A stretch of 43,666 nucleotides of DNA, taken from positions 1-43,666 of the IMG/VR virus record IMGVR_UViG_3300045988_028451; one strand, 5' to 3'. Origin of the DNA: a virus (lineage: Duplodnaviria > Heunggongvirae > Uroviricota > Caudoviricetes). The first letter of the stretch is position 1. Each line of letters begins with the position of its first letter. The translations under genes were made by a program, and so were the position numbers. Below the pieces are notes generated by a model. The model made no database searches. It was given only the letters and a program-made list of their open reading frames with translations, and had not been told where the DNA came from. Below, one piece after another: positions 1 through 43,666 of the stretch.

Positions 1-55
1 ATTGATGTGGAAGACGGCAACCGTTTTCTTATAGCCTCAGACTCTGGCTTTCTTG
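1..55. repeat. 55-bp terminal direct repeat; bases 1-55 are identical to 43612-43666 (circular or permuted genome record)
   Basis: Exact identity of the first 55 bases with the last 55 bases, read directly. Confidence 0.9.
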
Positions 56-66
56 TGGCGCATAAC
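1..66 (+). mobile_element. intein, C-terminal splicing segment (continuation of 42781..43666)
   Basis: VYDLIDVEDGNRFLIASDSGFLVAHN followed by Cys matches intein blocks F/G with terminal His-Asn and a +1 Cys. Confidence 0.75.
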
Positions 67-927
67 TGCGAGCTTGGCCTCGGCTACGAGGGCGGCGTTG
101 GAGCGTTCGTTACGTTTGCTAAAAACCTAGGTCTTGACCTTATTGAGATGGCAAAAACAATGGACGGTACATTCCCGGACCATATCTGGTCGGCCACTGC
201 ACGCGGGTACGAGTGGGCGCGTATTCAGGAAGCCAAGCGACCACCGCATCCCGGTGAAAAGGATGACCGACCATCATATATTCTGGACAAGAAAGTGTGG
301 CGCACATGTGATGCAATCAAGCATATGTGGCGCGAGTCACACCCGGAAACAGTAGCGTTCTGGCGCGACCTTAAAGACGGAATTTTAGCCGCTGTTCGTA
401 ATCCTGGTCGTGAATTTTGGGCCGGGGCACACTTGCGCCGGAATGGTGAAAGGGCTATCCGCATATGGCGTACCGTAGAATTTGATTCGTCGGGCAGGAA
501 GGTTCCTGGCTGGTGGTTGTGTATGGAGTTGCCGTCAGGCCGTATCCTCTCGTATCCGGGAATCGGCGTTAGTGTGACAAAGGAAACAGACGAAGATGGA
601 CGGGTAAACACGAATGTGCGAATCAAGTACCAAGGTGAAAACCAGTTAACCCGCCAATGGACTACCCTGTACACACACGGCGGCAAAGCCTGCGAAAACA
701 TTGTTCAGGCGCTGTGCCGTGATTTACTCGCATATGCGATGATTAATGTTGAGGGTGGCGGGTATCCCATCGTGCTTTCGGTACACGATGAACTGGTATG
801 TGAAACTCCAGATACGCCGGATTACACGGTGCCTGAACTGGAAAAATTAATGTGTGCGTTGCCAGAGTGGGCGGGGGGGTTCCCTCTTGTAGCGGAAGGT
901 GCGGAGATGAAGCGCTATGCTAAGTAA
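1..927 (+). CDS. DNA polymerase I (family A), C-terminal part; continuation of the gene starting at 41440
   Basis: Frame is continuous with the 41440 ORF across the junction; after the intein end (HN at 61-66, Cys at 67-69) come ELGLGYEGG (motif B) and VHDELV (motif C); stop at 925-927. Confidence 0.85.
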   Translation: MDVEDGNRFLIASDSGFLVAHNCELGLGYEGGVGAFVTFAKNLGLDLIEMAKTMDGTFPDHIWSATARGYEWARIQEAKRPPHPGEKDDRPSYILDKKVWRTCDAIKHMWRESHPETVAFWRDLKDGILAAVRNPGREFWAGAHLRRNGERAIRIWRTVEFDSSGRKVPGWWLCMELPSGRILSYPGIGVSVTKETDEDGRVNTNVRIKYQGENQLTRQWTTLYTHGGKACENIVQALCRDLLAYAMINVEGGGYPIVLSVHDELVCETPDTPDYTVPELEKLMCALPEWAGGFPLVAEGAEMKRYAK

Positions 928-1048
928 ACTGATTATCGCGGTACTGGCGGGATTCGCCGCCGGTGTCTACTGCCACGAGGGTCAATACGGCATGATGGTC
1001 GCCGTATTGGGTATGTTAGTCGCAATTTATCTGTGGGTGCCGGAATGA
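917..1048 (+). CDS. small hydrophobic protein (43 aa)
   Basis: ATG at 917 overlapping the polymerase stop; product MLSKLIIAVLAGFAAGVYCHEGQYGMMVAVLGMLVAIYLWVPE is mostly hydrophobic. Confidence 0.3.
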   Translation: MLSKLIIAVLAGFAAGVYCHEGQYGMMVAVLGMLVAIYLWVPE

Positions 1049-1143
1049 AAATTTACTGGTTCTACGAAGAAGACTGCCGAATCTGTCCGCGCTGTGGCAT
1101 TGAGCATACAAAACGGGAGGGGTGCGTAGATGAGTACGCCTGA
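1045..1143 (+). CDS. small Cys-rich protein (32 aa), possible zinc ribbon
   Basis: ATG at 1045; CRICPRCG...C pattern; overlaps neighbouring genes; below the ORF-track size cutoff. Confidence 0.2.
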   Translation: MKIYWFYEEDCRICPRCGIEHTKREGCVDEYA

Positions 1144-1417
1144 GGGGCGTGTGCAGAAATACGCAAAAGAGCGATTCGAGGCCCTGGGGGGCCTCGTTCG
1201 TAAACTTTCGTACGAGGGGCGCTCCGGCGCCCCTGACCTGCTGGTAATTCTCCCCGGCGGCATCGTCTGGTTCGTCGAGGTTAAGAAAGACGAAAACACG
1301 AAGCCTGACCCGCACCAGTTACGTGAGCATGAGCGGATGCGTAAACGTGGTGCAAATGTTTTTGTCGTTGGTTCGTTTAAACAGGTTGACGACCTAATAG
1401 CAAACTATTATAGTTAG
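1130..1417 (+). CDS. VRR-NUC domain nuclease
   Basis: GGAGG RBS 9 nt upstream; PD...EVK-type motif (GAPDLLVILPGGIVWFVEVKKD) typical of VRR-NUC/PD-(D/E)XK nucleases. Confidence 0.7.
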   Translation: MSTPEGRVQKYAKERFEALGGLVRKLSYEGRSGAPDLLVILPGGIVWFVEVKKDENTKPDPHQLREHERMRKRGANVFVVGSFKQVDDLIANYYS

Positions 1418-1447
1418 CCATACACCAACAATATAAGGAATTGAGAA

Positions 1448-1642
1448 ATGAAACACGAATATGACCGCAAGCCGGCACGTGACATCGTACCTGGCGACAT
1501 GATTTTCAACGTTAAGACCCGCCAGCCTGTTGCCGTTGATACTGTGTTCGTCGAGTCAAACGGTAAACTGGTTATCGAAGATGTAACAGGCAACGTTACC
1601 GCGTTCGGGCGTAAAGAGCTGGTACTCTACGTTAAGGATTGA
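1448..1642 (+). CDS. hypothetical protein
   Basis: ORF with AGGA RBS, tightly packed in the replication operon. Confidence 0.5.
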   Translation: MKHEYDRKPARDIVPGDMIFNVKTRQPVAVDTVFVESNGKLVIEDVTGNVTAFGRKELVLYVKD

Positions 1643-1644
1643 AC

Positions 1645-3069
1645 ATGTCTAAATTTATCCGTCGAGGGTACCAGAAGCTCATGACTTCGTTCATGCTGCA
1701 ACACCCGCGCTGTAATATCTGGTGCGGAATGGGGGGAGGTAAAACCTCCTCCACTATGTGGGTGCTCAACCGCCTGTTCCGCAACGGGCAGCTTACGGAA
1801 GAGGACCGCGTGTTAATCCTTGCCCCGTTACGTGTTGCGTCCGGTACGTGGCCCGCTGAACAAGAGAAATGGCAATTCCCTTGTCTGCGTGTCGTAGATG
1901 CAACTGGTTCGGAGAAGCGCCGCATCGCGGCGCTGGAGTCAGATGCTAACGTGGTGTGCACTAACTACGAAGTTATCGAGTGGCTAATTGACTACTACGG
2001 CAAAGACGACTGGCCTTTTACGGTTATCGTTGCCGATGAAAGCACGAAGCTTAAATCGTTCCGCAGCCGTTCGGGTGGTAGCAAGCGGGCAAAGGCGCTC
2101 AGCAAGGTTGCGTTCGGAAAGGTTAAGCGTTTCATCAACCTGACAGGCACACCGTCACCAAACGGCCTCAAAGACTTGTGGGGTCAGAACTGGTTTATCG
2201 ACGCTGGCGAGCGCCTCGGCTCTTCGTATACGGCATTCACAGACCGCTGGTTTAACTCGGTACAGAAAGGTAAGTCGGCTATGGTGCGTGAATATCATGC
2301 GCGACCGGGTGCAGATAATGAAATTCATCAGAAGATGAAAGACATCAGCCTGACCATCGACCCTGCCGAGTGGTTCGGTTGTGAAGCGCCGATTATTGTG
2401 CCGGTTGAAATCGACCTGCCGAAGAAAGCGCGTCAGGCGTACATCGATATGGAGGAGAAGTTATTCGCTGAGCTGGAGAGCGGAGAAGTCGAAGCGGCTA
2501 ACGCGGCAGCAAAGACGTCGAAGTGTTTACAGATTGCATCTGGTGCTGTGTATGTATCAGGACCGGACGGCGAAGCAACCAAAGACTGGGAGAAAGTGCA
2601 CGACACGAAACTGGATGCGCTAGAGTCGATTGTGGAGGAGCTACAGGGTGCACCGTTACTAGTGGCCTATCAGTTTAAGCACGAACTTGAGCGTATCCTT
2701 AAGCGATTCCCTCAGGCACAGGCGTTCGCCAAAGGTGCGAAGGGCAATAAGCAGATGGAAGCGTGGAACCGCGGTGAAATCGAAATCTTATGCGTGCACC
2801 CCGCGTCAGCCGGGCATGGTTTGAATTTACAGGATGGAGGGCATCATCTGGCGTTTATAAGTCAGGGGTGGAACCTCGAGCACTATTTGCAGGTTGTCGA
2901 GCGCATAGGCCCTGTTCGTCAGAAACAGGCTGGACACGAGCGCCCGGTGTTCCTCTATCACATCGTCGCTAAAGACACGCTGGATGAGGTTGTTGCCGCG
3001 CGCACCGACGAGAAGAAATCTGTACAGGAAGAATTGCTTAATTACATGAAGAGACGAGGTAAGAAATGA
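1645..3069 (+). CDS. SNF2-family helicase
   Basis: Walker A-like GMGGGKT, DEST box and LTGTPSPN motif characteristic of SNF2/RAD54-type ATPases; ATG at 1645 after AGGA RBS (ORF track lists upstream TTG at 1639). Confidence 0.8.
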   Translation: MSKFIRRGYQKLMTSFMLQHPRCNIWCGMGGGKTSSTMWVLNRLFRNGQLTEEDRVLILAPLRVASGTWPAEQEKWQFPCLRVVDATGSEKRRIAALESDANVVCTNYEVIEWLIDYYGKDDWPFTVIVADESTKLKSFRSRSGGSKRAKALSKVAFGKVKRFINLTGTPSPNGLKDLWGQNWFIDAGERLGSSYTAFTDRWFNSVQKGKSAMVREYHARPGADNEIHQKMKDISLTIDPAEWFGCEAPIIVPVEIDLPKKARQAYIDMEEKLFAELESGEVEAANAAAKTSKCLQIASGAVYVSGPDGEATKDWEKVHDTKLDALESIVEELQGAPLLVAYQFKHELERILKRFPQAQAFAKGAKGNKQMEAWNRGEIEILCVHPASAGHGLNLQDGGHHLAFISQGWNLEHYLQVVERIGPVRQKQAGHERPVFLYHIVAKDTLDEVVAARTDEKKSVQEELLNYMKRRGKK

Positions 3070-3251
3070 AACTTAATGTTGGCGATGAAATATACAGCAT
3101 ACACTCATTCAATACTTTCACCATCGAGTACATATCAAAAGACGGCAACAGCTTTGTTTTGGTAAGCTCGGACGGTAAATACGAAAAGTCACGATGCTAC
3201 ACTCTGCCGGATATAAAGCGCAGTTTCAAGAAAAGCGAAGGTAAGAAATGA
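3066..3251 (+). CDS. hypothetical protein
   Basis: ORF overlapping the helicase stop (ATGA coupling) with GAGG RBS. Confidence 0.45.
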   Translation: MKLNVGDEIYSIHSFNTFTIEYISKDGNSFVLVSSDGKYEKSRCYTLPDIKRSFKKSEGKK

Positions 3252-3386
3252 ACATCATAGCCCCGATTCCAGCATTGCAAAAACGTATCAAGGAACTTGA
3301 AGAAGAGGTTCTACGACTACGGCAGCAAAGAGACGCAGCTAATGCGCAACTGGCGTTTGTTCTGGAGAAGCTATCAGAAGAGTAGA
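3249..3386 (+). CDS. small coiled-coil protein (45 aa)
   Basis: ATG overlapping upstream stop; heptad-like KELEEEVLRLRQQRD; ends just before a terminator hairpin. Confidence 0.35.
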
Positions 3387-3390
3387 GAAA

Positions 3391-3419
3391 AGGCCCCGTT
3401 TGGGGCCTTGTTTATTTAA
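3391..3419. terminator. bidirectional rho-independent terminator between convergent operons
   Basis: GGCCCC-GTTT-GGGGCC hairpin followed by TTGTTTATTT; T-rich on the opposite strand too. Confidence 0.7.
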
Positions 3420-5752
3420 CTGTTTGTCAGGGTAGCCACTAATGTCTCAAGCGCTATAATCCTTTTCTCTAACTGAGCTGCTTTACGTCGCTGTAACGCA
3501 GCCTCTAATATCAATACCTCATCATAACGAATACCATACCGCTCCCCTGCCGCCGTAGCTTTTGTTAATACTTCCCCAGATTCCTCATCAATAATTTCCG
3601 GAGACGCTTCCCACTTATCGTAGCACAGGAAACCGTACTTAGCCGCGTCCAACCCGTGCCGGGTAAACGCCTCAATTGCTCGTTGGGCTACTACTCCAAA
3701 GTGCCACCTAGCTGCATCCTCCCCCTTCTCTGCAACCCTATCCAGGTACTTATATTGAACTAAATTAACTTCAGCCCAAGCGTCTAATATAGCGTCAGTT
3801 AATTCCAGGGGTAGTGTCTTGGTTCTCTCGTCAGACGTAACCGTAAACGCTGTTTGAGTGAATCCGCCGGACAAAGCGCGACTTGCCGACCCGATAGCGA
3901 CGGTGTTTGCCCTGGATGGTGTAATAGCCGTCGGGGCTATTTGAATATACGCCGATGCGTCAGAGGCTAAGCGTAAATTACCCCCAACCAGAGCAATAGT
4001 TCGATAAGTACCATTAGATGTGAGTAATTTTATCTGAGAGGTCGTACCTCCACCAATAGCCAAAGATGTAGCCCCATCGGAAATTAGTCTGAATTTATCA
4101 GCTGTCACAAAAGGCAATGCAGAAGTATTTATATACTTAGTGAACCACTCAAACCTACCGGACATGGACCCTATGTATTGTCCTATAGCGGGGGCGTGTA
4201 CCACGTTACTGGTGGTAGTACCATCAATGCTAGAGACCCCGGTTATAGTAGATAGTGAACTAAGAAGACTGTTCTTGGGTCCAGGGTGCTTTACTTCCAC
4301 AAAGTTACGGGTAGTCCCTGTCTCTAGTGTAACAACCCCGGAAGCACTATACATAGGGAAAACCGATGCGTAGTTATTACTAGCTCTGTCTAAAAACCTA
4401 ATAGAAGTCGCGGTTTGCGTTTGCCCTAAACTATTAGTTCCGCTGCACCCAACCATTAGAATATTATCAGCGGCATTATAGTTGCCTTGTAATGTAACGC
4501 CGTGTGCTTGCGTGGCCTCGGAGGAGGAGTAATCAGCTACAACATTTGTCACCAGATTACCTGAACCCTTGCCGGCGGCCACAGCGGCATACTTAGCGTT
4601 ATTAGCAACAACATTACTGATAATATTACTGCTAGGGGCATTGGTCGTCTCGGTGCCATTATAAACAACGTGCTGACAGCTTTGCCCAATGACGCCACTA
4701 ACAACATTACATTTAGCATCTGTTTTCAACTCAACCGCCCCGAATTGGGGGTAGTTTCGGGCGATAACATCGTTGATTATAGTATTACTTGCGGACTCAA
4801 ACAGCACGCACCCCGCTTTTTTATTTGTAGCATACCCGGAGTAGTCGCCCCGTATGCCGCTTACAATGTATCCAGACGGACCCCCATCACTAGGGTATGC
4901 TATTAAACTAAATCCAGTTCCCTTTGCATTTTTAAAATCAATACCTTTAATAGTAACGTCCCGCCCACCGGCGAAGGAAACCTGCTGACCCTGTGTGGAG
5001 TCCGTTGCCTTATTTCCTACAATACTCAGGGTGCTAAGTAGCCCTCCTGCAGGTTTATCAAAGATTAAGTGGTTTCCAGAATCGTTTGATTGTTTTAAAA
5101 CCCCACCCCCTGTTCCGAATAGAGAGCATGTCGGGTGGGAGAGTAGCGACGTACTATACTCCCCTTGCGGTACAAGCACCCCGTTACTAGCTGTAAGCGC
5201 TCGGTTAAGGGCGTTTGTGTAATCAGGGTCAGTACCTAAATAGAAGTCCAGAACGGAAACTACTTCTCTATTTTTATCGTGTTGCGTCCTGCCGACAGCG
5301 TCGGTAAATGGTTGTCGGACGCCGACCATGGCATCACCTAATGTCGCATTGTCTGTGCTGGATAAATCATTGCGCAAATCCGGGTCAGTCTGCGGCTTCC
5401 AGTTAGCGTTACCAACCGGGTTAAACGATGCGGGGACAACAACCGGCAGAGTCCCGGTATACGAGTACCACGTCTTGCTTACAGGGTCATACACCACTTT
5501 GTCGCGGTCATTAGCGGTTAACGTACCACCAGTGGAAAAGTCCCATGACACCAGAGAAAAACCAGCGTCACGCAACACGGCTGGTAACGTCTTTTGGGTC
5601 TGCCCTGTAACGGCATTTGTCGCGTAATCAATATCGGCGCCACCTGCAACACCGCCGGATTTGCCGGTGATAACCTCGGCTTCGAAAATCTGGTGTTTCT
5701 TGGCGGTCTGTAAATCCGCCAGGCTTAAAACGTCACCGCATCCGCTTGACAT
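3416..5752 (-). CDS. tailspike / tail fibre with beta-helix repeats and C-terminal intramolecular chaperone-like domain
   Basis: 778 aa, last tail gene; Gly/Asn/Thr/Ser-rich repeats typical of parallel beta-helix; C-terminal SDERTK segment resembles Ser-Lys autoproteolytic chaperone domains; AAGAGGA RBS. Confidence 0.75.
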   Translation of the reverse strand: MSSGCGDVLSLADLQTAKKHQIFEAEVITGKSGGVAGGADIDYATNAVTGQTQKTLPAVLRDAGFSLVSWDFSTGGTLTANDRDKVVYDPVSKTWYSYTGTLPVVVPASFNPVGNANWKPQTDPDLRNDLSSTDNATLGDAMVGVRQPFTDAVGRTQHDKNREVVSVLDFYLGTDPDYTNALNRALTASNGVLVPQGEYSTSLLSHPTCSLFGTGGGVLKQSNDSGNHLIFDKPAGGLLSTLSIVGNKATDSTQGQQVSFAGGRDVTIKGIDFKNAKGTGFSLIAYPSDGGPSGYIVSGIRGDYSGYATNKKAGCVLFESASNTIINDVIARNYPQFGAVELKTDAKCNVVSGVIGQSCQHVVYNGTETTNAPSSNIISNVVANNAKYAAVAAGKGSGNLVTNVVADYSSSEATQAHGVTLQGNYNAADNILMVGCSGTNSLGQTQTATSIRFLDRASNNYASVFPMYSASGVVTLETGTTRNFVEVKHPGPKNSLLSSLSTITGVSSIDGTTTSNVVHAPAIGQYIGSMSGRFEWFTKYINTSALPFVTADKFRLISDGATSLAIGGGTTSQIKLLTSNGTYRTIALVGGNLRLASDASAYIQIAPTAITPSRANTVAIGSASRALSGGFTQTAFTVTSDERTKTLPLELTDAILDAWAEVNLVQYKYLDRVAEKGEDAARWHFGVVAQRAIEAFTRHGLDAAKYGFLCYDKWEASPEIIDEESGEVLTKATAAGERYGIRYDEVLILEAALQRRKAAQLEKRIIALETLVATLTNS

Positions 5753-5764
5753 ATAGAGTCCTCT

Positions 5765-8311
5765 TTAATTAAAACCATTGCTGAATCCGTCGGAGAAACC
5801 GCTACCGTATGGAGCGACGCCGTCGTATTTATAGAATCCGTCGTCATAGTTGTAGCCTGTAATCTTGACCGTGCGGTCGTCGCCCGGGTCGATTGAAGAA
5901 ACAACTATCTTCTGTGCATTATGCCTTGCTTCGTTGCCGAATGAAAACTCAGTTTTTAGTGCGCTATTCCCCGTGTATATTGCTTCCTCCGGCGCGGAGA
6001 GCATAATCACTTCGCGGTCGTGGTTTCCTTTGATAACAGAAATACTCTGCACGGAGCCATCGCGCTTCTTGAGGATGATGGAGTGGTCATCGCCGGGGGT
6101 AAACGTAACCGGCTGTGACAGTGTCAGCGTAAGACCATTAACGGCAACAACATAGCCATCCTGCGGCGCGATACGCGAGCCTTTAACGACACTGATTACG
6201 CCGCCCGGTGTAGCGAGTGCCCCCTCTTCGGTAGCTTCGAACTCTACGACAACTTTACTTAACGCATTGCGCTGATAGCGACGCCACGCCAGCCAGTACG
6301 CCTGCTGATAGTTGCGCACGCCTTTCGATTCGTATTCCTCAGTGTTTGCACCGAGTTCTTCCGGGATATAAATAGTTTCCTGTACGTTTGTATCCGGGTC
6401 GATGTACGAGAACGACAGGCTATCGTAGGTAGTAGAATCGTTGAATGTGCGCGTCCATTTCTCTGTACCGGTAGTTTTACTGCGGTGGGTGAACACCATT
6501 TCAGGCCCTGCAACCGGACGGTCGAAACGCAGCATAATGTCTGCACCTTTACGGTACGCAGTACAAAACACGGCTTCGGCTATAGTCTGAACGATGTCCT
6601 GCATCGTGGTGTCGTAGTCGTCGAACGTGTAGCAGAATTGTCCCGCTAATTCGCTGCCAAAATAGGATTCAATCTCTTCCTGCACGGCAAGTAACTTGTC
6701 CATGTTTGCGGTTGTCAGTTCTAAGTTACCTACCGCCGGGTCGCGGGCCAGTCGAATTAGTGATTGCACCGCCTGCGTATTAGGTGTCATTACCGTATCG
6801 AATACCCCATTTCCGAGGTATTTGTAACACATCTCAGTCGCAATCATGCGCAGTTCAGGGTTGTCAATACTAGTGGCCCGCGGTGTCTGTTTACGGGCGC
6901 AATGTACTGTTGTCCGGTTGCCGTAGTGCGGGGTTGTGTCCAGAGACTGCCCGTACAGGTTGATGAATGTTATCTCATCGCTTACGGTACCGTCGTAGTC
7001 CTTATCAAAATTCGTTATACGACGCATACGGGCGCGGAAACGCGATGCAGTAGGCAATTGCCCGTAGATAGACGTGCCAACGTAATCCGTGCTATTACCG
7101 GTAACGGTGCCTTGTACGGTGTGGATATCACCAATCGGGTTACGCTGAGAATCGATCATCTGGTACTGGAGTTCTACGGTTACATTGGCTCGGCTATAAC
7201 CACCGTCGTATTTGTAGAGGCCGTTCTGCCCGGAAACGTTAGCAAGCACCCGGTCAACTTCTCCGCGCACCATGTAATACCAGTCGGTCAGGGATACGTC
7301 GTAGGTGTCTCTCGGACCAATGAAAGTATCAGAACGCTCTGTTAAGGTATACGTCTGCCCACTGGTTAACGCGTCCCAATTAGAAGCACCATTCACCGCC
7401 AGTCTTACTTCGAAGTCATCGACATATAAAACCTCAAACGAGCCGTTAAGGTTAGTGACGCCTGCAACGTCAAAGTTGCTCAGCACCGCGACATCACCGA
7501 CGCTAAGAAACTCAGAAAAAGCGGAGTCACCCGACGGGTCATAGATGTAGCCGGTGTTTGAAATACGTTTCGCGGTGCCATCGGCGCTTGGGTTAGCCCC
7601 GATGTCGTTTGGCGCTTTCAGTACAATACCGTCAACGTCGTCGTTGGAGTATGTCACATAGAGTTTCTGGTCAATGACGTCCCCGATTTGTAGCTGCGGA
7701 GATGTGGTGTTGTTCGGGGAGGTATATGGCGCATACACGGCAACAGAGGAGCCTGTGATGTCACTTATCAGGGTATCGCCCTCTGTGACCCCATCAGCCT
7801 CAATATGTAGATGCCCCCGCCCGGCGTCATAGTACGAGTATTCTAGTAAATTCCCGATATTGTCGAACGCCTTATACGTCTGCATCAGGTCATTAGGGAT
7901 TGTCTGCACAGTCCCGCAGATGTCATAGGAGCGCTCGTAAGGACGCGGCTTGTTGGAGCGGTCAGTAAGGCTGTTATTAGCGGATTTTGCTTGGTTATTT
8001 GTCGCTGTTACCGCCAGATTCGGTTTCTTAGTTAGTAAAACCGTAGCCGCGACGACGACCAACGCAACAAGCGCACCTACTACAAGCGCACCCCCACCAG
8101 CTCCTTCTACTATGTGATACACCGCGTCTTCGTCTTTAAGCGCTTCGAAGTCGTCCGTTACGTCTGTATCATCACCAATTTCGCCGAGGTAGACGCGCAC
8201 AGGCACGCCGTCAGGAATACGGTTAACGACAAACTCCATCGGCATCCCGACGTGTTTTGTGCGGTCGAAAACACCGTTAGCATTTCGCGTGTAGTGCAGG
8301 ATTATCGCCAA
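5765..8311 (-). CDS. large tail tip protein (host-specificity J-like), with N-terminal hydrophobic segment
   Basis: 848 aa ORF downstream of K-like gene in the tail module; GGALVVGALVALVVVAATVLL hydrophobic stretch; TTG start with GGAG RBS. Confidence 0.5.
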   Translation of the reverse strand: MAIILHYTRNANGVFDRTKHVGMPMEFVVNRIPDGVPVRVYLGEIGDDTDVTDDFEALKDEDAVYHIVEGAGGGALVVGALVALVVVAATVLLTKKPNLAVTATNNQAKSANNSLTDRSNKPRPYERSYDICGTVQTIPNDLMQTYKAFDNIGNLLEYSYYDAGRGHLHIEADGVTEGDTLISDITGSSVAVYAPYTSPNNTTSPQLQIGDVIDQKLYVTYSNDDVDGIVLKAPNDIGANPSADGTAKRISNTGYIYDPSGDSAFSEFLSVGDVAVLSNFDVAGVTNLNGSFEVLYVDDFEVRLAVNGASNWDALTSGQTYTLTERSDTFIGPRDTYDVSLTDWYYMVRGEVDRVLANVSGQNGLYKYDGGYSRANVTVELQYQMIDSQRNPIGDIHTVQGTVTGNSTDYVGTSIYGQLPTASRFRARMRRITNFDKDYDGTVSDEITFINLYGQSLDTTPHYGNRTTVHCARKQTPRATSIDNPELRMIATEMCYKYLGNGVFDTVMTPNTQAVQSLIRLARDPAVGNLELTTANMDKLLAVQEEIESYFGSELAGQFCYTFDDYDTTMQDIVQTIAEAVFCTAYRKGADIMLRFDRPVAGPEMVFTHRSKTTGTEKWTRTFNDSTTYDSLSFSYIDPDTNVQETIYIPEELGANTEEYESKGVRNYQQAYWLAWRRYQRNALSKVVVEFEATEEGALATPGGVISVVKGSRIAPQDGYVVAVNGLTLTLSQPVTFTPGDDHSIILKKRDGSVQSISVIKGNHDREVIMLSAPEEAIYTGNSALKTEFSFGNEARHNAQKIVVSSIDPGDDRTVKITGYNYDDGFYKYDGVAPYGSGFSDGFSNGFN

Positions 8312-8667
8312 AATTCAATCTCCGTGTACAGGTCGCTCAGGTCAACAAGCCGGTCTAGCCGTACCTGACGGGAGGCCATCTCGCAATGACTCACCATTCC
8401 GTCAAAGTAGACCCCGGCGTGCCACACGATTCTGCCGCCGCGACGCCTACCCATAAGAACCGCGCACAAGTTCTCAGGCTTATCAATTTTCGTAAGCCCC
8501 TTCGTGTTGCGATGCCCTTCGTCAAACGCGTCGTTAATTGCCGTTGGGCTTGTAGCGTCGAACGCCGGTGTGGCTAACCCGGCATCCGCACGGACAATAC
8601 GCACGTGATGCCAGCAATTGCGTTTGCGAAAGTCGTAAGGAATTCCCGTGTAGTCGTTAATGTTCAT
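8302..8667 (-). CDS. tail assembly protein, NlpC/P60-like (lambda gpK-like)
   Basis: Cys-His-His arrangement (NCWHHV ... HAGVY) and position between minor tail and J-like genes. Confidence 0.45.
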   Translation of the reverse strand: MNINDYTGIPYDFRKRNCWHHVRIVRADAGLATPAFDATSPTAINDAFDEGHRNTKGLTKIDKPENLCAVLMGRRRGGRIVWHAGVYFDGMVSHCEMASRQVRLDRLVDLSDLYTEIEFWR

Positions 8668-9179
8668 GTTATTAACAGGCCGCGTAATAAAGGTATCTCT
8701 TTAGGTGTCATGAGTATACCAGTGCTTCGTTGGTTAAGCATAGGTGTCCCTAAATTAGCGGAGAATCGCCCCTTGTCCTGAGCTATGGTCTGCGCCTCGT
8801 ATGCCACAGGGCCGTCTGCCGGGTAAGACAGGTCGGTGCTGACATAACGGCGAAATATGAACTTCGGCAACTCAGTACTATCCATCGGAATATTATCCAG
8901 TTCATCGTCCAGTAAATTTCCGACGTCAGGAAGTGTAAACGTCGTCGTCTGGTCCATGTCGTTATTGTTAGCGGCTCCCGACGCTTCCATCGGTGTTGGC
9001 TCGAACGTGATTGTTTCGCCTGTCTCCAGTGTTGCCGTAAGTTCCTGTAGCCCTCGAACAAGATAGTACGTCTTCGACAGCAACGGGTGGCTGATTTGCA
9101 ACGTGATGTAGTCCATCTCGCCGTCGGGATTTGAGGCCAGCTTACGGCGATAGGCGGCTTCTACTGATTCCTGGCTCAT
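8664..9179 (-). CDS. minor tail protein (L-like, putative)
   Basis: Position in tail module; ATG at 9179 overlaps upstream stop (ATGA); ORF track lists an upstream TTG at 9194. Confidence 0.4.
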   Translation of the reverse strand: MSQESVEAAYRRKLASNPDGEMDYITLQISHPLLSKTYYLVRGLQELTATLETGETITFEPTPMEASGAANNNDMDQTTTFTLPDVGNLLDDELDNIPMDSTELPKFIFRRYVSTDLSYPADGPVAYEAQTIAQDKGRFSANLGTPMLNQRSTGILMTPKEIPLLRGLLIT

Positions 9180-9676
9180 TGCATCGGGTCCCAAATTCGT
9201 GGAAACGTTGATTGTGCAGTTCCGTAGGCTTTAAGGAAACATCCCAGCCTGTCACCATAGCAGCCATACAAATCAGGCAGATTGTTGACAAGGCACTGGT
9301 TATCCTCATCCTGGAACGGCGATTTCTCAGCGGTTGCCGTGAAAGTAATCGTCCAGTTAATGCCATCTTCTGTGGACTCTGCGATGGTTGACGTGATAGT
9401 TACCTGATAATCCTCAATGCCCATGCCGAAGTCGTGCGCCATCCAGAAACTTGACGCACCGCCGTCTACTTTTTCGAGGAACGACAGAAACGCCTGTCGC
9501 CCCATTGCGGATGTAATGAGGGTTACGCTAACAGGGAACACGTCGTAATACGTGTCACGGCCCTGACGCACCCCGCCACCGGCTAAATCTACACTCCAGA
9601 CGTTGTTACGTCTGGTCATTGAGTAGCCTTTTGATACCACCGGCTTAAGGCTACGTGGAAAGTATAAGTCGCTCAT
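9176..9676 (-). CDS. minor tail protein (M-like, putative)
   Basis: Immediately downstream of the tape measure gene with overlapping stop/start. Confidence 0.4.
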   Translation of the reverse strand: MSDLYFPRSLKPVVSKGYSMTRRNNVWSVDLAGGGVRQGRDTYYDVFPVSVTLITSAMGRQAFLSFLEKVDGGASSFWMAHDFGMGIEDYQVTITSTIAESTEDGINWTITFTATAEKSPFQDEDNQCLVNNLPDLYGCYGDRLGCFLKAYGTAQSTFPRIWDPMQ

Positions 9677-12015
9677 TATTTAAACCCCGGCGCATTTCTT
9701 GTGGCCTTGCGGGCCTTGCTAATCTTACTGTTGCTGTTCTGCAAAGAGGCAGCCACCTGCTCTTCTATGATGATGCGCAAACGGCCTTCGTCATCCTGCT
9801 CGGTAGATACGTTGCCAATCTGACTCGATGTGTTATTTACAATGGTAACATTAGATGGGCCAGAAGAAGACCCATTTTGCCCCATAATTTCTTTCATCTG
9901 CTGCGCAGTTCGTACGCGCGATGCACCAGCAGGCATGATAACTTCTGGTTTACCGCGTTCGGCGATGGTGGAAGCCTGCCCCGCAGATAACTGACCGCCC
10001 TGTTCACGGGCCGAACGAATCTTGCCGATGTTAGCCAGACCTGCTGCTACTGCTGCTGCCGCGGCCACAGGACCAAGCACCCAACCAACAATAGGAATCG
10101 CGGACGCAGATTTATAAGCCTCGATGGCGGATGTGTATGTGGCTATTGTGGCCTGAGCGATAGCGAATGCTTTATACGCGGAGGACGCCTCGCCTAGCGA
10201 TGACTTAATGTTGTCCGCCATCATGCCAAAAGCGTTACCGGTAGCGTTGGCACGTTTCAATGCGTACTGGTCGTTTATCGCGTTAACCGCTGCCTGGTAC
10301 TGCTCCTCGTTAATCAGATTCTGTTCACGGTATCTATCAGCAACGTCCAGTTTTTGTTGTTCCTGAATCTCCAGAAGCTCAAGCTCGGCAGCATTCTGGC
10401 CCATAATCTGAGCCATGAAGTCCTCGCCTTTCTGGTTCTTCTCCTGCCGTTCTTTCTCCCGCTTGGCGAGTTCTTCCTGACGTGCGGTGTCCGCCTCCAG
10501 CATAATTTGAGTTTTGGCGTTCTCGTATTGCTGGTCGCTAAGAAGCTGGTTGCCGTAAAACTCTTGTAGCTTGGTTAACTGTTGCTCCTGATTAGCTTCT
10601 ATTTTCTGGAATACGTCGTCATTGAGATGAATCGACTGGTAGTAGAAATCCTCCGCGGCTTTCTTCTGGCGCTCGAACGCGTCCGCAGCTTTCTTGGCGG
10701 CTTTTGCACCAGCATTATCATCTTCGGACCCGCCACCAGTACCAGTTACCTTAAATTTACTAAGCCCTTCTTCCTTAGCGGCTTCTTTGTCGATGTCATA
10801 TGCCGCGCGTTTAAGCGCGACGATATTTTGCTGAGCCTCCACCTGTTCGCGGAAACTTTTACGGGTCAGGTCCGCAACATCGCGCTGAGTATCCAGTGCC
10901 ATCCCTAGCTGGAAGTTAATGTTTTTTGCTACGTCTACAGATTCCCCTGGTGTGAAGGCCGCTTTCACCAACCGGCCAGCGTCCTGCGCCCCTTTAACCA
11001 TATCTTCAAAGAAGCGCTCCATCGCGGTAAATTCTTCCGCGATGAAATCGAGCGCATCGGCTGCTGATTCCGCGATGGTTGTCGCCGTTTGTTCGCCGCT
11101 GTCGGTGATACTTTTACTGCTAAAATCCCAAAGTTCATTCAGTCCATTTATCGCGTCACCTACAAAACCAAATGCCGCGTCGAACGACATCTCTATCGCG
11201 CTTCCTACTTCCGACGCGATGTCACCCCACATACGCATCTCCGCGGCAAGTTCACCGGATGCAACCTGTGCGTTAAGTTCCTGGATTAAATCATCGATGT
11301 ACCGGATAGGCTCCGCAAGAGCGCCAACATCAAGGCTGGTAGCCAGTGTCATTTTTAACTGCGACCATGAGTCGCTGGCACTGGCGATGGCGCCGTTAAG
11401 TGTGTTGGCCTGGTCCGCCATAGCCCCCGCGAAGTTTACGTTACCAATGTTGAGCAGGTATTGCTCGATGTCGGCAGCGCTCTTCTTAACTACCGTAGTG
11501 GTGCCCTGGAATGTAAATTCAACATCGTCTTTGTTTTGCTTGGCCTTGATGCCGAATTCTTTAAGGCGCTCAAATTCAAATGTACTGGCGTCCGCAACGG
11601 CCTCAATCATCTGATTTAGGTCTTTACCCATAGCAGCGGCAGTGTTGCCATAGGAGCGCAACGCTTCTTCTGATGGTGTAAGACCAAGCGCCACAAGTTT
11701 ACGGAATCCCTCTACTGCCTGTTCAAGACCATACGGAGTGTCGCGCGCGAAGTCTTGCAGGATGCTTAATGCCTGTCTTGCCCCCTGCGTGCTTCCGGTT
11801 AGTGTTTTCAGGCTGGCGGACATCTTGTCCAGTTGCCGTTGGGAGTCTACCAGTTCCTGTGCGGCCTTGTACGCGGTAGCAGCGACGATGGAAGCGAGGC
11901 CCGCTACCGCGGCCCCGGCTACCTTTGCGGACTTGGAAAGGTTATCAAGACGGTCTGAGGTAGCTTTCGCGCCTTGCTCTGATACTTTTACAACTAAACT
12001 AGCTACATCAGCCAT
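9676..12015 (-). CDS. tail tape measure protein
   Basis: 779 aa, Ala/Gln/Glu-rich predicted long alpha-helical protein directly downstream of the chaperone pair. Confidence 0.8.
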   Translation of the reverse strand: MADVASLVVKVSEQGAKATSDRLDNLSKSAKVAGAAVAGLASIVAATAYKAAQELVDSQRQLDKMSASLKTLTGSTQGARQALSILQDFARDTPYGLEQAVEGFRKLVALGLTPSEEALRSYGNTAAAMGKDLNQMIEAVADASTFEFERLKEFGIKAKQNKDDVEFTFQGTTTVVKKSAADIEQYLLNIGNVNFAGAMADQANTLNGAIASASDSWSQLKMTLATSLDVGALAEPIRYIDDLIQELNAQVASGELAAEMRMWGDIASEVGSAIEMSFDAAFGFVGDAINGLNELWDFSSKSITDSGEQTATTIAESAADALDFIAEEFTAMERFFEDMVKGAQDAGRLVKAAFTPGESVDVAKNINFQLGMALDTQRDVADLTRKSFREQVEAQQNIVALKRAAYDIDKEAAKEEGLSKFKVTGTGGGSEDDNAGAKAAKKAADAFERQKKAAEDFYYQSIHLNDDVFQKIEANQEQQLTKLQEFYGNQLLSDQQYENAKTQIMLEADTARQEELAKREKERQEKNQKGEDFMAQIMGQNAAELELLEIQEQQKLDVADRYREQNLINEEQYQAAVNAINDQYALKRANATGNAFGMMADNIKSSLGEASSAYKAFAIAQATIATYTSAIEAYKSASAIPIVGWVLGPVAAAAAVAAGLANIGKIRSAREQGGQLSAGQASTIAERGKPEVIMPAGASRVRTAQQMKEIMGQNGSSSGPSNVTIVNNTSSQIGNVSTEQDDEGRLRIIIEEQVAASLQNSNSKISKARKATRNAPGFK

Positions 12016-12400
12016 CGTTTCTGCCCTCGAAAATAGCGTCTAAGCTCATGATGATGTCAGATTCAAACATGTCTATATTCTGGCCCGAAACGGTGCTGTA
12101 TGCCACTAAATCCGACCATCTTAACTGTTCGCGCGGGTACATCTTGATGCCGTCGTCATCCACTCGGCGGGTAAATTTGATTTCCCGGTACTTCTCGAAG
12201 GTGGTTAATAGCTCAGGGGGGCATTCTGGCCCGGTATCCTGCGTTGCTTCCGGCGCGTCTTGCATAACCCCCATAGCAATTAGCGCGGCTTTATGCCCGT
12301 CGGCGATACTGTCAAACTCCCGCCGTTTGTGGCGGGTTATGAAGTTCCAACGGGCAAACTGGAGCAACGCGTCTACTTTTCCTGCAATTGGTGAAGCTGT
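12008..12400 (-). CDS. tail assembly chaperone, -1 frame extension (GT-like)
   Basis: The -1 frame is open for about 11 codons overlapping the end of the upstream G-like ORF; typical G/GT arrangement upstream of tape measure. Confidence 0.5.
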   Translation of the reverse strand, partial: TASPIAGKVDALLQFARWNFITRHKRREFDSIADGHKAALIAMGVMQDAPEATQDTGPECPPELLTTFEKYREIKFTRRVDDDGIKMYPREQLRWSDLVAYSTVSGQNIDMFESDIIMSLDAIFEGRNDG

Positions 12401-12789
12401 TCATTGTGGAAAACAACAACGTGTTCAGCGAGTCGTTTATATTGTGAGAAAAGAGTATTCAGGTTCTCTTTATTAAATTCATCGTCGAGACTCCAACCGT
12501 TAACCAGTTCAAGCGCTAACTGGCGGTTAAGGTCCGTTGCGGCGTCTTCCATCTTGATGTTGTATTCCGAGAAATCTTTCAGTTCCTCGCATTTATCACG
12601 AAGCGGTTTCAATTTACCTAATGCCGCGCGGTACGCAAGTGTAAACGCCCTCATAGCTTTAACGGCAACGTCTGCCTCCGGTGAAACAACGTTCAGCCAT
12701 TCCCCTGAATCGGTGCCGTCTTTCAGTGGTATCGGCATACGGGCGCCTTTTTCTGCCTCAGCTTCGTAATAAAAATCAGAAAGTTTCAT
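12373..12789 (-). CDS. tail assembly chaperone (G-like)
   Basis: 138 aa ORF immediately upstream of tape measure gene, ends GAA AAG TAG. Confidence 0.55.
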   Translation of the reverse strand: MKLSDFYYEAEAEKGARMPIPLKDGTDSGEWLNVVSPEADVAVKAMRAFTLAYRAALGKLKPLRDKCEELKDFSEYNIKMEDAATDLNRQLALELVNGWSLDDEFNKENLNTLFSQYKRLAEHVVVFHNEQLHQLQEK

Positions 12790-12897
12790 TCTTTAATCCT
12801 TTGGTTAAGAGGTTACAGGTTAATGGTAAATGCGCCAGACGGGAACCACCCGCTTTTCGTGTGCGACACTAGGCGCAAAATTATTCTATCACACTAC

Positions 12898-12929
12898 TTG
12901 CGCACCCCAACATAATAGGATACTATTCA
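12898..12929 (+). promoter_or_regulatory. sigma70-like promoter (TTGCGC-N17-TACTAT) with embedded palindromic operator AATAGGATACTATT
   Basis: -35 at 12898-12903, -10 at 12921-12926, GGAG RBS and ATG at 12968 downstream; same element recurs six more times. Confidence 0.5.
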
Positions 12930-12967
12930 CTTACACCAACAATGTTAACTCAAACAGGAGCTACACC

Positions 12968-13159
12968 ATGACAGGTATTACTATGTTCTTCTTAATCATT
13001 ATCGTTTTAGTTTATTTTATCCCGTTTTTAGTGGCCCATATGCGGGGTCATAAAGCGAAATTAGCGATATTCATGGCCAATCTGTTTCTTGGCTGGGTTC
13101 TGCTGCCGTGGGTATTTATTTTAATCTGGGCTTGCAACTCGAATGTCAAAGAGAAGTGA
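12968..13159 (+). CDS. superinfection immunity-like small membrane protein
   Basis: 63 aa, two hydrophobic helices and FLGW...WxxxLIWA pattern resembling the Imm_superinfect family. Confidence 0.55.
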   Translation: MTGITMFFLIIIVLVYFIPFLVAHMRGHKAKLAIFMANLFLGWVLLPWVFILIWACNSNVKEK

Positions 13160-13198
13160 GCTAGTATAGGACAAATCCTAAACACGAGGAAGTAAAGC

Positions 13199-14329
13199 AT
13201 GGCCCAGATTAAAATAACCGACGAACAGTTACAGGAAGAATTGAACGCCGGAACAAAGATTATCGACATATCCCGTAAATACGGAATCTCAGACCGCGTT
13301 ATCCGTATCCGTAAAGCGAAGCTGGCTAAGAAAGGTGTAGGCCACGGTCGCGACGTTAGTCACCTTGTGCCTGACGGCTACAAGATTAAAGGTACGTCGT
13401 CTCTGGTGGACGAGTTCGGCAACACTAAACTGCAATGGGTTAAGACCGACACTGACGCAGAACGTCAGGTCGAGTTAATGAAGGCCGTAATCGAAGGCAT
13501 GAAGTCGGAGATTACCCCCGTTGCTCCTGTTAAAGCCGTTCGCGCCAAACGCGACGATAAACTACTCAATCTTTACACTGTGTCTGATTTCCATCTCGGC
13601 ATGCTGGCCTGGGCCGACGAGAGCGGCGACGACTGGGATATGAAGATTGCTGAAGACCTGTTTTCTCGCTGGTTCGATGCGGCATTCCAGAAAGCGCCGG
13701 ATGCAGGAACTGGAGTTATTAACCTGCTGGGCGACTTCGCGCACTTCGACAGTCTGGATGCGGTTACCCCCGCAAGTGGTCACGTTCTTGATGCGGACAC
13801 TCGCTATCAGAAACTTGTCCGCTACATGATTCGTATGGTCCGCCGTGTTGTCGGTATGGCGCTGGTTAAGCATAAAAATGTTCGCTTGCTTATCGTGCAA
13901 GGAAACCACGACGAAAGCGGAATGATTTGGTTAGCTGAGATGTTTAGTACGCTGTACGACAATGAGCCTCGTGTGTTCGTCGATACGTCGCCAGATGTTT
14001 ACAAGATGGTGCAACACGGCAAAACGACGCTGTTCTTTCACCACGGGCATAAGGCACGATTCGACGCTATCGAACCGGTTATGATTGCCAAGTTCCGCAA
14101 AGCATTTGGCGAAAGCGTTTACAGCTACGCCCACATAGGCCACCTCCACCATCAGAAGATTGTGGAAAGCCGTAACATGATTGTTGAGCAACACCGCACC
14201 CTGGCGGCTAAAGACGCCTACGCCTCGCGCGGTGGATGGATGTCAGGCCGTAGTGCAAATGTAATTACCTATAGTGCCGAATATGGCGAGGTCGCACGTT
14301 TAACTATTTCACCGGAGATGCTGGGATGA
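13199..14329 (+). CDS. HTH domain + calcineurin-like metallophosphoesterase
   Basis: Metallophosphoesterase motifs DxH (SDFHLG), GDxxxxD (GDFAHFD), GNHDE, HHGH, GHLHH; N-terminal HTH-like IIDISRKYGISDRVI. Confidence 0.7.
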   Translation: MAQIKITDEQLQEELNAGTKIIDISRKYGISDRVIRIRKAKLAKKGVGHGRDVSHLVPDGYKIKGTSSLVDEFGNTKLQWVKTDTDAERQVELMKAVIEGMKSEITPVAPVKAVRAKRDDKLLNLYTVSDFHLGMLAWADESGDDWDMKIAEDLFSRWFDAAFQKAPDAGTGVINLLGDFAHFDSLDAVTPASGHVLDADTRYQKLVRYMIRMVRRVVGMALVKHKNVRLLIVQGNHDESGMIWLAEMFSTLYDNEPRVFVDTSPDVYKMVQHGKTTLFFHHGHKARFDAIEPVMIAKFRKAFGESVYSYAHIGHLHHQKIVESRNMIVEQHRTLAAKDAYASRGGWMSGRSANVITYSAEYGEVARLTISPEMLG

Positions 14330-14526
14330 AAGATATGTATGAATGCACCGATGTGAGTCCGTACGCGGAGAAAAATGGATTCGAAGTAGGCGCTGTATAT
14401 GAAGGGGTAACCCTAGAGAACGGCGACGTAAGAATGTATTCGCCTAAATATCGCAGCTTCTTTGAAATAGGCAGCATTAACGAGTCAGGCATAGCCCGAT
14501 TTAAGAGAGTTAACCGTGACAAATAA
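14326..14526 (+). CDS. hypothetical protein
   Basis: ATGA overlap with upstream stop. Confidence 0.45.
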   Translation: MKDMYECTDVSPYAEKNGFEVGAVYEGVTLENGDVRMYSPKYRSFFEIGSINESGIARFKRVNRDK

Positions 14527-14746
14527 GTACAACCGCACAATGACAAACACCCACGGCAGCACCATGACTGTAGACGTTTATGATGTGCTCCGCGCCTTCG
14601 ATATCCGGGACCCGGCACTACAGCACGCATTAAAGAAACTTTTGTGTATGGGCTTGCGCGGGCACAAAGACACCGGAACAGACTTGGCAGAAGCAATTGA
14701 AAGCCTGGAGAAGTTACGGGAGTACAGGGATAATATTGATGAGTAA
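14516..14746 (+). CDS. hypothetical protein
   Basis: ORF with AAGAGAG RBS before GTG; followed by terminator. Confidence 0.45.
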   Translation: MTNKYNRTMTNTHGSTMTVDVYDVLRAFDIRDPALQHALKKLLCMGLRGHKDTGTDLAEAIESLEKLREYRDNIDE

Positions 14747-14750
14747 AGAA

Positions 14751-14779
14751 AAAGGCCCCGAAAGGGGCCTTAGTTTTAT
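14751..14779. terminator. bidirectional rho-independent terminator
   Basis: GGCCCC-GAAA-GGGGCC hairpin flanked by A-run upstream and TTAGTTTTAT downstream; between convergent genes. Confidence 0.7.
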
Positions 14780-15942
14780 GCGTAGGTGATACGCTGGATA
14801 ACAATAGACGACTGGTACTGGTTGCCTGTGGACTGTCCTTCTATGCTCTGAGTGATTGACTCAGGCCCGCCAATCTCTGGCGTAACTGCGGTCAACTCGG
14901 CACGTTTCAAACTGAAAGACATAGCCCCGTTCACCCCCGCCAGAATAGAGTTAATCTCTACCTGCTGTTCGTTGATAAACTTCTGAATCATAGCCATGTC
15001 GTACAGCTTGCCGGAGATGGAGAAGGTGTTAGCCGCGCGGCTACGCTCCACAAACGCCACATTAGTATTGCCGAGTTCGAACTGTGCTGACGCGCTGTTA
15101 TCGTTGGTAATGGTCAGACTATCGCAACGCAACGGCGTGGAACCGTCGAACACAGAAACGTCAACCGAAGAGAACGGCTCATCAGTGAAAGTCACCTTAG
15201 AGAAATCAGAACCAGACGGCCGCGTGGCGAGAATCTCCTGACTGCGACCGATGAACGGGAAGCTGCCAGTTACCATAGCGTTAACGGCCTGCTCAATAGT
15301 GAAGCCAGAAACTTCCACGCCTTTGGTCAGCGTGTACGCGTCAGCCCCACCACACTGGCCTTTGTACCATGTGAGAATAGAGAACGTCTTACACTGGCTA
15401 CCGGTTTCCAGCTTATCGCCAGTTTTAGCCGCAGTAGTGGCGGTCTCGGTGGTCAGCGTATGTTGGATACCAGCACCGGTGACAACAGTCGCACTTACCT
15501 CGGTTACGATAAACGGTTTGGCGTTATCACCTGTTAAGTCGGTAAACGCAATCAGGTCGCCCACTTCAACGCCGTCGGTAATAAAGCTGCCATCAGCACG
15601 GGTGAACGTCTTTCCCGCCGGGGCGACGGTAATAGACAGCCCGGACAGAGAAACACCGGATTGCCACGTAGAGCCTAAGGCACCAGCCAACCAGTCGTCC
15701 TGACTTTTCGAACTAAGCTCGATGGCGTATTCTCCACTAACCTGTTTGTTACCGGTGCGGATGGACGTAGTTTCACGACTGCCATCCAGTTCGTTGGAGG
15801 TCAGTGTGTCACGGGTAATGGCAGGAACGCCACCCGTGTTACGCAACGGCGACCAGACCGGGTTATCAGGTGTTACGCCCGGGGTCACTTCCGCCACATA
15901 GAATTGCGCTGTATTCGCGCCCTTAAAAGGAGTTGTAGCCAT
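14776..15942 (-). CDS. major tail protein (putative)
   Basis: 388 aa Thr/Ser/Gly-rich protein at the position expected for the tail tube gene. Confidence 0.45.
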   Translation of the reverse strand: MATTPFKGANTAQFYVAEVTPGVTPDNPVWSPLRNTGGVPAITRDTLTSNELDGSRETTSIRTGNKQVSGEYAIELSSKSQDDWLAGALGSTWQSGVSLSGLSITVAPAGKTFTRADGSFITDGVEVGDLIAFTDLTGDNAKPFIVTEVSATVVTGAGIQHTLTTETATTAAKTGDKLETGSQCKTFSILTWYKGQCGGADAYTLTKGVEVSGFTIEQAVNAMVTGSFPFIGRSQEILATRPSGSDFSKVTFTDEPFSSVDVSVFDGSTPLRCDSLTITNDNSASAQFELGNTNVAFVERSRAANTFSISGKLYDMAMIQKFINEQQVEINSILAGVNGAMSFSLKRAELTAVTPEIGGPESITQSIEGQSTGNQYQSSIVIQRITYA

Positions 15943-15944
15943 AT

Positions 15945-16361
15945 TTACAGCCTCTTGGTGAATGCAATAAAGTTAATTGACAATGGTCGTTTGGCCCATC
16001 CGTTTTCTACAATCAGCGGCCCCAGGCTTACCGATTGAACCTCGGCGCAGATGTCGTTACGTGAAAATGACTTACCTGCTTTAAATGCCGTGTTAAGTAA
16101 GTCTGCCATTTTATTGATTGGCGCGCTACCTTTCACCGATGCGTAGTTAATGTCGACCTGATAAACACCTGAGCGTTGTTCTGTGAAGAACAAATCCGCC
16201 TGTTCTGTATCCGCAAGTAACATGTAACTTGCCAGATACGGCGTATCGGTTGACGTCGGCGCGTCGATGTTTTCAAGCGAGACCTTGATGCCGTTGGTTG
16301 TTCCGAAGGCTACCAGCGGCACATCAAATGCTTTGGTTAAGTCCTCAAAGTAGCCCATCAT
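15945..16361 (-). CDS. tail terminator / completion protein (putative)
   Basis: Position between gp10-like gene and major tail gene; overlapping start/stop. Confidence 0.35.
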   Translation of the reverse strand: MMGYFEDLTKAFDVPLVAFGTTNGIKVSLENIDAPTSTDTPYLASYMLLADTEQADLFFTEQRSGVYQVDINYASVKGSAPINKMADLLNTAFKAGKSFSRNDICAEVQSVSLGPLIVENGWAKRPLSINFIAFTKRL

Positions 16362-16753
16362 TTCACCTTGTTGGCTTCTTCGTTAATGAGTTGCTGGAAG
16401 CGGGACACATTCACCCGGACAAATCCTTGTGGCGCTTGCTGCGACCAGCCATACTCCAGCCGTTGTGCATACGGCAGGTTATTTGTCAGCGTGAACTCGC
16501 GCCAGTCGGCGGCTTTCAGTATGAAACTCGTAGCGTTTCCGGTTGCCGTGTTTCCTGATTTATCCGTAGCATCTGTAACCCCGGAAGCAGGAGTACCGCC
16601 AGACGCCATCCAGTTCATACGAAAGCGGCCTGTATCTACCGGACTCGCCTTTATGATAGCGGAAAACAGCTTAATAGACACCTGACGCATCACCTTCTCA
16701 GGATTCTTCTTCGCCTTTTCCACGAACTTAGAGACATCAAGCGCGAAACTCAT
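16358..16753 (-). CDS. HK97 gp10-like tail component protein
   Basis: SPVDTGRFRMNW ... YAQRLEYGW resembles the conserved VDTGRLR/YAxxVEYG signature of the HK97 gp10 family. Confidence 0.5.
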   Translation of the reverse strand: MSFALDVSKFVEKAKKNPEKVMRQVSIKLFSAIIKASPVDTGRFRMNWMASGGTPASGVTDATDKSGNTATGNATSFILKAADWREFTLTNNLPYAQRLEYGWSQQAPQGFVRVNVSRFQQLINEEANKVK

Positions 16754-17109
16754 TTTCTCACCTGAATAAAATACGCCACGACATCATCGTTAACCATCTT
16801 CTTCTCGATACCTACGACAGACCATTGCTCGCCGCCGAATTGTACCTTGTCCTCCATCTTCGGTACGACACTGCAATCCGCTTTAACAATCATGTCGCCT
16901 GCCTGAATCGTCGTACCGTTCACCAGTCCTGCGTTAACAGGAACCGGAACAGCTTTCAACGGCAGCACTTCATCCGCGGACCGGACATACTCACCGAGAA
17001 CTTCATCCCACACTTTCGAGCCAGCGCGAACAAGAGATACCGTGCTACCGAATTTGGTTAGCAGGCGTGTACCGACGCCTTGCATACGTTTACTGAAAGC
17101 GGTGCTCAT
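16750..17109 (-). CDS. head-tail joining protein (putative)
   Basis: ATG at 17109 with AGAGG RBS (ORF track lists an upstream start at 17190); position in the head-tail joining region. Confidence 0.35.
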   Translation of the reverse strand: MSTAFSKRMQGVGTRLLTKFGSTVSLVRAGSKVWDEVLGEYVRSADEVLPLKAVPVPVNAGLVNGTTIQAGDMIVKADCSVVPKMEDKVQFGGEQWSVVGIEKKMVNDDVVAYFIQVRK

Positions 17110-17203
17110 TTTAGCACCTCTTGCAGCGTCAAAAGAACACCGTAACTGTGCAAGGCTACCGCGGTAAGAAAACCAAAAACTACACCACATGTGAACTTAT
17201 TCA

Positions 17204-17818
17204 TCAGGCGGCCTCCAGTCTCGAAATAACCAATAGCGCGGACGGCGCTGTACCCCATGCAGTTACGGTAGCGGCTTGTGGGTATACGCCGCCGAAGTTA
17301 CCCCCGGCGCTATCCCGCATAATCTGAACGGCAAACGTCTGGCCTGCGGTCGGGTTAATAGCAACACGAGACTCAATAGGAATTGTAGTATCCGCGCTTA
17401 CCAGTTTCGTAGCGGCTGGCGAGCCGTATTGTGCGCCATTAACCAGAATACGCGATAGCAAGATAGAGGTTCCGCTAGCACCAGTGCGGCCTGCCTGTAA
17501 CTTGATGCGAACGGCGTAGTTACCCGCGGTGTTGAACGTAACCAGCCCCGCAGCATTAATCATTACCGGGTCAGATGCACTACCCTGAGCAGAGCCGAAC
17601 GATACCTGCAACGCCGTATCTACTGCGGTAGGCGCTTGCGCTACTGTCGACGCAGCGCGGAGAACTTCAACCTCTTTAACACCCGGAGTGGCGTAAATAG
17701 GTGAGTCAGCCATCTGGGTTAATACCCCGCGCAACTTCGCAGGCGTAATAAGTCCGGTCGTGTTGTCCGGTAGCTCGGAACCGATTAGCGTGAATATCTC
17801 TGATTTAGTCTTCGCCAT
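17204..17818 (-). CDS. structural protein, function unknown
   Basis: 204 aa Ala/Thr/Gly-rich ORF in the structural operon. Confidence 0.35.
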   Translation of the reverse strand: MAKTKSEIFTLIGSELPDNTTGLITPAKLRGVLTQMADSPIYATPGVKEVEVLRAASTVAQAPTAVDTALQVSFGSAQGSASDPVMINAAGLVTFNTAGNYAVRIKLQAGRTGASGTSILLSRILVNGAQYGSPAATKLVSADTTIPIESRVAINPTAGQTFAVQIMRDSAGGNFGGVYPQAATVTAWGTAPSALLVISRLEAA

Positions 17819-17820
17819 TT

Positions 17821-18333
17821 TTAACCCCGGTACACGTTAAACGAGAAACCATTGTTAAGACCACCACACAATAACGGGCGTAAAGCGTCGTCAGCAGCGG
17901 TAATCGCGGTCGTAGCGCCACTGTTGCCATTGTTGAAGTAGGTCACTGTTACCGCACCCTCGACACGCTCAGTCTGCACGGCGCGGCCGTCTGAGTTAGC
18001 CCGGACTTCGGTGCCCTCGCCATATGTAGCGGCAGCGATTACCTGCGCAAGAATCACCTGTTTCGGAATGGCGTTGTTGGCCACCGGGAACCCGTTTAAC
18101 GTAACGCCGGTGCGGGGGTATGCAAGAGACTGTTTGGCGGATACTCGACGACCGCACATCTGCGGTTCTGCAAGCCCTACATAAGTAGCACCGTTGCGCA
18201 AGGCCACCTCTGCTGCGGTATCGTCTGCGGGTAGCTCCAGACCATAATTAGCCGCTAACGCGCGGGCGTCAGCCAGACTAATGTAACTGTCAGCGCCAGG
18301 TACTATTGACCCATCTTCCACGATTAGCGGCAT
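17821..18333 (-). CDS. head-tail connector (gp6-like, putative)
   Basis: N-terminal LIVEDGSIVPGADSYISLADA resembles the conserved start of phage head-tail connector proteins; GGAGG RBS. Confidence 0.4.
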   Translation of the reverse strand: MPLIVEDGSIVPGADSYISLADARALAANYGLELPADDTAAEVALRNGATYVGLAEPQMCGRRVSAKQSLAYPRTGVTLNGFPVANNAIPKQVILAQVIAAATYGEGTEVRANSDGRAVQTERVEGAVTVTYFNNGNSGATTAITAADDALRPLLCGGLNNGFSFNVYRG

Positions 18334-18336
18334 GAA

Positions 18337-18516
18337 TTATTCCTCCGACTTACGGCGACGACGCTTAGTACCACCGCCGTTGTTGTGCGCTTCTTCGTTC
18401 TCCGGTTGAGTCGTAACCAGTTCATCAGCTTCTACAACACCGCGAACGGGCATCACCTGACCGTCGACAATATCAACGTGGGTGTACTTTTCGCGGATTA
18501 CATAATTATCTGCCAT
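18337..18516 (-). CDS. small protein with basic C-terminus (59 aa)
   Basis: ATG at 18516; ends with TKRRRRKSEE; not in ORF track (below size cutoff). Confidence 0.3.
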   Translation of the reverse strand: MADNYVIREKYTHVDIVDGQVMPVRGVVEADELVTTQPENEEAHNNGGGTKRRRRKSEE

Positions 18517-18552
18517 GACCTTTCCTTATTACGGCCCCGAAGGGCCGCGGTA

Positions 18553-18895
18553 TTAAGACACAGTTGCTACAGTGCTGCTGGAGATAATATTACCATACAC
18601 ATCGCGAACAACCACTTTATACGTACCGGAATCTGCGGTAGTAGTGGACGCCTTCACATAGGAATCAGCGTTCGCCCCGGCGATAGCGTTGTTGTTCTTG
18701 TACCACTGGTAGGAATACGGCTCCAGACCGCCCGTTACGGTTACCGGTCAGTGTCATGGTTCCACCTGTGGTAACGGAGGTAGTAGCCGCCAGCGCGGAA
18801 GAGAAAGACGCTGGCGAGATATTTGCCATATCGATTTTAGCACCCACGGTATCGGCGGACACACCAGTAATACGACGTTTAATTACATCAACCAT
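18553..18895 (-). CDS. Ig-like domain protein interrupted by a +1 frame change (possible pseudogene, recoding or sequencing error)
   Basis: Frame A (18895 to 18665) ends ...GGTMTLT then runs 26 more codons to a stop; frame B from about 18744 to 18556 encodes VTVTGGLEPYSYQWYKNN...DSGTYKVVVRDVYGNIISS, a clear Ig-like domain; GAGGAG RBS before ATG at 18895. Confidence 0.5.
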
Positions 18896-18906
18896 TTTTA
18901 AGCTCC

Positions 18907-19278
18907 TCAGGATGCGATGATTTTAGCGGCACGAAGTTGTGCCAGTAAGGCGTTAAGTTGAGTGCCTACCGCGTTAACCGCAGTCTGTGCGGACGTAGCA
19001 ACCGCGGCAGCCTCTTCACCCGTAACGGTCTGCGTGCCGACGTCTGTAACCGCAGCACCCTGAACGAACTTATTTCCCGCCATTGCGGTAGTCGAAGTTG
19101 TTCCGATCGCAAGGCTTGACGTACCTGCACCAATAGCGGTACGTGCCGCCTCTTGGGTCGCCCCCGCGGCGATTACCGCCGGTTTACCTGTTACTTCTTC
19201 CCAGCCTACGCTGATATCCGAGTCGCCGAAGTCAACATTCTGAAGGCTGCGCGGCAAGCCTTTTCCGGTCTTAGCCAT
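18907..19278 (-). CDS. hypothetical structural protein (Ala/Thr-rich)
   Basis: ORF immediately downstream of major capsid gene. Confidence 0.45.
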   Translation of the reverse strand: MAKTGKGLPRSLQNVDFGDSDISVGWEEVTGKPAVIAAGATQEAARTAIGAGTSSLAIGTTSTTAMAGNKFVQGAAVTDVGTQTVTGEEAAAVATSAQTAVNAVGTQLNALLAQLRAAKIIAS

Positions 19279-19337
19279 AAATTACCTCTTAGTAAATGAA
19301 AAGAGGGACCGAAGTCCCTCTCGATTATATATTAACC

Positions 19338-20387
19338 TTAAGCACCGACACCAGTTACCAGAAATGCAATCGGTACATGCTTACGATCAACAACACGGTT
19401 CCAGTTGGAGGCGTTCGCCAGGTCCTGCCAGGAGGCAGAACGTGCGACAGTCTCGGTGCCGTTGCCAGTGATTACCGCGCTGGTGAAGCTGTAGCCCAGT
19501 GGGTGCAGCAACCAGGTCTTACGGGTCCACAGGGTTTCTACCCCACCGCCGTTGCCGCGAGACGCTTCGCGCTCGTATTCCAACGGGTTGGACGGAGAAC
19601 CTTCACCGTAACCGATAGCGCCGTTACCGAAGATAATGGAGATGAACTTACGGCTAGAGCCGGTGTTGACTACGGTCATGCTGTCGTCAACAATCACGCG
19701 GTAACCCTGGTAGGTGGCGAACAGTGTGTCGTTGTCGGCGTCTTTGATGAAGTCAATAAGCTGCTGCTTACGGGCCTGCGCATAAACGAAGCTGTGCATC
19801 GCGATAGCACCCAGCACTTCTCCGCCGTTGCCCATCAGCGCATCACCCATAGTCTGGGTGGCGTCGATGAACGCACCTGCGTCGAAGCCCAGAGTAGCAG
19901 ACACGTCTACAACCATGTCATTCTGCTCGTGGTATGCGTCGGTAGCGGCTACGTTGTCATTGTACAGACCGAGCGCGGTAGCGATCAGACGGCGTTGCGC
20001 CTGGCGCTGCCAGAAGTTATCCAGACGGGACGCTACGGATTGCAGCGGGTTCTGGCTGGTCAGTTCGACAGTCAGGTCCGCCTGGCCAAAACCTTCGTTC
20101 AGGTATGCAACGCGCGCCATCATCTCGCCGGTTTGCACGTTACGCGGGGTAGCGATGTCCTGGTATACGTCGTTCGAGTAGTTAGGCTCGATAGAAGTAT
20201 CAATCGCTTTCCAGAAAGGAATGTTAGCGACGTTGGACGGGCCGCGGGCAATCTCGGCGGCGTACGGAGTAGGGGTAAGAATACCGGACTGGAAGAACGC
20301 GGTTTTTTCTACCGGGTCCTCGGTCATATAAGACGCCAGGACCGGGATGTTGCCAGTTACGATATCGCCGATAGTGGTAATTGCCAT
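19338..20387 (-). CDS. major capsid protein (putative)
   Basis: 349 aa ORF directly downstream of scaffold-like gene in portal-MuF-scaffold-capsid order. Confidence 0.65.
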   Translation of the reverse strand: MAITTIGDIVTGNIPVLASYMTEDPVEKTAFFQSGILTPTPYAAEIARGPSNVANIPFWKAIDTSIEPNYSNDVYQDIATPRNVQTGEMMARVAYLNEGFGQADLTVELTSQNPLQSVASRLDNFWQRQAQRRLIATALGLYNDNVAATDAYHEQNDMVVDVSATLGFDAGAFIDATQTMGDALMGNGGEVLGAIAMHSFVYAQARKQQLIDFIKDADNDTLFATYQGYRVIVDDSMTVVNTGSSRKFISIIFGNGAIGYGEGSPSNPLEYEREASRGNGGGVETLWTRKTWLLHPLGYSFTSAVITGNGTETVARSASWQDLANASNWNRVVDRKHVPIAFLVTGVGA

Positions 20388-20389
20388 TA

Positions 20390-21091
20390 TTATTTCCTCA
20401 GGGCTTTAAGTTGCCGTTCAAATTCGGCAGGGTTCGATTTATACAGAGCTAAACGCTCCGCTTCACTCATGTCTTTAAACGCTGGTGCGGCCCCGCCGCC
20501 TTTGCCACCGGAAGCCCCGCCGCCGGAAGCTGCATTTGCTTTAATCAAATGCGAAAACGCTTTGTGTTCGCGCAGGTATTTGCGGAACTGTTCAGGGTCA
20601 GTCGTGATTACACCGCCGTCTGGCCCAACAAACTTAGTAACCACATCATCACCTTCGAACTCAGTCTTAACGAACGGAGCAAGAATGTCTACTGCTTCCG
20701 GGGTAATAAAGTCACCTGCGAAAGAGCCTAACACCGCTTTACGTTCGCTGCCGAGGATGCGCTCAGCCATTTTGGAGATGCGACCATCTTTCTCGGCTAA
20801 CACCGGGTCATACTGGCTACGAATCGTCTTTTCGAACTCGTCCATCTTACCGGCGGCTTTTAGCGCCTCCTGGTGCGCGCGCTGACGTTCCTCTTCGGCC
20901 TCTTTTGCTTTACGGGCGGCTTCTTTCTTCTCCGCCAGCAATGCTTCCTGATTGGCCTTAAGTCCGGCAACTTCTTTCTCAATCAGCGCCTGAACTTCTT
21001 CGGCTGTGAACATTTTTGGAGCGTCGCCACCGCCAGATTTATCTTCTGCCCCAGCTTCTTCCTGGAACGGATAGTGTAAAAAACGATTCAT
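20390..21091 (-). CDS. scaffolding protein (putative)
   Basis: Charged, helix-prone (EAARKAKEAEEERQRAHQEALKAAGK) with Gly-rich tail, immediately upstream of capsid gene; ATG at 21091 (ORF track lists upstream start at 21145). Confidence 0.5.
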   Translation of the reverse strand: MNRFLHYPFQEEAGAEDKSGGGDAPKMFTAEEVQALIEKEVAGLKANQEALLAEKKEAARKAKEAEEERQRAHQEALKAAGKMDEFEKTIRSQYDPVLAEKDGRISKMAERILGSERKAVLGSFAGDFITPEAVDILAPFVKTEFEGDDVVTKFVGPDGGVITTDPEQFRKYLREHKAFSHLIKANAASGGGASGGKGGGAAPAFKDMSEAERLALYKSNPAEFERQLKALRK

Positions 21092-21173
21092 AGTCAGTAT
21101 GTCCCCTGGACGTTGGAATCCGGGCCTCCCGGATTTACATGTCAAGAATAAATTATTCCAACATACAAGGCAA

Positions 21174-21437
21174 CTATTCCAGAATATTCCTCACGTAATC
21201 CTGCAACATGAACACTTTCAGTCTCAGTTGCCGTACACATTCGGCGTTCTGAACGTCGATAGCTAAATCCTCGTCAGCGTCGCTACTTGGCGGTGCCAGT
21301 TTGCACGGCGGCTGCATCATCGTCGTATCCGGGGATGGAATTGGCGTTGGCAACGGCGTGGGACTTGAGCAGGACGCGAGCATCGTCGAAAGTGCACACG
21401 CTGCGGCCAGGCGTTTTAATGTACTTAACGACTTCAC
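21174..21437 (-). CDS. Rz1-like outer-membrane lipoprotein (o-spanin, putative), overlapping the Rz-like gene in another frame
   Basis: Signal peptide with lipobox LASC followed by Pro-rich SSPTPLPTPIPSP; starts inside and extends past the Rz-like ORF. Confidence 0.5.
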   Translation of the reverse strand: MKSLSTLKRLAAACALSTMLASCSSPTPLPTPIPSPDTTMMQPPCKLAPPSSDADEDLAIDVQNAECVRQLRLKVFMLQDYVRNILE

Positions 21438-21669
21438 GGGTAATCACCTCTGATTTCGTCTTGCCTTCGTTGTCAGCGGCGGCGGCCTTTGATTCATCCT
21501 GCTGCTGCCGTTGTGTTTTCTTCGTCAGCTCAGCCTGTGCTTTCTGCTGTTGCTGCGAAACGAGATTAGCACGGCCTTCACCCCAGCCGCTGCGGTATTG
21601 ATAGATGCCGTGTGCGTAGGCTAGGACGACGAAACATGCTCCGGCTACGACAGTTGCTTTAAGATTCAT
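21283..21669 (-). CDS. Rz-like inner-membrane spanin (i-spanin, putative)
   Basis: N-terminal TM helix (ATVVAGACFVVLAYAHGIY) followed by Gln/Ala/Lys/Glu-rich coiled-coil-like region. Confidence 0.5.
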   Translation of the reverse strand: MNLKATVVAGACFVVLAYAHGIYQYRSGWGEGRANLVSQQQQKAQAELTKKTQRQQQDESKAAAADNEGKTKSEVITREVVKYIKTPGRSVCTFDDARVLLKSHAVANANSIPGYDDDAAAVQTGTAK

Positions 21670-21987
21670 GTTTCCCCTTTCTCGATAAGTAAAGCCCCGC
21701 CTTAAAGCGGGGCGCTAGTCCTTATCATTTAAACATAGAAACGGCGTAATCTCAGTAAACCAGTTACTTTTTACACAAGCAATAGAGTATGGCCCTTCCG
21801 AACGCGTCAGCGTAACTACACTCAGGACTTACGTCCAGCTCCGTTACCTGCCGCGCCGCGGTCGCTTGCTCATACTTCACAAGCTCAGGTGGAGCTTATC
21901 ATATTTTTAGTGAAAAGTCAAATATTCGAATAGTTTATTCCAACATTTACAATTGAGTGGAATAACTGGAATACGTAAATAAATAGT

Positions 21988-22019
21988 TTGCGTGCACCAA
22001 CATAATAGGGTACTATTCA
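21988..22019 (+). promoter_or_regulatory. sigma70-like promoter (TTGCGT-N17-TACTAT) with embedded operator AATAGGGTACTATT
   Basis: -35 at 21988-21993, -10 at 22011-22016; GGAG RBS and ATG at 22044 downstream. Confidence 0.5.
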
Positions 22020-22043
22020 GTTAACTTAAACAGGAGATGAGAA

Positions 22044-22565
22044 ATGGTTACTACAGTAATTACTTTCCCTGCGTATGTAGGGGCGAAAATATGCAGGGCT
22101 AAAAATGATGTTCGCTACTATTTGAACGCTTTTTACATAGACCCTGAAGGATTGATAGTGTCTACGGACGGTCATAGATTGTTCTGCGACAATGTGAAGA
22201 CCAACGTTGAGAAAGGGACTCTCATAGACATCAAAGGGAGAGAGCCTTCTAAATTTAACTACGCGGAGGTAAACCACGACAACGGCAGTGTATCTTTCTA
22301 TGACGATAATCGTGCGCTTATATGTACACTTCCGGTAGATGTTGTAGAAGGAAACTTTCCTGACTGGAGACGCGTGGCGCACATCACACCGGGTGTTGTC
22401 GACAGTATAGGGTTCACCCTGCGTTATTTGGCAGACGCGTACAAGATTTCTAAGGCATACAAAAATGAAATTGCTCGTTTTGATTTCCAGGACCAAACCA
22501 GAGGATGCAAAATACAATTTTCAAACACGGCCTTTATGGTGTTAATGCCTGCGCGATTTAAATAA
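22044..22565 (+). CDS. truncated beta sliding clamp (DnaN-like) protein
   Basis: 173 aa with DVRYYLN, TDGHRL, GNFPDWRRV and C-terminal VLMPARF, which I recall as matching conserved beta-clamp segments (DVRYYLNG, ATDGHRLA, GRFPDYRRV, VVMPMRL); own promoter and terminator; opposite strand to neighbours; AT-rich by eye. Confidence 0.6.
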   Translation: MVTTVITFPAYVGAKICRAKNDVRYYLNAFYIDPEGLIVSTDGHRLFCDNVKTNVEKGTLIDIKGREPSKFNYAEVNHDNGSVSFYDDNRALICTLPVDVVEGNFPDWRRVAHITPGVVDSIGFTLRYLADAYKISKAYKNEIARFDFQDQTRGCKIQFSNTAFMVLMPARFK

Positions 22566-22569
22566 AACT

Positions 22570-22593
22570 AAGGCCCCATTATGGGGCCTTTTA
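22570..22593. terminator. bidirectional rho-independent terminator
   Basis: GGCCCC-ATTAT-GGGGCC hairpin followed by TTTTAT; between convergent genes. Confidence 0.7.
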
Positions 22594-23052
22594 TCATCCT
22601 GGTTTAGAGACCTTCGCCGCTTTGCTTACGGCCTCCGCACCATCGGCATCAGTAACTTTAACGAAGTATTCACCAGCCGCATTAACAGTCAGAGACAGAG
22701 CCTCTTCCGGGACGTTCACCACTTCCTTCCCGTCTTTGTACCAGGTCAGTACATACGGCGCTTTACCCGCCTTAACTTCGACAGTGATGGTGGCGCTACC
22801 GTCGACCAGCTCGGTGTCTTTCGGTTGCACAGAGAAATACACATCGCCAGCATCTGCCAGATACGGAATCTCATAAAGCATACCTGCCGCTGGAAGTGCA
22901 ATACCGGTTTTATCTGCAAACGGCATATCATCTACCGGCGTACCCAGTACACTTTCGTCCTCAATAAATACCACGTTCTCACCAGAGCCAAACACGCGGG
23001 CGTACTGGACTACGCGTCGCGACGGTACATCAGTTACTTTGAAAAAGCCCAT
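22594..23052 (-). CDS. Ig-like domain-containing protein (possible head decoration)
   Basis: C-terminal YVLTWYKDGKEV ... GEYFVKVTDADG resembles an Ig-like domain. Confidence 0.5.
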   Translation of the reverse strand: MGFFKVTDVPSRRVVQYARVFGSGENVVFIEDESVLGTPVDDMPFADKTGIALPAAGMLYEIPYLADAGDVYFSVQPKDTELVDGSATITVEVKAGKAPYVLTWYKDGKEVVNVPEEALSLTVNAAGEYFVKVTDADGAEAVSKAAKVSKPG

Positions 23053-23055
23053 AAA

Positions 23056-23679
23056 CTAAACCTCTTTCATTGAGTTAATCTTACGTAAGACGCCTTCGAA
23101 AAGGCGTGGGTCTATGCTATCGCAAAGACCTTTGTATTCATATGCTAATTCAATTTTTCTATGAAACCATGCTACGTGTGCCTCTTGAGCGGTTTCGTAA
23201 GCGCCTATTTGTTCAGATACGCCATCCACGGATACTTGAGCGATGAATCTTTTCTTTTGTTTATGGAAATGTACGCCGAGTGGGTGTTCGCCTCGAAGAG
23301 CGTCGTGGGCTGTTAGGAAAGTATTGAGGGATTTAGGGATGAAAACACAGTTAGAAGCATCGTAAACCTTATTTCCCGGGTTAAGTAAATCCTTATCTAT
23401 CTGCCACCCAGGTACATAAAAATCATCAAACCAGACCTTGAAATTACTGAACACCAACCAATCGTCCGACACGCGGCAACCTATATAAGTTCTGTTTCTT
23501 TGCTGCCATTTCTTGTCGTAGCACCTCTTTAACATGTTCTTCCATACGGCGTAGGACGCTATATGCACCCCTCCGCAACTTATTGGTGAAACATCGTTAA
23601 TACCCACACCAAAAACAATTCCCATATTAAACCCTATAAGAAAACCCCATGAAGATTGGTCGATGCCAGAGATAGGCAT
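23056..23679 (-). CDS. AP2-domain homing-endonuclease-like protein
   Basis: N-terminal SYAVWKNMLKRC motif shared with phage HNH-type endonucleases plus AP2-like GVHFHKQKKRFIAQVSVDG...AYETAQEAHVAW; gene is visibly more AT-rich than flanking genes. Confidence 0.55.
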   Translation of the reverse strand: MPISGIDQSSWGFLIGFNMGIVFGVGINDVSPISCGGVHIASYAVWKNMLKRCYDKKWQQRNRTYIGCRVSDDWLVFSNFKVWFDDFYVPGWQIDKDLLNPGNKVYDASNCVFIPKSLNTFLTAHDALRGEHPLGVHFHKQKKRFIAQVSVDGVSEQIGAYETAQEAHVAWFHRKIELAYEYKGLCDSIDPRLFEGVLRKINSMKEV

Positions 23680-23749
23680 ACCTTCATGGGGTTATATTCT
23701 TTCTCTATTTTTAGTAGTTCACCGACCAAAGCTAGCTACTAGATATACT

Positions 23750-24826
23750 TTATACCGACCTAAGATATTCAGCAACCCTGTTATCTAACGCCGCCATCTC
23801 CTTCAAGGTTAAAGGTCTACCAAAAGCGTCGACGGATATTACCCGGAATTCCTCTGGGGATATCCCACTATTCCTGAATATAGCACCGCGGGTAGGTCCG
23901 AGTGCTTCATCCACGAACCATGCCGGTTGCTGTTTCAGGAACTCGTAATAGGTGGTGTCCGCGCTTACCTGCATACCGCCGTCCGCACCCTTAGCCGCGC
24001 GTTTTGCGCCTTTATCGAGGAAGTCGAACTCCGAACTGATTACAGGCGCGGTGGTGCTTCGGCAATTAGGATGCGCTGGTGGCATCGGCCCTTTACCAAT
24101 TTCCCACGTCATTCCGTCTCTGGCCCTGCAAATCGTGCTGGTGCGGCTGTCCAGCGTTGACACCCACTCGTATTTCTCGATGATGTCGTCGTTCCGGCGG
24201 TACGTCTCGTTACGGGCTTCATTGGATACGTGAGACAGCGCGGTGCGGATTACGGTAGCCGCGTTACGTTCAGAGATGTCAGCCAGTCCGCCAGCGCCTA
24301 CGACATTCTTAACAATCTGTCGTGTTGTCTGACCTTGTACGAACCCCATCTTAACGCCGGTTACGAGACGTGCTACTTCGGTTTCACCCCATCCCGACAT
24401 CAGCTTAGTGAAATCAACAGGCTTGTCGCTTAATGATAAGGGTTGAAACTCGGCAGCGGACCACACCTGTTCGGCGGTAGGCGTAACAAATTCCGCATCT
24501 ACGTTGGTGGTCAGTGTCTTTACATTCCACTCGGCCTCATACGCCGCCAGTTCCATAAGGTCTTCTGTCAGCTTTGTTTGCCAATCGCCGGTAAGTCCGG
24601 TTAGCGCTTCTTCAAGGTCGAGTAACAGTTTATTCAGTCGCGCAGTGCTCCGCCCGTCGTCACCGAATAACAGCACCCGCCGTTTTATTTCGTCCCGCAT
24701 CTCCTTAATGAACGGCGCGAGGTCTTTCACCTCACCGGATGCAGTGCGTTGCAGCCATATCTGGTGGCTGATTAGAGATGTAAGTAAGCTCATAGATAAA
24801 CCCTGTGACGCTAAAGTTAATAGCAT
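23750..24826 (-). CDS. head morphogenesis protein (Mu F-like / SPP1 gp7-like)
   Basis: Conserved HPNCRST-type motif (PPAHPNCRSTTAPV) and position directly downstream of portal gene. Confidence 0.75.
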   Translation of the reverse strand: MLLTLASQGLSMSLLTSLISHQIWLQRTASGEVKDLAPFIKEMRDEIKRRVLLFGDDGRSTARLNKLLLDLEEALTGLTGDWQTKLTEDLMELAAYEAEWNVKTLTTNVDAEFVTPTAEQVWSAAEFQPLSLSDKPVDFTKLMSGWGETEVARLVTGVKMGFVQGQTTRQIVKNVVGAGGLADISERNAATVIRTALSHVSNEARNETYRRNDDIIEKYEWVSTLDSRTSTICRARDGMTWEIGKGPMPPAHPNCRSTTAPVISSEFDFLDKGAKRAAKGADGGMQVSADTTYYEFLKQQPAWFVDEALGPTRGAIFRNSGISPEEFRVISVDAFGRPLTLKEMAALDNRVAEYLRSV

Positions 24827-24834
24827 ACTATAAG

Positions 24835-24854
24835 AAAGCCCCTTTCGGGGCTAT
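24835..24854 (-). terminator. hairpin between portal and MuF-like genes (possible partial terminator or RNA stability element)
   Basis: AGCCCC-TTTC-GGGGCT hairpin, T-rich downstream on minus strand. Confidence 0.35.
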
Positions 24855-24862
24855 ATGTGAAC

Positions 24863-26344
24863 TTACTGCTGAGTGACATCTTGTTGCCGCGCCGACTGCG
24901 GAATCTCTCCTGCCACCTGAGTAACAGCACCTAACGGCAGAGGCGCATCCTCGATAGCGTTCTGAATGTCCTCGTCGGTCCAGTCAGTTACACCCGCTTT
25001 ACGCAATGCTGCGTAGTATGCGGTCGCTGGTAACAGGCCCGCGTTAATGTCCGCCATCCACTGCGCTCGGTCCTGCGCGGTCATCGGTTGCAGGAAGAAC
25101 TCCATGTTTAGCTTGAACTCAATTTCTGTGTCATCACGCAACCCAAGCATGGCAGCCGCCCAGCGCAACGCATCGGTATACGCCATGCTTACGTTACACG
25201 CGATTGTCGCCATAACGGACGTATCGGCGCTGCGTTGTAGACGGGCTGATTCCGCAGTGATTTGCTGCGTCGGGGTGATAAGCTGCGCACCAATCCGGAT
25301 GGCCTGATTCTCTTTATCCAGCATGTTCTGCTTGGCCAGGTTATTCTCTCCGGCCTGGACCAGAAACGCATTGCCGCCGTAGCCGATGTTATGACCTGAA
25401 CGCGACCCCATGCGCACACCGTGTGGGTTAGCCTCTTTCCACTGTTCCATGCTCATGTTCTCACCCGGGGCGATGAACAGAGTTGGCTGACCTACAACGA
25501 AGCTGGATTCCTCATTGTCTGCGCTGTTGCGGAAATGCCCGATATTAAGCTCGGCCAACGGCAGCAAAGGCGCATCGTCAATGGTCGCGTCGTTATTGCT
25601 TGCGCCAATAAACGTGAACGGGATTTTGCCGCGCAACTGTTCGCCAAGTTCCGGGAATATTTCGATTACTTCATCCTGAGCGCCACCTTCGGCATCGAAG
25701 CGGTAAATGCGCTGGCGGTAGCGCCCATCAATCAGGTCAAGGACGCGGTATTGCTCGCCGAACTTTGTTTCGAACTCTGCACCAGGTTCTGAGTATTCCC
25801 ATATCTCACGTAATACAACCATCGTCACGCGGTTCACTGAACCGACGCGGGTCAGTCTCCAGTTGATGATGTTCTCCGCGGTGTAGAATGCGATGACCGG
25901 GTTTAATAATCCTGCGTTCTGCTCGGCTGCCGTTGCTGCAGCTGTCTCAGGGGCATCCACCAGCAACCCGCCGCGGCCCACCGAATCAATCTCCATTAGC
26001 GTATCCTGCGCGTGCTGCCATAGCCCGACACCTGAACCGTCAGCGTTGCGTAACAGGTACTCAAGTTCAGGCGGGATAATCTGCTCAGGGTCTTTACGCA
26101 TAACACTGCCGACCATCCCCGCCAGGGTACGTTTAGTGAAGTTGTAGCAGATAGCGCCGTTCTCGTATTCTTCCTGGCGCTGTGCCGCATAGGTCGGGTC
26201 AGGCTCGTTCTTCCCGACATTGCGCAGGTAACGGATGAGGTCGCCTTCCAGCGCGTGGCGCACCTTCTGCCATTTATTGAAGTGATGCAGCCATTCCCGG
26301 TGTTTTGTCTTAACACCCTGATTCTGACCGTTCATAGTTAACAT
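24863..26344 (-). CDS. portal protein
   Basis: 493 aa ORF immediately downstream of terminase large subunit, upstream of MuF-like gene. Confidence 0.7.
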   Translation of the reverse strand: MLTMNGQNQGVKTKHREWLHHFNKWQKVRHALEGDLIRYLRNVGKNEPDPTYAAQRQEEYENGAICYNFTKRTLAGMVGSVMRKDPEQIIPPELEYLLRNADGSGVGLWQHAQDTLMEIDSVGRGGLLVDAPETAAATAAEQNAGLLNPVIAFYTAENIINWRLTRVGSVNRVTMVVLREIWEYSEPGAEFETKFGEQYRVLDLIDGRYRQRIYRFDAEGGAQDEVIEIFPELGEQLRGKIPFTFIGASNNDATIDDAPLLPLAELNIGHFRNSADNEESSFVVGQPTLFIAPGENMSMEQWKEANPHGVRMGSRSGHNIGYGGNAFLVQAGENNLAKQNMLDKENQAIRIGAQLITPTQQITAESARLQRSADTSVMATIACNVSMAYTDALRWAAAMLGLRDDTEIEFKLNMEFFLQPMTAQDRAQWMADINAGLLPATAYYAALRKAGVTDWTDEDIQNAIEDAPLPLGAVTQVAGEIPQSARQQDVTQQ

Positions 26345-26356
26345 TGAATAATCCTC

Positions 26357-27607
26357 TTAAAGTGCGAAAGTCACCGGGATGTTGATTACTGGCTTAACCA
26401 CCGGCATCTCATAAACTACAGGATAGCCGAGAGCATCCGCCATATGGTCAATGACGCCGTCTTTAGCAGGCTCTCCGTTATCATCATATGCCTGCTGCTC
26501 CAGTGTCTTCGCTATCTCAGGGCATAAGTGGTCGTTAACCCACAGCTTACCTTTTTCCAGCGCGGTATTCACGGCTAAAACACGGTCTTTAACCGGTGGG
26601 TTGGCGGATTTAGCGCGAACATCAAAACCGGCCTGCTGTAGTAAGGCGATATCGGAGATTGACGCCGAGTTGGTTTTGCGGTTCTTGCCGCTGGCGTCCG
26701 GGTAAACGACGATGCGGTGGCCTTGCGACTTCCACTTCTCGGTAATCACACGCACGGTATCTGGCGTATCGAACAGGCCCTTCAGTTCTGCTACCGCGTG
26801 CCAGCCGTCTTTACGTTGCACATACACGGCGCTGGCGTTCTTCGTAACGTTGAAGTCCTGCCCGATGTACAGCGTGTCGCCCGGTTGGATTGTCTCTTTG
26901 CTGCGATGCTTACGTCGGTCGTAGGCGTAGTAGACGCTGCCGGATGTCAGGTTAACGAACTCCCCATTCAGGTACGCGTTAATCAGTTGCGCTGGGTAAG
27001 TCTCGGTCAGCGAGCTAATGTAGTCAGGCGGCAGGAATCGCGCGTTCTCGTGGGTGGAAGCCTGCACCATTGAGTAACTCGGTGTCGGGTTCTCTTTGAA
27101 CTTGGCGTAGACGAACTTGAACCCTTCCGGCGTCGTGGTGACGGAGATGTGGTTGGTTACACCAGGGATAACCAGACGCATACGGGCGACGATTTTGTTC
27201 CATGCCAGTTCAGCTTTTTCTCGGCTCAGTACGTCCAGTTCATCCACGACCGCCGCGGCTATTTTGAAACCGACGATAGAGCCTGGGTTATCCATCGAAC
27301 GGCAGATTACTGTACCGATTACTGTCTTACCTCTCGCAACGACGACCTCTTTGTCTCCGGATTTAACCAGCACATCAAGGCCGAGCAGGTTAGCCGCTTC
27401 CTCGAATGTCGGGTAGAAGATGTCACGGATGGCGGGATAGGTAGGGCCGAAGTAGCCCAGGCGTGTACCAGGGTGCTTGAGCATAAACGTAAGCAGGTCA
27501 AGGCAGCCGACAAACGTCTTGCCACTACCGAAGCCGCCTACGTAGGCCTTGTATTTGTTGTCACAATTCAGGAACAGTGCCTGCGGCGCGGATAGCTGAA
27601 TACTCAT
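26357..27607 (-). CDS. terminase large subunit
   Basis: Walker A GGFGSGKT near N-terminus, Walker B-like AAAVVDELD, C-terminal nuclease-like acidic motifs; stop/start overlap with upstream small subunit gene. Confidence 0.85.
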   Translation of the reverse strand: MSIQLSAPQALFLNCDNKYKAYVGGFGSGKTFVGCLDLLTFMLKHPGTRLGYFGPTYPAIRDIFYPTFEEAANLLGLDVLVKSGDKEVVVARGKTVIGTVICRSMDNPGSIVGFKIAAAVVDELDVLSREKAELAWNKIVARMRLVIPGVTNHISVTTTPEGFKFVYAKFKENPTPSYSMVQASTHENARFLPPDYISSLTETYPAQLINAYLNGEFVNLTSGSVYYAYDRRKHRSKETIQPGDTLYIGQDFNVTKNASAVYVQRKDGWHAVAELKGLFDTPDTVRVITEKWKSQGHRIVVYPDASGKNRKTNSASISDIALLQQAGFDVRAKSANPPVKDRVLAVNTALEKGKLWVNDHLCPEIAKTLEQQAYDDNGEPAKDGVIDHMADALGYPVVYEMPVVKPVINIPVTFAL

Positions 27608-28149
27608 TCCTCTACCTCACCCATGTTCGTTGTTACAATTTTACCTACAGGCTCCGCAACACTGAAAATAATCTCAGTCGGTGCCGTTTCTTCGGCGGAT
27701 TCAACTGGTTTCTCTTTGCCAAGGCCAAGTTTCGCAGCGGCAAACGTAGCAGAGATACCTGCAGCCCCTGTCTCAGTGAAGTATGCCTCTTCCAATGCCT
27801 GTGCTGTCTCATAGGCTTCGGCAAATGCGGGAATCTCACGCAGCCACAGCTTAATAATCGGGATAGTGACGCCGATGTGTAGGGCGAAGCGGGCCAGTGA
27901 CGGTGGCTTATCCTGAATCAGCGGGCGTTCGTCACCCTTAGACGTGGGCGCAAGTTCCCATGACGTGCGGTCGAAGAACTCGATTAACGCGTCGCAATAG
28001 TCCGGGTCCCACAACGCGGCGGAATTACGGGACGATTGATAAAGGCTCTGTTTACCGCGCGGTCGTTTACGGCGACGGTTTGCGCTAACAGCTTCTTCAT
28101 GTGCAGCTTGCACCACCTCTGGCGATGGCTGCTTGAGTTTCAGCTTCAT
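27604..28149 (-). CDS. terminase small subunit (putative)
   Basis: Immediately upstream of and overlapping the large subunit gene; HTH-like segment; ATG at 28149 with AAGGGG RBS (ORF track lists upstream ATG at 28188). Confidence 0.5.
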   Translation of the reverse strand: MKLKLKQPSPEVVQAAHEEAVSANRRRKRPRGKQSLYQSSRNSAALWDPDYCDALIEFFDRTSWELAPTSKGDERPLIQDKPPSLARFALHIGVTIPIIKLWLREIPAFAEAYETAQALEEAYFTETGAAGISATFAAAKLGLGKEKPVESAEETAPTEIIFSVAEPVGKIVTTNMGEVEE

Positions 28150-28166
28150 AGAATCCCCTTGCGTAT

Positions 28167-28208
28167 GCGTCTGACCATCAGAGCGCATCAGACGCGCCCT
28201 ACGCGTCT
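28167..28208. repeat. overlapping inverted repeats (GCGTCTGA / TCAGACGC and AGACGCG / CGCGTCT) at the 5-prime end of the terminase small subunit gene
   Basis: GCGTCTGA 28167-28174, TCAGACGC 28188-28195, AGACGCG 28190-28196, CGCGTCT 28202-28208; two mutually exclusive stems share the middle arm. Confidence 0.5.
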
Positions 28209-28248
28209 AAAGGGATTATATAAGGGATTGGGTGGGATGTACAGAAAA

Positions 28249-28264
28249 GCCCTCCGTAGAGGGC
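28249..28264 (-). terminator. putative rho-independent terminator upstream of terminase genes
   Basis: GCCCTC-CGTA-GAGGGC hairpin followed on minus strand by TTTTCTGT. Confidence 0.45.
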
Positions 28265-28358
28265 TTGTATCAGTTATACAGGCCGTGTCGTGGTGCTCTT
28301 TTACCATCGCCGCCGTAATGGTTGTTAGCTACAGCGATAGCCCAGACGATAGGGATGA

Positions 28359-28625
28359 TTAGTAGCCGCATTCGTTCTCCTCTTTAGCAATACGTTGCTC
28401 GGTTTTAGTGATACCGCGGCGCGTGAATAATACCGGGCTTGTCTTAACGTGCGTCATTAGACGGTTGTTATAGATTACGTGGCGCTCACATTTCACGTCT
28501 TTGCTGTACTTAGCAATCGTCATTTCGTTGAGGCCAGTTTGTCGGCATGTCTCCGCCATCGTGCCGAATTCTTTAATCAGGTTAGGAATGCTGGTAATCA
28601 TCCTAAGAAATTCCTCGTTGACCAC
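28359..28625 (-). CDS. hypothetical protein
   Basis: ORF with GTG start (internal ATG at 28601 possible). Confidence 0.4.
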   Translation of the reverse strand: MVNEEFLRMITSIPNLIKEFGTMAETCRQTGLNEMTIAKYSKDVKCERHVIYNNRLMTHVKTSPVLFTRRGITKTEQRIAKEENECGY

Positions 28626-28770
28626 ATCGCATTCGGATATTTGTTATCCCGGTCCTGCACTACGGCAATCATGTTACCGCGTTGCACGAGGCAAAAGTGC
28701 CGCTGTTGCTCGCCGTTATAGCGCCGCCATATTGCTTCTTCGATTGCTGCGTTGATGTCACTGAACATAA

Positions 28771-29037
28771 TCACCCCACTACCTCATCGCCAAGCCACGC
28801 CGTTTCTCGTATATCATCGACCACACAAGCGGCGTGCTCACGGCTAATTGCAAAAATGTAGAAGCTAAACTTCTTCCCGTCGGCGTCGATGTGGTTAACC
28901 GAGTAGGGTTTCCACAGGACGCCATCAATTACTACTGGCTTAGGCGACTCCATACGCTTCACCACATTTAATGCACGTGGCTCGATGTAACCCGCCAACC
29001 ACATGTAAGTAGTAGTCATGCGCACAAGGCTTTTCAC
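28771..29037 (-). CDS. hypothetical protein
   Basis: ORF; true start may be internal ATG at 28953 to limit overlap with upstream gene. Confidence 0.35.
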   Translation of the reverse strand: MKSLVRMTTTYMWLAGYIEPRALNVVKRMESPKPVVIDGVLWKPYSVNHIDADGKKFSFYIFAISREHAACVVDDIRETAWLGDEVVG

Positions 29038-29179
29038 CCTCTTTCAACTTATCAAGCAACAACTTAAATGCCTCCAGTTGAAACTCACCGTTAATCGACA
29101 GTTGCCTGCTTAACGTCTGTTTCTCCGACTCAAGCACCAGAATACGGCGCTCGAGTGACGCGATTGTGATTTTAGGCAT
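28940..29179 (-). CDS. hypothetical protein with C-terminal Cys/His cluster
   Basis: ORF; C-terminal CAHDYYLH...CIKCG suggests metal binding. Confidence 0.4.
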   Translation of the reverse strand: MPKITIASLERRILVLESEKQTLSRQLSINGEFQLEAFKLLLDKLKEGEKPCAHDYYLHVVGGLHRATCIKCGEAYGVA

Positions 29180-29415
29180 TATTCGGCCCCCTCATAAAAA
29201 TCTCCATTTCGGTAATCCCCATCGAAATCGTCAGAAATAGCGCACCCCTTGTTCAGGTTGAAGCGGTTAATCAGTTCACGGCGAGTCTCGTAAAGCGACT
29301 CTACCATTTGCTCCGCTACTGCGATTTTAGTATTCAGAACGTGCATCACGTGGCTTACGTCTACGCCGCCGTTAACGGCCTCTACCATCATCTTTTCGTA
29401 TTCACGGTCAGTCAT
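29179..29415 (-). CDS. hypothetical protein
   Basis: ORF; ATGA overlap with upstream gene. Confidence 0.4.
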   Translation of the reverse strand: MTDREYEKMMVEAVNGGVDVSHVMHVLNTKIAVAEQMVESLYETRRELINRFNLNKGCAISDDFDGDYRNGDFYEGAE

Positions 29416-29570
29416 TCTTTACGCTCTCCCCACATGCGATTGAGATACTTGTTCTTGTCCGGCCCCGGGAAACTGTTTCGTTTCATCAGTTCCTCGCGTG
29501 TCGGGAACGGGGTGTGACTGACTTTACGGCCTACCCGTAATGGCTGGCTTACTGGACCTTGTTCGCTCAT
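29412..29570 (-). CDS. hypothetical small protein (52 aa)
   Basis: ATG at 29570 overlapping upstream stop (ATGA); not in ORF track (below size cutoff). Confidence 0.35.
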   Translation of the reverse strand: MSEQGPVSQPLRVGRKVSHTPFPTREELMKRNSFPGPDKNKYLNRMWGERKE

Positions 29571-29764
29571 TTTACAATCTCCCATTTAACGCCGTGGAAG
29601 CCATCACCTTCATCGTTACCAAAGTCTATGAAAATATCGCAGTCGTCGTCGGAGACTATATAACCGAAACCAGTAGCTGTCGGGTTGTATACATCATACA
29701 CTTTACCCTCTGTCACATAGTCAAGGGCGGCTAACCAGAGAATTTTAGCGGCTTTAACTTTCAT
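29567..29764 (-). CDS. hypothetical protein
   Basis: ORF; ATGA overlap at both ends. Confidence 0.4.
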   Translation of the reverse strand: MKVKAAKILWLAALDYVTEGKVYDVYNPTATGFGYIVSDDDCDIFIDFGNDEGDGFHGVKWEIVK

Positions 29765-29910
29765 TTCTTCTCTCCTGCATAGGCTGCTTTCAGTGTCTGC
29801 ATAGCGGCGAACCAGAACGCGTCCGCCTGGATGCTGTTGCTCAGGTTACTGACAGCGATATGTGCCATCAATTGTGCGTCTTTGAATGCTTCGATATCTG
29901 TGATTTTCAT
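29761..29910 (-). CDS. hypothetical small protein (49 aa)
   Basis: ATG at 29910, stop at 29761-29763, ATGA coupling; below ORF-track cutoff. Confidence 0.35.
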   Translation of the reverse strand: MKITDIEAFKDAQLMAHIAVSNLSNSIQADAFWFAAMQTLKAAYAGEKK

Positions 29911-30095
29911 TTATCATCTCCGTAAAAAGCCGCCACTTGTCCAACAATGATAATAAAATCATCCATACTCACGTTAACACTAACTGATTCGTCGCTAGCA
30001 CCGTCGGTACAAGTTATAGATAATGTCCCGTCCCGGCACTTCTCTATCTCCATGTAATCCCCCCAGTTATCTGTATGCTTAATCTTAGTCATCAT
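29907..30095 (-). CDS. hypothetical protein
   Basis: First gene after a minus-strand promoter; ATGA overlap with next gene. Confidence 0.4.
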   Translation of the reverse strand: MMTKIKHTDNWGDYMEIEKCRDGTLSITCTDGASDESVSVNVSMDDFIIIVGQVAAFYGDDK

Positions 30096-30129
30096 TTCTC
30101 TCTACTCCGTTCTCGTTGTTGATGGAGTA

Positions 30130-30158
30130 AATATAATAGGGTCTAGGATAATAGTCAA
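30130..30158 (-). promoter_or_regulatory. sigma70-like promoter (TTGACT-N17-TATATT) for the small-gene operon
   Basis: On minus strand -35 TTGACT (30158 to 30153) and -10 TATATT (30135 to 30130), 17-nt spacer; gene start at 30095 downstream. Confidence 0.4.
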
Positions 30159-30180
30159 CTAGTCATTACGGAAAATAGAT

Positions 30181-30214
30181 AAAAAAAAAAATCCCGGCTG
30201 GGTCAGGGCCGGGA
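30181..30214 (-). terminator. rho-independent terminator downstream of the endolysin gene
   Basis: On minus strand TCCCGGC ... GCCGGGA stem followed by a run of 10-11 T. Confidence 0.7.
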
Positions 30215-30279
30215 TAAAACTGGAGAGTAGAGGGATGAAGCAGGAGGTGATTTAAGTATCGTAGGATTAGTCTCAGGTG

Positions 30280-30765
30280 TCAACCTTTCACCGCGCGCCC
30301 GATAGCCTCCGCCTCCTGCCACGGCTTACCGTCGAACAGCGCAAGACGCCCGGCGGTACGGCGACGCAGACCGAGTAATGGTTTGCCGTTCTGGTTGATG
30401 AACAGCGCCAGCTTAGCCCGCAGTGTCGCAATATCACCAGAACGCAGAGCCTTACCGGTTCCGGTAGTAGCCGCAATCACACCGGCACCCGCGTTATAGA
30501 CCAGGTCACACACAGCGTCGAACTGCGCCTGTGTCAGGGAGTGGTGTGCTGCCGCATCAACCGCAGCTACGGCCTTAGCCATATCGCGATTCAGTAACAG
30601 GAGGCCTTGGCCAGGGGTGATGGTCTTACCTTCATACACATGAGGGCCATAGCTTCCGTAGCCTATGGTTAAGTATTTTTCCGAAGGTGTCGCGCGGTAG
30701 GCGGTCCCGCGGAAATCTTCCCAAGCCGCAGTAAACTTGAGGCCGTTGTCACTCATCGAGCGCAT
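30280..30765 (-). CDS. endolysin, GH24 lysozyme-like
   Basis: WEDFRGTAYR...TIGYG and LTQAQFDAVCDLVYNAG ... GLRRRTAGRLALF resemble lysozyme motifs (as in P22 gp19 / T4 e); AAGGAG RBS. Confidence 0.75.
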   Translation of the reverse strand: MRSMSDNGLKFTAAWEDFRGTAYRATPSEKYLTIGYGSYGPHVYEGKTITPGQGLLLLNRDMAKAVAAVDAAAHHSLTQAQFDAVCDLVYNAGAGVIAATTGTGKALRSGDIATLRAKLALFINQNGKPLLGLRRRTAGRLALFDGKPWQEAEAIGRAVKG

Positions 30766-31318
30766 AAAGAGAACTCCTTGTGGTATTTATCTCGGGCTTC
30801 GCTAGCTACTAACTCAGCGAACTCAAGGTCATCGAAGTAACCGAAAAACTTGCGCACACCTTTTTGCAAACGGATTCTCACCATCCATTTCCCTTGCTGT
30901 CTATGGACGCCTGATACTCCGCTGGTGTTGTTGCGCGATAACCCACGGTTGCGGTTGTTGTCCTGCGAGTCACATTCTCTCAGGTTACAAAACCTATTAT
31001 CGTCTCTTACCCCGTTCCTGTGGTCTATCTGCCCGCTGGGCCACTCTCCTGTTATATAGAACCATGCAAGCCTGTGTTGCCGTAGGTATTTACCTTTGAG
31101 CATGATTACTTTATACCTGTCCGGGTCTCTCCCGTCTGGCACAGTCCTTTAGGGGCTTTTGAACTAACCGTCTTAAGCCACGTGAATAACCCCGTGTCAG
31201 GGTTGTAATCTAAAACGCTACGAACATAGTCACGGCTAAGTTCATTATCTGAAATGTTTCGAGACACGCTTATGTCCTCCGTATGACAGCCACGCCTGTC
31301 GAATCTGACGCAGCGCAA
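30753..31318 (-). CDS. HNH-AP2 homing endonuclease gene disrupted by a -1 frame change (two ORFs 31106..31318 and 30753..31142)
   Basis: N-terminal piece has DYNPDTGLFTWLK...KAPKG; second piece in the -1 frame has KGKYLRQHRLAWFYITGEWPSGQIDHRNGVRDDNRFCNLRECDSQDNNRN (HNH) and an AP2-like domain; homologous intact proteins are contiguous. Confidence 0.55.
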
Positions 31319-31517
31319 CTAATGTGATTAATGTCTCAGGCAACGTGGGCGACATGCTGCCCTGTAACAGGTGAATGCCCCCGGCAGCGCAGACAATAGC
31401 GGTCAGGATATAGAACACCCGACCAAATAGCCCGTCGTCAACGCTGGGGTGATACACATTAAACAGCGATGTGCCTCCGATTGCCAGCATACCGCCGAAC
31501 CAGAATAACTCATTCAT
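31245..31517 (-). CDS. membrane protein with two TM helices (holin partner / antiholin candidate)
   Basis: ATG at 31517 overlapping holin stop (ATGAATGA) with GAGGAG RBS; two hydrophobic helices. Confidence 0.4.
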   Translation of the reverse strand: MNELFWFGGMLAIGGTSLFNVYHPSVDDGLFGRVFYILTAIVCAAGGIHLLQGSMSPTLPETLITLVALRQIRQAWLSYGGHKRVSKHFR

Positions 31518-31818
31518 CCGGGCCTCCTCGACGTGCGATGTATTCTCCGGCGACGATGCCAGAAAGGCGGGAATAGATAGGCATCCAGAGAATGGCAATG
31601 ATGAATCCGAGGCCAGCTATCTCGCTCTCGCCGGTAATGCCGAACCATTGAGCCGCGAGAGGTGCGCCAAATACGGCGCAAGTGAAGCCGGTAGCGATAA
31701 AGCAGAAGCCATCGATGGGGCCAGAAATAACGGACTTATGTTGCCTTAGTCCGATTACCCCTCCGGCTAGCGCGGCAGCGAGAAGCCAGCCTGTCACTGT
31801 TTCAGTAAATTTATCCAA
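31510..31818 (-). CDS. holin (putative, three TM segments)
   Basis: 102 aa with three hydrophobic segments and charged C-terminus; TTG start after GGAGGA RBS; upstream of endolysin. Confidence 0.5.
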   Translation of the reverse strand: MDKFTETVTGWLLAAALAGGVIGLRQHKSVISGPIDGFCFIATGFTCAVFGAPLAAQWFGITGESEIAGLGFIIAILWMPIYSRLSGIVAGEYIARRGGPDE

Positions 31819-31893
31819 GATGAATCCTCCAGGTGCGTATTAAGTATGCAGTAACTGGAGGATACCACGGGTAGGAATTATCTTAATAACGGT

Positions 31894-32232
31894 TTATTTG
31901 TGTCTCCAGATGTATTGTCGTCTCTGTGGCTTCGTCGGAATATCATCGTACCCCAGCGATTTCCAGTAATTAAATAACCTATTTGCGATTGCTGCGCGTT
32001 CCTGTGTTTTAAACTCACCCAGGTTAACGGCCTTCCCGTTCTGGAACCCGCAGGCGCGGACTGCTTTGCGTCTGGCTTGAATCTCAGGGTACAGCGCGTT
32101 ACGGCGGCGCTTGTATATTCGGGTGTTCGTTCTCGGTGACAGCGGCGCAAGGCCGCTTCGTTTCAGGATGTCAGTTGCAAGGCTCATATTCCGAGAATCT
32201 CGCGGGCCATTTCTTCTGTAACTTTCGAACAA
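31894..32232 (-). CDS. hypothetical protein
   Basis: ORF; probable start at internal ATG 32187. Confidence 0.4.
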   Translation of the reverse strand: MFESYRRNGPRDSRNMSLATDILKRSGLAPLSPRTNTRIYKRRRNALYPEIQARRKAVRACGFQNGKAVNLGEFKTQERAAIANRLFNYWKSLGYDDIPTKPQRRQYIWRHK

Positions 32233-32423
32233 GGTTCGTACATTACCTGTTCAGCGAATTCACGTAACTTTGCTTCCAGTTTAAGATAAGCGTCGTATTC
32301 TACATAATCGCCGTATGCGTACTCAGCCATCTCAGGCTCTGGCAGGCCCCACGCTTTTACCTCATACCTCTGTACCATCACTCCACCCCTTCCAAATGTG
32401 TAACTGACCCACAGTTCGCGCAC
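32184..32423 (-). CDS. hypothetical protein
   Basis: ORF in minus-strand operon. Confidence 0.4.
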   Translation of the reverse strand: MRELWVSYTFGRGGVMVQRYEVKAWGLPEPEMAEYAYGDYVEYDAYLKLEAKLREFAEQVMYEPCSKVTEEMAREILGI

Positions 32424-32587
32424 TCGACGTAATCAGGGAACTGGTCTTTGTATTTCTGTAACTCGGCTTCAACTTCCAACAGCTTGTGGTCAAGATTCTG
32501 GTAGTCCTCAAACTTAACCCACGCCCCGTGACGGTCCCCGAAATGGTTGTCAGACCCATACTTAGAGTATCTCTGTACCATAATCAC
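32378..32587 (-). CDS. hypothetical protein (Cys-containing)
   Basis: ORF; CANCGSVTH motif. Confidence 0.4.
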   Translation of the reverse strand: MIMVQRYSKYGSDNHFGDRHGAWVKFEDYQNLDHKLLEVEAELQKYKDQFPDYVECANCGSVTHLEGVE

Positions 32588-32802
32588 TTCTCCTGTTTAC
32601 CAAGTCGCTTAGGTGAGCAGATAGCGCGTACCTCTGAGTCGTTGGGCTTGTCACCCTGAAACAGAAAGTGCGCGTTCTCTGCGGCGCGTGCCGCTGACTG
32701 GCACGCCTCCATCGAATAAAACGTTTCTGATGCCGCTAGCTGCATCTGGCCTGCGGACAATACCCAGATAAATAATATGCTGGTCATTTGATCACCCCGC
32801 AT
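32584..32802 (-). CDS. hypothetical protein with N-terminal signal-peptide-like segment
   Basis: N-terminal hydrophobic MTSILFIWVLSAGQMQLAAS. Confidence 0.4.
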   Translation of the reverse strand: MRGDQMTSILFIWVLSAGQMQLAASETFYSMEACQSAARAAENAHFLFQGDKPNDSEVRAICSPKRLGKQEK

Positions 32803-33302
32803 TTAGAGCACTGCTGTAAGTCGCTACACCACAGAACCAAACGATAGTCATGTTCACATTCCTGTGTGTCAATCTTGTATTCCACTATGTCTGCGTATGT
32901 TCCATCCCAAATCCACGACCGCTTTTCTGCTGCTACACTGTGTTTCGGCTCCTCCCCGTTGCGATACCGGATAAATACCATAGTCCCATCCGGCACAGGT
33001 TGTCGTGCACCATAATGCGGCCTCCAGGCGTTGTACTGAGTATCTTCCTTACGGCAACCAGATTGCTCTGCTGCTATATAAGCGCCTACGTCACCTGTAG
33101 CTGTAGCCAACGCCTTATGCAACCCCTTAATATGTTCTGACGCATCACGTAACTGATTCTTGAGTGACAACACCTCGTGCGCCAGGTCTTCGCACTGTTG
33201 CTTGTACGGGTTGCTATTTACCTGCTGCCGTAGTTGGTCAATCAGCCACTCGAATACTTCGTTTTTGTTACTCATCTTCTGTCTCTCCTCTCGCTTATTC
33301 AA
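32784..33302 (-). CDS. hypothetical protein with C-terminal Cys cluster
   Basis: 172 aa ORF; CEHDY...C...CSKCG. Confidence 0.45.
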   Translation of the reverse strand: MNKREERQKMSNKNEVFEWLIDQLRQQVNSNPYKQQCEDLAHEVLSLKNQLRDASEHIKGLHKALATATGDVGAYIAAEQSGCRKEDTQYNAWRPHYGARQPVPDGTMVFIRYRNGEEPKHSVAAEKRSWIWDGTYADIVEYKIDTQECEHDYRLVLWCSDLQQCSKCGVIK

Positions 33303-33573
33303 CAGCGCCTGTTATTGCGATAAGCCCGGTGTTATCGCGGCGACGATACTTACGAATCACCGTTTTAAGTTCTTCATTACTACTCTGATGCCCGAACGTG
33401 ATCGGCAGCTCTTCTCCTCCTGACATCCCGAACTCAGTGTCCGTCGGTTTGTTCCTCCACCCCTGAATAAACCCATTATTATCGCGCGTTATGTACCGGT
33501 AGTTGTTAGGGAGGGGCAACTCCAGCCCCTCAAAATCAACGGTCACGGTGTAGCTGTTAAAATTCATAGTCAA
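33295..33573 (-). CDS. hypothetical protein
   Basis: ORF; probable ATG at 33567. Confidence 0.4.
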   Translation of the reverse strand: MTMNFNSYTVTVDFEGLELPLPNNYRYITRDNNGFIQGWRNKPTDTEFGMSGGEELPITFGHQSSNEELKTVIRKYRRRDNTGLIAITGAVE

Positions 33574-33706
33574 TTACCCCAAACTCATTAATGATTTGAG
33601 CCTTGTAGAAGTTGCCGTGTTTAGCCAGGTGGTACGCCTGCGCCATAGTCATCTCGCGGTAAGTTGCAGCGCTGTTTTCGAACTCCATAATCATCAAAGT
33701 AACCAT
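33557..33706 (-). CDS. hypothetical small protein (49 aa)
   Basis: ATG at 33706 preceded by GAGGAGAGG RBS, first gene after promoter at 33733-33766. Confidence 0.35.
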   Translation of the reverse strand: MVTLMIMEFENSAATYREMTMAQAYHLAKHGNFYKAQIINEFGVIDYEF

Positions 33707-33732
33707 ATTCTGCCTCTCCTCTCGTTTGTGTA

Positions 33733-33766
33733 AATGAATGGTATCCTATTCTCCCCCAGTGTGCAA
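33733..33766 (-). promoter_or_regulatory. sigma70-like promoter (TTGCAC-N17-TACCAT) with degenerate operator copy
   Basis: Minus-strand -35 at 33766 to 33761, -10 at 33743 to 33738; operator AATGGTATCCTATT. Confidence 0.4.
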
Positions 33767-33913
33767 GTAAATTTTATTGGTGTTTGTATTGTTGCATCTC
33801 CTGCAATAGTCGCTTCGATTGTTGCGTTTGGTGAAATAGAACAAAAATGAGAAAAATGATACGCTGCTGTGTAGCAGCGTAAGTCACTCAGTAAAATCCC
33901 AAACTATCGAACA

Positions 33914-34114
33914 TCACACTTCCGGCGGCTCGGGTAACGGCATCCAGTGGGTAACAAACTTATCGTAGTGATTCCAGAAAGGCTTTCTCACATCATCAGG
34001 GACGATGTAATAATCGTGCTGCACTGCGTTATTCAACGTTTCATACACCAGGAACTCCTTATCCGTATACCCATTGCCCGGCAGCATCCCACTACACTTA
34101 ATCCACTTACCCAT
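33914..34114 (-). CDS. hypothetical protein
   Basis: ORF. Confidence 0.4.
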   Translation of the reverse strand: MGKWIKCSGMLPGNGYTDKEFLVYETLNNAVQHDYYIVPDDVRKPFWNHYDKFVTHWMPLPEPPEV

Positions 34115-34117
34115 ATC

Positions 34118-34261
34118 TCACCTCGGATTCGCAACAGACAACACACCAGCTTTCCACGCCCGCCACGCGAGACGCGTCTTAACGTTCAGGTACTCTTTCT
34201 TCGAACCCTTATTAACGGGCAGACCCTCGACGACGGCCCACCGTTCGAATGCTTCTCTCAT
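34118..34261 (-). CDS. hypothetical small protein (47 aa)
   Basis: ATG at 34261 preceded by GGAGG RBS; below ORF-track cutoff. Confidence 0.35.
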   Translation of the reverse strand: MREAFERWAVVEGLPVNKGSKKEYLNVKTRLAWRAWKAGVLSVANPR

Positions 34262-34264
34262 AAC

Positions 34265-34456
34265 TTAGTCCTCCAGAACTTCGCATTCAGAATTACGGAC
34301 GAACAAATTCTCGCCGCGATGATTTACAACAAACCCATATTCGCAACTAATCCCTACGTCGAACTCATCACCAACAGAGACGCCAAAGTACGCAAGGCTA
34401 ACGTCCTGGTATTCCTCAGGGCATGTTTGTTCAACATCAGTTATACGAATTCTCAT
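34265..34456 (-). CDS. hypothetical protein
   Basis: ORF. Confidence 0.4.
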   Translation of the reverse strand: MRIRITDVEQTCPEEYQDVSLAYFGVSVGDEFDVGISCEYGFVVNHRGENLFVRNSECEVLED

Positions 34457-34467
34457 TTACGGCAACC

Positions 34468-34734
34468 TCACTCAGAGTCGTCGGCACAAGCATCATGATT
34501 CGATGCCGTTGTGAATGAGGCTTTCAGTCCGCCATCGAATACCCCTTTGAATTTAAAATTGTTGCCAATTAATTCCAGATTATCGCGTAAGGCGAACCCG
34601 GGTTTCTTTCTTACCAGGCCCCATACGTCGACTATATTATCCTCGTCATACTTGTTCTCATCCTGCAACACTATTACGTACTGCCCACCGCGTTTCGTTT
34701 TCACCAACTGACCCTTCCTAAACATAACCCTCAC
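34468..34734 (-). CDS. hypothetical protein
   Basis: First gene downstream of the promoter at 34756-34788; GAGG-type RBS. Confidence 0.45.
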   Translation of the reverse strand: MRVMFRKGQLVKTKRGGQYVIVLQDENKYDEDNIVDVWGLVRKKPGFALRDNLELIGNNFKFKGVFDGGLKASFTTASNHDACADDSE

Positions 34735-34755
34735 TCATCTGTCTCGTTCCGATAA

Positions 34756-34788
34756 GTGAATAGTATCCTATTATATTGGGGTGTGCAA
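34756..34788 (-). promoter_or_regulatory. sigma70-like promoter (TTGCAC-N17-TACTAT) with embedded operator AATAGTATCCTATT
   Basis: Minus-strand -35 at 34788 to 34783, -10 at 34765 to 34760; block near-identical to the 12898-12929 element in opposite orientation. Confidence 0.5.
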
Positions 34789-35036
34789 GAGAATAGTTAC
34801 GTTGCCGTTGTGATTCTTCGGGGAAGGTTGTGCCTTTATTCTTATTACTTGGTAACTAAAGGGCAGGCCTTAAGCCTGCCCACTAATCGTTACATTTTTA
34901 CGGTTGCGAATCTACGGCACATTAAGAAAATCAGATACTTAAGAGATATGCCGCCGATGAGAATATAGCTTGCCCAGGGCAACCGGAGATACTTAGGAAG
35001 GAAAGTTACGATAATTCTAATGTTCAGTAAGCCTGT

Positions 35037-35068
35037 GTTTAACCCTTTGCTTGACGCACGGGTTAAAC
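35037..35068. promoter_or_regulatory. perfect 9-bp inverted repeat GTTTAACCC-N14-GGGTTAAAC enclosing a TTGACG hexamer
   Basis: Arms at 35037-35045 and 35060-35068, read directly; upstream of HTH gene at 35220. Confidence 0.4.
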
Positions 35069-35219
35069 ATTCTTACAAGGTGAACAAGAATAAAAGTAAC
35101 TAAGATATAGAAGCACCTTAAACGAAGATTTCCATAATGTCAATAGGTGCGATTATGTTTGATTTCCCATTATTCGCAATGTATACTTGGTTTCGTTGAC
35201 TGATAATGAGGGTTTGAGA

Positions 35220-35390
35220 ATGACACAGAATGAGGTAGCTGAGCGTATTGGGGTTACTCGCCGCACGCTTAATAACTGGTTAAAGAGTGGGAAGTTCCCG
35301 GATTGTTGTATCCGCATTATGGGCCGCCGCCAGCCCGGTACGTTTGACCCAGAGAAAGTGGAAGCGTGGATTAAGGAGAACGTTAAATGA
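35220..35390 (+). CDS. small HTH DNA-binding protein (AlpA/excisionase-like fold, putative regulator)
   Basis: MTQNEVAERIGVTRRTLNNWLKSGKFP is a helix-turn-helix signature; GAGGG RBS (ORF track lists upstream start at 35187). Confidence 0.5.
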   Translation: MTQNEVAERIGVTRRTLNNWLKSGKFPDCCIRIMGRRQPGTFDPEKVEAWIKENVK

Positions 35391-35620
35391 CCGAGTTCCA
35401 GTCACGCGTATTTACGGCGGTCGTTTCGTTAACCCGCAAAAAAGGGTCGTGCAGCGTTATGGACTTGCGCCGTAGTTATTTTAAGTACTATAGTTCCGCC
35501 ATTATTGAAGGGTCGTTGAAGGTACTGGTTAAATCGGGTGTCGTGAAAAACGTTGGTGGGAAATATGGTGCTGTTGCTGAAGTTCGCGGAATGGCTGCTA
35601 CTTTAGAAGACCTGGAATAA
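35387..35620 (+). CDS. hypothetical protein
   Basis: ATGA overlap with upstream gene. Confidence 0.45.
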   Translation: MTEFQSRVFTAVVSLTRKKGSCSVMDLRRSYFKYYSSAIIEGSLKVLVKSGVVKNVGGKYGAVAEVRGMAATLEDLE

Positions 35621-35678
35621 AAGAAAGCCCCGACGCGGTGAACGCCGAGGCCAAATTACTTGCTGAAGGAAATACAAC

Positions 35679-37919
35679 ATGTCCGATGTAATTTTATCCT
35701 ACTCGTGGTCCCGTCGCAACGCGCGGGCGGAGAAAAAGGATATAAACGTCAGAACCACACATACGGCAACACTGGACGACCTGAAAGAGTTAATCCAGCC
35801 GCTTGATGTCGTTCGCGATGGGATTAACCCTAAGACCGCGCCCGGGTATATCACCGCTGCGTGCGACTCTACACACAGCACCGTAAAAGACCCGGAAACC
35901 GGTGACTTTAAGCAAGCGCGTAAAGGCTTCTTCTATCGCTGTGACGCGTCTGTAAGCAAATCGTCGCTGGCGTACCTGGACTTCGACAGCGCAACACCGG
36001 AAGAGTATCAGGAAGCTGTGCGCCTGGTTAAGCGCAGCCGCCTGGCTATGTGCCTCTACACCACGGCATCCCATACCGATGAGTCACCACGCTTTCGCGT
36101 CGTCATGCCGCTGGGCCGCCCGGTTGAAGGTGGAGACATCATCCGTGTTCGCCATGGATTGCTGGAACACTTCTTCAAAGGCATGGGCGCGGACCGCAGC
36201 GGTTTCACTCTGTCGCAGCCTATGTACCTGCCGCCGGTTGGCTCTACCGTTATCTGGTCGCGCCGAAACGACCTGATTGACCCGGAAGAGTTACTGGAAG
36301 GCATCCCGGATTACGAGGTGAGCAGCGCATCTGACTACCAGATACCAGAAGAACTGCGTACCGCGTTTACTGATGCGTTTGAGGCGCTGGCGTTTGAGTA
36401 CGGCGGTGTTATGACGCCCCGCGGCCTTAAGATGCCAGCTACGCCGGAACATGCAGAAAATTACAGCGACCCTACGCCGCGCCCGGACGACTTCCTGCTG
36501 TGCTTCCCGCGCGAGGGCTACGAAGCGCCGAACGTAACCATGATCCACGACACTGACATTACGGCAACCGAAGGCATGTCGCCGAAAGAGGTGTGGAAAT
36601 ATGCGTGTGATGCGACTGGTCTCCCGTTCAGTGAAGTCGCTGAGGCTATCGGCTGGGGCGCACGTGAATCTGTTTCATGCAGCCTCGACGACCTGGAAGA
36701 CGACGAGGACCCCGAGGAGGACGAGCTACCGGAACCGGTAAAGGCTGATTTCGTCGTAGAAGGGTATATGCCGTCAGATTGCATCTGGGATATTGTCGGG
36801 GAATCCGGCACGTACAAATCATTCTATACGCTGGGGATGATGTACCTGAGCGCCGCCGGATACCGGTTCGCCGGGGCGGACACCCAGCGTTGCCATCACT
36901 TCTATATCGACGGTGAGGGTGGCGCGGCTACACGCACACGTATTGACGCACTAGCGGCTAAATATGGTGAGGAAGGTAAAGATTATGTACATGTCATCGA
37001 CATGGGTGAAGTCGGAAAACTTAAAAACCTGATTAAGTTGATGCGTGAAACTGCGGGTGACGAACCCATCGGCATGGTTGCCTTCGACACCCTAAACCAG
37101 ACCCTGGCTTTGACGATTGATAAGTTCGACGAGAACAGTTCATCGACGGCAATCGGCATGGGTAAAGTCATTGCCATCCTGAAAGAAGTACGTGACGTGA
37201 CTAAAGCCGCAGTAGGCGTTGTCCATCATACGCCGAAGGGTGGGAAGAAAGCCCGCGGCAGTGGTGCGCTGTATGCTGGCGTCGACGTGGAACTGACAAT
37301 TGAACGCGCGACCGACCGTCAGATAAACGTATACCACTCTAAATTTAAGCACGGGCCCCAACAGAAAACGGTTGGCATGGTGCTGGAGTCGGTACAGTTC
37401 CGCGAAGCGCCACCGCCGAAAGAGTACCGTGCTGTTGAGTTCCTGGGTAGCACAGAGGAATACGGCACAATCGTAAACCTCGACCTGCCAGAACCACATA
37501 AGGCACTTGTGCTGATGCCGTGGGGCTTCGAGCCGTTCAAAACTGACGAGGAGAAAGAGCGGGAAGAAGGGCTGACGAAAGAAGGTAAAGAAAACGTAAA
37601 GAATGCTGTAAAACGCGGGAAGGATGAAGGGCGTAAGGAATCAATACTCGCCGCGCTGGAAGACCTGCAGCAGGCCGACGACACCGGACGCGGTTTTACC
37701 CAACGGCAGATAGTGGCGAACTCTGGCGACCACGCTATCACCAACCACCATCTCGAGAAGATGCTGAAAGACGGTGAGTTGATGCTTGGATGTGATGTTA
37801 ACGGTGAAGTTATACCGGGCACATACAGGATACCGGAAAAGATGGGCGACAGATTAAGACCGAAGACAATATACGAACCGAATGAAATGCTGGTGGTGAC
37901 AGAGGAGGATTTGGAGTAG
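35679..37919 (+). CDS. DNA primase/helicase (N-terminal primase-like domain, C-terminal RecA-like NTPase)
   Basis: 746 aa; Walker A GESGTYKS and RecA/DnaB-like NTPase core in the C-terminal half; acidic linker. Confidence 0.65.
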   Translation: MSDVILSYSWSRRNARAEKKDINVRTTHTATLDDLKELIQPLDVVRDGINPKTAPGYITAACDSTHSTVKDPETGDFKQARKGFFYRCDASVSKSSLAYLDFDSATPEEYQEAVRLVKRSRLAMCLYTTASHTDESPRFRVVMPLGRPVEGGDIIRVRHGLLEHFFKGMGADRSGFTLSQPMYLPPVGSTVIWSRRNDLIDPEELLEGIPDYEVSSASDYQIPEELRTAFTDAFEALAFEYGGVMTPRGLKMPATPEHAENYSDPTPRPDDFLLCFPREGYEAPNVTMIHDTDITATEGMSPKEVWKYACDATGLPFSEVAEAIGWGARESVSCSLDDLEDDEDPEEDELPEPVKADFVVEGYMPSDCIWDIVGESGTYKSFYTLGMMYLSAAGYRFAGADTQRCHHFYIDGEGGAATRTRIDALAAKYGEEGKDYVHVIDMGEVGKLKNLIKLMRETAGDEPIGMVAFDTLNQTLALTIDKFDENSSSTAIGMGKVIAILKEVRDVTKAAVGVVHHTPKGGKKARGSGALYAGVDVELTIERATDRQINVYHSKFKHGPQQKTVGMVLESVQFREAPPPKEYRAVEFLGSTEEYGTIVNLDLPEPHKALVLMPWGFEPFKTDEEKEREEGLTKEGKENVKNAVKRGKDEGRKESILAALEDLQQADDTGRGFTQRQIVANSGDHAITNHHLEKMLKDGELMLGCDVNGEVIPGTYRIPEKMGDRLRPKTIYEPNEMLVVTEEDLE

Positions 37920-37928
37920 GTAAAAAGA

Positions 37929-37947
37929 AAGGGGCATTAAGCCCCTT
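37929..37947. terminator. bidirectional terminator hairpin between convergent primase and HTH genes
   Basis: GGGGC-ATTAA-GCCCC; T-rich tract (TTTCTTTTTT) on minus strand. Confidence 0.5.
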
Positions 37948-38152
37948 CACCTAGCGCCAGCCACTTGGCGTCTACCTCCAGCACTTCCGCCAGTTTAAAC
38001 AGCGTTGCCGGGCGGACGTCCTGGGTTACCCCAAGTGCCAGCTGGTTAATTGCGCCCTGGGAAACCCCGGTCAGCACCGCCAGACGGCGCTGGGAGATGC
38101 CGAGTTCTTTACGGCGTTTTTCTACACGGATGCCTAGTTCAGATGGTTGCAT
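37937..38152 (-). CDS. XRE-family HTH regulator (Cro/CI-like)
   Basis: 71 aa with LGISQRRLAVLTGVSQGAINQLALG helix-turn-helix; divergent from operator-containing early promoters. Confidence 0.7.
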   Translation of the reverse strand: MQPSELGIRVEKRRKELGISQRRLAVLTGVSQGAINQLALGVTQDVRPATLFKLAEVLEVDAKWLALGEGA

Positions 38153-38172
38153 GACAATTACTCCTTAGTTAG

Positions 38173-38245
38173 TTGATATGTGAATAGTATCATATTAATT
38201 ATTTTAGAAAAGCCCATTGACATGTGAATAGTTCACTATTATAGT
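38173..38245 (+). promoter_or_regulatory. early promoter region with two operator copies (TTGATA... AATAGTATCATATT; TTGACA-N17-TATAGT with AATAGTTCACTATT)
   Basis: -35 TTGACA 38217-38222, -10 TATAGT 38240-38245, operator in spacer; second operator-like copy at 38183-38196; GAGAGGAGAG RBS and ATG at 38277. Confidence 0.5.
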
Positions 38246-38276
38246 TAGCCCATACCAAACGAGAGGAGAGAAACAA

Positions 38277-38777
38277 ATGTTAGAGAAATTCTTAGTATTA
38301 CTGGAACGTTTCGTAGTTGCACATGAACTGATTGCTGCGAATAGTGCGAAACAGTTCGCGCCAACTACTGCCAAAGAGGCTGCCGCAGTAGCCGCTCATA
38401 AAATTGAGCAGTTCTCTGAAAGTATTAAAGAAGAAACAAAAGAAATCCCGGTTGAAGGTGAAGACATCGTCGACACTAAACCGGCAGAAGAAGAGAAGCC
38501 AAAACGTAAGCCGCGTAAAGCTAAAGTAGAGGAACCGACGCCAGAGCCGGAGGAAGAGAAAGAAGAAGTCGATTACCAGTCTCTTCGTGACCATATTCAG
38601 GCTATCGACGATGCAATTAACGAAGGTCCGAGCGATGCCGCGTGCGACGATTCTGATGAACTGCTGGAAGAGTTCACCGGTAAGAAGATGAAGATTGCCG
38701 CGATTAAAGACGAAGACCTGGCTGAGTACCTGGAGCGCCTGACAGCAATCAAGAACAAGTATTTCGAAGAAGAATAA
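38277..38777 (+). CDS. highly acidic early protein
   Basis: 166 aa with long Glu/Asp-rich segments (EPTPEPEEEKEEVDY, DDSDELLEEF); first gene of the operator-controlled operon. Confidence 0.5.
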   Translation: MLEKFLVLLERFVVAHELIAANSAKQFAPTTAKEAAAVAAHKIEQFSESIKEETKEIPVEGEDIVDTKPAEEEKPKRKPRKAKVEEPTPEPEEEKEEVDYQSLRDHIQAIDDAINEGPSDAACDDSDELLEEFTGKKMKIAAIKDEDLAEYLERLTAIKNKYFEEE

Positions 38778-38784
38778 TTATCTC

Positions 38785-38803
38785 GCGGCCTTCGGGCCGC
38801 TTT
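38785..38803 (+). terminator. hairpin (possible partial terminator)
   Basis: GCGGCC-TTCG-GGCCGC followed by TTTAACT. Confidence 0.35.
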
Positions 38804-38820
38804 AACTGAGGGTCGTAATT

Positions 38821-39093
38821 ATGATTTACCAACTCTACCGCGCCGTTGACAGGCGGGATAACACAGAGGCGTTGTGGCTGTTGCGTGCGCCGTCAGGTGC
38901 GCACCAGATGGAAGAGATGGCGTACTTAGGCAAAGTACCGCGGGCTAAAGATATAGGCCGTCATGTGTCGCAGATTAAGCGCACGACTTTTGCCAAGCCT
39001 GACTTTTATGTCTTCGAGTCGATGTATGGATGGGCCATGCATTGCCAGCACCAGACCAGACATTTAATTGACCAGTGGGAGAGCAGGGTATGA
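38821..39093 (+). CDS. hypothetical protein
   Basis: ORF. Confidence 0.45.
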   Translation: MIYQLYRAVDRRDNTEALWLLRAPSGAHQMEEMAYLGKVPRAKDIGRHVSQIKRTTFAKPDFYVFESMYGWAMHCQHQTRHLIDQWESRV

Positions 39094-39222
39094 CGGATAA
39101 ATGGTGGCTTAATTTGCGCAGCGGTGACAAGGTTTACACCGTCGGTGACCGCAGAAAGAACAGCGGCGTAGCTACTCGGCAAAAAGTACATCCACATTGC
39201 GCATGAAGCCCGGGCGCTCCGC

Positions 39223-39426
39223 GTGAATAAATCTTCTGGTAGGCTTGAGGATTACCCGAAAACATTAATATACAAAAGTGAAAAGCATCACATGGCCGCT
39301 GTTGACGCAAGACGTCAGTTCGCAGGAATGTTGCAACAGTTAAGCGACTTACATCGCGATGATTCTTTCACCCCCTCAGAAGAACAGCTACAGGCATTAA
39401 ACTTGTATTTGGAGAGTTTACGATGA
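39223..39426 (+). CDS. hypothetical protein
   Basis: ORF; ATGA overlap with the following nuclease gene. Confidence 0.4.
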   Translation: MNKSSGRLEDYPKTLIYKSEKHHMAAVDARRQFAGMLQQLSDLHRDDSFTPSEEQLQALNLYLESLR

Positions 39427-40664
39427 TTCTAAAAGAACGCGGCGGCAATAACGATGTTCACGCCTTACTTTCGCCGTCAGGTGCTAAAAAATGGCTGTCA
39501 TGCGCTGCATCACTGGCCTGTGAAAAAGATATTCCTAACACGTCGGGTAAATCCGCCGTTACGGGGACAGCGTGCCACACCATAGCTGAAGTCCATCTCA
39601 ACGCCTATATCCGCGGCACTGCGTTGCCGTTAGAGCGTGAAGTTGGCGCTTACGTGCTGGATGAGGGTAAAGGCCAGATTAAGGCGCTAATCAGCCCGAT
39701 GAAAGGCGCGGTACTGATTACGGCGGACATGATTGAGCAGGTGCGAAAGTACACCGACTACTGCAAAGCGATTATAGACGTAGCGACTTATGCCAAGCTC
39801 GAGATGCGGGTAAATCTTACTGAGGTGTTGCATCCTGGTTACGAAGGCGTTGAGACGTTCGGAACCGCTGACCTTGTTGCCGTTCAGGAACTGGCTAACA
39901 CCGACGAGCACATGCTGATTATTGGCGACCTGAAAACCGGGCGGCATCGTGTAGAAGCGAAAGAAAACAAGCAGCTTATGCTCTACGCTCTAGGTGTTTA
40001 TCGCCGACTCAAGAGACGTTATAACATAACAACCGTTCGTCTGGTCATCTTTCAGCCATACGCTGGCGGCGCGTCGGAGTGGGACATCTCGGTTGAAGGT
40101 CTGGAACTGTTCGCTAAGTTTGCGCAGAAACGGGCGCTGTTAGCTCTTGATGCGTATTTCCGTGGTAAAAAGAACCTGAAAGCGTCGGACTTCAGGCCGT
40201 CTGTCGACGGTTGCCAATGGTGCCGTTTCTCAGAGCAGTGCGCCGCGCGTACAAAAACCGTCAACGCGGTGCTGGCGGAAGAACTGGAGGACGACTTTGC
40301 GCTGGAACTTACGCCGGAGGAACTCGTAGCTGAGTACGAGAAGTTGCCGTTGTTGCGCCAGCACATCGACAAGGTTGAGAAAGCTATGGCTGCCGCGTTG
40401 CATTCCGGTAAGAAAGTTCCTGGGTACAAGCTGGTTGAAGGTAAGATGGGCAATCGTGCGTGGAAAGACGCGGAGAAAGTAACAGAACTCTACGGCGACA
40501 AGCTGACTAAAGAAGTGCTCATGACGCCGACCGAAGCGGTTAAAGTTGTGCCGGAAGAAGAACTGAAAGACTTCATCACACGTAAACCAGGTGCCCCATG
40601 CATCACAACGGCAGACGACAAACGGCCTGAGTGGAATCAGGTTAGTGAAGAAGATTTGGAATAA
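39423..40664 (+). CDS. PD-(D/E)XK nuclease with C-terminal Cys cluster (Cas4/RecB-like exonuclease)
   Basis: GTADLVAV ... IGDLKTG nuclease core and C-terminal CQWCRFSEQC cluster. Confidence 0.7.
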   Translation: MILKERGGNNDVHALLSPSGAKKWLSCAASLACEKDIPNTSGKSAVTGTACHTIAEVHLNAYIRGTALPLEREVGAYVLDEGKGQIKALISPMKGAVLITADMIEQVRKYTDYCKAIIDVATYAKLEMRVNLTEVLHPGYEGVETFGTADLVAVQELANTDEHMLIIGDLKTGRHRVEAKENKQLMLYALGVYRRLKRRYNITTVRLVIFQPYAGGASEWDISVEGLELFAKFAQKRALLALDAYFRGKKNLKASDFRPSVDGCQWCRFSEQCAARTKTVNAVLAEELEDDFALELTPEELVAEYEKLPLLRQHIDKVEKAMAAALHSGKKVPGYKLVEGKMGNRAWKDAEKVTELYGDKLTKEVLMTPTEAVKVVPEEELKDFITRKPGAPCITTADDKRPEWNQVSEEDLE

Positions 40665-40668
40665 AGTG

Positions 40669-40697
40669 TTGACACCTGAATAGTTGGCTATTATAGT
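40669..40697 (+). promoter_or_regulatory. sigma70-like promoter (TTGACA-N17-TATAGT) with operator AATAGTTGGCTATT in the spacer
   Basis: -35 40669-40674, -10 40692-40697; GAGGA RBS and ATG at 40754 downstream. Confidence 0.55.
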
Positions 40698-40753
40698 TCT
40701 AATCACTGGCCGGGCAGCTTCCCGGAGTAAACTAAAAACTGAGGAATCGAGAT

Positions 40754-41380
40754 ATGGGTATTAAGCTGAATCTGCGTAAAGTAAACACTGCCTGGGTTAA
40801 CGTATTCGAACGCGAAAAAGACCGTGAAAACGACGATGGCTCCATCACTAAAGGCCAGTACAGCGCGACTATAATCCTGCCGTCTGACCATGCTCAAATC
40901 GATGCGCTATACGATACTGTTTACGCTGTGGTTGAAGAAGCGTTAGGTGCAGCCGCTGCCGAGAAGTGGATGAAGTCAAACTACGGCGAAGGTAAGCACA
41001 TGGATAAATGCGCGATTAAAGACATTGCCGAGCGAGACAATCCATTTGAAGACTTCCCGGAAGGCTTCTACTTCAAAGCGAAAGCACAAAAACAGCCGCT
41101 GATTGTAACCTCTAAAAAAGGCGAAACTCAGGTAGAGCAGGACTTCAATGTAGACGGCGAACAGATTGAAGGTGAACAGGTTTACAGTGGCTGCGTTGCT
41201 AACGTAAGCGTAGAAATCTGGTTCAGCCAGAAATATAAAGTCCTCGGTGTTAACCTGCTGGCAATTAAATACGTCGGCGAAGGTAAAGCGTTTGGTGGTT
41301 CTAAAGTTGCTGCAAGTGTTAGTGACCTGGAAGACGACGAAGAAGATGAAGCACCGCGCCGCGAACGTCGTCGCCGTTAA
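40754..41380 (+). CDS. single-stranded DNA-binding protein-like (acidic C-terminal tail)
   Basis: 208 aa with acidic C-terminal tail SDLEDDEEDEAPRRERRRR; immediately upstream of DNA polymerase. Confidence 0.5.
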   Translation: MGIKLNLRKVNTAWVNVFEREKDRENDDGSITKGQYSATIILPSDHAQIDALYDTVYAVVEEALGAAAAEKWMKSNYGEGKHMDKCAIKDIAERDNPFEDFPEGFYFKAKAQKQPLIVTSKKGETQVEQDFNVDGEQIEGEQVYSGCVANVSVEIWFSQKYKVLGVNLLAIKYVGEGKAFGGSKVAASVSDLEDDEEDEAPRRERRRR

Positions 41381-41400
41381 TCTCTGAATCAATTTAACTA

Positions 41401-41425
41401 AGGCCCTTCATTGGGCCTTTTTACT
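41401..41425 (+). terminator. hairpin between SSB-like and polymerase genes (possible attenuator)
   Basis: AGGCCC-TTCATT-GGGCCT followed by TTTTACT. Confidence 0.4.
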
Positions 41426-41439
41426 AAGGGTCGAAAATA

Positions 41440-43666
41440 ATGAGTTACCTGTTCTTAGACTTTGAAACATTCTCCGAAGCCGATTTAAAGAAAGTCGGCT
41501 CCTACGCTTACGCCGAGCATCCAACTACCGAAGTGCTTATCTGTACATACGCTTTTGACGACGAGCCTGTGCAGGTGTGGGATTGCACCGACGGCAGTGA
41601 CATGCCGGGCGATTTGCACCGCGCGTTACGTCGTCTGGTTAAGCCTAACAGTCGCATTAAGATGGTGTGGCACAACGGCTCAATGTTCGACAGGCTCATA
41701 ATGAAGCACTGCTGGGGCTTTGATATTCCGGTACGCAACACCATTGATACGATGATTTGGGCGTTTCGTCATGCATTGCCGGGTTCACTTGACTCATTGT
41801 GCGAAGTGCTGGGCGTGTCTGCTGACAATGCGAAGGATAAGCGTGGCAAGGCGCTGATTCAGCGTTTCTCTAAACCGACACCGAAGAACTACAAAATCAG
41901 ACGCTACACCGCCGAGACGCACCCTGATGAATGGGCGTTGTTCATCAAGTACGCCGTGAGCGATATTACCGCGATGCGTGAGGTATTCCATAAGCTGCCA
42001 CGTTGGGGTAACTCGGAGTTCGAGGACCGTGTACTGGAACTGGACCAGTTAATCAACGACCGCGGGTTTAAGGTTGACGTGGCACTGGCAGAAGCCGCGA
42101 TTGAAGCCGTGGAGAAACACAAAGCGCAGTTACAGGAAGAGGCCCAACGCAAATACGGCGGCTCGCTTACTGGTAAAGACTTTCTGCCGATTCTGCGCGA
42201 ACTTGCCCCTGCGCACCGAATCCACAACGTGCAGAAGTCAACGCTGAATGACCTGCTGGCCGACGATGATTTACCGGACGACGCACGCACGATTATCGAA
42301 ATGCGCCTCGGGGCCGCGTCCACGGCGTCCACGAAATATAACCCGCTGCTGCGGGGCCGCTCTTCGGACGACCGCCGTCGCGGTTGCTTGCAGTACGGTG
42401 GGGCAAAACGTACTCTGCGATGGGCAGGTAAAGGCTTCCAGCCGCAGAACCTGGCACGCGGTTACTATCATGATGATGAGCTGGATAAAGGCATTTCAGC
42501 GTTACTTAAGGGCCGCGCCCATCGCCGTTTTGATGTAGCCAAACTAACGGCATCTACTGTGCGTAGCTGCATAATACCGGAAGCCGGGCATAAGTTTGTC
42601 GTCGCCGATTACTCTAACGTTGAAGGCCGCGGGCTTGCGTGGCTGGCAGGTGAAGAAACCGCGCTCGATACGTTCCGCGCCGGACTGGATATTTACTGTG
42701 TAACCGCAGGCAAGATGTTCGGTATGGACCCTGATGACATTAAGAAAGAACGTAAAGACTTGCGCCAGATTGGTAAAGCGTGCCTTCACCGTCATACCCA
42801 GGTTTTGACCGATGGCGGATTTAAGGATATTATGGCGGTTACATCAACAGATAAAGTATGGAGCGGTGAAAAATGGGTGAATACAAAAGGCGCGCACCTT
42901 ATGGGGTGGAAACCGGTAATAAATGTGGACGGGGTGCTAATGACCGAAGATCACAAAATCTTGGCGCATTCCTGGAAGCAGGCAAAGCAACTCGCTTCAA
43001 ACAGATATATGATGGGCCTAGCCCTGGAGAGAGGTATGGACGCTTGGTTATCCTGCGCGAGTTGCCAAAACGACAAGGCCAAAGACAACTACTCGTCCAA
43101 TGTGATTGCGGAGAGATGCCGGGGCGGGTCTATTATGACAACGTCAGAGCGGGTAAAACCACTCAATGCAACCGCTGCGCCCTTGAAGCAACAAAAAAAT
43201 ATCGTAAACAGTATTTCTGCTACGAAGACGCAATGCCGGATGATGCACACAGAACGCGATTACTCAACCGGCTGTCAGCGGCGATCACGCGAACAACAAG
43301 CCCCAGGGATAAGGGTTATAAAAACTATGGGGCAAGAGGCATCACGGTATTCGACCAGTGGAGGACTGATAAAAGGTCTTTTCTTAGATATGTTCAAACT
43401 CTGGAAGGCTGGGATGACCCGAACCTCGAAATGGATAGAATCGACACAGACGGTAACTACGAACCTGGAAACATTCGGTTTGTCAGCCGTTCTGAAAACT
43501 GCCGAAACAGACGGCAAATACCCGAGCTTCAACGAAAGTATGATGCAGCCGTTGCCCGCATTGCTGAACTTGAGCGGGAAATTAACCTACTGCGAGCCGG
43601 TGTACGACCTGATTGATGTGGAAGACGGCAACCGTTTTCTTATAGCCTCAGACTCTGGCTTTCTTG
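41440..43666 (+). CDS. DNA polymerase I (family A) with 3-prime to 5-prime exonuclease domain, N-terminal part plus intein; continues at 1..927
   Basis: Exo motif LFLDFETFS; Pol A motif A ADYSNVEGR; frame stays open to the window end and continues across the junction (1033 codons including intein). Confidence 0.85.
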   Translation, partial: MSYLFLDFETFSEADLKKVGSYAYAEHPTTEVLICTYAFDDEPVQVWDCTDGSDMPGDLHRALRRLVKPNSRIKMVWHNGSMFDRLIMKHCWGFDIPVRNTIDTMIWAFRHALPGSLDSLCEVLGVSADNAKDKRGKALIQRFSKPTPKNYKIRRYTAETHPDEWALFIKYAVSDITAMREVFHKLPRWGNSEFEDRVLELDQLINDRGFKVDVALAEAAIEAVEKHKAQLQEEAQRKYGGSLTGKDFLPILRELAPAHRIHNVQKSTLNDLLADDDLPDDARTIIEMRLGAASTASTKYNPLLRGRSSDDRRRGCLQYGGAKRTLRWAGKGFQPQNLARGYYHDDELDKGISALLKGRAHRRFDVAKLTASTVRSCIIPEAGHKFVVADYSNVEGRGLAWLAGEETALDTFRAGLDIYCVTAGKMFGMDPDDIKKERKDLRQIGKACLHRHTQVLTDGGFKDIMAVTSTDKVWSGEKWVNTKGAHLMGWKPVINVDGVLMTEDHKILAHSWKQAKQLASNRYMMGLALERGMDAWLSCASCQNDKAKDNYSSNVIAERCRGGSIMTTSERVKPLNATAAPLKQQKNIVNSISATKTQCRMMHTERDYSTGCQRRSREQQAPGIRVIKTMGQEASRYSTSGGLIKGLFLDMFKLWKAGMTRTSKWIESTQTVTTNLETFGLSAVLKTAETDGKYPSFNESMMQPLPALLNLSGKLTYCEPVYDLIDVEDGNRFLIASDSGFL
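42781..43666 (+). mobile_element. intein inserted in polymerase motif B (O-helix), N-terminal and central part (ends at base 66 after the junction)
   Basis: N-extein ...RQIGKA; insert starts CLHRHTQVLTDGG (block A-like), has TEDH (block B-like) and ends ...VAHN + Cys; 299 codons in total. Confidence 0.75.
42873..43616 (+). CDS. HNH endonuclease encoded in an alternate frame inside the intein
   Basis: In-frame stop at 42867-42869, GGAG RBS then ATG at 42873; product has YGRLVILRE, CDCG...CNRC and YKNYGARGITVFDQW...DRIDTDGNYEPGNIRFVSRSENCRNRR, typical of phage HNH endonucleases. Confidence 0.7.
   Translation: MGEYKRRAPYGVETGNKCGRGANDRRSQNLGAFLEAGKATRFKQIYDGPSPGERYGRLVILRELPKRQGQRQLLVQCDCGEMPGRVYYDNVRAGKTTQCNRCALEATKKYRKQYFCYEDAMPDDAHRTRLLNRLSAAITRTTSPRDKGYKNYGARGITVFDQWRTDKRSFLRYVQTLEGWDDPNLEMDRIDTDGNYEPGNIRFVSRSENCRNRRQIPELQRKYDAAVARIAELEREINLLRAGVRPD

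Follow-up and report, generated by a model that had tools for sequence, protein, structure and literature searches.

A recent frameshift in an HNH-AP2 homing endonuclease gene at the 5′ end of a coliphage endolysin gene

Introduction

What is one to make of two overlapping reading frames that lie where a single gene would be expected, in the middle of a phage lysis cassette? The question is raised by a viral genome of 43,666 nucleotides (hereafter the window, meaning the whole of that stretch), which is the genome of a Kagunavirus-like (Guernseyvirinae) phage of Escherichia coli. A first-pass annotation had described two minus-strand open reading frames (ORFs), 31106–31318 and 30753–31142, between a pair of holin genes and the endolysin gene; both are present as claimed. 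They had been taken for the halves of one homing endonuclease, either decaying or broken by an artefact of sequencing. As set out below, the gene on 31267–30753 is a real and very recent pseudogene of a known kind.

Homing endonucleases that combine an HNH nuclease with an AP2 domain occur in phages, cyanobacteria and protists (Magnani et al. 2004, as cited in PMC10448857). The “IPA-HNH” homing endonuclease genes (HEGs) of vibriophage ICP1 even include one that is split by a frameshift, gp115-gp116 (Barth et al. 2023, PMC10448857). Closer at hand, the same gene as in the window, at the same site and with the same overlaps, is annotated as an HNH endonuclease in Escherichia phages vB_EcoM_SHAK7858 (WVW77833.1) and vB_Ec_DUEC01 (XOE93288.1), and as a homing endonuclease, again at the same site, in Salmonella phages S102 (AXC39668.1), dunkel and vB_StyS-sam. 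These annotated intact orthologues share 92–95% nucleotide identity with the window copy. They differ from it in being continuous ORFs of 171–172 codons, while in the window copy one G is missing and Gly51 is replaced by Arg. Our literature search found no experimental paper on this endonuclease clade.

Organization of the Lysis Locus

All the genes discussed here are read from the minus strand. A class II holin-like gene (31510–31818, 102 aa; phrog_2359) is followed by a class I holin-like gene (31245–31517, 90 aa; phrog_2508), both identified from these families and from the annotation of their orthologues. Next comes the pseudogene of an HNH_3 plus AP2-type homing endonuclease (30753–31267, 515 nt), recognized by alignment with intact copies and by Pfam and phrog_99 matches; its extent is set by the intact 516-nt copies of SHAK7858, DUEC01 and one metagenome contig (L009). 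The last gene encodes an intact endolysin of 161 aa (30280–30765), a GH24 phage lysozyme that matches Pfam PF00959 (Phage_lysozyme) with 85 bits, and exactly this protein is present on 11 metagenome contigs. A stem followed by a T-run is plain in the sequence 3′ of the endolysin gene, at about 30179–30213; it was missed by the promoter and terminator scan.

The genes are tightly interlocked. At its 3′ end the class I holin-like gene overlaps the start of the endonuclease gene by 23 nt; the same end contains the ribosome-binding site (RBS) of the endonuclease gene, GGAGGA at 31280–31275, with a GTG start codon 7 nt further on. This GTG (31267–31265), the annotated start in the orthologues, is the realistic start of the N-terminal frame, rather than the TTG at 31318 from which that frame had first been drawn. 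At the other end, the reported overlap with the endolysin start holds: the endolysin has an ATG at 30765, which precedes the endonuclease stop codon (TGA, 30755–30753), and a second one at 30756, which overlaps it. A Shine-Dalgarno sequence, AAGGAG (30774–30779), can be read where the endonuclease ORF nears its 3′ end, 8 nt 5′ of the ATG at 30765, and is kept in all HNH-bearing copies.

The location of the gene between the holin pair and the endolysin thus stands, but the description of the site needs correcting: the insertion lies within what was once the 5′ end of the endolysin gene, whose start codon has been usurped. In the insert-less phages fFiEco02, fPoEco01 and BUCT823 the endolysin begins with the identical sequence GTGTCTCGAAACATTTCAGATAATGG. 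Judging from this sequence comparison, the start codon and first ~10 codons of the endonuclease gene (31238–31267, MSRNISDN.L) are the 5′ end of the ancestral endolysin gene, taken over by the element.

A Nuclease Domain Coupled to an AP2-Type Domain

When one base is restored, the translation of the gene matches the “HNH endonuclease” family phrog_99 over residues 3–167 (E = 1.4e-62). Pfam HNH_3 (PF13392) is matched with 48.1 bits against a cut-off of 24.8, by the downstream ORF and by the repaired protein alike, so that the two ORFs do prove to be pieces of a single gene. Across 67 homologues D82, H83, N91 and N95 are invariant and N104 and N107 nearly so; the downstream ORF of the window keeps all the HNH residues (IDHRNG...DNRFCNLR...NNRN), even if the domain has no continuous ORF in this copy, owing to the loss of one nucleotide after codon 41. 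For the nuclease part, sequence searches reach a single solved structure, that of I-HmuI from Bacillus phage SPO1 (1u3e), with E = 0.0075 for the single sequence and 2e-8 for the family profile. The match covers the DGY...HRL...DH...N...N region. I-HmuI differs in that it is intron-encoded and has another C-terminal DNA-binding region without an AP2 domain.

An AlphaFold (AF2) model of an intact, 94% identical homologue (P0016) has a pLDDT of 92. Its nuclease part is predicted to contain strands 80–83 and 96–99 with helix 101–106, elements that may form a beta-beta-alpha-metal fold; a Foldseek search of this half against the PDB gave no significant match, and I-HmuI is absent from the top Foldseek matches of the model. 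The C-terminal part is predicted to form strands at 121–145 and a helix at 148–162, the AP2 fold being a helix against which a sheet of three strands is packed.

While the HNH assignment of the first-pass annotation is confirmed directly, its AP2-like domain is reached by a longer road. Neither the repaired protein nor the isolated C-terminal 58 aa matches Pfam AP2 (PF00847) at E ≤ 10. However, PF00847 is matched by 34 of the 67 full-length homologues, and the family profile finds AP2/ERF structures (7wq5 at 9e-9, 7et4 at 1.3e-5 and 1gcc at 5e-3, as well as 5wx9 and 2gcc). Foldseek superposes the AP2 part of the P0016 model on 1gcc and 7et4 with rmsd values of 1.1–1.5 Å (1.5 Å on 1gcc) and a probability of 1.00, at E-values of just 0.02–0.2. 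Homologues, family profile and predicted fold therefore lend indirect support to an AP2-type C-terminal domain.

A Single-Base Deletion and a Second Damaging Change

Where is the gene broken? A −1 break after ...KAPKG had been proposed at 31115–31140. The shift is confirmed, although its place is a few bases upstream: alignment with intact homologues reveals one G missing at 31148–31146, in codon 41/42, where the window has A-GG instead of A-GGG. On the gene strand the window reads CCTAAAGG-ACTGTG where intact orthologues read CCTAAAGGGACTGTG, and GGG is found at this site in all 8 other copies aligned. The native reading ends at Gly41, and a premature TAA (31106–31108) closes an N-terminal piece of 53 codons, 41 of them native and 12 out of frame. 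An ATG (31103–31101) lies 2 nt past this stop.

The deletion is accompanied by another change 30 nt downstream, a G-to-A substitution at 31118 which turns the GGG codon (Gly51, in the “GY” motif) of every intact copy into AGG (Arg; 31116–31118). Since Gly51 is kept in at least 90% of the 67 homologues and aligns with the “DGY” of I-HmuI, conservation marks Gly51Arg as a second damaging change. From the deletion and Gly51Arg together it follows that this copy is very probably a dead passenger, in the degenerative phase of a homing element's life cycle, inactivated by a genuine loss of one nucleotide. Some doubt is left by the ATG at 31103, where reinitiation might yield a C-terminal fragment of 116 aa that comprises part of the HNH domain and the AP2 domain.

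A Real Allele

A change of one base in the length of a short G-run is just what a sequencing or assembly artefact could produce, as homopolymer-length changes are the commonest type of sequencing error; the true phage would then have GGG and an intact endonuclease of 171 aa. The same genome also contains a second 1-nt indel, in a gene for an Ig-like capsid decoration protein. The recurrence of the allele speaks against such an explanation. Contigs from three ENA assemblies (L008, L010 and L012), reached by way of the exact endolysin sequence, match the window with 100% identity across the lesion. The assemblies come from different samples, though possibly in part from one cohort or from overlapping read sets. 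Their coverage is very different (375 for NODE_143 and 21.5 for NODE_1), and the L012 contig is present in 5 samples. Against an artefact, too, stands the separate nonsynonymous change at a near-invariant glycine 30 nt away. As for the second indel, we considered it as a sign of poor sequence quality and rejected that idea, because the other conserved genes compared with fPoEco01 are all in a single frame and because the same contig was recovered in several assemblies; both broken genes are accessory, and each has been disrupted independently, by different mutations, in other lineages. At the level of contigs an artefact is thus very unlikely, and of the two readings first offered, decay is the one favoured by the recurrence in at least three assemblies, by the nearby Gly51Arg and by the existence of a near-identical intact allele.

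Other searches were less productive. The exact 53-, 70-, 116- and 129-aa ORF products are absent from a collection of 15 billion proteins, and a scan of IMG/VR returned no copy of the deletion allele. A conserved 22-mer of the gene found one intact copy in JGI metagenomes and none in GTDB genomes, and so added no further alleles.

Could the Two Frames Still Yield a Functional Product?

If the lesion is real, might the ribosome simply overcome it? A shift of −1 would be needed and the ORFs share 43 nt, an arrangement reminiscent of programmed −1 ribosomal frameshifting, by which the frames would be joined and the full-length enzyme still made, perhaps at a regulated level. Yet neither an X_XXY_YYZ heptamer nor a homopolymer of at least 4 bases occurs in the overlap (31148–31106), and it is because of this missing slippery site that frameshifting was rejected. 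The part downstream of the junction bears Gly51Arg as well. Every other aligned copy, the 99.8% identical one included, is continuous at this point (two have nonsense mutations elsewhere), and therefore the two-frame break is not conserved. Such frameshifting is hardly conceivable here.

A shorter functional product deserves slightly more attention. With only 2 nt between the premature stop and the ATG at 31103, reinitiation could give a 116-aa nuclease or DNA-binding protein with the HNH motif and the AP2 domain, and the downstream ORF (129 or 116 aa) still matches HNH_3 at 48 bits. What would be lost, however, are residues 1–55, which in the AF2 model make up a helix and most of strands 19–22, 27–30 and 53–57 of the nuclease domain and which include the near-invariant Y21, G26, F28, W30, G41, G51 and Y52. 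Neither the GTG at 31142 nor the ATG at 31103 has a good Shine-Dalgarno sequence 5′ of it, and no relative is organized in this way by design. A functional fragment is accordingly quite improbable, and inactivation remains the preferred reading.

Recent Inactivation and Strong Selection on Intact Copies

The inactivation can be dated in relative terms. Over 1701 nt, two intact metagenome copies (L009 and L011) differ from the window by just three changes: a T/C difference at 31415 (one substitution in the holin gene), the missing G and the G-to-A at 31118. With an intact allele 99.8% identical over 1.7 kb, the comparison indicates that the gene was inactivated very recently in the window lineage. 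The intact copies themselves bear the mark of strong purifying selection, as estimated from a dN/dS of 0.03–0.06 (about 0.05) in the core at dS values of 0.2–0.5.

The window copy is not the only one to have been broken. An independent null allele, combining W30stop with R66G, is found on two Logan contigs (L013 and L014), and an R159stop allele occurs in Salmonella assemblies (L115 and L116). Clusters of “truncated” proteins of 116 aa were also considered as further N-terminal null alleles and were rejected on inspection of L114, L115 and L116: in the first the ORF is open, 9 nt having been deleted in frame, and its start had been miscalled, and the other two have the C-terminal R159stop rather than an N-terminal break.

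Sporadic Distribution and Probable Mobility of the Element

The gene is carried by only 16 of 50,697 phage records, corresponding to 13 distinct GenBank phages with intact 516-nt copies at this site, and in those records it always lies between a class I holin gene and a lysozyme gene. The carriers are Escherichia Kagunavirus-like phages and Salmonella Jerseyvirus. Among the records that match the lysis cassette, the insert is spanned (at least 80% coverage) in just 2 of 172. Empty sites were inspected in fFiEco02, fPoEco01, VT223 and LSPA1; in fFiEco02 and fPoEco01 the holin and endolysin genes are directly adjacent. Most relatives lack the element.

Sequence identity along the locus outlines what has moved. 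The mobile core of the endonuclease gene (30766–31189) is 95% identical to the Salmonella Jerseyvirus copies, and the 5′ end of the endolysin gene (30636–30765) is 97–99% identical among HNH-bearing phages of the two genera. Against Salmonella phage S102, for instance, the HNH core of the window is 95% identical and the adjoining 130-nt tract of the endolysin gene 97%, whereas the holins fall to 50–53% and the remaining endolysin to 76–77%; over the Salmonella phages compared, these flanks range from 50–54% (holins) to 71–77% (remaining endolysin). Against the closest relatives, whose allele lacks the insert, the same 130-nt tract reaches only 62–64% identity. These profiles indicate that the first ~130 nt of the endolysin gene travel with the endonuclease gene and that the endolysin is a chimera. 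In BUCT823, which lacks the endonuclease gene, the 5′ end of the endolysin gene is a hybrid, and phages such as VT223 and LSPA1, whose endolysins are of the cassette type but which lack the HNH gene, could represent the original source instead of having arisen by homing or by loss. More distant homologues, 65–77% identical, also lie immediately upstream of a phage lysozyme gene, with an identical 13-nt overlap. In its distribution and its identity profile the element appears to behave like a free-standing homing endonuclease gene.

Free-standing endonucleases of phage T4 such as SegG are reported to show marker exclusion and co-conversion of flanking sequence (Liu et al. 2003, in the reference list of PMC10448857). 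The likeness to the window lies in intronless homing and in a tract of the neighbouring gene that moves along and leaves a local peak of identity, here the 130 nt of the endolysin. The Seg proteins, however, are GIY-YIG enzymes, while the element in the window is of the HNH_3 type, with homing deduced from sequence.

A Model for the Spread and Decay of the Element

How would such an element settle in a lysis gene without harm? It occupies the former 5′ end of that gene, using the endolysin RBS, GTG start and first ~10 codons, while its own 3′ end provides a new Shine-Dalgarno sequence and ATG, so that the endolysin can still be made. In a mixed infection, an intact enzyme would cut or nick the endolysin allele of a related phage without the insert, and recombinational repair would then transfer the endonuclease gene along with some 130 nt of the adjacent endolysin 5′ end. 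This tract is unlike the insert-less allele at most synonymous sites and is presumably not cut. We infer the nuclease activity, the target site, homing and the immunity of the linked endolysin allele from comparisons of this kind. In the window lineage, the change from GGG to GG ends translation after 53 codons, and Gly51Arg strikes a near-invariant residue. Lysis should be unaffected in this phage, because its endolysin is intact and has a ribosome-binding site and start of its own.

The ICP1 genes offer the nearest precedent. Like the window gene they have an N-terminal HNH and a C-terminal AP2 domain, are free-standing and sporadic, and sit at boundaries of genetic exchange; one copy is split by a frameshift, as here. 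The ICP1 proteins are nevertheless too divergent for Pfam HNH_3, which the window protein clearly matches, and they belong to another phage family and another insertion site, that of the window being the endolysin 5′ end. The locus is therefore no new kind of system; it is an ordinary example of the decay of a homing element after its spread. For annotation, the two ORFs should be merged into a single HNH-AP2 homing endonuclease pseudogene instead of being listed as two hypothetical proteins, and the endolysin should be read as a chimera whose first ~130 nt were brought by the element. For the population genetics of selfish elements, the locus gives a snapshot of the life cycle of a homing element in gut coliphages, in which sites without the insert are found beside intact copies, these under strong purifying selection, and beside copies inactivated independently of one another. 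The dead copy has an intact counterpart with 99.8% identity over 1.7 kb, which also makes the locus a convenient system in which to ask whether the nuclease gives an advantage in mixed infection, and how fast it decays once fixed.

More tentatively, and with considerable doubt, this HNH-AP2 lineage may be a dedicated homing element of endolysin genes, aimed at the 5′ end, in the conserved region that codes for the GH24 catalytic site. It would bring along translation signals of its own and a replacement 5′ segment of the endolysin gene that resists cleavage, moving with them as a unit, and would range over Kagunavirus, Jerseyvirus and the remoter phages and prophages that hold the 65–77% identical homologues. 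If so, even a dead copy would still shield its phage from active ones, because the resistant endolysin allele is retained; inactivation would then be neutral or even favoured, and the frameshift, W30stop and R159stop alleles would fit.

Genome and Lysis Region

The window (43,666 nt) covers all or nearly all of the genome of a Kagunavirus-like (Guernseyvirinae) E. coli siphophage, and over its first 25 kb it shares 94% identity with Escherichia phage vB_EcoS_fPoEco01. Its lysis region is matched by 172 phage records, nearly all from Escherichia or Salmonella Guernseyvirinae. Read along the minus strand, this region comprises a class II holin-like gene (31818-31510), a class I holin-like gene (31517-31245), the endonuclease gene (31267-30753), the endolysin gene (30765-30280) and, 3′ of the latter, a stem-loop followed by a T-run. 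Just upstream of the holins, a 97-aa ORF (31894-32186, minus strand) belongs to phrog_9632 (function unknown); it has an AP2-like “GKAVNLGEFKTQERAAIA” stretch by eye and zero Pfam matches. Among the relatives, vB_EcoM_SHAK7858 (locus L001, OR594183.1) is classified in GenBank as Autographiviridae/Kayfunavirus and bears a “vB_EcoM” name. Since its lysis region is collinear with that of the window's Kagunavirus-like siphophage and 91% identical to it, this taxonomy is probably wrong.

A Single Gene Broken by One Missing Base

The first-pass annotation had described two overlapping minus-strand ORFs (31106-31318 and 30753-31142) as the pieces of one endonuclease gene. Both are present, and they do form a single gene: Escherichia phages SHAK7858 and DUEC01 carry at the same position a continuous 516-nt CDS, annotated as “HNH (homing) endonuclease.” The three-way alignment contains one gap, with CCTAAAGG-ACTGTG in the window vs. 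...AAAGGGACTGTG in the two relatives. The break, for which a -1 shift had been proposed, is thus due to a single missing base, and its position has to be moved from 31115-31140 to the G-run at 31148-31146. GTG 31267 is the realistic start, lying 7 nt past a GGAGGA motif and agreeing with the annotation of the relatives; the longer ORF opened by a TTG is rejected. Translation from this start gives 41 native and 12 out-of-frame residues before a TAA at 31108-31106. Once repaired by one G, the protein is recognized by Pfam HNH_3 with 48 bits (cut-off 24.8 bits) and, along residues 3-167, by phrog_99 (“HNH endonuclease,” E = 1.4e-62).

The two frames could join only within 31148-31106, where neither an X_XXY_YYZ heptamer nor a homopolymer run of four or more was found. 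Programmed frameshifting is rejected on account of this missing slippery heptamer and because every other aligned copy is continuous there. Reinitiation is a residual possibility: an ATG at 31103, only 2 nt past the premature stop, would open a 116-aa fragment, but without residues 1-55 the nuclease domain of this fragment would be short of a helix, the greater part of three strands and several residues that are near-invariant. The window's copy would be expected to yield no active nuclease.

No AP2 domain is called by Pfam on the window's protein. The AP2-like domain proposed from the sequence is nevertheless supported, since PF00847 is matched by 34 of 67 full-length homologues (34-79% identity) and the family profile recovers solved structures on both sides of the protein. 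Its C-terminal third matches the AP2/ERF domains of WRI1 (7wq5, 9e-9), TEM1 (7et4, 1.3e-5), ERF096 and AtERF1, and its N-terminal two-thirds the HNH homing endonuclease I-HmuI (1u3e, 2e-8). In the confident AlphaFold model (pLDDT 92) of the intact homologue P0016 (94% identical), the C-terminal three-stranded sheet and helix overlay 1gcc and 7et4 at 1.1-1.5 Å.

Authenticity of the Deletion

Could the frame break be a sequencing or assembly artefact? The window's exact endolysin protein was found on 11 metagenome contigs, three of which, at 100% identity to the window in this region, also carry the deletion: L008 (ERZ28658546, sample SAMEA2467013), L010 (ERZ1690213, NODE_143, coverage 375) and L012 (ERZ1689490, NODE_1, coverage 21.5, a contig found in five samples). 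That a random consensus error should recur in assemblies of such different coverage appears very unlikely. The intact 171-codon gene is present on contigs L009 (SAMEA2467018) and L011, which differ from the window over 1,701 nt by a T/C at 31415 in the holin gene, the missing G, and a G-to-A at 31118 changing Gly51 to Arg. At least 90% of the 67 homologues share the “GY” motif to which Gly51 belongs and which aligns with the “DGY” of I-HmuI, so two of these three differences damage the endonuclease gene, at sites 30 nt apart. When all fPoEco01 proteins were searched against the window by tblastn, the conserved genes proved single-frame, with the sole exception of an Ig-like capsid decoration gene, which bears a 1-nt insertion and, like the endonuclease gene, is accessory. 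An artefact is on these grounds highly improbable, and of the two alternatives first offered, decaying selfish element or artefact, the recurrence, Gly51Arg, the near-identical intact allele and the sequence quality support the former.

Several human-gut metagenome assemblies (ERZ28658546, ERZ1690213, ERZ1689490 and four more samples) contain contigs of exactly 43,666 nt, and in the 3.6-6.5-kb stretches compared from L008, L010, L012 and L097, identity to the window is 100%. One phage strain may be shared across a cohort, overlapping data may have been re-assembled, or sequences may have been carried over between samples.

Insertion Site and Signature of Mobility

Used by itself as a blastn query, the gene is recovered from only 16 of 50,697 phage records, corresponding to 13 distinct phages (two Escherichia Kagunavirus-like, the rest Salmonella Jerseyvirus). 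Its location between the class I holin-like and lysozyme genes, already recognized in the first-pass annotation, holds in every carrier phage found. The insert is spanned by only two of the 172 lysis-cassette matches, and holin and endolysin are directly adjacent in the insert-less relatives fFiEco02 and fPoEco01. Alignment of filled and empty sites places the element within what was originally the endolysin gene's 5′ end. In insert-less phages the endolysin begins with GTGTCTCGAAACATTTCAGATAATGG... (MSRNISDNGLHF...); in insert-bearing phages this former start and about 10 codons now open the endonuclease ORF (MSRNISDNGLSHDY...), and the endolysin restarts at a new ATG at 30765, or at 30756 overlapping the endonuclease stop. 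An AAGGAG lies ahead of the new ATG, within the endonuclease 3′ end. With its own ribosome-binding site and start, the endolysin should be translated independently of the endonuclease frame, which would make the frameshift tolerable.

Conservation across the region is mosaic. Compared with Salmonella phage S102, identity is 50-53% in the holin genes, 95% in the endonuclease core (31189-30766), 97% in the first 130 nt of the endolysin and 76-77% in the rest of it. Against the insert-less allele found in the window's closest relatives, the same 130 nt reach only 62-64% identity, with a similar encoded protein, and directly 3′ of them (30635-30500) identity to fFiEco02 is back to 94%. Such a mosaic is the expected outcome if a cut genome acquires a copy of a homing endonuclease gene along with a co-converted neighbouring stretch. 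By analogy with the HNH homing endonuclease I-HmuI and with free-standing phage homing endonucleases such as the T4 Seg proteins, the intact enzyme would nick or cut the insert-less endolysin allele in mixed infection; repair would then bring in the endonuclease gene along with the 130 nt next to it, and the linked endolysin allele would presumably resist the enzyme.

Phages VT223 (L104), LSPA1 (L105), TU03 and PK1 have the cassette-type endolysin allele, that is the 5′ end that accompanies the endonuclease gene elsewhere, and lack the gene itself. BUCT823 (L106), also without it, has a hybrid endolysin 5′ end, native to ...CATTTTAC and then cassette-type, the crossover falling inside codons 11-14. 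HNH-less phages with the cassette-type allele could represent donors, the outcome of partial conversion, or lineages from which the element was (precisely) lost.

The association with lysozyme genes is old, since the distant homologues P0017 (77% aa identity), P0018 (76%) and P0022 (65%) lie directly upstream of a Phage_lysozyme gene with a 13-nt overlap, equal to the window's arrangement. On Logan contigs L111 and L112, P0022 precedes the lysozyme gene in a different context, with a DUF2570-like gene downstream (L111) or adjoining IS605-family transposase genes (L112), which points to a prophage or some other bacterial background for this pairing.

Selection and Decay

Among intact copies, dN/dS is 0.03-0.06 at dS 0.2-0.5 (pairwise Nei-Gojobori, codons 23-171), meaning that purifying selection has maintained the function of the protein throughout its history. 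Compared with its nearest intact relative, the window's endonuclease gene shows no synonymous and one nonsynonymous change in addition to the frameshift; its inactivation is thus very recent. Further variants were found in other lineages. Logan contigs L013 and L014 carry a null allele independent of the window's, with a TGA in place of TGG at the near-invariant Trp30 and Arg66Gly in the HRLAW motif. An R159stop allele occurs in Salmonella assemblies, and an in-frame 9-nt deletion in one E. coli-associated contig. Together with empty sites and intact copies, these variants are what is expected from the cycle of invasion, fixation and degeneration of a homing element.

HNH + AP2 proteins form an established homing endonuclease family with members in phages, cyanobacteria and protists (Magnani et al., 2004, as cited in PMC10448857), and genes of this kind have been described at boundaries of genetic exchange between phages (Barth et al., 2023, PMC10448857). 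Like the window's gene, ICP1 gp115-gp116 is a frameshift-split copy (Barth et al., 2023, PMC10448857). Intact orthologues of the window's gene are already annotated in GenBank. Nothing in the papers that our literature searches listed pointed to a specific description of the element at the endolysin site, of its co-conversion tract or of the decayed alleles, which are details of a known phenomenon; the window's copy is a dead homing endonuclease gene newly added to an already known family.

Genes near the Major Capsid Gene

The Ig-like capsid decoration gene (18556-18895, minus strand) is split by its 1-nt insertion near 18745-18770 (GACCGTAAC to GACCGGTAAC). Intact versions (113 aa) occur in fPoEco01 and at the metagenome loci L095, L096, L098 and L100; in another lineage, L099 (Logan ERR14117957), the gene is broken independently by a 1-nt deletion about 33 nt upstream of the window's indel. 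Between the major capsid and decoration genes lies a 123-aa ORF (18907-19278, minus strand), absent from the closest relative fPoEco01 and present in metagenome relatives L095 and L099, with an 84-92-aa ORF instead in other metagenome relatives.

Follow-up and report, generated by a model that had tools for sequence, protein, structure and literature searches.

A Cro-type protein as candidate regulator of dyad-bearing promoters across a lytic Kagunavirus genome

The short gap at 38153–38276 of the window (the whole stretch of 43,666 nucleotides that was analyzed) raises the question of what a Cro-like protein might regulate in a phage with no integrase gene among its ORFs. The window is a complete genome of a Kagunavirus (Guernseyvirinae), infecting Escherichia coli. 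From its letters, the sequence-only reading had proposed a repressor/operator switch between a 71-aa HTH gene and a divergent early operon, and had favored temporal control over lysogeny given the missing integrase. The latter part is well founded, as the large ORFs of the window are all replication, structural, lysis, or HNH genes and a comparison with 5,426 complete E. coli genomes gave no match for the phage; a prophage or lysogeny reading was rejected on these grounds. Lysogeny genes are likewise absent according to the descriptions of the published relatives fBC-Eco01 (PMC9825357) and Golestan (PMC7203180). In a strictly lytic phage such as this one, control of the lytic programme is a better fit than lysogeny. 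An explanation by structured RNA was also discarded, since no Rfam family occurs anywhere in the window and the early leader RNA folds worse than shuffled sequence (z = +1.8).

The gene of the 71-aa protein, hereafter HTH71, occupies 37937..38152 on the minus strand (ATG at 38152–38150), with a ribosome-binding site, AAGGAG, read from the sequence 8 nt 5' of the ATG (38161..38166, minus). It is monocistronic, and a terminator scan placed a bidirectional terminator (a G+C-rich hairpin with T-runs on both strands) at 37928..37948, where it separates the HTH71 gene from the primase gene, whose stop lies at 37919; the counterpart of this hairpin carries a terminator annotation in fBC-Eco01. The coordinates 38152 and 38277 bear out the claimed 124-bp gap between divergent genes. 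On its far side, the plus-strand operon begins with the gene of an acidic 166-aa protein (38277..38777, plus), an ORF annotated as phrog_3127 (function unknown) in which no Pfam domain was found, after which come ORFs of 90 and 67 aa and a DUF2800 PD-(D/E)XK exonuclease gene (39423–40664, plus). Two predicted promoters lie in the gap, both with features of the sigma-70 class, namely hexamers 16–18 nt apart or a TGn extended -10. P_early (38217..38245, plus) combines TTGACA (38217–38222), a 17-nt spacer, and TATAGT (38240–38245), which amounts to 11 of 12 consensus matches, has a predicted start at ~38252, and is kept in all relatives, where its spacer measures 17 or 18 nt. P_HTH (38184..38192, minus; predicted start ~38177) consists, by its sequence anatomy, of the extended -10 TGaTACTAT and has no recognizable -35; it aligns with TTGCRC-N17-TACTAT promoters elsewhere in the genome, and Jerseyvirus SETP3 has TTGCAC-N17-TACTAT at the equivalent position. 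An alternative minus-strand promoter, TTCACA-N16-TAAAAT (38228–38201), was considered a poorer candidate than the extended -10, as its own -10 is not kept in the relative L040 or in SETP3.

Both promoters are overlapped by a palindrome of the 5-N4-5 type. Site 2 (38227..38240; AATAG-TTCA-CTATT, AATAGTTCACTATT), a perfect dyad and putative strong operator, fills positions 5–17 of the P_early spacer plus the first base of the -10 (about -25 to -12), so that its earlier placement within the spacer of a TTGACA-N17-TATAGT promoter was accurate. Site 1 (38183..38196; AATAG-TATC-ATATT, AATAGTATCATATT) is a putative weaker operator over P_HTH and agrees at 9 of 10 half-site positions, its right half being ATATT rather than CTATT; of the two AATAG-N4-CTATT copies proposed from the letters, only the second is perfect. 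They stand 44 bp apart from start to start (55 bp in SETP3), close to the 45 bp first given, and the actual repeat of the region is a 25-nt direct repeat (38173–38197 / 38217–41, 80% identical). Site 1 overlaps the extended -10 of the HTH71 gene's own promoter, and the G-to-T mismatch in its dyad creates the TG of that element. Its half-sites, mismatch included, are invariant in 36 Kagunavirus relatives, with a center of TATC, TACC, or TAGC, while in site 2 no half-site position and three of the four center positions vary in 37 sequences. One dyad thus sits on the regulator gene's promoter and one on the divergent promoter, which is an autoregulatory layout.

The two sites belong to a larger set. 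With at most one mismatch allowed, the window holds 10 copies of AATAG-N4-CTATT where 1.02 are expected, a count reached in none of 100 shuffles, and the exact form occurs six times against 0.03 expected and is the top palindrome in de novo enumeration. The dyad overlaps the core of at least nine promoter-like sites in three registers (spacer, -10, and -35), its center lying at about -12.5, -18.5, or -33.5 depending on the promoter class, and the promoters that bear it serve replication, recombination, small-gene/lysis, and packaging units; both promoters of the genome with 11 of 12 consensus matches are among them. Class I, with the dyad in the spacer, comprises P_early, TTGACA-N17-TATAGT at 40669..40697 (plus; dyad AATAGTTGGCTATT, 40679–40692) ahead of the ssDNA-binding protein and DNA polymerase genes, and TTGACG-N17-TATAGT at 1386..1414 (plus; dyad AATAGCAAACTATT, 1396–1409) ahead of the DNA helicase gene. 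Class II, with the dyad over the -10, comprises the HTH71 gene together with an exonuclease island, a RusA island, and two leftward small-gene units. In the exonuclease island, TTGCGC-N17-TACTAT at 12898..12927 (plus; dyad AATAGGATACTATT, 12914–12927, over the -10) precedes a small ORF and a DNA repair exonuclease gene, and the tail chaperone operon diverges from its opposite side; in the RusA island, TTGCGT-N17-TACTAT at 21988..22017 (plus; dyad AATAGGGTACTATT, 22004–22017) precedes the RusA-like resolvase gene. The leftward units start from TTGCAC-N17-TACCAT at 33737..33766 (minus; one-mismatch dyad 33737–33750), which leads into small genes, and from TTGCAC-N17-TACTAT at 34759..34788 (minus; perfect dyad 34759–34772), which leads into small genes toward the lysis cassette. 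Class III is represented by TTGACT-N17-TATATT at 30130..30163 (minus), upstream of small genes and then the terminase genes, with a one-mismatch dyad over the -35 (30150–30163; ACTAG-TTGA-CTATT on the minus strand), an arrangement also found in SETP3 and K1G. The local two-operator view of the sequence-only reading is hence too narrow, and the dyad's presence on nearly every strong promoter makes a phage-wide shut-off of transcription likelier than a local switch.

The motif is already known as the PHIRE 'phage promoter' consensus of Kagunavirus. In fBC-Eco01 it was reported as tgAATAGTa-ccTATTat-T in seven copies (PMC9825357), which is the same motif as the dyad; the copy beside the HTH gene is annotated there as 'phage promoter 5' and the counterpart of 34759..34788 as 'phage promoter 6'. 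Seven PHIRE-identified promoter sequences were also reported for the relative Golestan (PMC7203180). In the fBC-Eco01 paper, the motif is attributed to an RNA polymerase encoded by the phage, with no link to the HTH protein and no mention of dyad symmetry or the three registers (PMC9825357). This assignment is wrong, because Kagunavirus phages have no phage RNA polymerase; none was found among the annotated ORFs of the window. The PHIRE calls could nevertheless be taken to mean that the palindrome has no dedicated binder and is an intrinsic promoter feature, either back-to-back -10 elements or a phage-specific consensus, spread by duplication or recombination. Several dyads do lie in divergent intergenic regions, CTATTAT and TACTAT resemble -10 hexamers, and SETP3 has at 15245 a fully symmetric bidirectional promoter with TTGACG-N17-TATTAA and TTGCAT-N17-TATTAT on opposite strands. 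We consider this explanation very improbable: besides the absent polymerase, the occurrence of the dyad in three registers relative to -35 and -10 indicates that it is not part of a single RNA polymerase recognition element, and its perfection in strictly one-directional contexts (1396 and 40679) that it is not a by-product of back-to-back -10 hexamers. Moreover, the left half-site in the class I spacer never varies while the adjoining bases do.

Conservation within the genus points in the same direction. Variation among 36 Kagunavirus genomes affects 7 of 70 half-site positions versus 16 of 28 center positions (Fisher p = 2.7e-6; p = 3e-5 in a three-site version of the comparison), and the only center bases that are fixed are those overlapping a -10 or -35. 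The sigma-70 RNA polymerase reads no sequence in the promoter spacer; the class I half-sites located there are invariant, although the linker to the -35 changes length. Invariant half-sites around a free center form the conservation pattern of a dimer operator, and the comparison supports such a reading of the 14-bp dyad. This is the part of the proposed repressor/operator switch that stood, along with the type of the adjacent protein.

The protein is indeed of the XRE, Cro-like type ascribed to the minus-strand gene diverging from the early operon. A profile search assigned residues 11–65 to Pfam HTH_3 (47.1 bits against a cut-off of 23, E 2.5e-12), the best sequence match among solved structures is phage 434 Cro over its full length (E 2e-6), and the DNA-binding domains of the 434 and P22 repressors are matched as well. 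The AF2 model (pLDDT 78) predicts helices at 4–16, 20–27, 31–38, 47–56, and 62–65, i.e., the five-helix fold of the XRE/Cro-C1 class in which helices 2 and 3 constitute the HTH. The best Foldseek matches of the model in the PDB are 2cro and 3cro (434 Cro) and 1pra (434 repressor), at TM 0.73–0.78, with 2cro at the top; C.BclI and C.AhdI are also among the best fold matches. The gene is under purifying selection (median dN/dS 0.075 against 33 relatives), and the recognition helix GVSQGAINQLALG is the same in every Kagunavirus variant, even at 75% overall identity.

Like 434 Cro, then, HTH71 has 71 residues, a five-helix fold, and a Gln at the start of its recognition helix. The operators of phage 434 are dyads of 14 bp whose outer bases are conserved and whose center varies, a pattern shared by the dyad described here, and in both phages sites lie over the core elements of a divergent promoter pair that includes the promoter of the regulator itself. 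The differences are equally clear. The half-site is AATAG here and ACAA in 434; single dyads are scattered over at least nine promoters and do not cluster in a single switch; what diverges from the regulator gene is an operon for replication and recombination; and Kagunavirus lacks the cI partner, tripartite OR, integrase, and lysogeny. A lambdoid cI-Cro switch is accordingly not what this region encodes: the divergent gene is that of the 166-aa phrog_3127 protein, followed by replication genes, in the place of a cI-type repressor; there are two sites 44 bp apart, one imperfect, in the place of three tandem operators; and no integrase, hence no sign of an integration/lysogeny module, occurs among the ORFs.

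If HTH71 reads the dyad, a lineage with another recognition helix might be expected to show another half-site, and one such case was found. In the L091/L113 lineage, the recognition helix is GMTQGGIGHIVTG and the class I layout carries AATAC-N4-GTATT, which is again the top palindrome (three against 0.02 expected) and again lies on promoters. The change is symmetric (G to C in one half, C to G in the other), preserving dyad symmetry and not the -10 similarity, which argues further against an intrinsic promoter feature. Recognition helix and dyad half-site thus appear to vary together. Invariant half-sites with a free center and this symmetric change alongside another recognition helix are the grounds on which we regard HTH71 as putatively binding a dyad-symmetric operator as a dimer. 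In Jerseyvirus, the half-sites are as in Kagunavirus, yet HTH71 is 48% identical and its helix reads SQSLITH versus SQGAINQ, so that identical specificity is not guaranteed. Farther out, clean palindromic symmetry is missing from the P_early spacer element of Cornellvirus and two other groups; three TATTA-N6-TAATA sites occur in Cornellvirus and STP-1, whose P_early element is non-palindromic, VLCpiS11a has no enriched palindrome, and the L100/L104–106 group has no palindrome at the P_early spacer position. As judged from these sequences, the dyad scheme is not universal in the subfamily. Fine covariation over more distant relatives was too ambiguous to be used, the L091 lineage being the only clean case. 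Two further records, L041 and L042, encode longer HTH proteins in a similar general layout with other half-sites (e.g., ATCGC-N4-GCGAT); the L042 protein, in which a long C-terminal extension follows the HTH, is cI-like and suggests a temperate phage, and both were set aside as illustrating the general rule only.

The dyad might also be a genuine protein-binding site whose binder is something other than HTH71, be it another phage protein or a host factor, with HTH71 acting on other targets. The main rival candidate is a second small HTH protein, gp56-like (35220–35390, plus; HTH_17, 56 aa). It is 85% identical between Kagunavirus and Jerseyvirus and confined to these two AATAG-N4-CTATT genera (443 records), being absent from Cornellvirus, STP-1, and VLCpiS11a, all without the AATAG dyad; its phyletic pattern therefore fits the dyad as well as that of HTH71 does, and the differing HTH71 recognition helices of the two genera despite their common dyad also speak in its favor. 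Its own promoter (35159–35187) has no dyad, and in the one RNA-seq study of a Kagunavirus, which gives gene-level counts, the earliest-peaking annotated gene, an HTH gene, corresponds by coordinates to gp56-like, as would fit an early regulator of later promoters. The HTH71 homologue, vB_Eco_K1B4_004, peaks there with the bulk of genes under very coarse sampling (5–120 min, MOI 100), and the study was consequently dismissed as support for early HTH71 expression. Against gp56-like, its presumed recognition region differs among Kagunavirus genomes (TRRT, TRQT, SPMT, STMT) whose dyads are unchanged, and L091 has dyad-bearing promoters of like layout although the 22 kb of L091/L113 that were examined yielded neither a gp56-like gene nor another Pfam HTH. 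The usual targets of small excisionase-type HTH_17 proteins, furthermore, are direct repeats; the dyad is a 14-bp inverted repeat, which is what proteins of the 434 Cro type bind. As for host factors, no resemblance to their sites held up on direct inspection of the sequence: the CRP-like TGTGA-N5-TCAC in site 2 has the wrong spacing, and neither the ARG box nor the TrpR operator matches. A binder other than HTH71 thus seems unlikely to us. The notion of a loading site for an AlpA/Q-type antiterminator in the spacer was rejected because the candidates have only 71 and 56 aa and the known element is not a dyad; such systems involve a protein of ~150 aa or larger, a ring at the RNA exit channel, and a -10-like pause element 3' of the start. 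AlpA of Pseudomonas aeruginosa has eight helices with DNA-contacting residues up to 142 and recognizes a single 6-bp element that is not a dyad (PMC9371919).

Granting HTH71 as the binder, its effect could differ from simple repression. The controller (C) proteins C.AhdI, C.BclI, and C.Esp1396I are, like HTH71, small single-domain XRE-type proteins and close in fold, have palindromes in their own promoter (those of HTH71 being putative targets), and exert temporal control without a lysogeny-like state. By analogy, HTH71 might be a concentration-dependent dual regulator that stimulates some promoters, such as the weak class II ones and its own -35-less one, and represses others, thereby acting as a delay timer and not as a shut-off. 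The presence of C.BclI and C.AhdI among its best fold matches, the missing -35 of P_HTH, the weak class II hexamers (TTGCRC / TACTAT), and the three registers, which could give differing outcomes per promoter, are all compatible with this, as is the peaking of most dyad-driven genes after the dyad-free gp56-like gene in the RNA-seq study. We nonetheless hold it to be decidedly unlikely. Activator sites typically lie at -41.5 or -61.5, while the dyad is inside the core promoter in every class; the class I promoters, being close to consensus, require no activator; and the local sites, 44 bp apart (55 bp in SETP3), are unlike the adjacent OL/OR pair of C-boxes, through which C proteins first activate and then repress. 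C proteins are, besides, co-transcribed with a restriction endonuclease gene, whereas the putative HTH71 sites lie in core promoters genome-wide, and the HTH71 gene, monocistronic and ending at a terminator, adjoins no restriction gene, so that no restriction–modification controller circuit is apparent.

Repression by HTH71 through distributed sites is the best reading of these observations, and we think it probable: a dimer of the protein would bind the dyads, turn down the promoters that bear them, and control its own synthesis. According to this model, P_early would drive the rightward early operon and P_HTH the leftward HTH71 gene up to the bidirectional terminator. The likeliest target of HTH71 would be the 14-bp dyad (G/T)AATAG-N4-CTATT(A), on which each of two monomers would recognize a 5-bp half-site, the two lying a helical turn from each other. 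Occupancy of a dyad would exclude the host RNA polymerase, and the accumulating protein might thus turn down the transcription units carrying it, while the weaker 9/10 site on P_HTH would let HTH71 limit its own synthesis. Autoregulation is the weakest step of this scheme because the imperfect half of site 1 matches at 4 of 5 positions in Kagunavirus and 3 of 5 in SETP3. The overall outcome would be a Cro-type turn-down without a cI partner or lysogeny, in keeping with the role expected from the Cro proteins of 434, P22, and lambda, which is to turn down early lytic transcription. P1 C1 and the 'stoperators' of mycobacteriophage L5 gp71 are known cases of one regulator with many genome-spread sites on or near promoters, and a small regulator with many distributed sites is what HTH71 may be as well. 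Those two, however, are immunity repressors of temperate phages, unrelated proteins with asymmetric sites, unlike the symmetric dyads of a lytic Kagunavirus.

A more far-reaching version, which we find doubtful but worth stating, is that a single protein, HTH71, and a single dyad, placed in three registers on nearly every sigma-70 promoter, specify most of the transcription programme in a subfamily of strictly lytic phages. Repression thresholds would depend on register and half-site quality, and as HTH71 rises, replication, accessory, and packaging units would be shut off in sequence, with its own gene last. The programme could then be re-wired by half-site swaps, as the natural change from AATAG to AATAC suggests.

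The system is of a familiar kind and its principle is textbook, so that its value would lie in annotation and engineering more than in concept. Kagunavirus and Jerseyvirus, as members of the Guernseyvirinae, are common therapeutic and biocontrol phages and have been proposed as small chassis for synthetic biology. If the preferred reading is true, the regulator and about nine operators of the Guernseyvirinae transcription programme would be identified, the published claim of phage-RNA-polymerase promoters for this motif would be corrected, and a small collection of sigma-70 promoters open to repression would become available, with AATAC as a naturally occurring variant of specificity. It would also mean that a Cro-type module can act as a genome-wide regulator in a phage without lysogeny.

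The gene for HTH71, a 71-aa Cro-like helix-turn-helix (HTH) protein, lies on the minus strand at 37937-38152, where an AAGGAG ribosome-binding site (RBS) followed by 8 nt precedes the ATG, and the divergent early operon begins with a plus-strand ATG at 38277, both as described in the sequence-only reading. HTH71 matches Pfam HTH_3 with 47 bits, and its closest solved structure by sequence is phage 434 Cro, also 71 aa long and aligned end to end (E 2e-6); the DNA-binding domain of the 434 repressor and P22 C2 are further relatives. Its AF2 model comprises five helices (pLDDT 78) and has 434 Cro (2cro) as top Foldseek match (41% identity, TM 0.73-0.78), ahead of 434 repressor, C.BclI, C.AhdI, SinR and P22 c2, and the first Gln of the recognition helix aligns with Gln28 of 434 Cro. 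The gene is monocistronic, ends at a bidirectional hairpin terminator (37928-37948) and evolves under strong purifying constraint (median dN/dS 0.075, dS up to ~0.3). GenBank names it variously "repressor", "Cro", "DicA" or "hypothetical".

The promoter proposed for the early operon (P_early) was recovered exactly, with TTGACA at 38217-38222, a 17-nt spacer and TATAGT at 38240-38245. The palindrome in its spacer (site 2, 38227-38240) is a perfect copy, AATAGTTCACTATT, of the 14-bp dyad AATAG-N4-CTATT, whose outer 5 bp on either side are the half-sites and N4 the centre. Two copies about 45 bp apart had been claimed; the spacing measured was 44 bp, and the other copy, site 1 (38183-38196, AATAGTATCATATT), carries one mismatch (ATATT). 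On the minus strand, this single G-to-T mismatch creates an extended -10 element, TG-a-TACTAT, at 38192-38184, and site 1 reads as the HTH71 gene's own promoter (P_HTH). The mismatch and both half-sites were identical in 36/36 relatives, and Jerseyvirus SETP3 exhibits TTGCAC-N17-TACTAT at the equivalent place.

Throughout the window, the dyad with at most one mismatch was matched 10 times against 1.02 expected, a number reached by none of 100 shuffles, and its exact form occurred six times against 0.03 expected, ranking first among all 5-Nk-5 palindromes enumerated. Inspection of the context of all ten sites revealed three promoter classes, each promoter site being located 30-45 nt upstream of an RBS and start codon. 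In class I (TTGACr, 4 nt, AATAG-N4-CTAT, then TATAGT), the dyad fills the spacer from about -25 to -12; the plus-strand members precede the early operon (38227), the SSB and DNA polymerase genes (40679) and a DNA helicase gene (1396), and the only two 11/12 consensus promoters of the genome are both of this class. In class II (TTGCrC-N17-TACTAT), the dyad AATAGGrTACTATT covers the -10, and the sites precede plus-strand islands with a DNA repair exonuclease (12914) and a RusA-like resolvase (22004), as well as leftward small genes leading to the lysis cassette (33737 and 34759). Site 1 (38183, minus) is a degenerate form of this class, since its minus-strand reading, AATATGATACTATT, aligns with the class II promoters but lacks a -35. 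Class III comprises the minus-strand site at 30150, ACTAG-TTGA-CTATT over the -35 of TTGACT-N17-TATATT, preceding small genes and the terminase. The tenth match (24819-24832, minus; TATAG-TATG-CTATT), assigned to no class, comes directly after a terminator hairpin (24837-24852) and spans the start codon (ATG) of a head-morphogenesis gene; either a weak operator within the late region or chance could account for it. SETP3 also harbors a fully symmetric bidirectional promoter around the dyad (15225-15280), with TTGACG-N17-TATTAA on one strand and TTGCAT-N17-TATTAT on the other, between a Rha/ANT-type island and the tail chaperone operon; its equivalent in the window is 12914, where the reverse -35 (TTGGTG) is weaker. 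Apart from two inaccuracies, the original observation holds and is not a product of chance, and its interpretation as a repressor/operator switch is supported in part: the local scope did not hold, the real one being a genome-wide operator set.

Among 36 Kagunavirus genomes from IMG/VR, site 2 showed no variation in its half-sites, whereas three of its four centre bases vary (TTCA, TTCG, TTAG, CTAG, TTTG and CTCG), and the stretch linking the -35 to the left half-site differs among genomes in both sequence and length (4 or 5 nt). Over seven orthologous sites, 7/70 half-site positions were variable versus 16/28 centre positions (Fisher p = 2.7e-6), and centre bases were fixed only where they overlap a promoter hexamer (the TA of TACTAT in class II and the TCAA of TTGACT in class III). 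Because the spacer is not read by RNA polymerase, the invariance of class I half-sites requires another reader. Such a pattern is characteristic of an operator bound by a symmetric dimer.

Besides HTH71, a candidate for this reader is gp56-like, a second small HTH protein (HTH_17/excisionase-type, 56 aa; 35220-35390, plus). Its gene is the first of an operon whose last gene is the primase-helicase, has a promoter-like site without a dyad (TTGATT-N17-TATACT, 35159-35187) and occurs solely in Kagunavirus and Jerseyvirus (443 records); the protein is 85% identical between these genera, and Cornellvirus VSiA, STP-1 and VLCpiS11a lack both it and the AATAG dyad. HTH71 is just 48% identical between the two genera, though they have the dyad in common, and its recognition helices differ (SQGAINQ vs SQSLITH). 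Within Kagunavirus, however, the presumed gp56-like recognition region varies (TRRT, TRQT, SPMT, STMT) and the dyads of the same genomes are unchanged, while HTH71 keeps one and the same helix, GVSQGAINQLALG, in all its variants, even those with an overall identity of 75%; one G-to-S helix change, to the residue of SETP3, came with no change of operator. An independent lineage (IMGVR_UViG_3300031112_000002; loci L091 and L113) encodes an HTH71 homologue of 43% identity with helix GMTQGGIGHIVTG, and neither a gp56-like gene nor a further Pfam HTH was found in the 22 kb examined. Its class I layout is kept with both half-sites changed symmetrically (TTGCAA-tcgtt-AATAC-cgac-GTATT-ATAGT), and the lineage's own HTH gene has a one-mismatch copy of AATAC-N4-GTATT across its -10. 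This element, a putative natural specificity variant, is the top palindrome of the genome segment (3 vs 0.02 expected), with all copies on promoters. That symmetry persists while the sequence shifts with the HTH71 lineage, and does so without gp56-like, is the best available evidence for HTH71, which we infer to be the dyad binder. The one Kagunavirus RNA-seq study (PMC12645636) lists an HTH gene among the four earliest genes; by coordinates (6308-6490, 60 aa), this earliest-peaking annotated gene of K1B4 is the gp56-like homologue, and the HTH71 homologue (3386-3601, 71 aa; its divergent neighbour is 125 bp away) reaches its peak together with most other genes. This peak order, from coarse sampling (5-120 min, MOI 100), speaks neither for nor against the proposed model, but keeps both gp56-like and a dual-regulator variant in play.

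The region shares 88-95% identity with ~100 Kagunavirus phages of Escherichia (Guernseyvirinae), including K1G, K1ind1, fBC-Eco01 and BASEL Bas70-76, and 80-90% with Jerseyvirus phages of Salmonella. Nucleotides 1-55 are identical to 43612-43666, and this 55-nt assembly overlap indicates a circularly closed assembly and a complete 43.6-kb phage genome. The large ORFs are all accounted for by DNA polymerase, helicases, primase-helicase, exonucleases, SSB, RusA, HNH endonucleases, terminase, portal, capsid, tail genes, tailspike and endolysin. As previously noted, no integrase occurs among the ORFs, and a comparison with 5,426 complete E. coli genomes gave no hit to the region. It is a strictly lytic phage, as has been published for its relatives fBC-Eco01 (PMC9825357) and Golestan (PMC7203180).

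The early region has been rearranged within the subfamily: in VSiA, STP-1 and L091, the HTH71 gene is directly upstream of the primase-helicase gene in the same direction, and Kagunavirus and Jerseyvirus have an inverted primase gene located behind the gp56-like gene. Between the latter gene and a leftward class II promoter, ~430 bp (34773-35207) show no convincing ORF. This stretch includes a strong hairpin at 34861-34881, a perfect inverted repeat with 10-bp arms at 35036-35045 and 35060-35069, some short direct repeats and, at ~34790, one further GAATAG half-site; a replication origin or some other control region may lie here. The DNA polymerase ORF (41440-43666 plus 56-927, plus) is continuous across the window junction and encodes 1032 aa, as in SETP3. 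K1G polymerase (726 aa) aligns just to 41440-42783 and 55-924, which points to an intein-like in-frame insertion of ~306 codons; it begins CLHRHTQVLTDGG, and the SETP3 counterpart ends ...FLVAHN/C. Inside it, a 247-aa HNH endonuclease ORF (42873-43616, plus; PHROG E 1e-46) occupies a different frame, preceded by TTGACC-N17-TATTAT (42805-42833), and both frames are open in the window and SETP3, which suggests that a homing endonuclease gene has been overprinted on an intein in another reading frame.

In the mechanism we propose, host sigma-70 RNA polymerase would initiate at the dyad-bearing promoters, the weak extended -10 promoter would yield HTH71, and HTH71 dimers would fill the 14-bp dyads and turn those promoters down, all dyads lying within the predicted polymerase footprint (centred at about -18.5, -12.5 or -33.5). 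The 9/10 site of P_HTH would confer negative autoregulation at higher HTH71 concentration. The sequence features are observed directly; binding, sign of effect and timing are what we infer here. The same action is that of lambdoid Cro in lytic growth; unlike it, HTH71 has no cI partner and its sites are dispersed. A 434 Cro-type protein with dyad operators on core promoters is a system of a well-known kind. The P_early layout is shared with the cI-type control region of locus L042, a kind found in temperate phages: L042 1250-1450 holds a cI-like repressor (HTH with a long C-terminal extension, S24-peptidase-like as read by eye), and ATCGC-AAAA-GCGAT is placed in the spacer of TTGCAT-N17-TATAGT, as is the P_early dyad.

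The literature already contains this motif, but mislabelled. For fBC-Eco01, seven PHIRE "phage promoters" (consensus tgAATAGTa-ccTATTat-T) were assigned to a phage RNA polymerase (PMC9825357), and its GenBank record labels the copy adjoining the HTH gene "phage promoter 5"; the Golestan report (PMC7203180) gives seven PHIRE promoter sequences. The window yielded no phage RNA polymerase, and our literature search returned no paper that ties the motif to the HTH protein. The main value of these results lies in a correct annotation and a testable regulatory model for an understudied, widely used phage group.

What the first reader, a model, noticed from the sequence alone, without database searches (positions are those of the whole stretch)
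42873..43616. HNH endonuclease gene nested in an alternate reading frame inside the intein
Across 42873-43616 two frames are open at once. The intein frame is open for its whole length, and a second frame, closed by a stop at 42867-42869, starts at ATG 42873 after a GGAG site and encodes a 247-aa protein with a Cys-rich ribbon and an HNH core (DRIDTDGNYEPGNIRFVSRSEN). It begins about 30 codons into the intein and ends about 20 nt inside intein block F. About 250 codons open in two frames is very unlikely by chance. Intein endonucleases are normally in frame, so a free-standing endonuclease gene overprinted on the intein, with the intein frame kept open so splicing still works, would be an unusual mobile-element architecture.
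Basis: partly seen in the sequence, partly recalled or inferred. Interest (0 to 1): 0.85.

Follow-up and report, generated by a model that had tools for sequence, protein, structure and literature searches.

The report
Hidden nuclease gene inside polymerase intein
A phage DNA-polymerase gene carries a self-splicing protein insert (intein) whose middle also encodes, in a second reading frame, a separate DNA-cutting enzyme that probably spreads the insert; it is real and strongly conserved, but this kind of arrangement was described in 2025.

Summary
Window 42873-43616 (+) is a 247-codon ORF lying inside a 299-codon class-1 intein (42781-43666, continuing at 56-66 because the window is circularly permuted). 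The intein interrupts motif B of a family-A DNA polymerase gene, and the polymerase frame has no stop. Chance gives such double openness in about 0.05-0.1% of synonymous shuffles. Codon-phase and dN/dS analyses show a time-share. The intein frame is selected at both ends. The nuclease frame is selected in the middle (dN/dS 0.05-0.15), where the intein frame drifts (0.75-1.5) but stays open. The same layout is present in about 160 Jerseyvirus/Kagunavirus genomes and in 51 of the 52 metagenomic relatives whose nuclease is at least 38% identical. None is in frame. Intein-less alleles exist, and the element is 99% identical between polymerases only 76% identical, which implies recent horizontal spread. 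The ORF's start codons are built on conserved intein Trp codons, and a promoter-like motif sits 40 nt upstream. Sequencing error, a group I intron and frameshifting are not supported. Precedents exist: actinophage inteins with out-of-frame endonucleases (2025 preprint), and nested HNH CDSs annotated in APSE-1 and SO-1. This is a new member of a known kind.

The parts
41440..43666 (+). Family-A DNA polymerase gene, 5' part (N-extein 41440-42780 plus most of the intein); it runs off the window end and continues at 56
   Evidence: Translation and wrap-around join give a 1032-aa product identical in length to the SETP3 and SP-101 Pol CDSs. Pfam DNA_pol_A matches the SETP3 orthologue at E 3.7e-15.
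1..55 (+). Terminal duplication of 43612-43666 (circular permutation of the assembly)
   Evidence: Exact identity of the two 55-nt ends.
56..927 (+). Rest of the polymerase gene: last 11 nt of the intein (56-66, ...VAHN), Cys+1 codon 67-69, C-extein, stop 925-927
   Evidence: The junction VAHN|CELGLGYEGG matches the relatives.
42781..43666 (+). Class-1 intein, 299 codons in all (continues at 56-66), inserted in PolA motif B: RQIGKA|C...VAHN|CELGLGYEGG
   Evidence: Intein-less allele S111 lacks exactly these 897 nt. The vB_SenS-Ent3 record annotates the same 897 nt as mat_peptide 'intein'. The mini-intein profile hits only solved inteins (Spl DnaX 7cfv at E 1.5e-5, NEQ068, PI-MtuI, DnaE, NrdJ-1, DnaB).
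42781..43056 (+). N-terminal splicing domain (intein codons 1-92; Cys1, block B TEDH, conserved VWSGEKWV motif)
   Evidence: C1, T6, G13, W27, G29, G37, T55, H58 and W65 are invariant, and W32 is invariant or nearly so, in the divergent inteins. Variable sites fall at codon position 3 of this frame and dN/dS is 0-0.05 for codons 1-30.
42805..42833 (+). Sigma-70-like promoter motif TTGACC-17 nt-TATTAT embedded in the intein coding sequence, about 40 nt upstream of the nested ATG (hypothesis)
   Evidence: Consensus scan. The same position scores as promoter-like in 15 of 41 divergent loci against 1.5 expected. The synonymous third base of intein codon 16 is T in 26/41 loci against an 18% background, across Ala/Pro/Asp/Arg/Ser codons. 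This holds in 12/21 to 19/29 clusters after clustering.
42860..42863 (+). GGAG Shine-Dalgarno-like site 9 nt before the ATG, formed by intein codons Trp-Ser (TGG AGC)
   Evidence: Sequence. The equivalent Trp-Asp-Gly codons give GGGA at the same distance in divergent loci.
42867..42869 (+). TGA that closes the nuclease frame upstream, leaving ATG 42873 as the only start before codon 12
42873..43616 (+). Nested ORF, 247 aa, frame 3 relative to the intein: HNH-family (His-Me finger-like) putative homing endonuclease
   Evidence: phrog_374 'HNH endonuclease' at E 1.1e-46, plus three other nuclease PHROGs. 306 homologues, with those of SO-1 and SS3e named HNH endonuclease. AF2 mean pLDDT is 86. 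dN/dS is 0.05-0.15 over codons 53-230.
42873..43019 (+). N-terminal leader of the nested protein (residues 1-49), overlapping intein codons 31-80; passenger-like
   Evidence: pLDDT is below 50 for residues 1-25 and 50-77 up to about residue 45. Free-standing homologues align only from about residue 52. Substitutions are spread evenly over the codon phases and dN/dS is 0.2-0.56 in both frames.
43020..43181 (+). Zn-ribbon / CapR-homology-like domain of the nested protein (residues 50-103; C77, C79, C99, C102)
   Evidence: 34 of 112 family members hit Pfam PF21817 CapR over this stretch, though the window protein itself does not. The four Cys are invariant. There is weak similarity to the Cox5B zinc ribbon.
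43425..43508 (+). Predicted beta-beta-alpha nuclease core (residues 185-212: EMDRIDTDGNYEPGNIRFVSRSENCRN)
43518..43595 (+). C-terminal long helix (residues 216-241), a probable coiled-coil dimerisation element
   Evidence: Helix 216-241 is predicted at high pLDDT. Family members give weak bZIP/DivIC-type coiled-coil hits.
43057..43599 (+). Intein-frame 'passenger' linker (intein codons 93-273): stop-free but not conserved as protein
   Evidence: 88 of 177 amino-acid columns vary in the intein frame against 40 of 178 in the nuclease frame. dN/dS in the intein frame is 0.75-1.48. No conservation is seen in the 42-sequence intein alignment.
43600..43666 (+). C-terminal splicing region, blocks F/G (VYDLIDVEDGNRFLIASDSGFL, then VAHN at 56-66); the nested stop TGA 43614-43616 lies inside it
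   Evidence: After the nested stop, variable sites fall at intein codon position 3 (11 against 1 and 1) and dN/dS is 0-0.05.

Best explanation
The region is a composite mobile element in the phage's family-A DNA polymerase gene. [quoted passage not shown]

The two reading frames share the DNA by taking turns. At the two ends the intein frame encodes the Hint splicing domain, and the nuclease frame merely passes through as a disordered leader and a short tail. In the middle roughly 180 codons the nuclease frame encodes the folded protein: a Zn ribbon, a helical region, a beta-beta-alpha core and a coiled coil. There the intein frame is a meaningless linker kept only free of stop codons. That openness lets ribosomes make the full polymerase precursor, so the intein can splice itself out and restore motif B.

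The nuclease is made as a separate protein from ATG 42873. This start codon and its GGAG are written into the conserved Trp-X-Gly-X-X-Trp codons of the intein. Transcription may come from a promoter-like motif embedded 40 nt upstream. The nuclease probably dimerises and cuts intein-less polymerase alleles near the motif-B site in mixed infections. Repair from the intein-bearing genome then copies the whole element together with flanking polymerase sequence.

Shown here: both frames are present, selection is specific to each frame, the arrangement is deeply conserved, precise presence/absence alleles exist, and there is a signature of horizontal transfer. Inferred: independent translation, splicing, cleavage specificity and promoter activity.
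For: 1. The double open frame is real and non-random.

2. Intein identity is supported several ways. Cys1, TxxH and His-Asn are invariant or nearly so in 42 divergent copies, and the +1 residue after each intein is Cys or Ser. The profile matches only solved inteins. An exact 897-nt presence/absence polymorphism sits at RQIGKA|CELGLGYEGG. One GenBank record annotates the same stretch as an intein.

3. Selection switches between frames. Variable sites at Pol-frame codon positions 1/2/3 number 14/8/44 in the N-extein, 6/2/15 in intein nt 1-92, 8/11/11 in the N overlap, 19/79/38 in nuclease codons 53-230 (the peak is nuclease position 3), 1/1/11 after the nuclease stop, and 11/10/28 in the C-extein. 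Nei-Gojobori dN/dS is 0.05-0.15 in the nuclease frame against 0.75-1.48 in the intein frame on the same DNA.

4. Conservation is deep. 163 phage records carry the ORF at 80% identity or more, all under a polymerase CDS. Of the 52 IMG/VR loci at 38% identity or more, 51 have the enveloping +1-frame ORF cleanly; the exception is SS3e, which has a 1-nt indel. Three more distant loci and APSE-1 carry the nuclease in the other alternative frame. None is in frame. Vibrio phage 97.13 and three assembly contigs show the same layout.

5. There is evidence of mobility. The intein is 98.9% identical against 76.3% for the N-extein between the window and f18SE, with an identity gradient in the flanks. SETP3 and the intein-less S111 are about 95% identical overall but dip to 86-87% at the junction.

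7. Start codons fall at three fixed NTG positions created by conserved intein codons (-16, -1 and +5 relative to the second Trp) in nearly all loci. Stop codons always lie inside the C-terminal splicing blocks.

8. A promoter-like motif with synonymous-site constraint is present.
Against: There is no expression, splicing or cleavage data.

The position that normally holds the catalytic His is an invariant Arg189 preceded by Asp188, so catalysis may be atypical or absent.

The AF2 model of the intein-frame product was uninformative (pLDDT 31 with an 8-sequence alignment). The claim that the linker is a disordered loop therefore rests on sequence evolution alone.

Initiation inside an ORF that is being translated in another frame is usually inefficient.

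The promoter statistics are only crudely corrected for relatedness, and part of the motif is forced by conserved Val-Leu-Thr and Ile codons.

Higher conservation of the catalytic part of the polymerase contributes to the identity gradient in the flanks.
Confidence: 0.8

Rival explanations
1. [quoted passage not shown] The open polymerase frame would then be incidental.
For: NC_013600 annotates gp39 'HNH endonuclease; type I self-splicing intron' nested in gp38 DNA polymerase. Phage PolA genes are known hosts of group I introns, as cited in PMC11855218.
Against: No Rfam family, including group I introns, matches 42500-43666 at E<=1. The polymerase frame is stop-free through the insert in more than 50 divergent copies, against 0.05-0.1% expected. 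Both ends evolve under amino-acid-level selection in the polymerase frame. They carry the intein signature residues and match solved inteins.
Confidence: 0.02
2. Artefact: two compensating sequencing indels hide an ordinary in-frame HNH intein.
For: One old record (SS3e) differs by a 1-nt indel that fuses the intein N-domain in frame to the nuclease and breaks the polymerase frame.
Against: About 160 independently sequenced phage genomes, from different labs, years and platforms, share identical frame relations. So do 51 metagenomic loci at 38-51% protein identity. Start and stop codons of the nested ORF are conserved in position. No in-frame version was found among the 80 loci.
Confidence: 0.01
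3. The nuclease frame is reached by programmed -1 ribosomal frameshifting from the polymerase frame at GAA-AAA-T (42868-42874), with the upstream GGAG acting as a stimulator. The product would be a fusion of the polymerase N-part, 30 intein residues and the nuclease, not a free-standing protein.
For: The nuclease frame is -1 relative to the polymerase frame. A run of five A (42869-42873) lies exactly at the junction. An SD-like GGAG sits 6-9 nt upstream, an arrangement reminiscent of dnaX (own knowledge). The motif is kept in SETP3 and SO-1.
Against: The A-run is absent in the divergent loci (for example caatcaTGGgtg and gtcgaaTGGgtg), whereas an ATG/GTG/TTG at -16, -1 or +5 is nearly universal. 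GAAAAAT is not a canonical X XXY YYZ heptamer. In the window a TGA lies in the nuclease frame 4 nt before the ATG, so only a slip on the last Lys codon could work.
Confidence: 0.05
4. The nested protein is real and selected but is not, or is no longer, a site-specific homing nuclease. It could be a DNA-binding or regulatory protein, or a weapon against co-infecting phages. The intein would then persist vertically.
For: The canonical catalytic His is replaced by Arg189 in the whole clade. No Pfam HNH model matches. The element is fixed in many Jerseyvirus lineages.
Confidence: 0.1
5. The intein no longer splices, and the 299-residue insert is tolerated as a surface loop of the polymerase. This was proposed for the ShiLan insertion in a methylase.
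For: Splicing was not tested. The intein-frame AF2 model is uninformative.
Against: Cys1, Thr55, His58 and the terminal Asn are invariant, the penultimate His is nearly invariant, and the +1 residue is Cys or Ser in the divergent copies. dN/dS is 0-0.05 at both ends. The insertion lies inside the motif-B O-helix that binds the incoming dNTP (established PolA knowledge), where a 299-aa loop is implausible.
Confidence: 0.03

Closest known systems
[quoted passage not shown]
   Same: A contiguous intein keeps its own frame open while a His-Me-finger-type endonuclease is encoded on the same strand in frame 3 between the splicing blocks. The authors also infer an origin by invasion of a free-standing endonuclease gene and find signs of continuing transfer. 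The window ORF also scores against a PHROG named endonuclease VII, at E 1.7e-5.
   Different: The hosts and exteins differ: enterobacterial and other Gram-negative siphophages with PolA motif B here, against actinophage terminase and other genes there. The nuclease here belongs to a CapR-ribbon plus DRxD...N...N family annotated as HNH. [quoted passage not shown] The preprint expects the state to be transient and to shift into frame. Here it is stable across relatives at roughly 40% identity. The preprint gives no start-codon or promoter analysis.
Nested CDSs already annotated in homologous elements: APSE-1 P46 'HNH endonuclease' inside P45 DNA polymerase (NC_000935, 1999) and Sodalis phage SO-1 gp39 inside gp38 (NC_013600)
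   Same: They share the same intein family (43% identity in the N-domain for APSE-1; 70% across the whole intein for SO-1) and the same nuclease family nested in a PolA gene. SO-1's element is the direct orthologue of the one in the window, with 81% nuclease identity.
   Different: In APSE-1 the intein sits at another PolA site (GGKS|C...VHN|CENICQAA) and the nuclease is in the other alternative frame (frame 2). SO-1's record interprets the element as a group I intron. Neither record links the openness of the two frames to selection. Whether the 1999 APSE-1 paper discussed this could not be checked, because the paper is not held.
ShiLan domain / Pacc40 gp60 'hidden' out-of-frame HNH insertions in mycobacteriophage methylases (Arsenault et al. 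2025, PMC11855218)
   Same: An out-of-frame HNH lies inside an insertion that reads through in the host frame, and the insertion has a homing-like distribution. The Pacc40 copy is a detectable homologue of the window nuclease: 28.7% identity over residues 52-208. ShiLan's insertion ends in TAAC, and 12 of 42 loci here end their nuclease ORF with TAA made from the intein's CAT-AAC.
   Different: ShiLan has no detectable splicing domain, and its authors propose that it stays as a loop. The element here has a complete, conserved Hint domain.
Canonical bifunctional inteins with an in-frame HNH or LAGLIDADG domain, and inteins with an antisense LAGLIDADG ORF (Dalgaard 1997 and Gorbalenya 1998, as cited)
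   Same: A Hint splicing domain is split by an endonuclease-coding segment, and the element spreads by homing.
   Different: Here the endonuclease is not part of the intein polypeptide. It has its own start and stop and lies on the same strand in another frame.
Homing-endonuclease genes embedded in host genes with their own expression signals (T4 intron ORFs, 'genes within genes'; mobE in Aeh1 nrdA; cited)
   Same: Nuclease expression is decoupled from the host gene through internal promoters or RBSs. This is the model proposed here for ATG 42873 and the motif at 42805-42833.
   Different: Those ORFs sit in introns or between split genes. They are not overprinted on a translated protein-coding frame.

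Membership tests
Intein (class 1, Hint fold) | Nucleophilic Cys/Ser at position 1 and block B Thr-x-x-His | tested here: met
   Cys at 42781-42783 and TEDH (T55, H58). C1, T55 and H58 are invariant in 42 divergent copies.
Intein (class 1, Hint fold) | C-terminal His-Asn followed by Cys/Ser/Thr (+1) of the C-extein | tested here: met
   VAHN|C at window 55-69. The terminal Asn is invariant and the penultimate His nearly invariant (a few copies have Ser-Asn). The +1 residue is Cys or Ser in all copies.
Intein (class 1, Hint fold) | Sequence or structure similarity to known Hint domains | tested here: met
   The profile of N92+C34 residues hits 15 PDB chains, all of them inteins. The best is the Spl DnaX mini-intein 7cfv at E 1.5e-5, covering positions 4-113. 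Pfam and NCBIfam models do not match the single sequence. The AF2 model was uninformative.
Intein (class 1, Hint fold) | In-frame insertion at a conserved site of an essential host protein, with precise intein-less alleles | tested here: met
   PolA motif B. S111 and about 200 other records lack exactly 897 nt: RQIGKA|CELGLGYEGG.
Intein (class 1, Hint fold) | Autocatalytic protein splicing | not testable with these tools
   Inferred from conserved catalytic residues, dN/dS of 0-0.05 at both ends, and the viability of the phages.
HNH / His-Me finger (beta-beta-alpha-metal) endonucleases | Beta-beta-alpha-metal fold | tested here: inconclusive
HNH / His-Me finger (beta-beta-alpha-metal) endonucleases | Signature residues: His (general base) at the end of beta-1, a structural Asn, and a metal-ligand His/Asn in the helix | tested here: not met
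   The end of beta-1 is Asp188-Arg189, and R189 is invariant in 112 sequences. No His is present. Asn200, Asn209 and Asn212 are present. It is therefore a variant active site, and I do not file it as a canonical HNH.
HNH / His-Me finger (beta-beta-alpha-metal) endonucleases | Match to curated HNH family models | tested here: not met
   0 of 112 members match any Pfam HNH model, and NCBIfam gives nothing. Only PHROG families annotated as HNH endonuclease match: phrog_374 at 1e-46, phrog_3377 at 7e-22 and phrog_2081 at 2e-21.
Homing endonuclease (functional class) | Site-specific cleavage of the empty allele and gene conversion | not testable with these tools
   Support is indirect: the element is 99% identical against 76% for the extein, there is an identity gradient and a junction dip, and presence/absence is polymorphic.
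Inteins with an out-of-frame, same-strand homing-endonuclease ORF (Gosselin et al. 2025) | An endonuclease ORF inside the intein on the same strand in another frame, with the intein frame uninterrupted | tested here: met
   The ORF is in frame 3 relative to the intein, as in the preprint.
Inteins with an out-of-frame, same-strand homing-endonuclease ORF (Gosselin et al. 2025) | The second frame is a maintained gene, not a relic | tested here: met
   dN/dS is 0.05-0.15, variable sites peak at its third codon position, and the ORF is intact in 51 divergent loci.
Group I intron with a homing-endonuclease ORF (SO-1 annotation) | Group I intron RNA structure | tested here: not met
   No Rfam match at E<=1 in 42500-43666.
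Programmed -1 ribosomal frameshift site | A conserved slippery heptamer at the frame junction | tested here: not met
   GAAAAAT occurs only in the Jersey/SO-1 group. It is absent in the divergent loci, which instead conserve NTG start codons.

The most novel reading that the evidence does not exclude
The out-of-frame arrangement is an evolutionarily stable design, not a transient accident. In a large, previously uncharted clade of PolA (and at least one SNF2) inteins, the N-terminal splicing-domain codons are triple-coded. They specify the Hint fold, they provide the ribosome-binding site and start codon of the nuclease through the Trp-Asp-Gly-x-x-Trp codons, and they contain a sigma-70-type promoter (Val-Leu-Thr gives TTGAC; xxT-Ile gives TAT). 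The nuclease would then be transcribed and translated independently of the polymerase. Selection would keep it out of frame, in either alternative frame but never in frame, to decouple nuclease dosage from polymerase dosage.
Probability: 0.3. Interest if true: 0.75.

Novelty: new member of a known kind. Interest (0 to 1): 0.55.

Why it matters
It gives natural support, in easily grown Salmonella and E. coli phages, to the 'splicing domain first, endonuclease invades later' model for how inteins became mobile.

It also shows that two unrelated proteins can share about 250 codons by alternating which frame carries information. The only demand on the passenger frame is that it has no stop codons.

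Practically, gene callers either split these polymerase genes or miss the nuclease. Most of the roughly 160 GenBank records annotate only the polymerase. The protein databases searched here hold the nuclease frame (306 hits) but almost never the polymerase frame across the intein (4-8 hits).

The system offers clean genetic tests, because mutations silent in one frame are disruptive in the other. These could address nuclease-dependent intein homing, tolerance of mini-inteins to long unstructured inserts, and expression signals embedded in coding sequence.

Tried and rejected
- **Pfam and NCBIfam on both frames:** no HNH or intein model matched.
- **PDB sequence searches with the nuclease profile:** only a weak Cox5B zinc-ribbon similarity.
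- **Foldseek of the nuclease model against PDB:** nothing significant. The afdb50 library was unavailable.
- **AF2 of the intein-frame product:** pLDDT 31 and uninformative, because only 8 near-identical sequences were allowed in the alignment. Two protein-database searches with the intein frame returned only 4 and 8 hits, so no deep alignment could be built.
- **Rfam search for a group I intron:** none found.
- **Sequencing artefact:** rejected on the number and independence of the genomes.
- **-1 frameshifting:** judged unlikely because the A-run is not conserved.
- **Promoter scan of the window alone:** not significant by itself, with 2 sites against 1.4 expected. It became interesting only through positional conservation in other loci.
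- **Other copies in the window:** a search for a second intein or nuclease of these families found none.
- **Literature:** searches for a prior description of the Jerseyvirus case found only mentions of inteins, not of the second frame. The 1999 APSE-1 paper could not be read.


Full report
**Observation.** The window is a circularly permuted siphophage genome, most similar to members of the subfamily Guernseyvirinae (Kagunavirus and Jerseyvirus). Its first 55 nt repeat its last 55 nt. The family-A DNA polymerase gene therefore runs 41440-43666 and continues at 56-927, giving 1032 codons. That is the same length as the annotated Pol CDS of SETP3, SP-101 and fPoEco01.

Inside it, 42873-43616 is a 247-codon ORF in another frame. 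It starts at an ATG preceded by GGAG (42860-42863), and a TGA at 42867-42869 closes that frame just upstream. The polymerase frame has no stop across it, while the third forward frame has 27.

Reshuffling synonymous codons of the ORF leaves the polymerase frame open in 0.05% of trials (permutation within the ORF) to 0.125% (window codon usage). Other genes of the window carry 0.047 +1-frame stops per codon. This is the longest same-strand double-open stretch in the window; the next is 393 nt.

**What encloses it.** The polymerase is interrupted after RQIGKA by 299 codons that begin CLHRHTQVLT and end VAHN, followed by CELGLGYEGG.

- Close relatives such as Salmonella phage S111 lack exactly these 897 nt and read RQIGKACELGLGYEGG, which is PolA motif B.
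- In 42 divergent copies Cys1, Thr55, His58 (block B) and the terminal Asn are invariant. The penultimate His is nearly invariant, and the +1 residue is Cys or Ser.
- A profile of the N-terminal 92 plus C-terminal 34 residues hits only solved inteins in the PDB. The best is the Spl DnaX mini-intein at E 1.5e-5, spanning both halves, followed by NEQ068, PI-MtuI, DnaE, NrdJ-1 and DnaB.
- One GenBank record (vB_SenS-Ent3) annotates the same 897 nt as an intein, and several others name the gene 'intein-containing DNA polymerase precursor'.

The intein itself is therefore known. The nested ORF is annotated in almost none of these records.

**What the second frame encodes.** The product matches PHROG families annotated as HNH endonuclease: phrog_374 at E 1e-46, with two more HNH families, a restriction-endonuclease family and an endonuclease VII family. 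It has 306 homologues in the protein collection.

With a 112-sequence alignment AlphaFold gives mean pLDDT 86. The model shows these parts:

- Residues 1-25 are disordered, and residues 26-45 are of low to moderate confidence.
- Residues 50-103 form a four-Cys ribbon/barrel. This is the Pfam CapR homology domain in 34 family members.
- A helical region follows.
- Residues 185-212 form a beta-beta-alpha unit.
- Residues 216-241 form a long helix with coiled-coil character.

The limits are real. No Pfam HNH model matches any member. No solved nuclease is found by sequence. The position of the canonical catalytic His is an invariant Arg preceded by Asp. I therefore call it an HNH-family-like (His-Me finger) nuclease with a variant active site, not a canonical HNH.

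**Which frame is selected where.** In ten Jersey/Kaguna/SO-1 sequences that align without gaps, I counted variable sites by polymerase-frame codon position 1/2/3:

| Segment | Variable sites (pos 1/2/3) |
|---|---|
| N-extein | 14/8/44 |
| Intein nt 1-92 | 6/2/15 |
| First 52 nuclease codons | 8/11/11 |
| Nuclease codons 53-230 | 19/79/38 |
| After the nuclease stop | 1/1/11 |
| C-extein | 11/10/28 |

In nuclease codons 53-230 the peak falls on the nuclease's third codon position. Nei-Gojobori dN/dS agrees:

| Region and frame | dN/dS |
|---|---|
| Nuclease core, nuclease frame | 0.05-0.15 |
| Same DNA, intein frame | 0.75-1.48 |
| First 30 and last 20 intein codons, intein frame | 0-0.05 |
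| N-terminal overlap, either frame | 0.2-0.56 |

The two genes therefore take turns. Each is the 'passenger' where the other is functional, and the passenger needs only to avoid stop codons. Free-standing homologues in Staphylococcus, Enterococcus and other phages align only from about residue 52. This fits the disordered leader.

**Conservation.**

- tblastn finds the ORF at 80% identity or more in 163 phage records, always under a polymerase CDS.
- A scan of IMG/VR returned 80 loci. All 52 with 38% identity or more have an enveloping +1-frame ORF of 600-1250 codons that carries the same intein. The one irregular case is SS3e, whose 1-nt indel swaps frames. The loci at 36% identity or less are mostly free-standing genes.
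- The enveloping genes are PolA, with the intein at two positions four residues apart in motif B. One copy is at another PolA site (L080) and one is in an SNF2 helicase (L057).
- Three more distant loci, and phage APSE-1, carry a related nuclease in the other alternative frame of a related PolA intein.
- No copy among the 80 loci is in frame.
- Assembly contigs and Vibrio phage 97.13 show the same layout.
- The wider nuclease superfamily is very large: 113,443 clusters at E<=1e-3 and 401 at E<=1e-30.

**Mobility.** Roughly 150 Guernseyvirinae records carry the intein and roughly 200 do not, with exteins up to 95.6% identical across the two classes.

Between the window and f18SE the N-extein is 76.3% identical but the intein is 98.9% identical. 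Identity climbs from about 65% to 96% over the last 400 nt before the junction and decays again downstream. SETP3 and the intein-less S111 are about 95% identical, yet identity dips to 86-87% around the junction.

These are the patterns expected from recent homing with co-conversion of flanks. The higher conservation of the catalytic region contributes to the gradient.

**Expression signals (inferred).** In the divergent loci the nuclease-frame start codons fall at three fixed places: -16, -1 or +5 nt relative to the second Trp codon of the conserved intein motif LWDGxxWV. Any base before TGG creates an NTG codon in the -1 frame, and GTA-TGC (Val-Cys) creates another. The Trp-Asp/Ser-Gly codons supply GGGA or GGAG 9 nt upstream. 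In the window the only candidate before codon 12 is ATG 42873.

The stop codon always lies inside the C-terminal splicing blocks. In 12 of 42 loci it is the TAA formed by the terminal His-Asn codons CAT-AAC.

A sigma-70-like motif (TTGACC, 17 nt, TATTAT) lies at 42805-42833. The same intein position scores as promoter-like in 15 of 41 divergent loci, against 1.5 expected from codon shuffles. The synonymous third base of codon 16, which forms the first T of the -10 hexamer, is T in 26 of 41 loci across five different amino acids, against 18% elsewhere in these inteins. After single-linkage clustering at 70-75% nucleotide identity the proportion is still 12/21 to 19/29. This is suggestive and untested.

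**Rivals.**

- **Group I intron** (the SO-1 annotation). This is contradicted by the absence of any Rfam match, by amino-acid-level selection in the polymerase frame at both ends, and by the intein signatures.
- **Compensating sequencing errors.** These are excluded by the number and diversity of the genomes.
- **A -1 frameshift at GAAAAAT.** This is conceivable in this phage, but the A-run is not conserved whereas the start codons are.
- **A non-splicing loop.** This is implausible inside the motif-B O-helix, given the invariant splice residues.
- **A non-homing role for the protein.** This cannot be excluded, because the canonical His is missing. The transfer signature argues for mobility.

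**Comparison with the known.** A 2025 preprint on actinophage inteins reports endonuclease VII-like genes in 'frame 3' of inteins, antisense LAGLIDADG and Vsr-like genes, and proposes invasion by free-standing endonuclease genes. A 2025 paper reports hidden out-of-frame HNH genes in methylase insertions that lack splicing domains. One of these, in Pacc40, is a distant homologue of the present nuclease. GenBank already annotates nested HNH CDSs in APSE-1 (P46 in P45) and SO-1 (gp39 in gp38).

The present case is therefore a new member of a known kind. What it adds:

- the breadth and age of the arrangement;
- its apparent stability, in either alternative frame and never in frame among the 80 loci examined;
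- a quantitative picture of frame time-sharing;
- the finding that the nuclease's start, stop and perhaps promoter are written into conserved intein codons.

**Verdict.** Confidence in the composite-element model is about 0.8. Confidence in independent initiation at 42873 is about 0.65, and in the embedded promoter about 0.3. Interest is moderate (0.55), because the principle was published recently and homologous nested CDSs sit in old records.

Noticed in passing
window 1-55 and 43612-43666: The two ends of the window are identical over 55 nt, so the sequence is a circularly permuted or terminally duplicated assembly. The polymerase gene and the intein wrap around the ends.
   Followed up: yes
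window 19296-20882 (+), opposite 19341-20405 (-): A 529-codon stop-free frame lies on the + strand antisense to the major head protein gene (phrog_247, E 5e-120) and its neighbour. It has no Pfam or PHROG match. It is probably a shadow frame, but it is unusually long.
   Followed up: partly
L092 (APSE-1, NC_000935) 1328-4309 (-) and 1633-2055 (-): The APSE-1 P45 polymerase carries a related intein at a different PolA site (GGKS|C...VHN|CENICQAA). The annotated nested CDS P46 'HNH endonuclease' is in the other alternative frame (frame 2). The nuclease frame is open for 222 codons, longer than the annotated 141 aa.
   Followed up: partly
L090 (Sodalis phage SO-1, NC_013600) 813-4001 and 1759-2517 (-): The orthologous element is annotated as a 'type I self-splicing intron' with HNH gene gp39 inside polymerase gp38. 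The evidence here indicates it is an intein, so the record's interpretation looks wrong.
   Followed up: yes
L061, L064, L073 (IMG/VR loci), nuclease ORFs near 3400-4280: The same intein family in PolA carries a more distant nuclease (31-35% identity, with an extra C-terminal domain) in the +1 frame relative to the intein instead of +2. The nesting therefore exists in both alternative frames.
   Followed up: partly
L057 2434-4983 and L080 1477-4512: The same intein with a nested nuclease occurs in an SNF2-family helicase (LNRPSE|C...AHN|CYVLFRH) and at a second PolA site. The pair has moved between target sites and host genes.
   Followed up: partly
12 of 42 divergent loci, e.g. L006 3021-3024, L019, L022: The nuclease stop codon TAA is formed by the intein's terminal His-Asn codons CAT-AAC, so the element ends ...TAAC. 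The ShiLan paper reports the same four-base ending for that insertion, which hints that ShiLan-type insertions may derive from such inteins.
   Followed up: no
L015 / P0007 (Salmonella phage SS3e, AY730274): A 1-nt length difference fuses the intein N-domain in frame to the nuclease (annotated as a 268-aa 'HNH endonuclease') and breaks the polymerase into three 'hypothetical' CDSs. This is either an old sequencing error or a real in-frame conversion.
   Followed up: no
P0173, P0129-P0131, P0146 (proteins): Other contexts exist for the same nuclease family. In one, an SNF2 helicase N-part reads directly in frame into the nuclease without an intein N-domain. Other proteins have 3-5 tandem copies of the Zn-ribbon (CapR-like) domain before the nuclease core.
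   Followed up: no
protein collections queried: The nuclease frame is richly represented (306 hits), but the polymerase frame across the intein is nearly absent (4-8 hits). On metagenomic contigs the polymerase is called in fragments around the nuclease ORF (for example L006). Gene callers therefore systematically mis-annotate these loci.
   Followed up: partly
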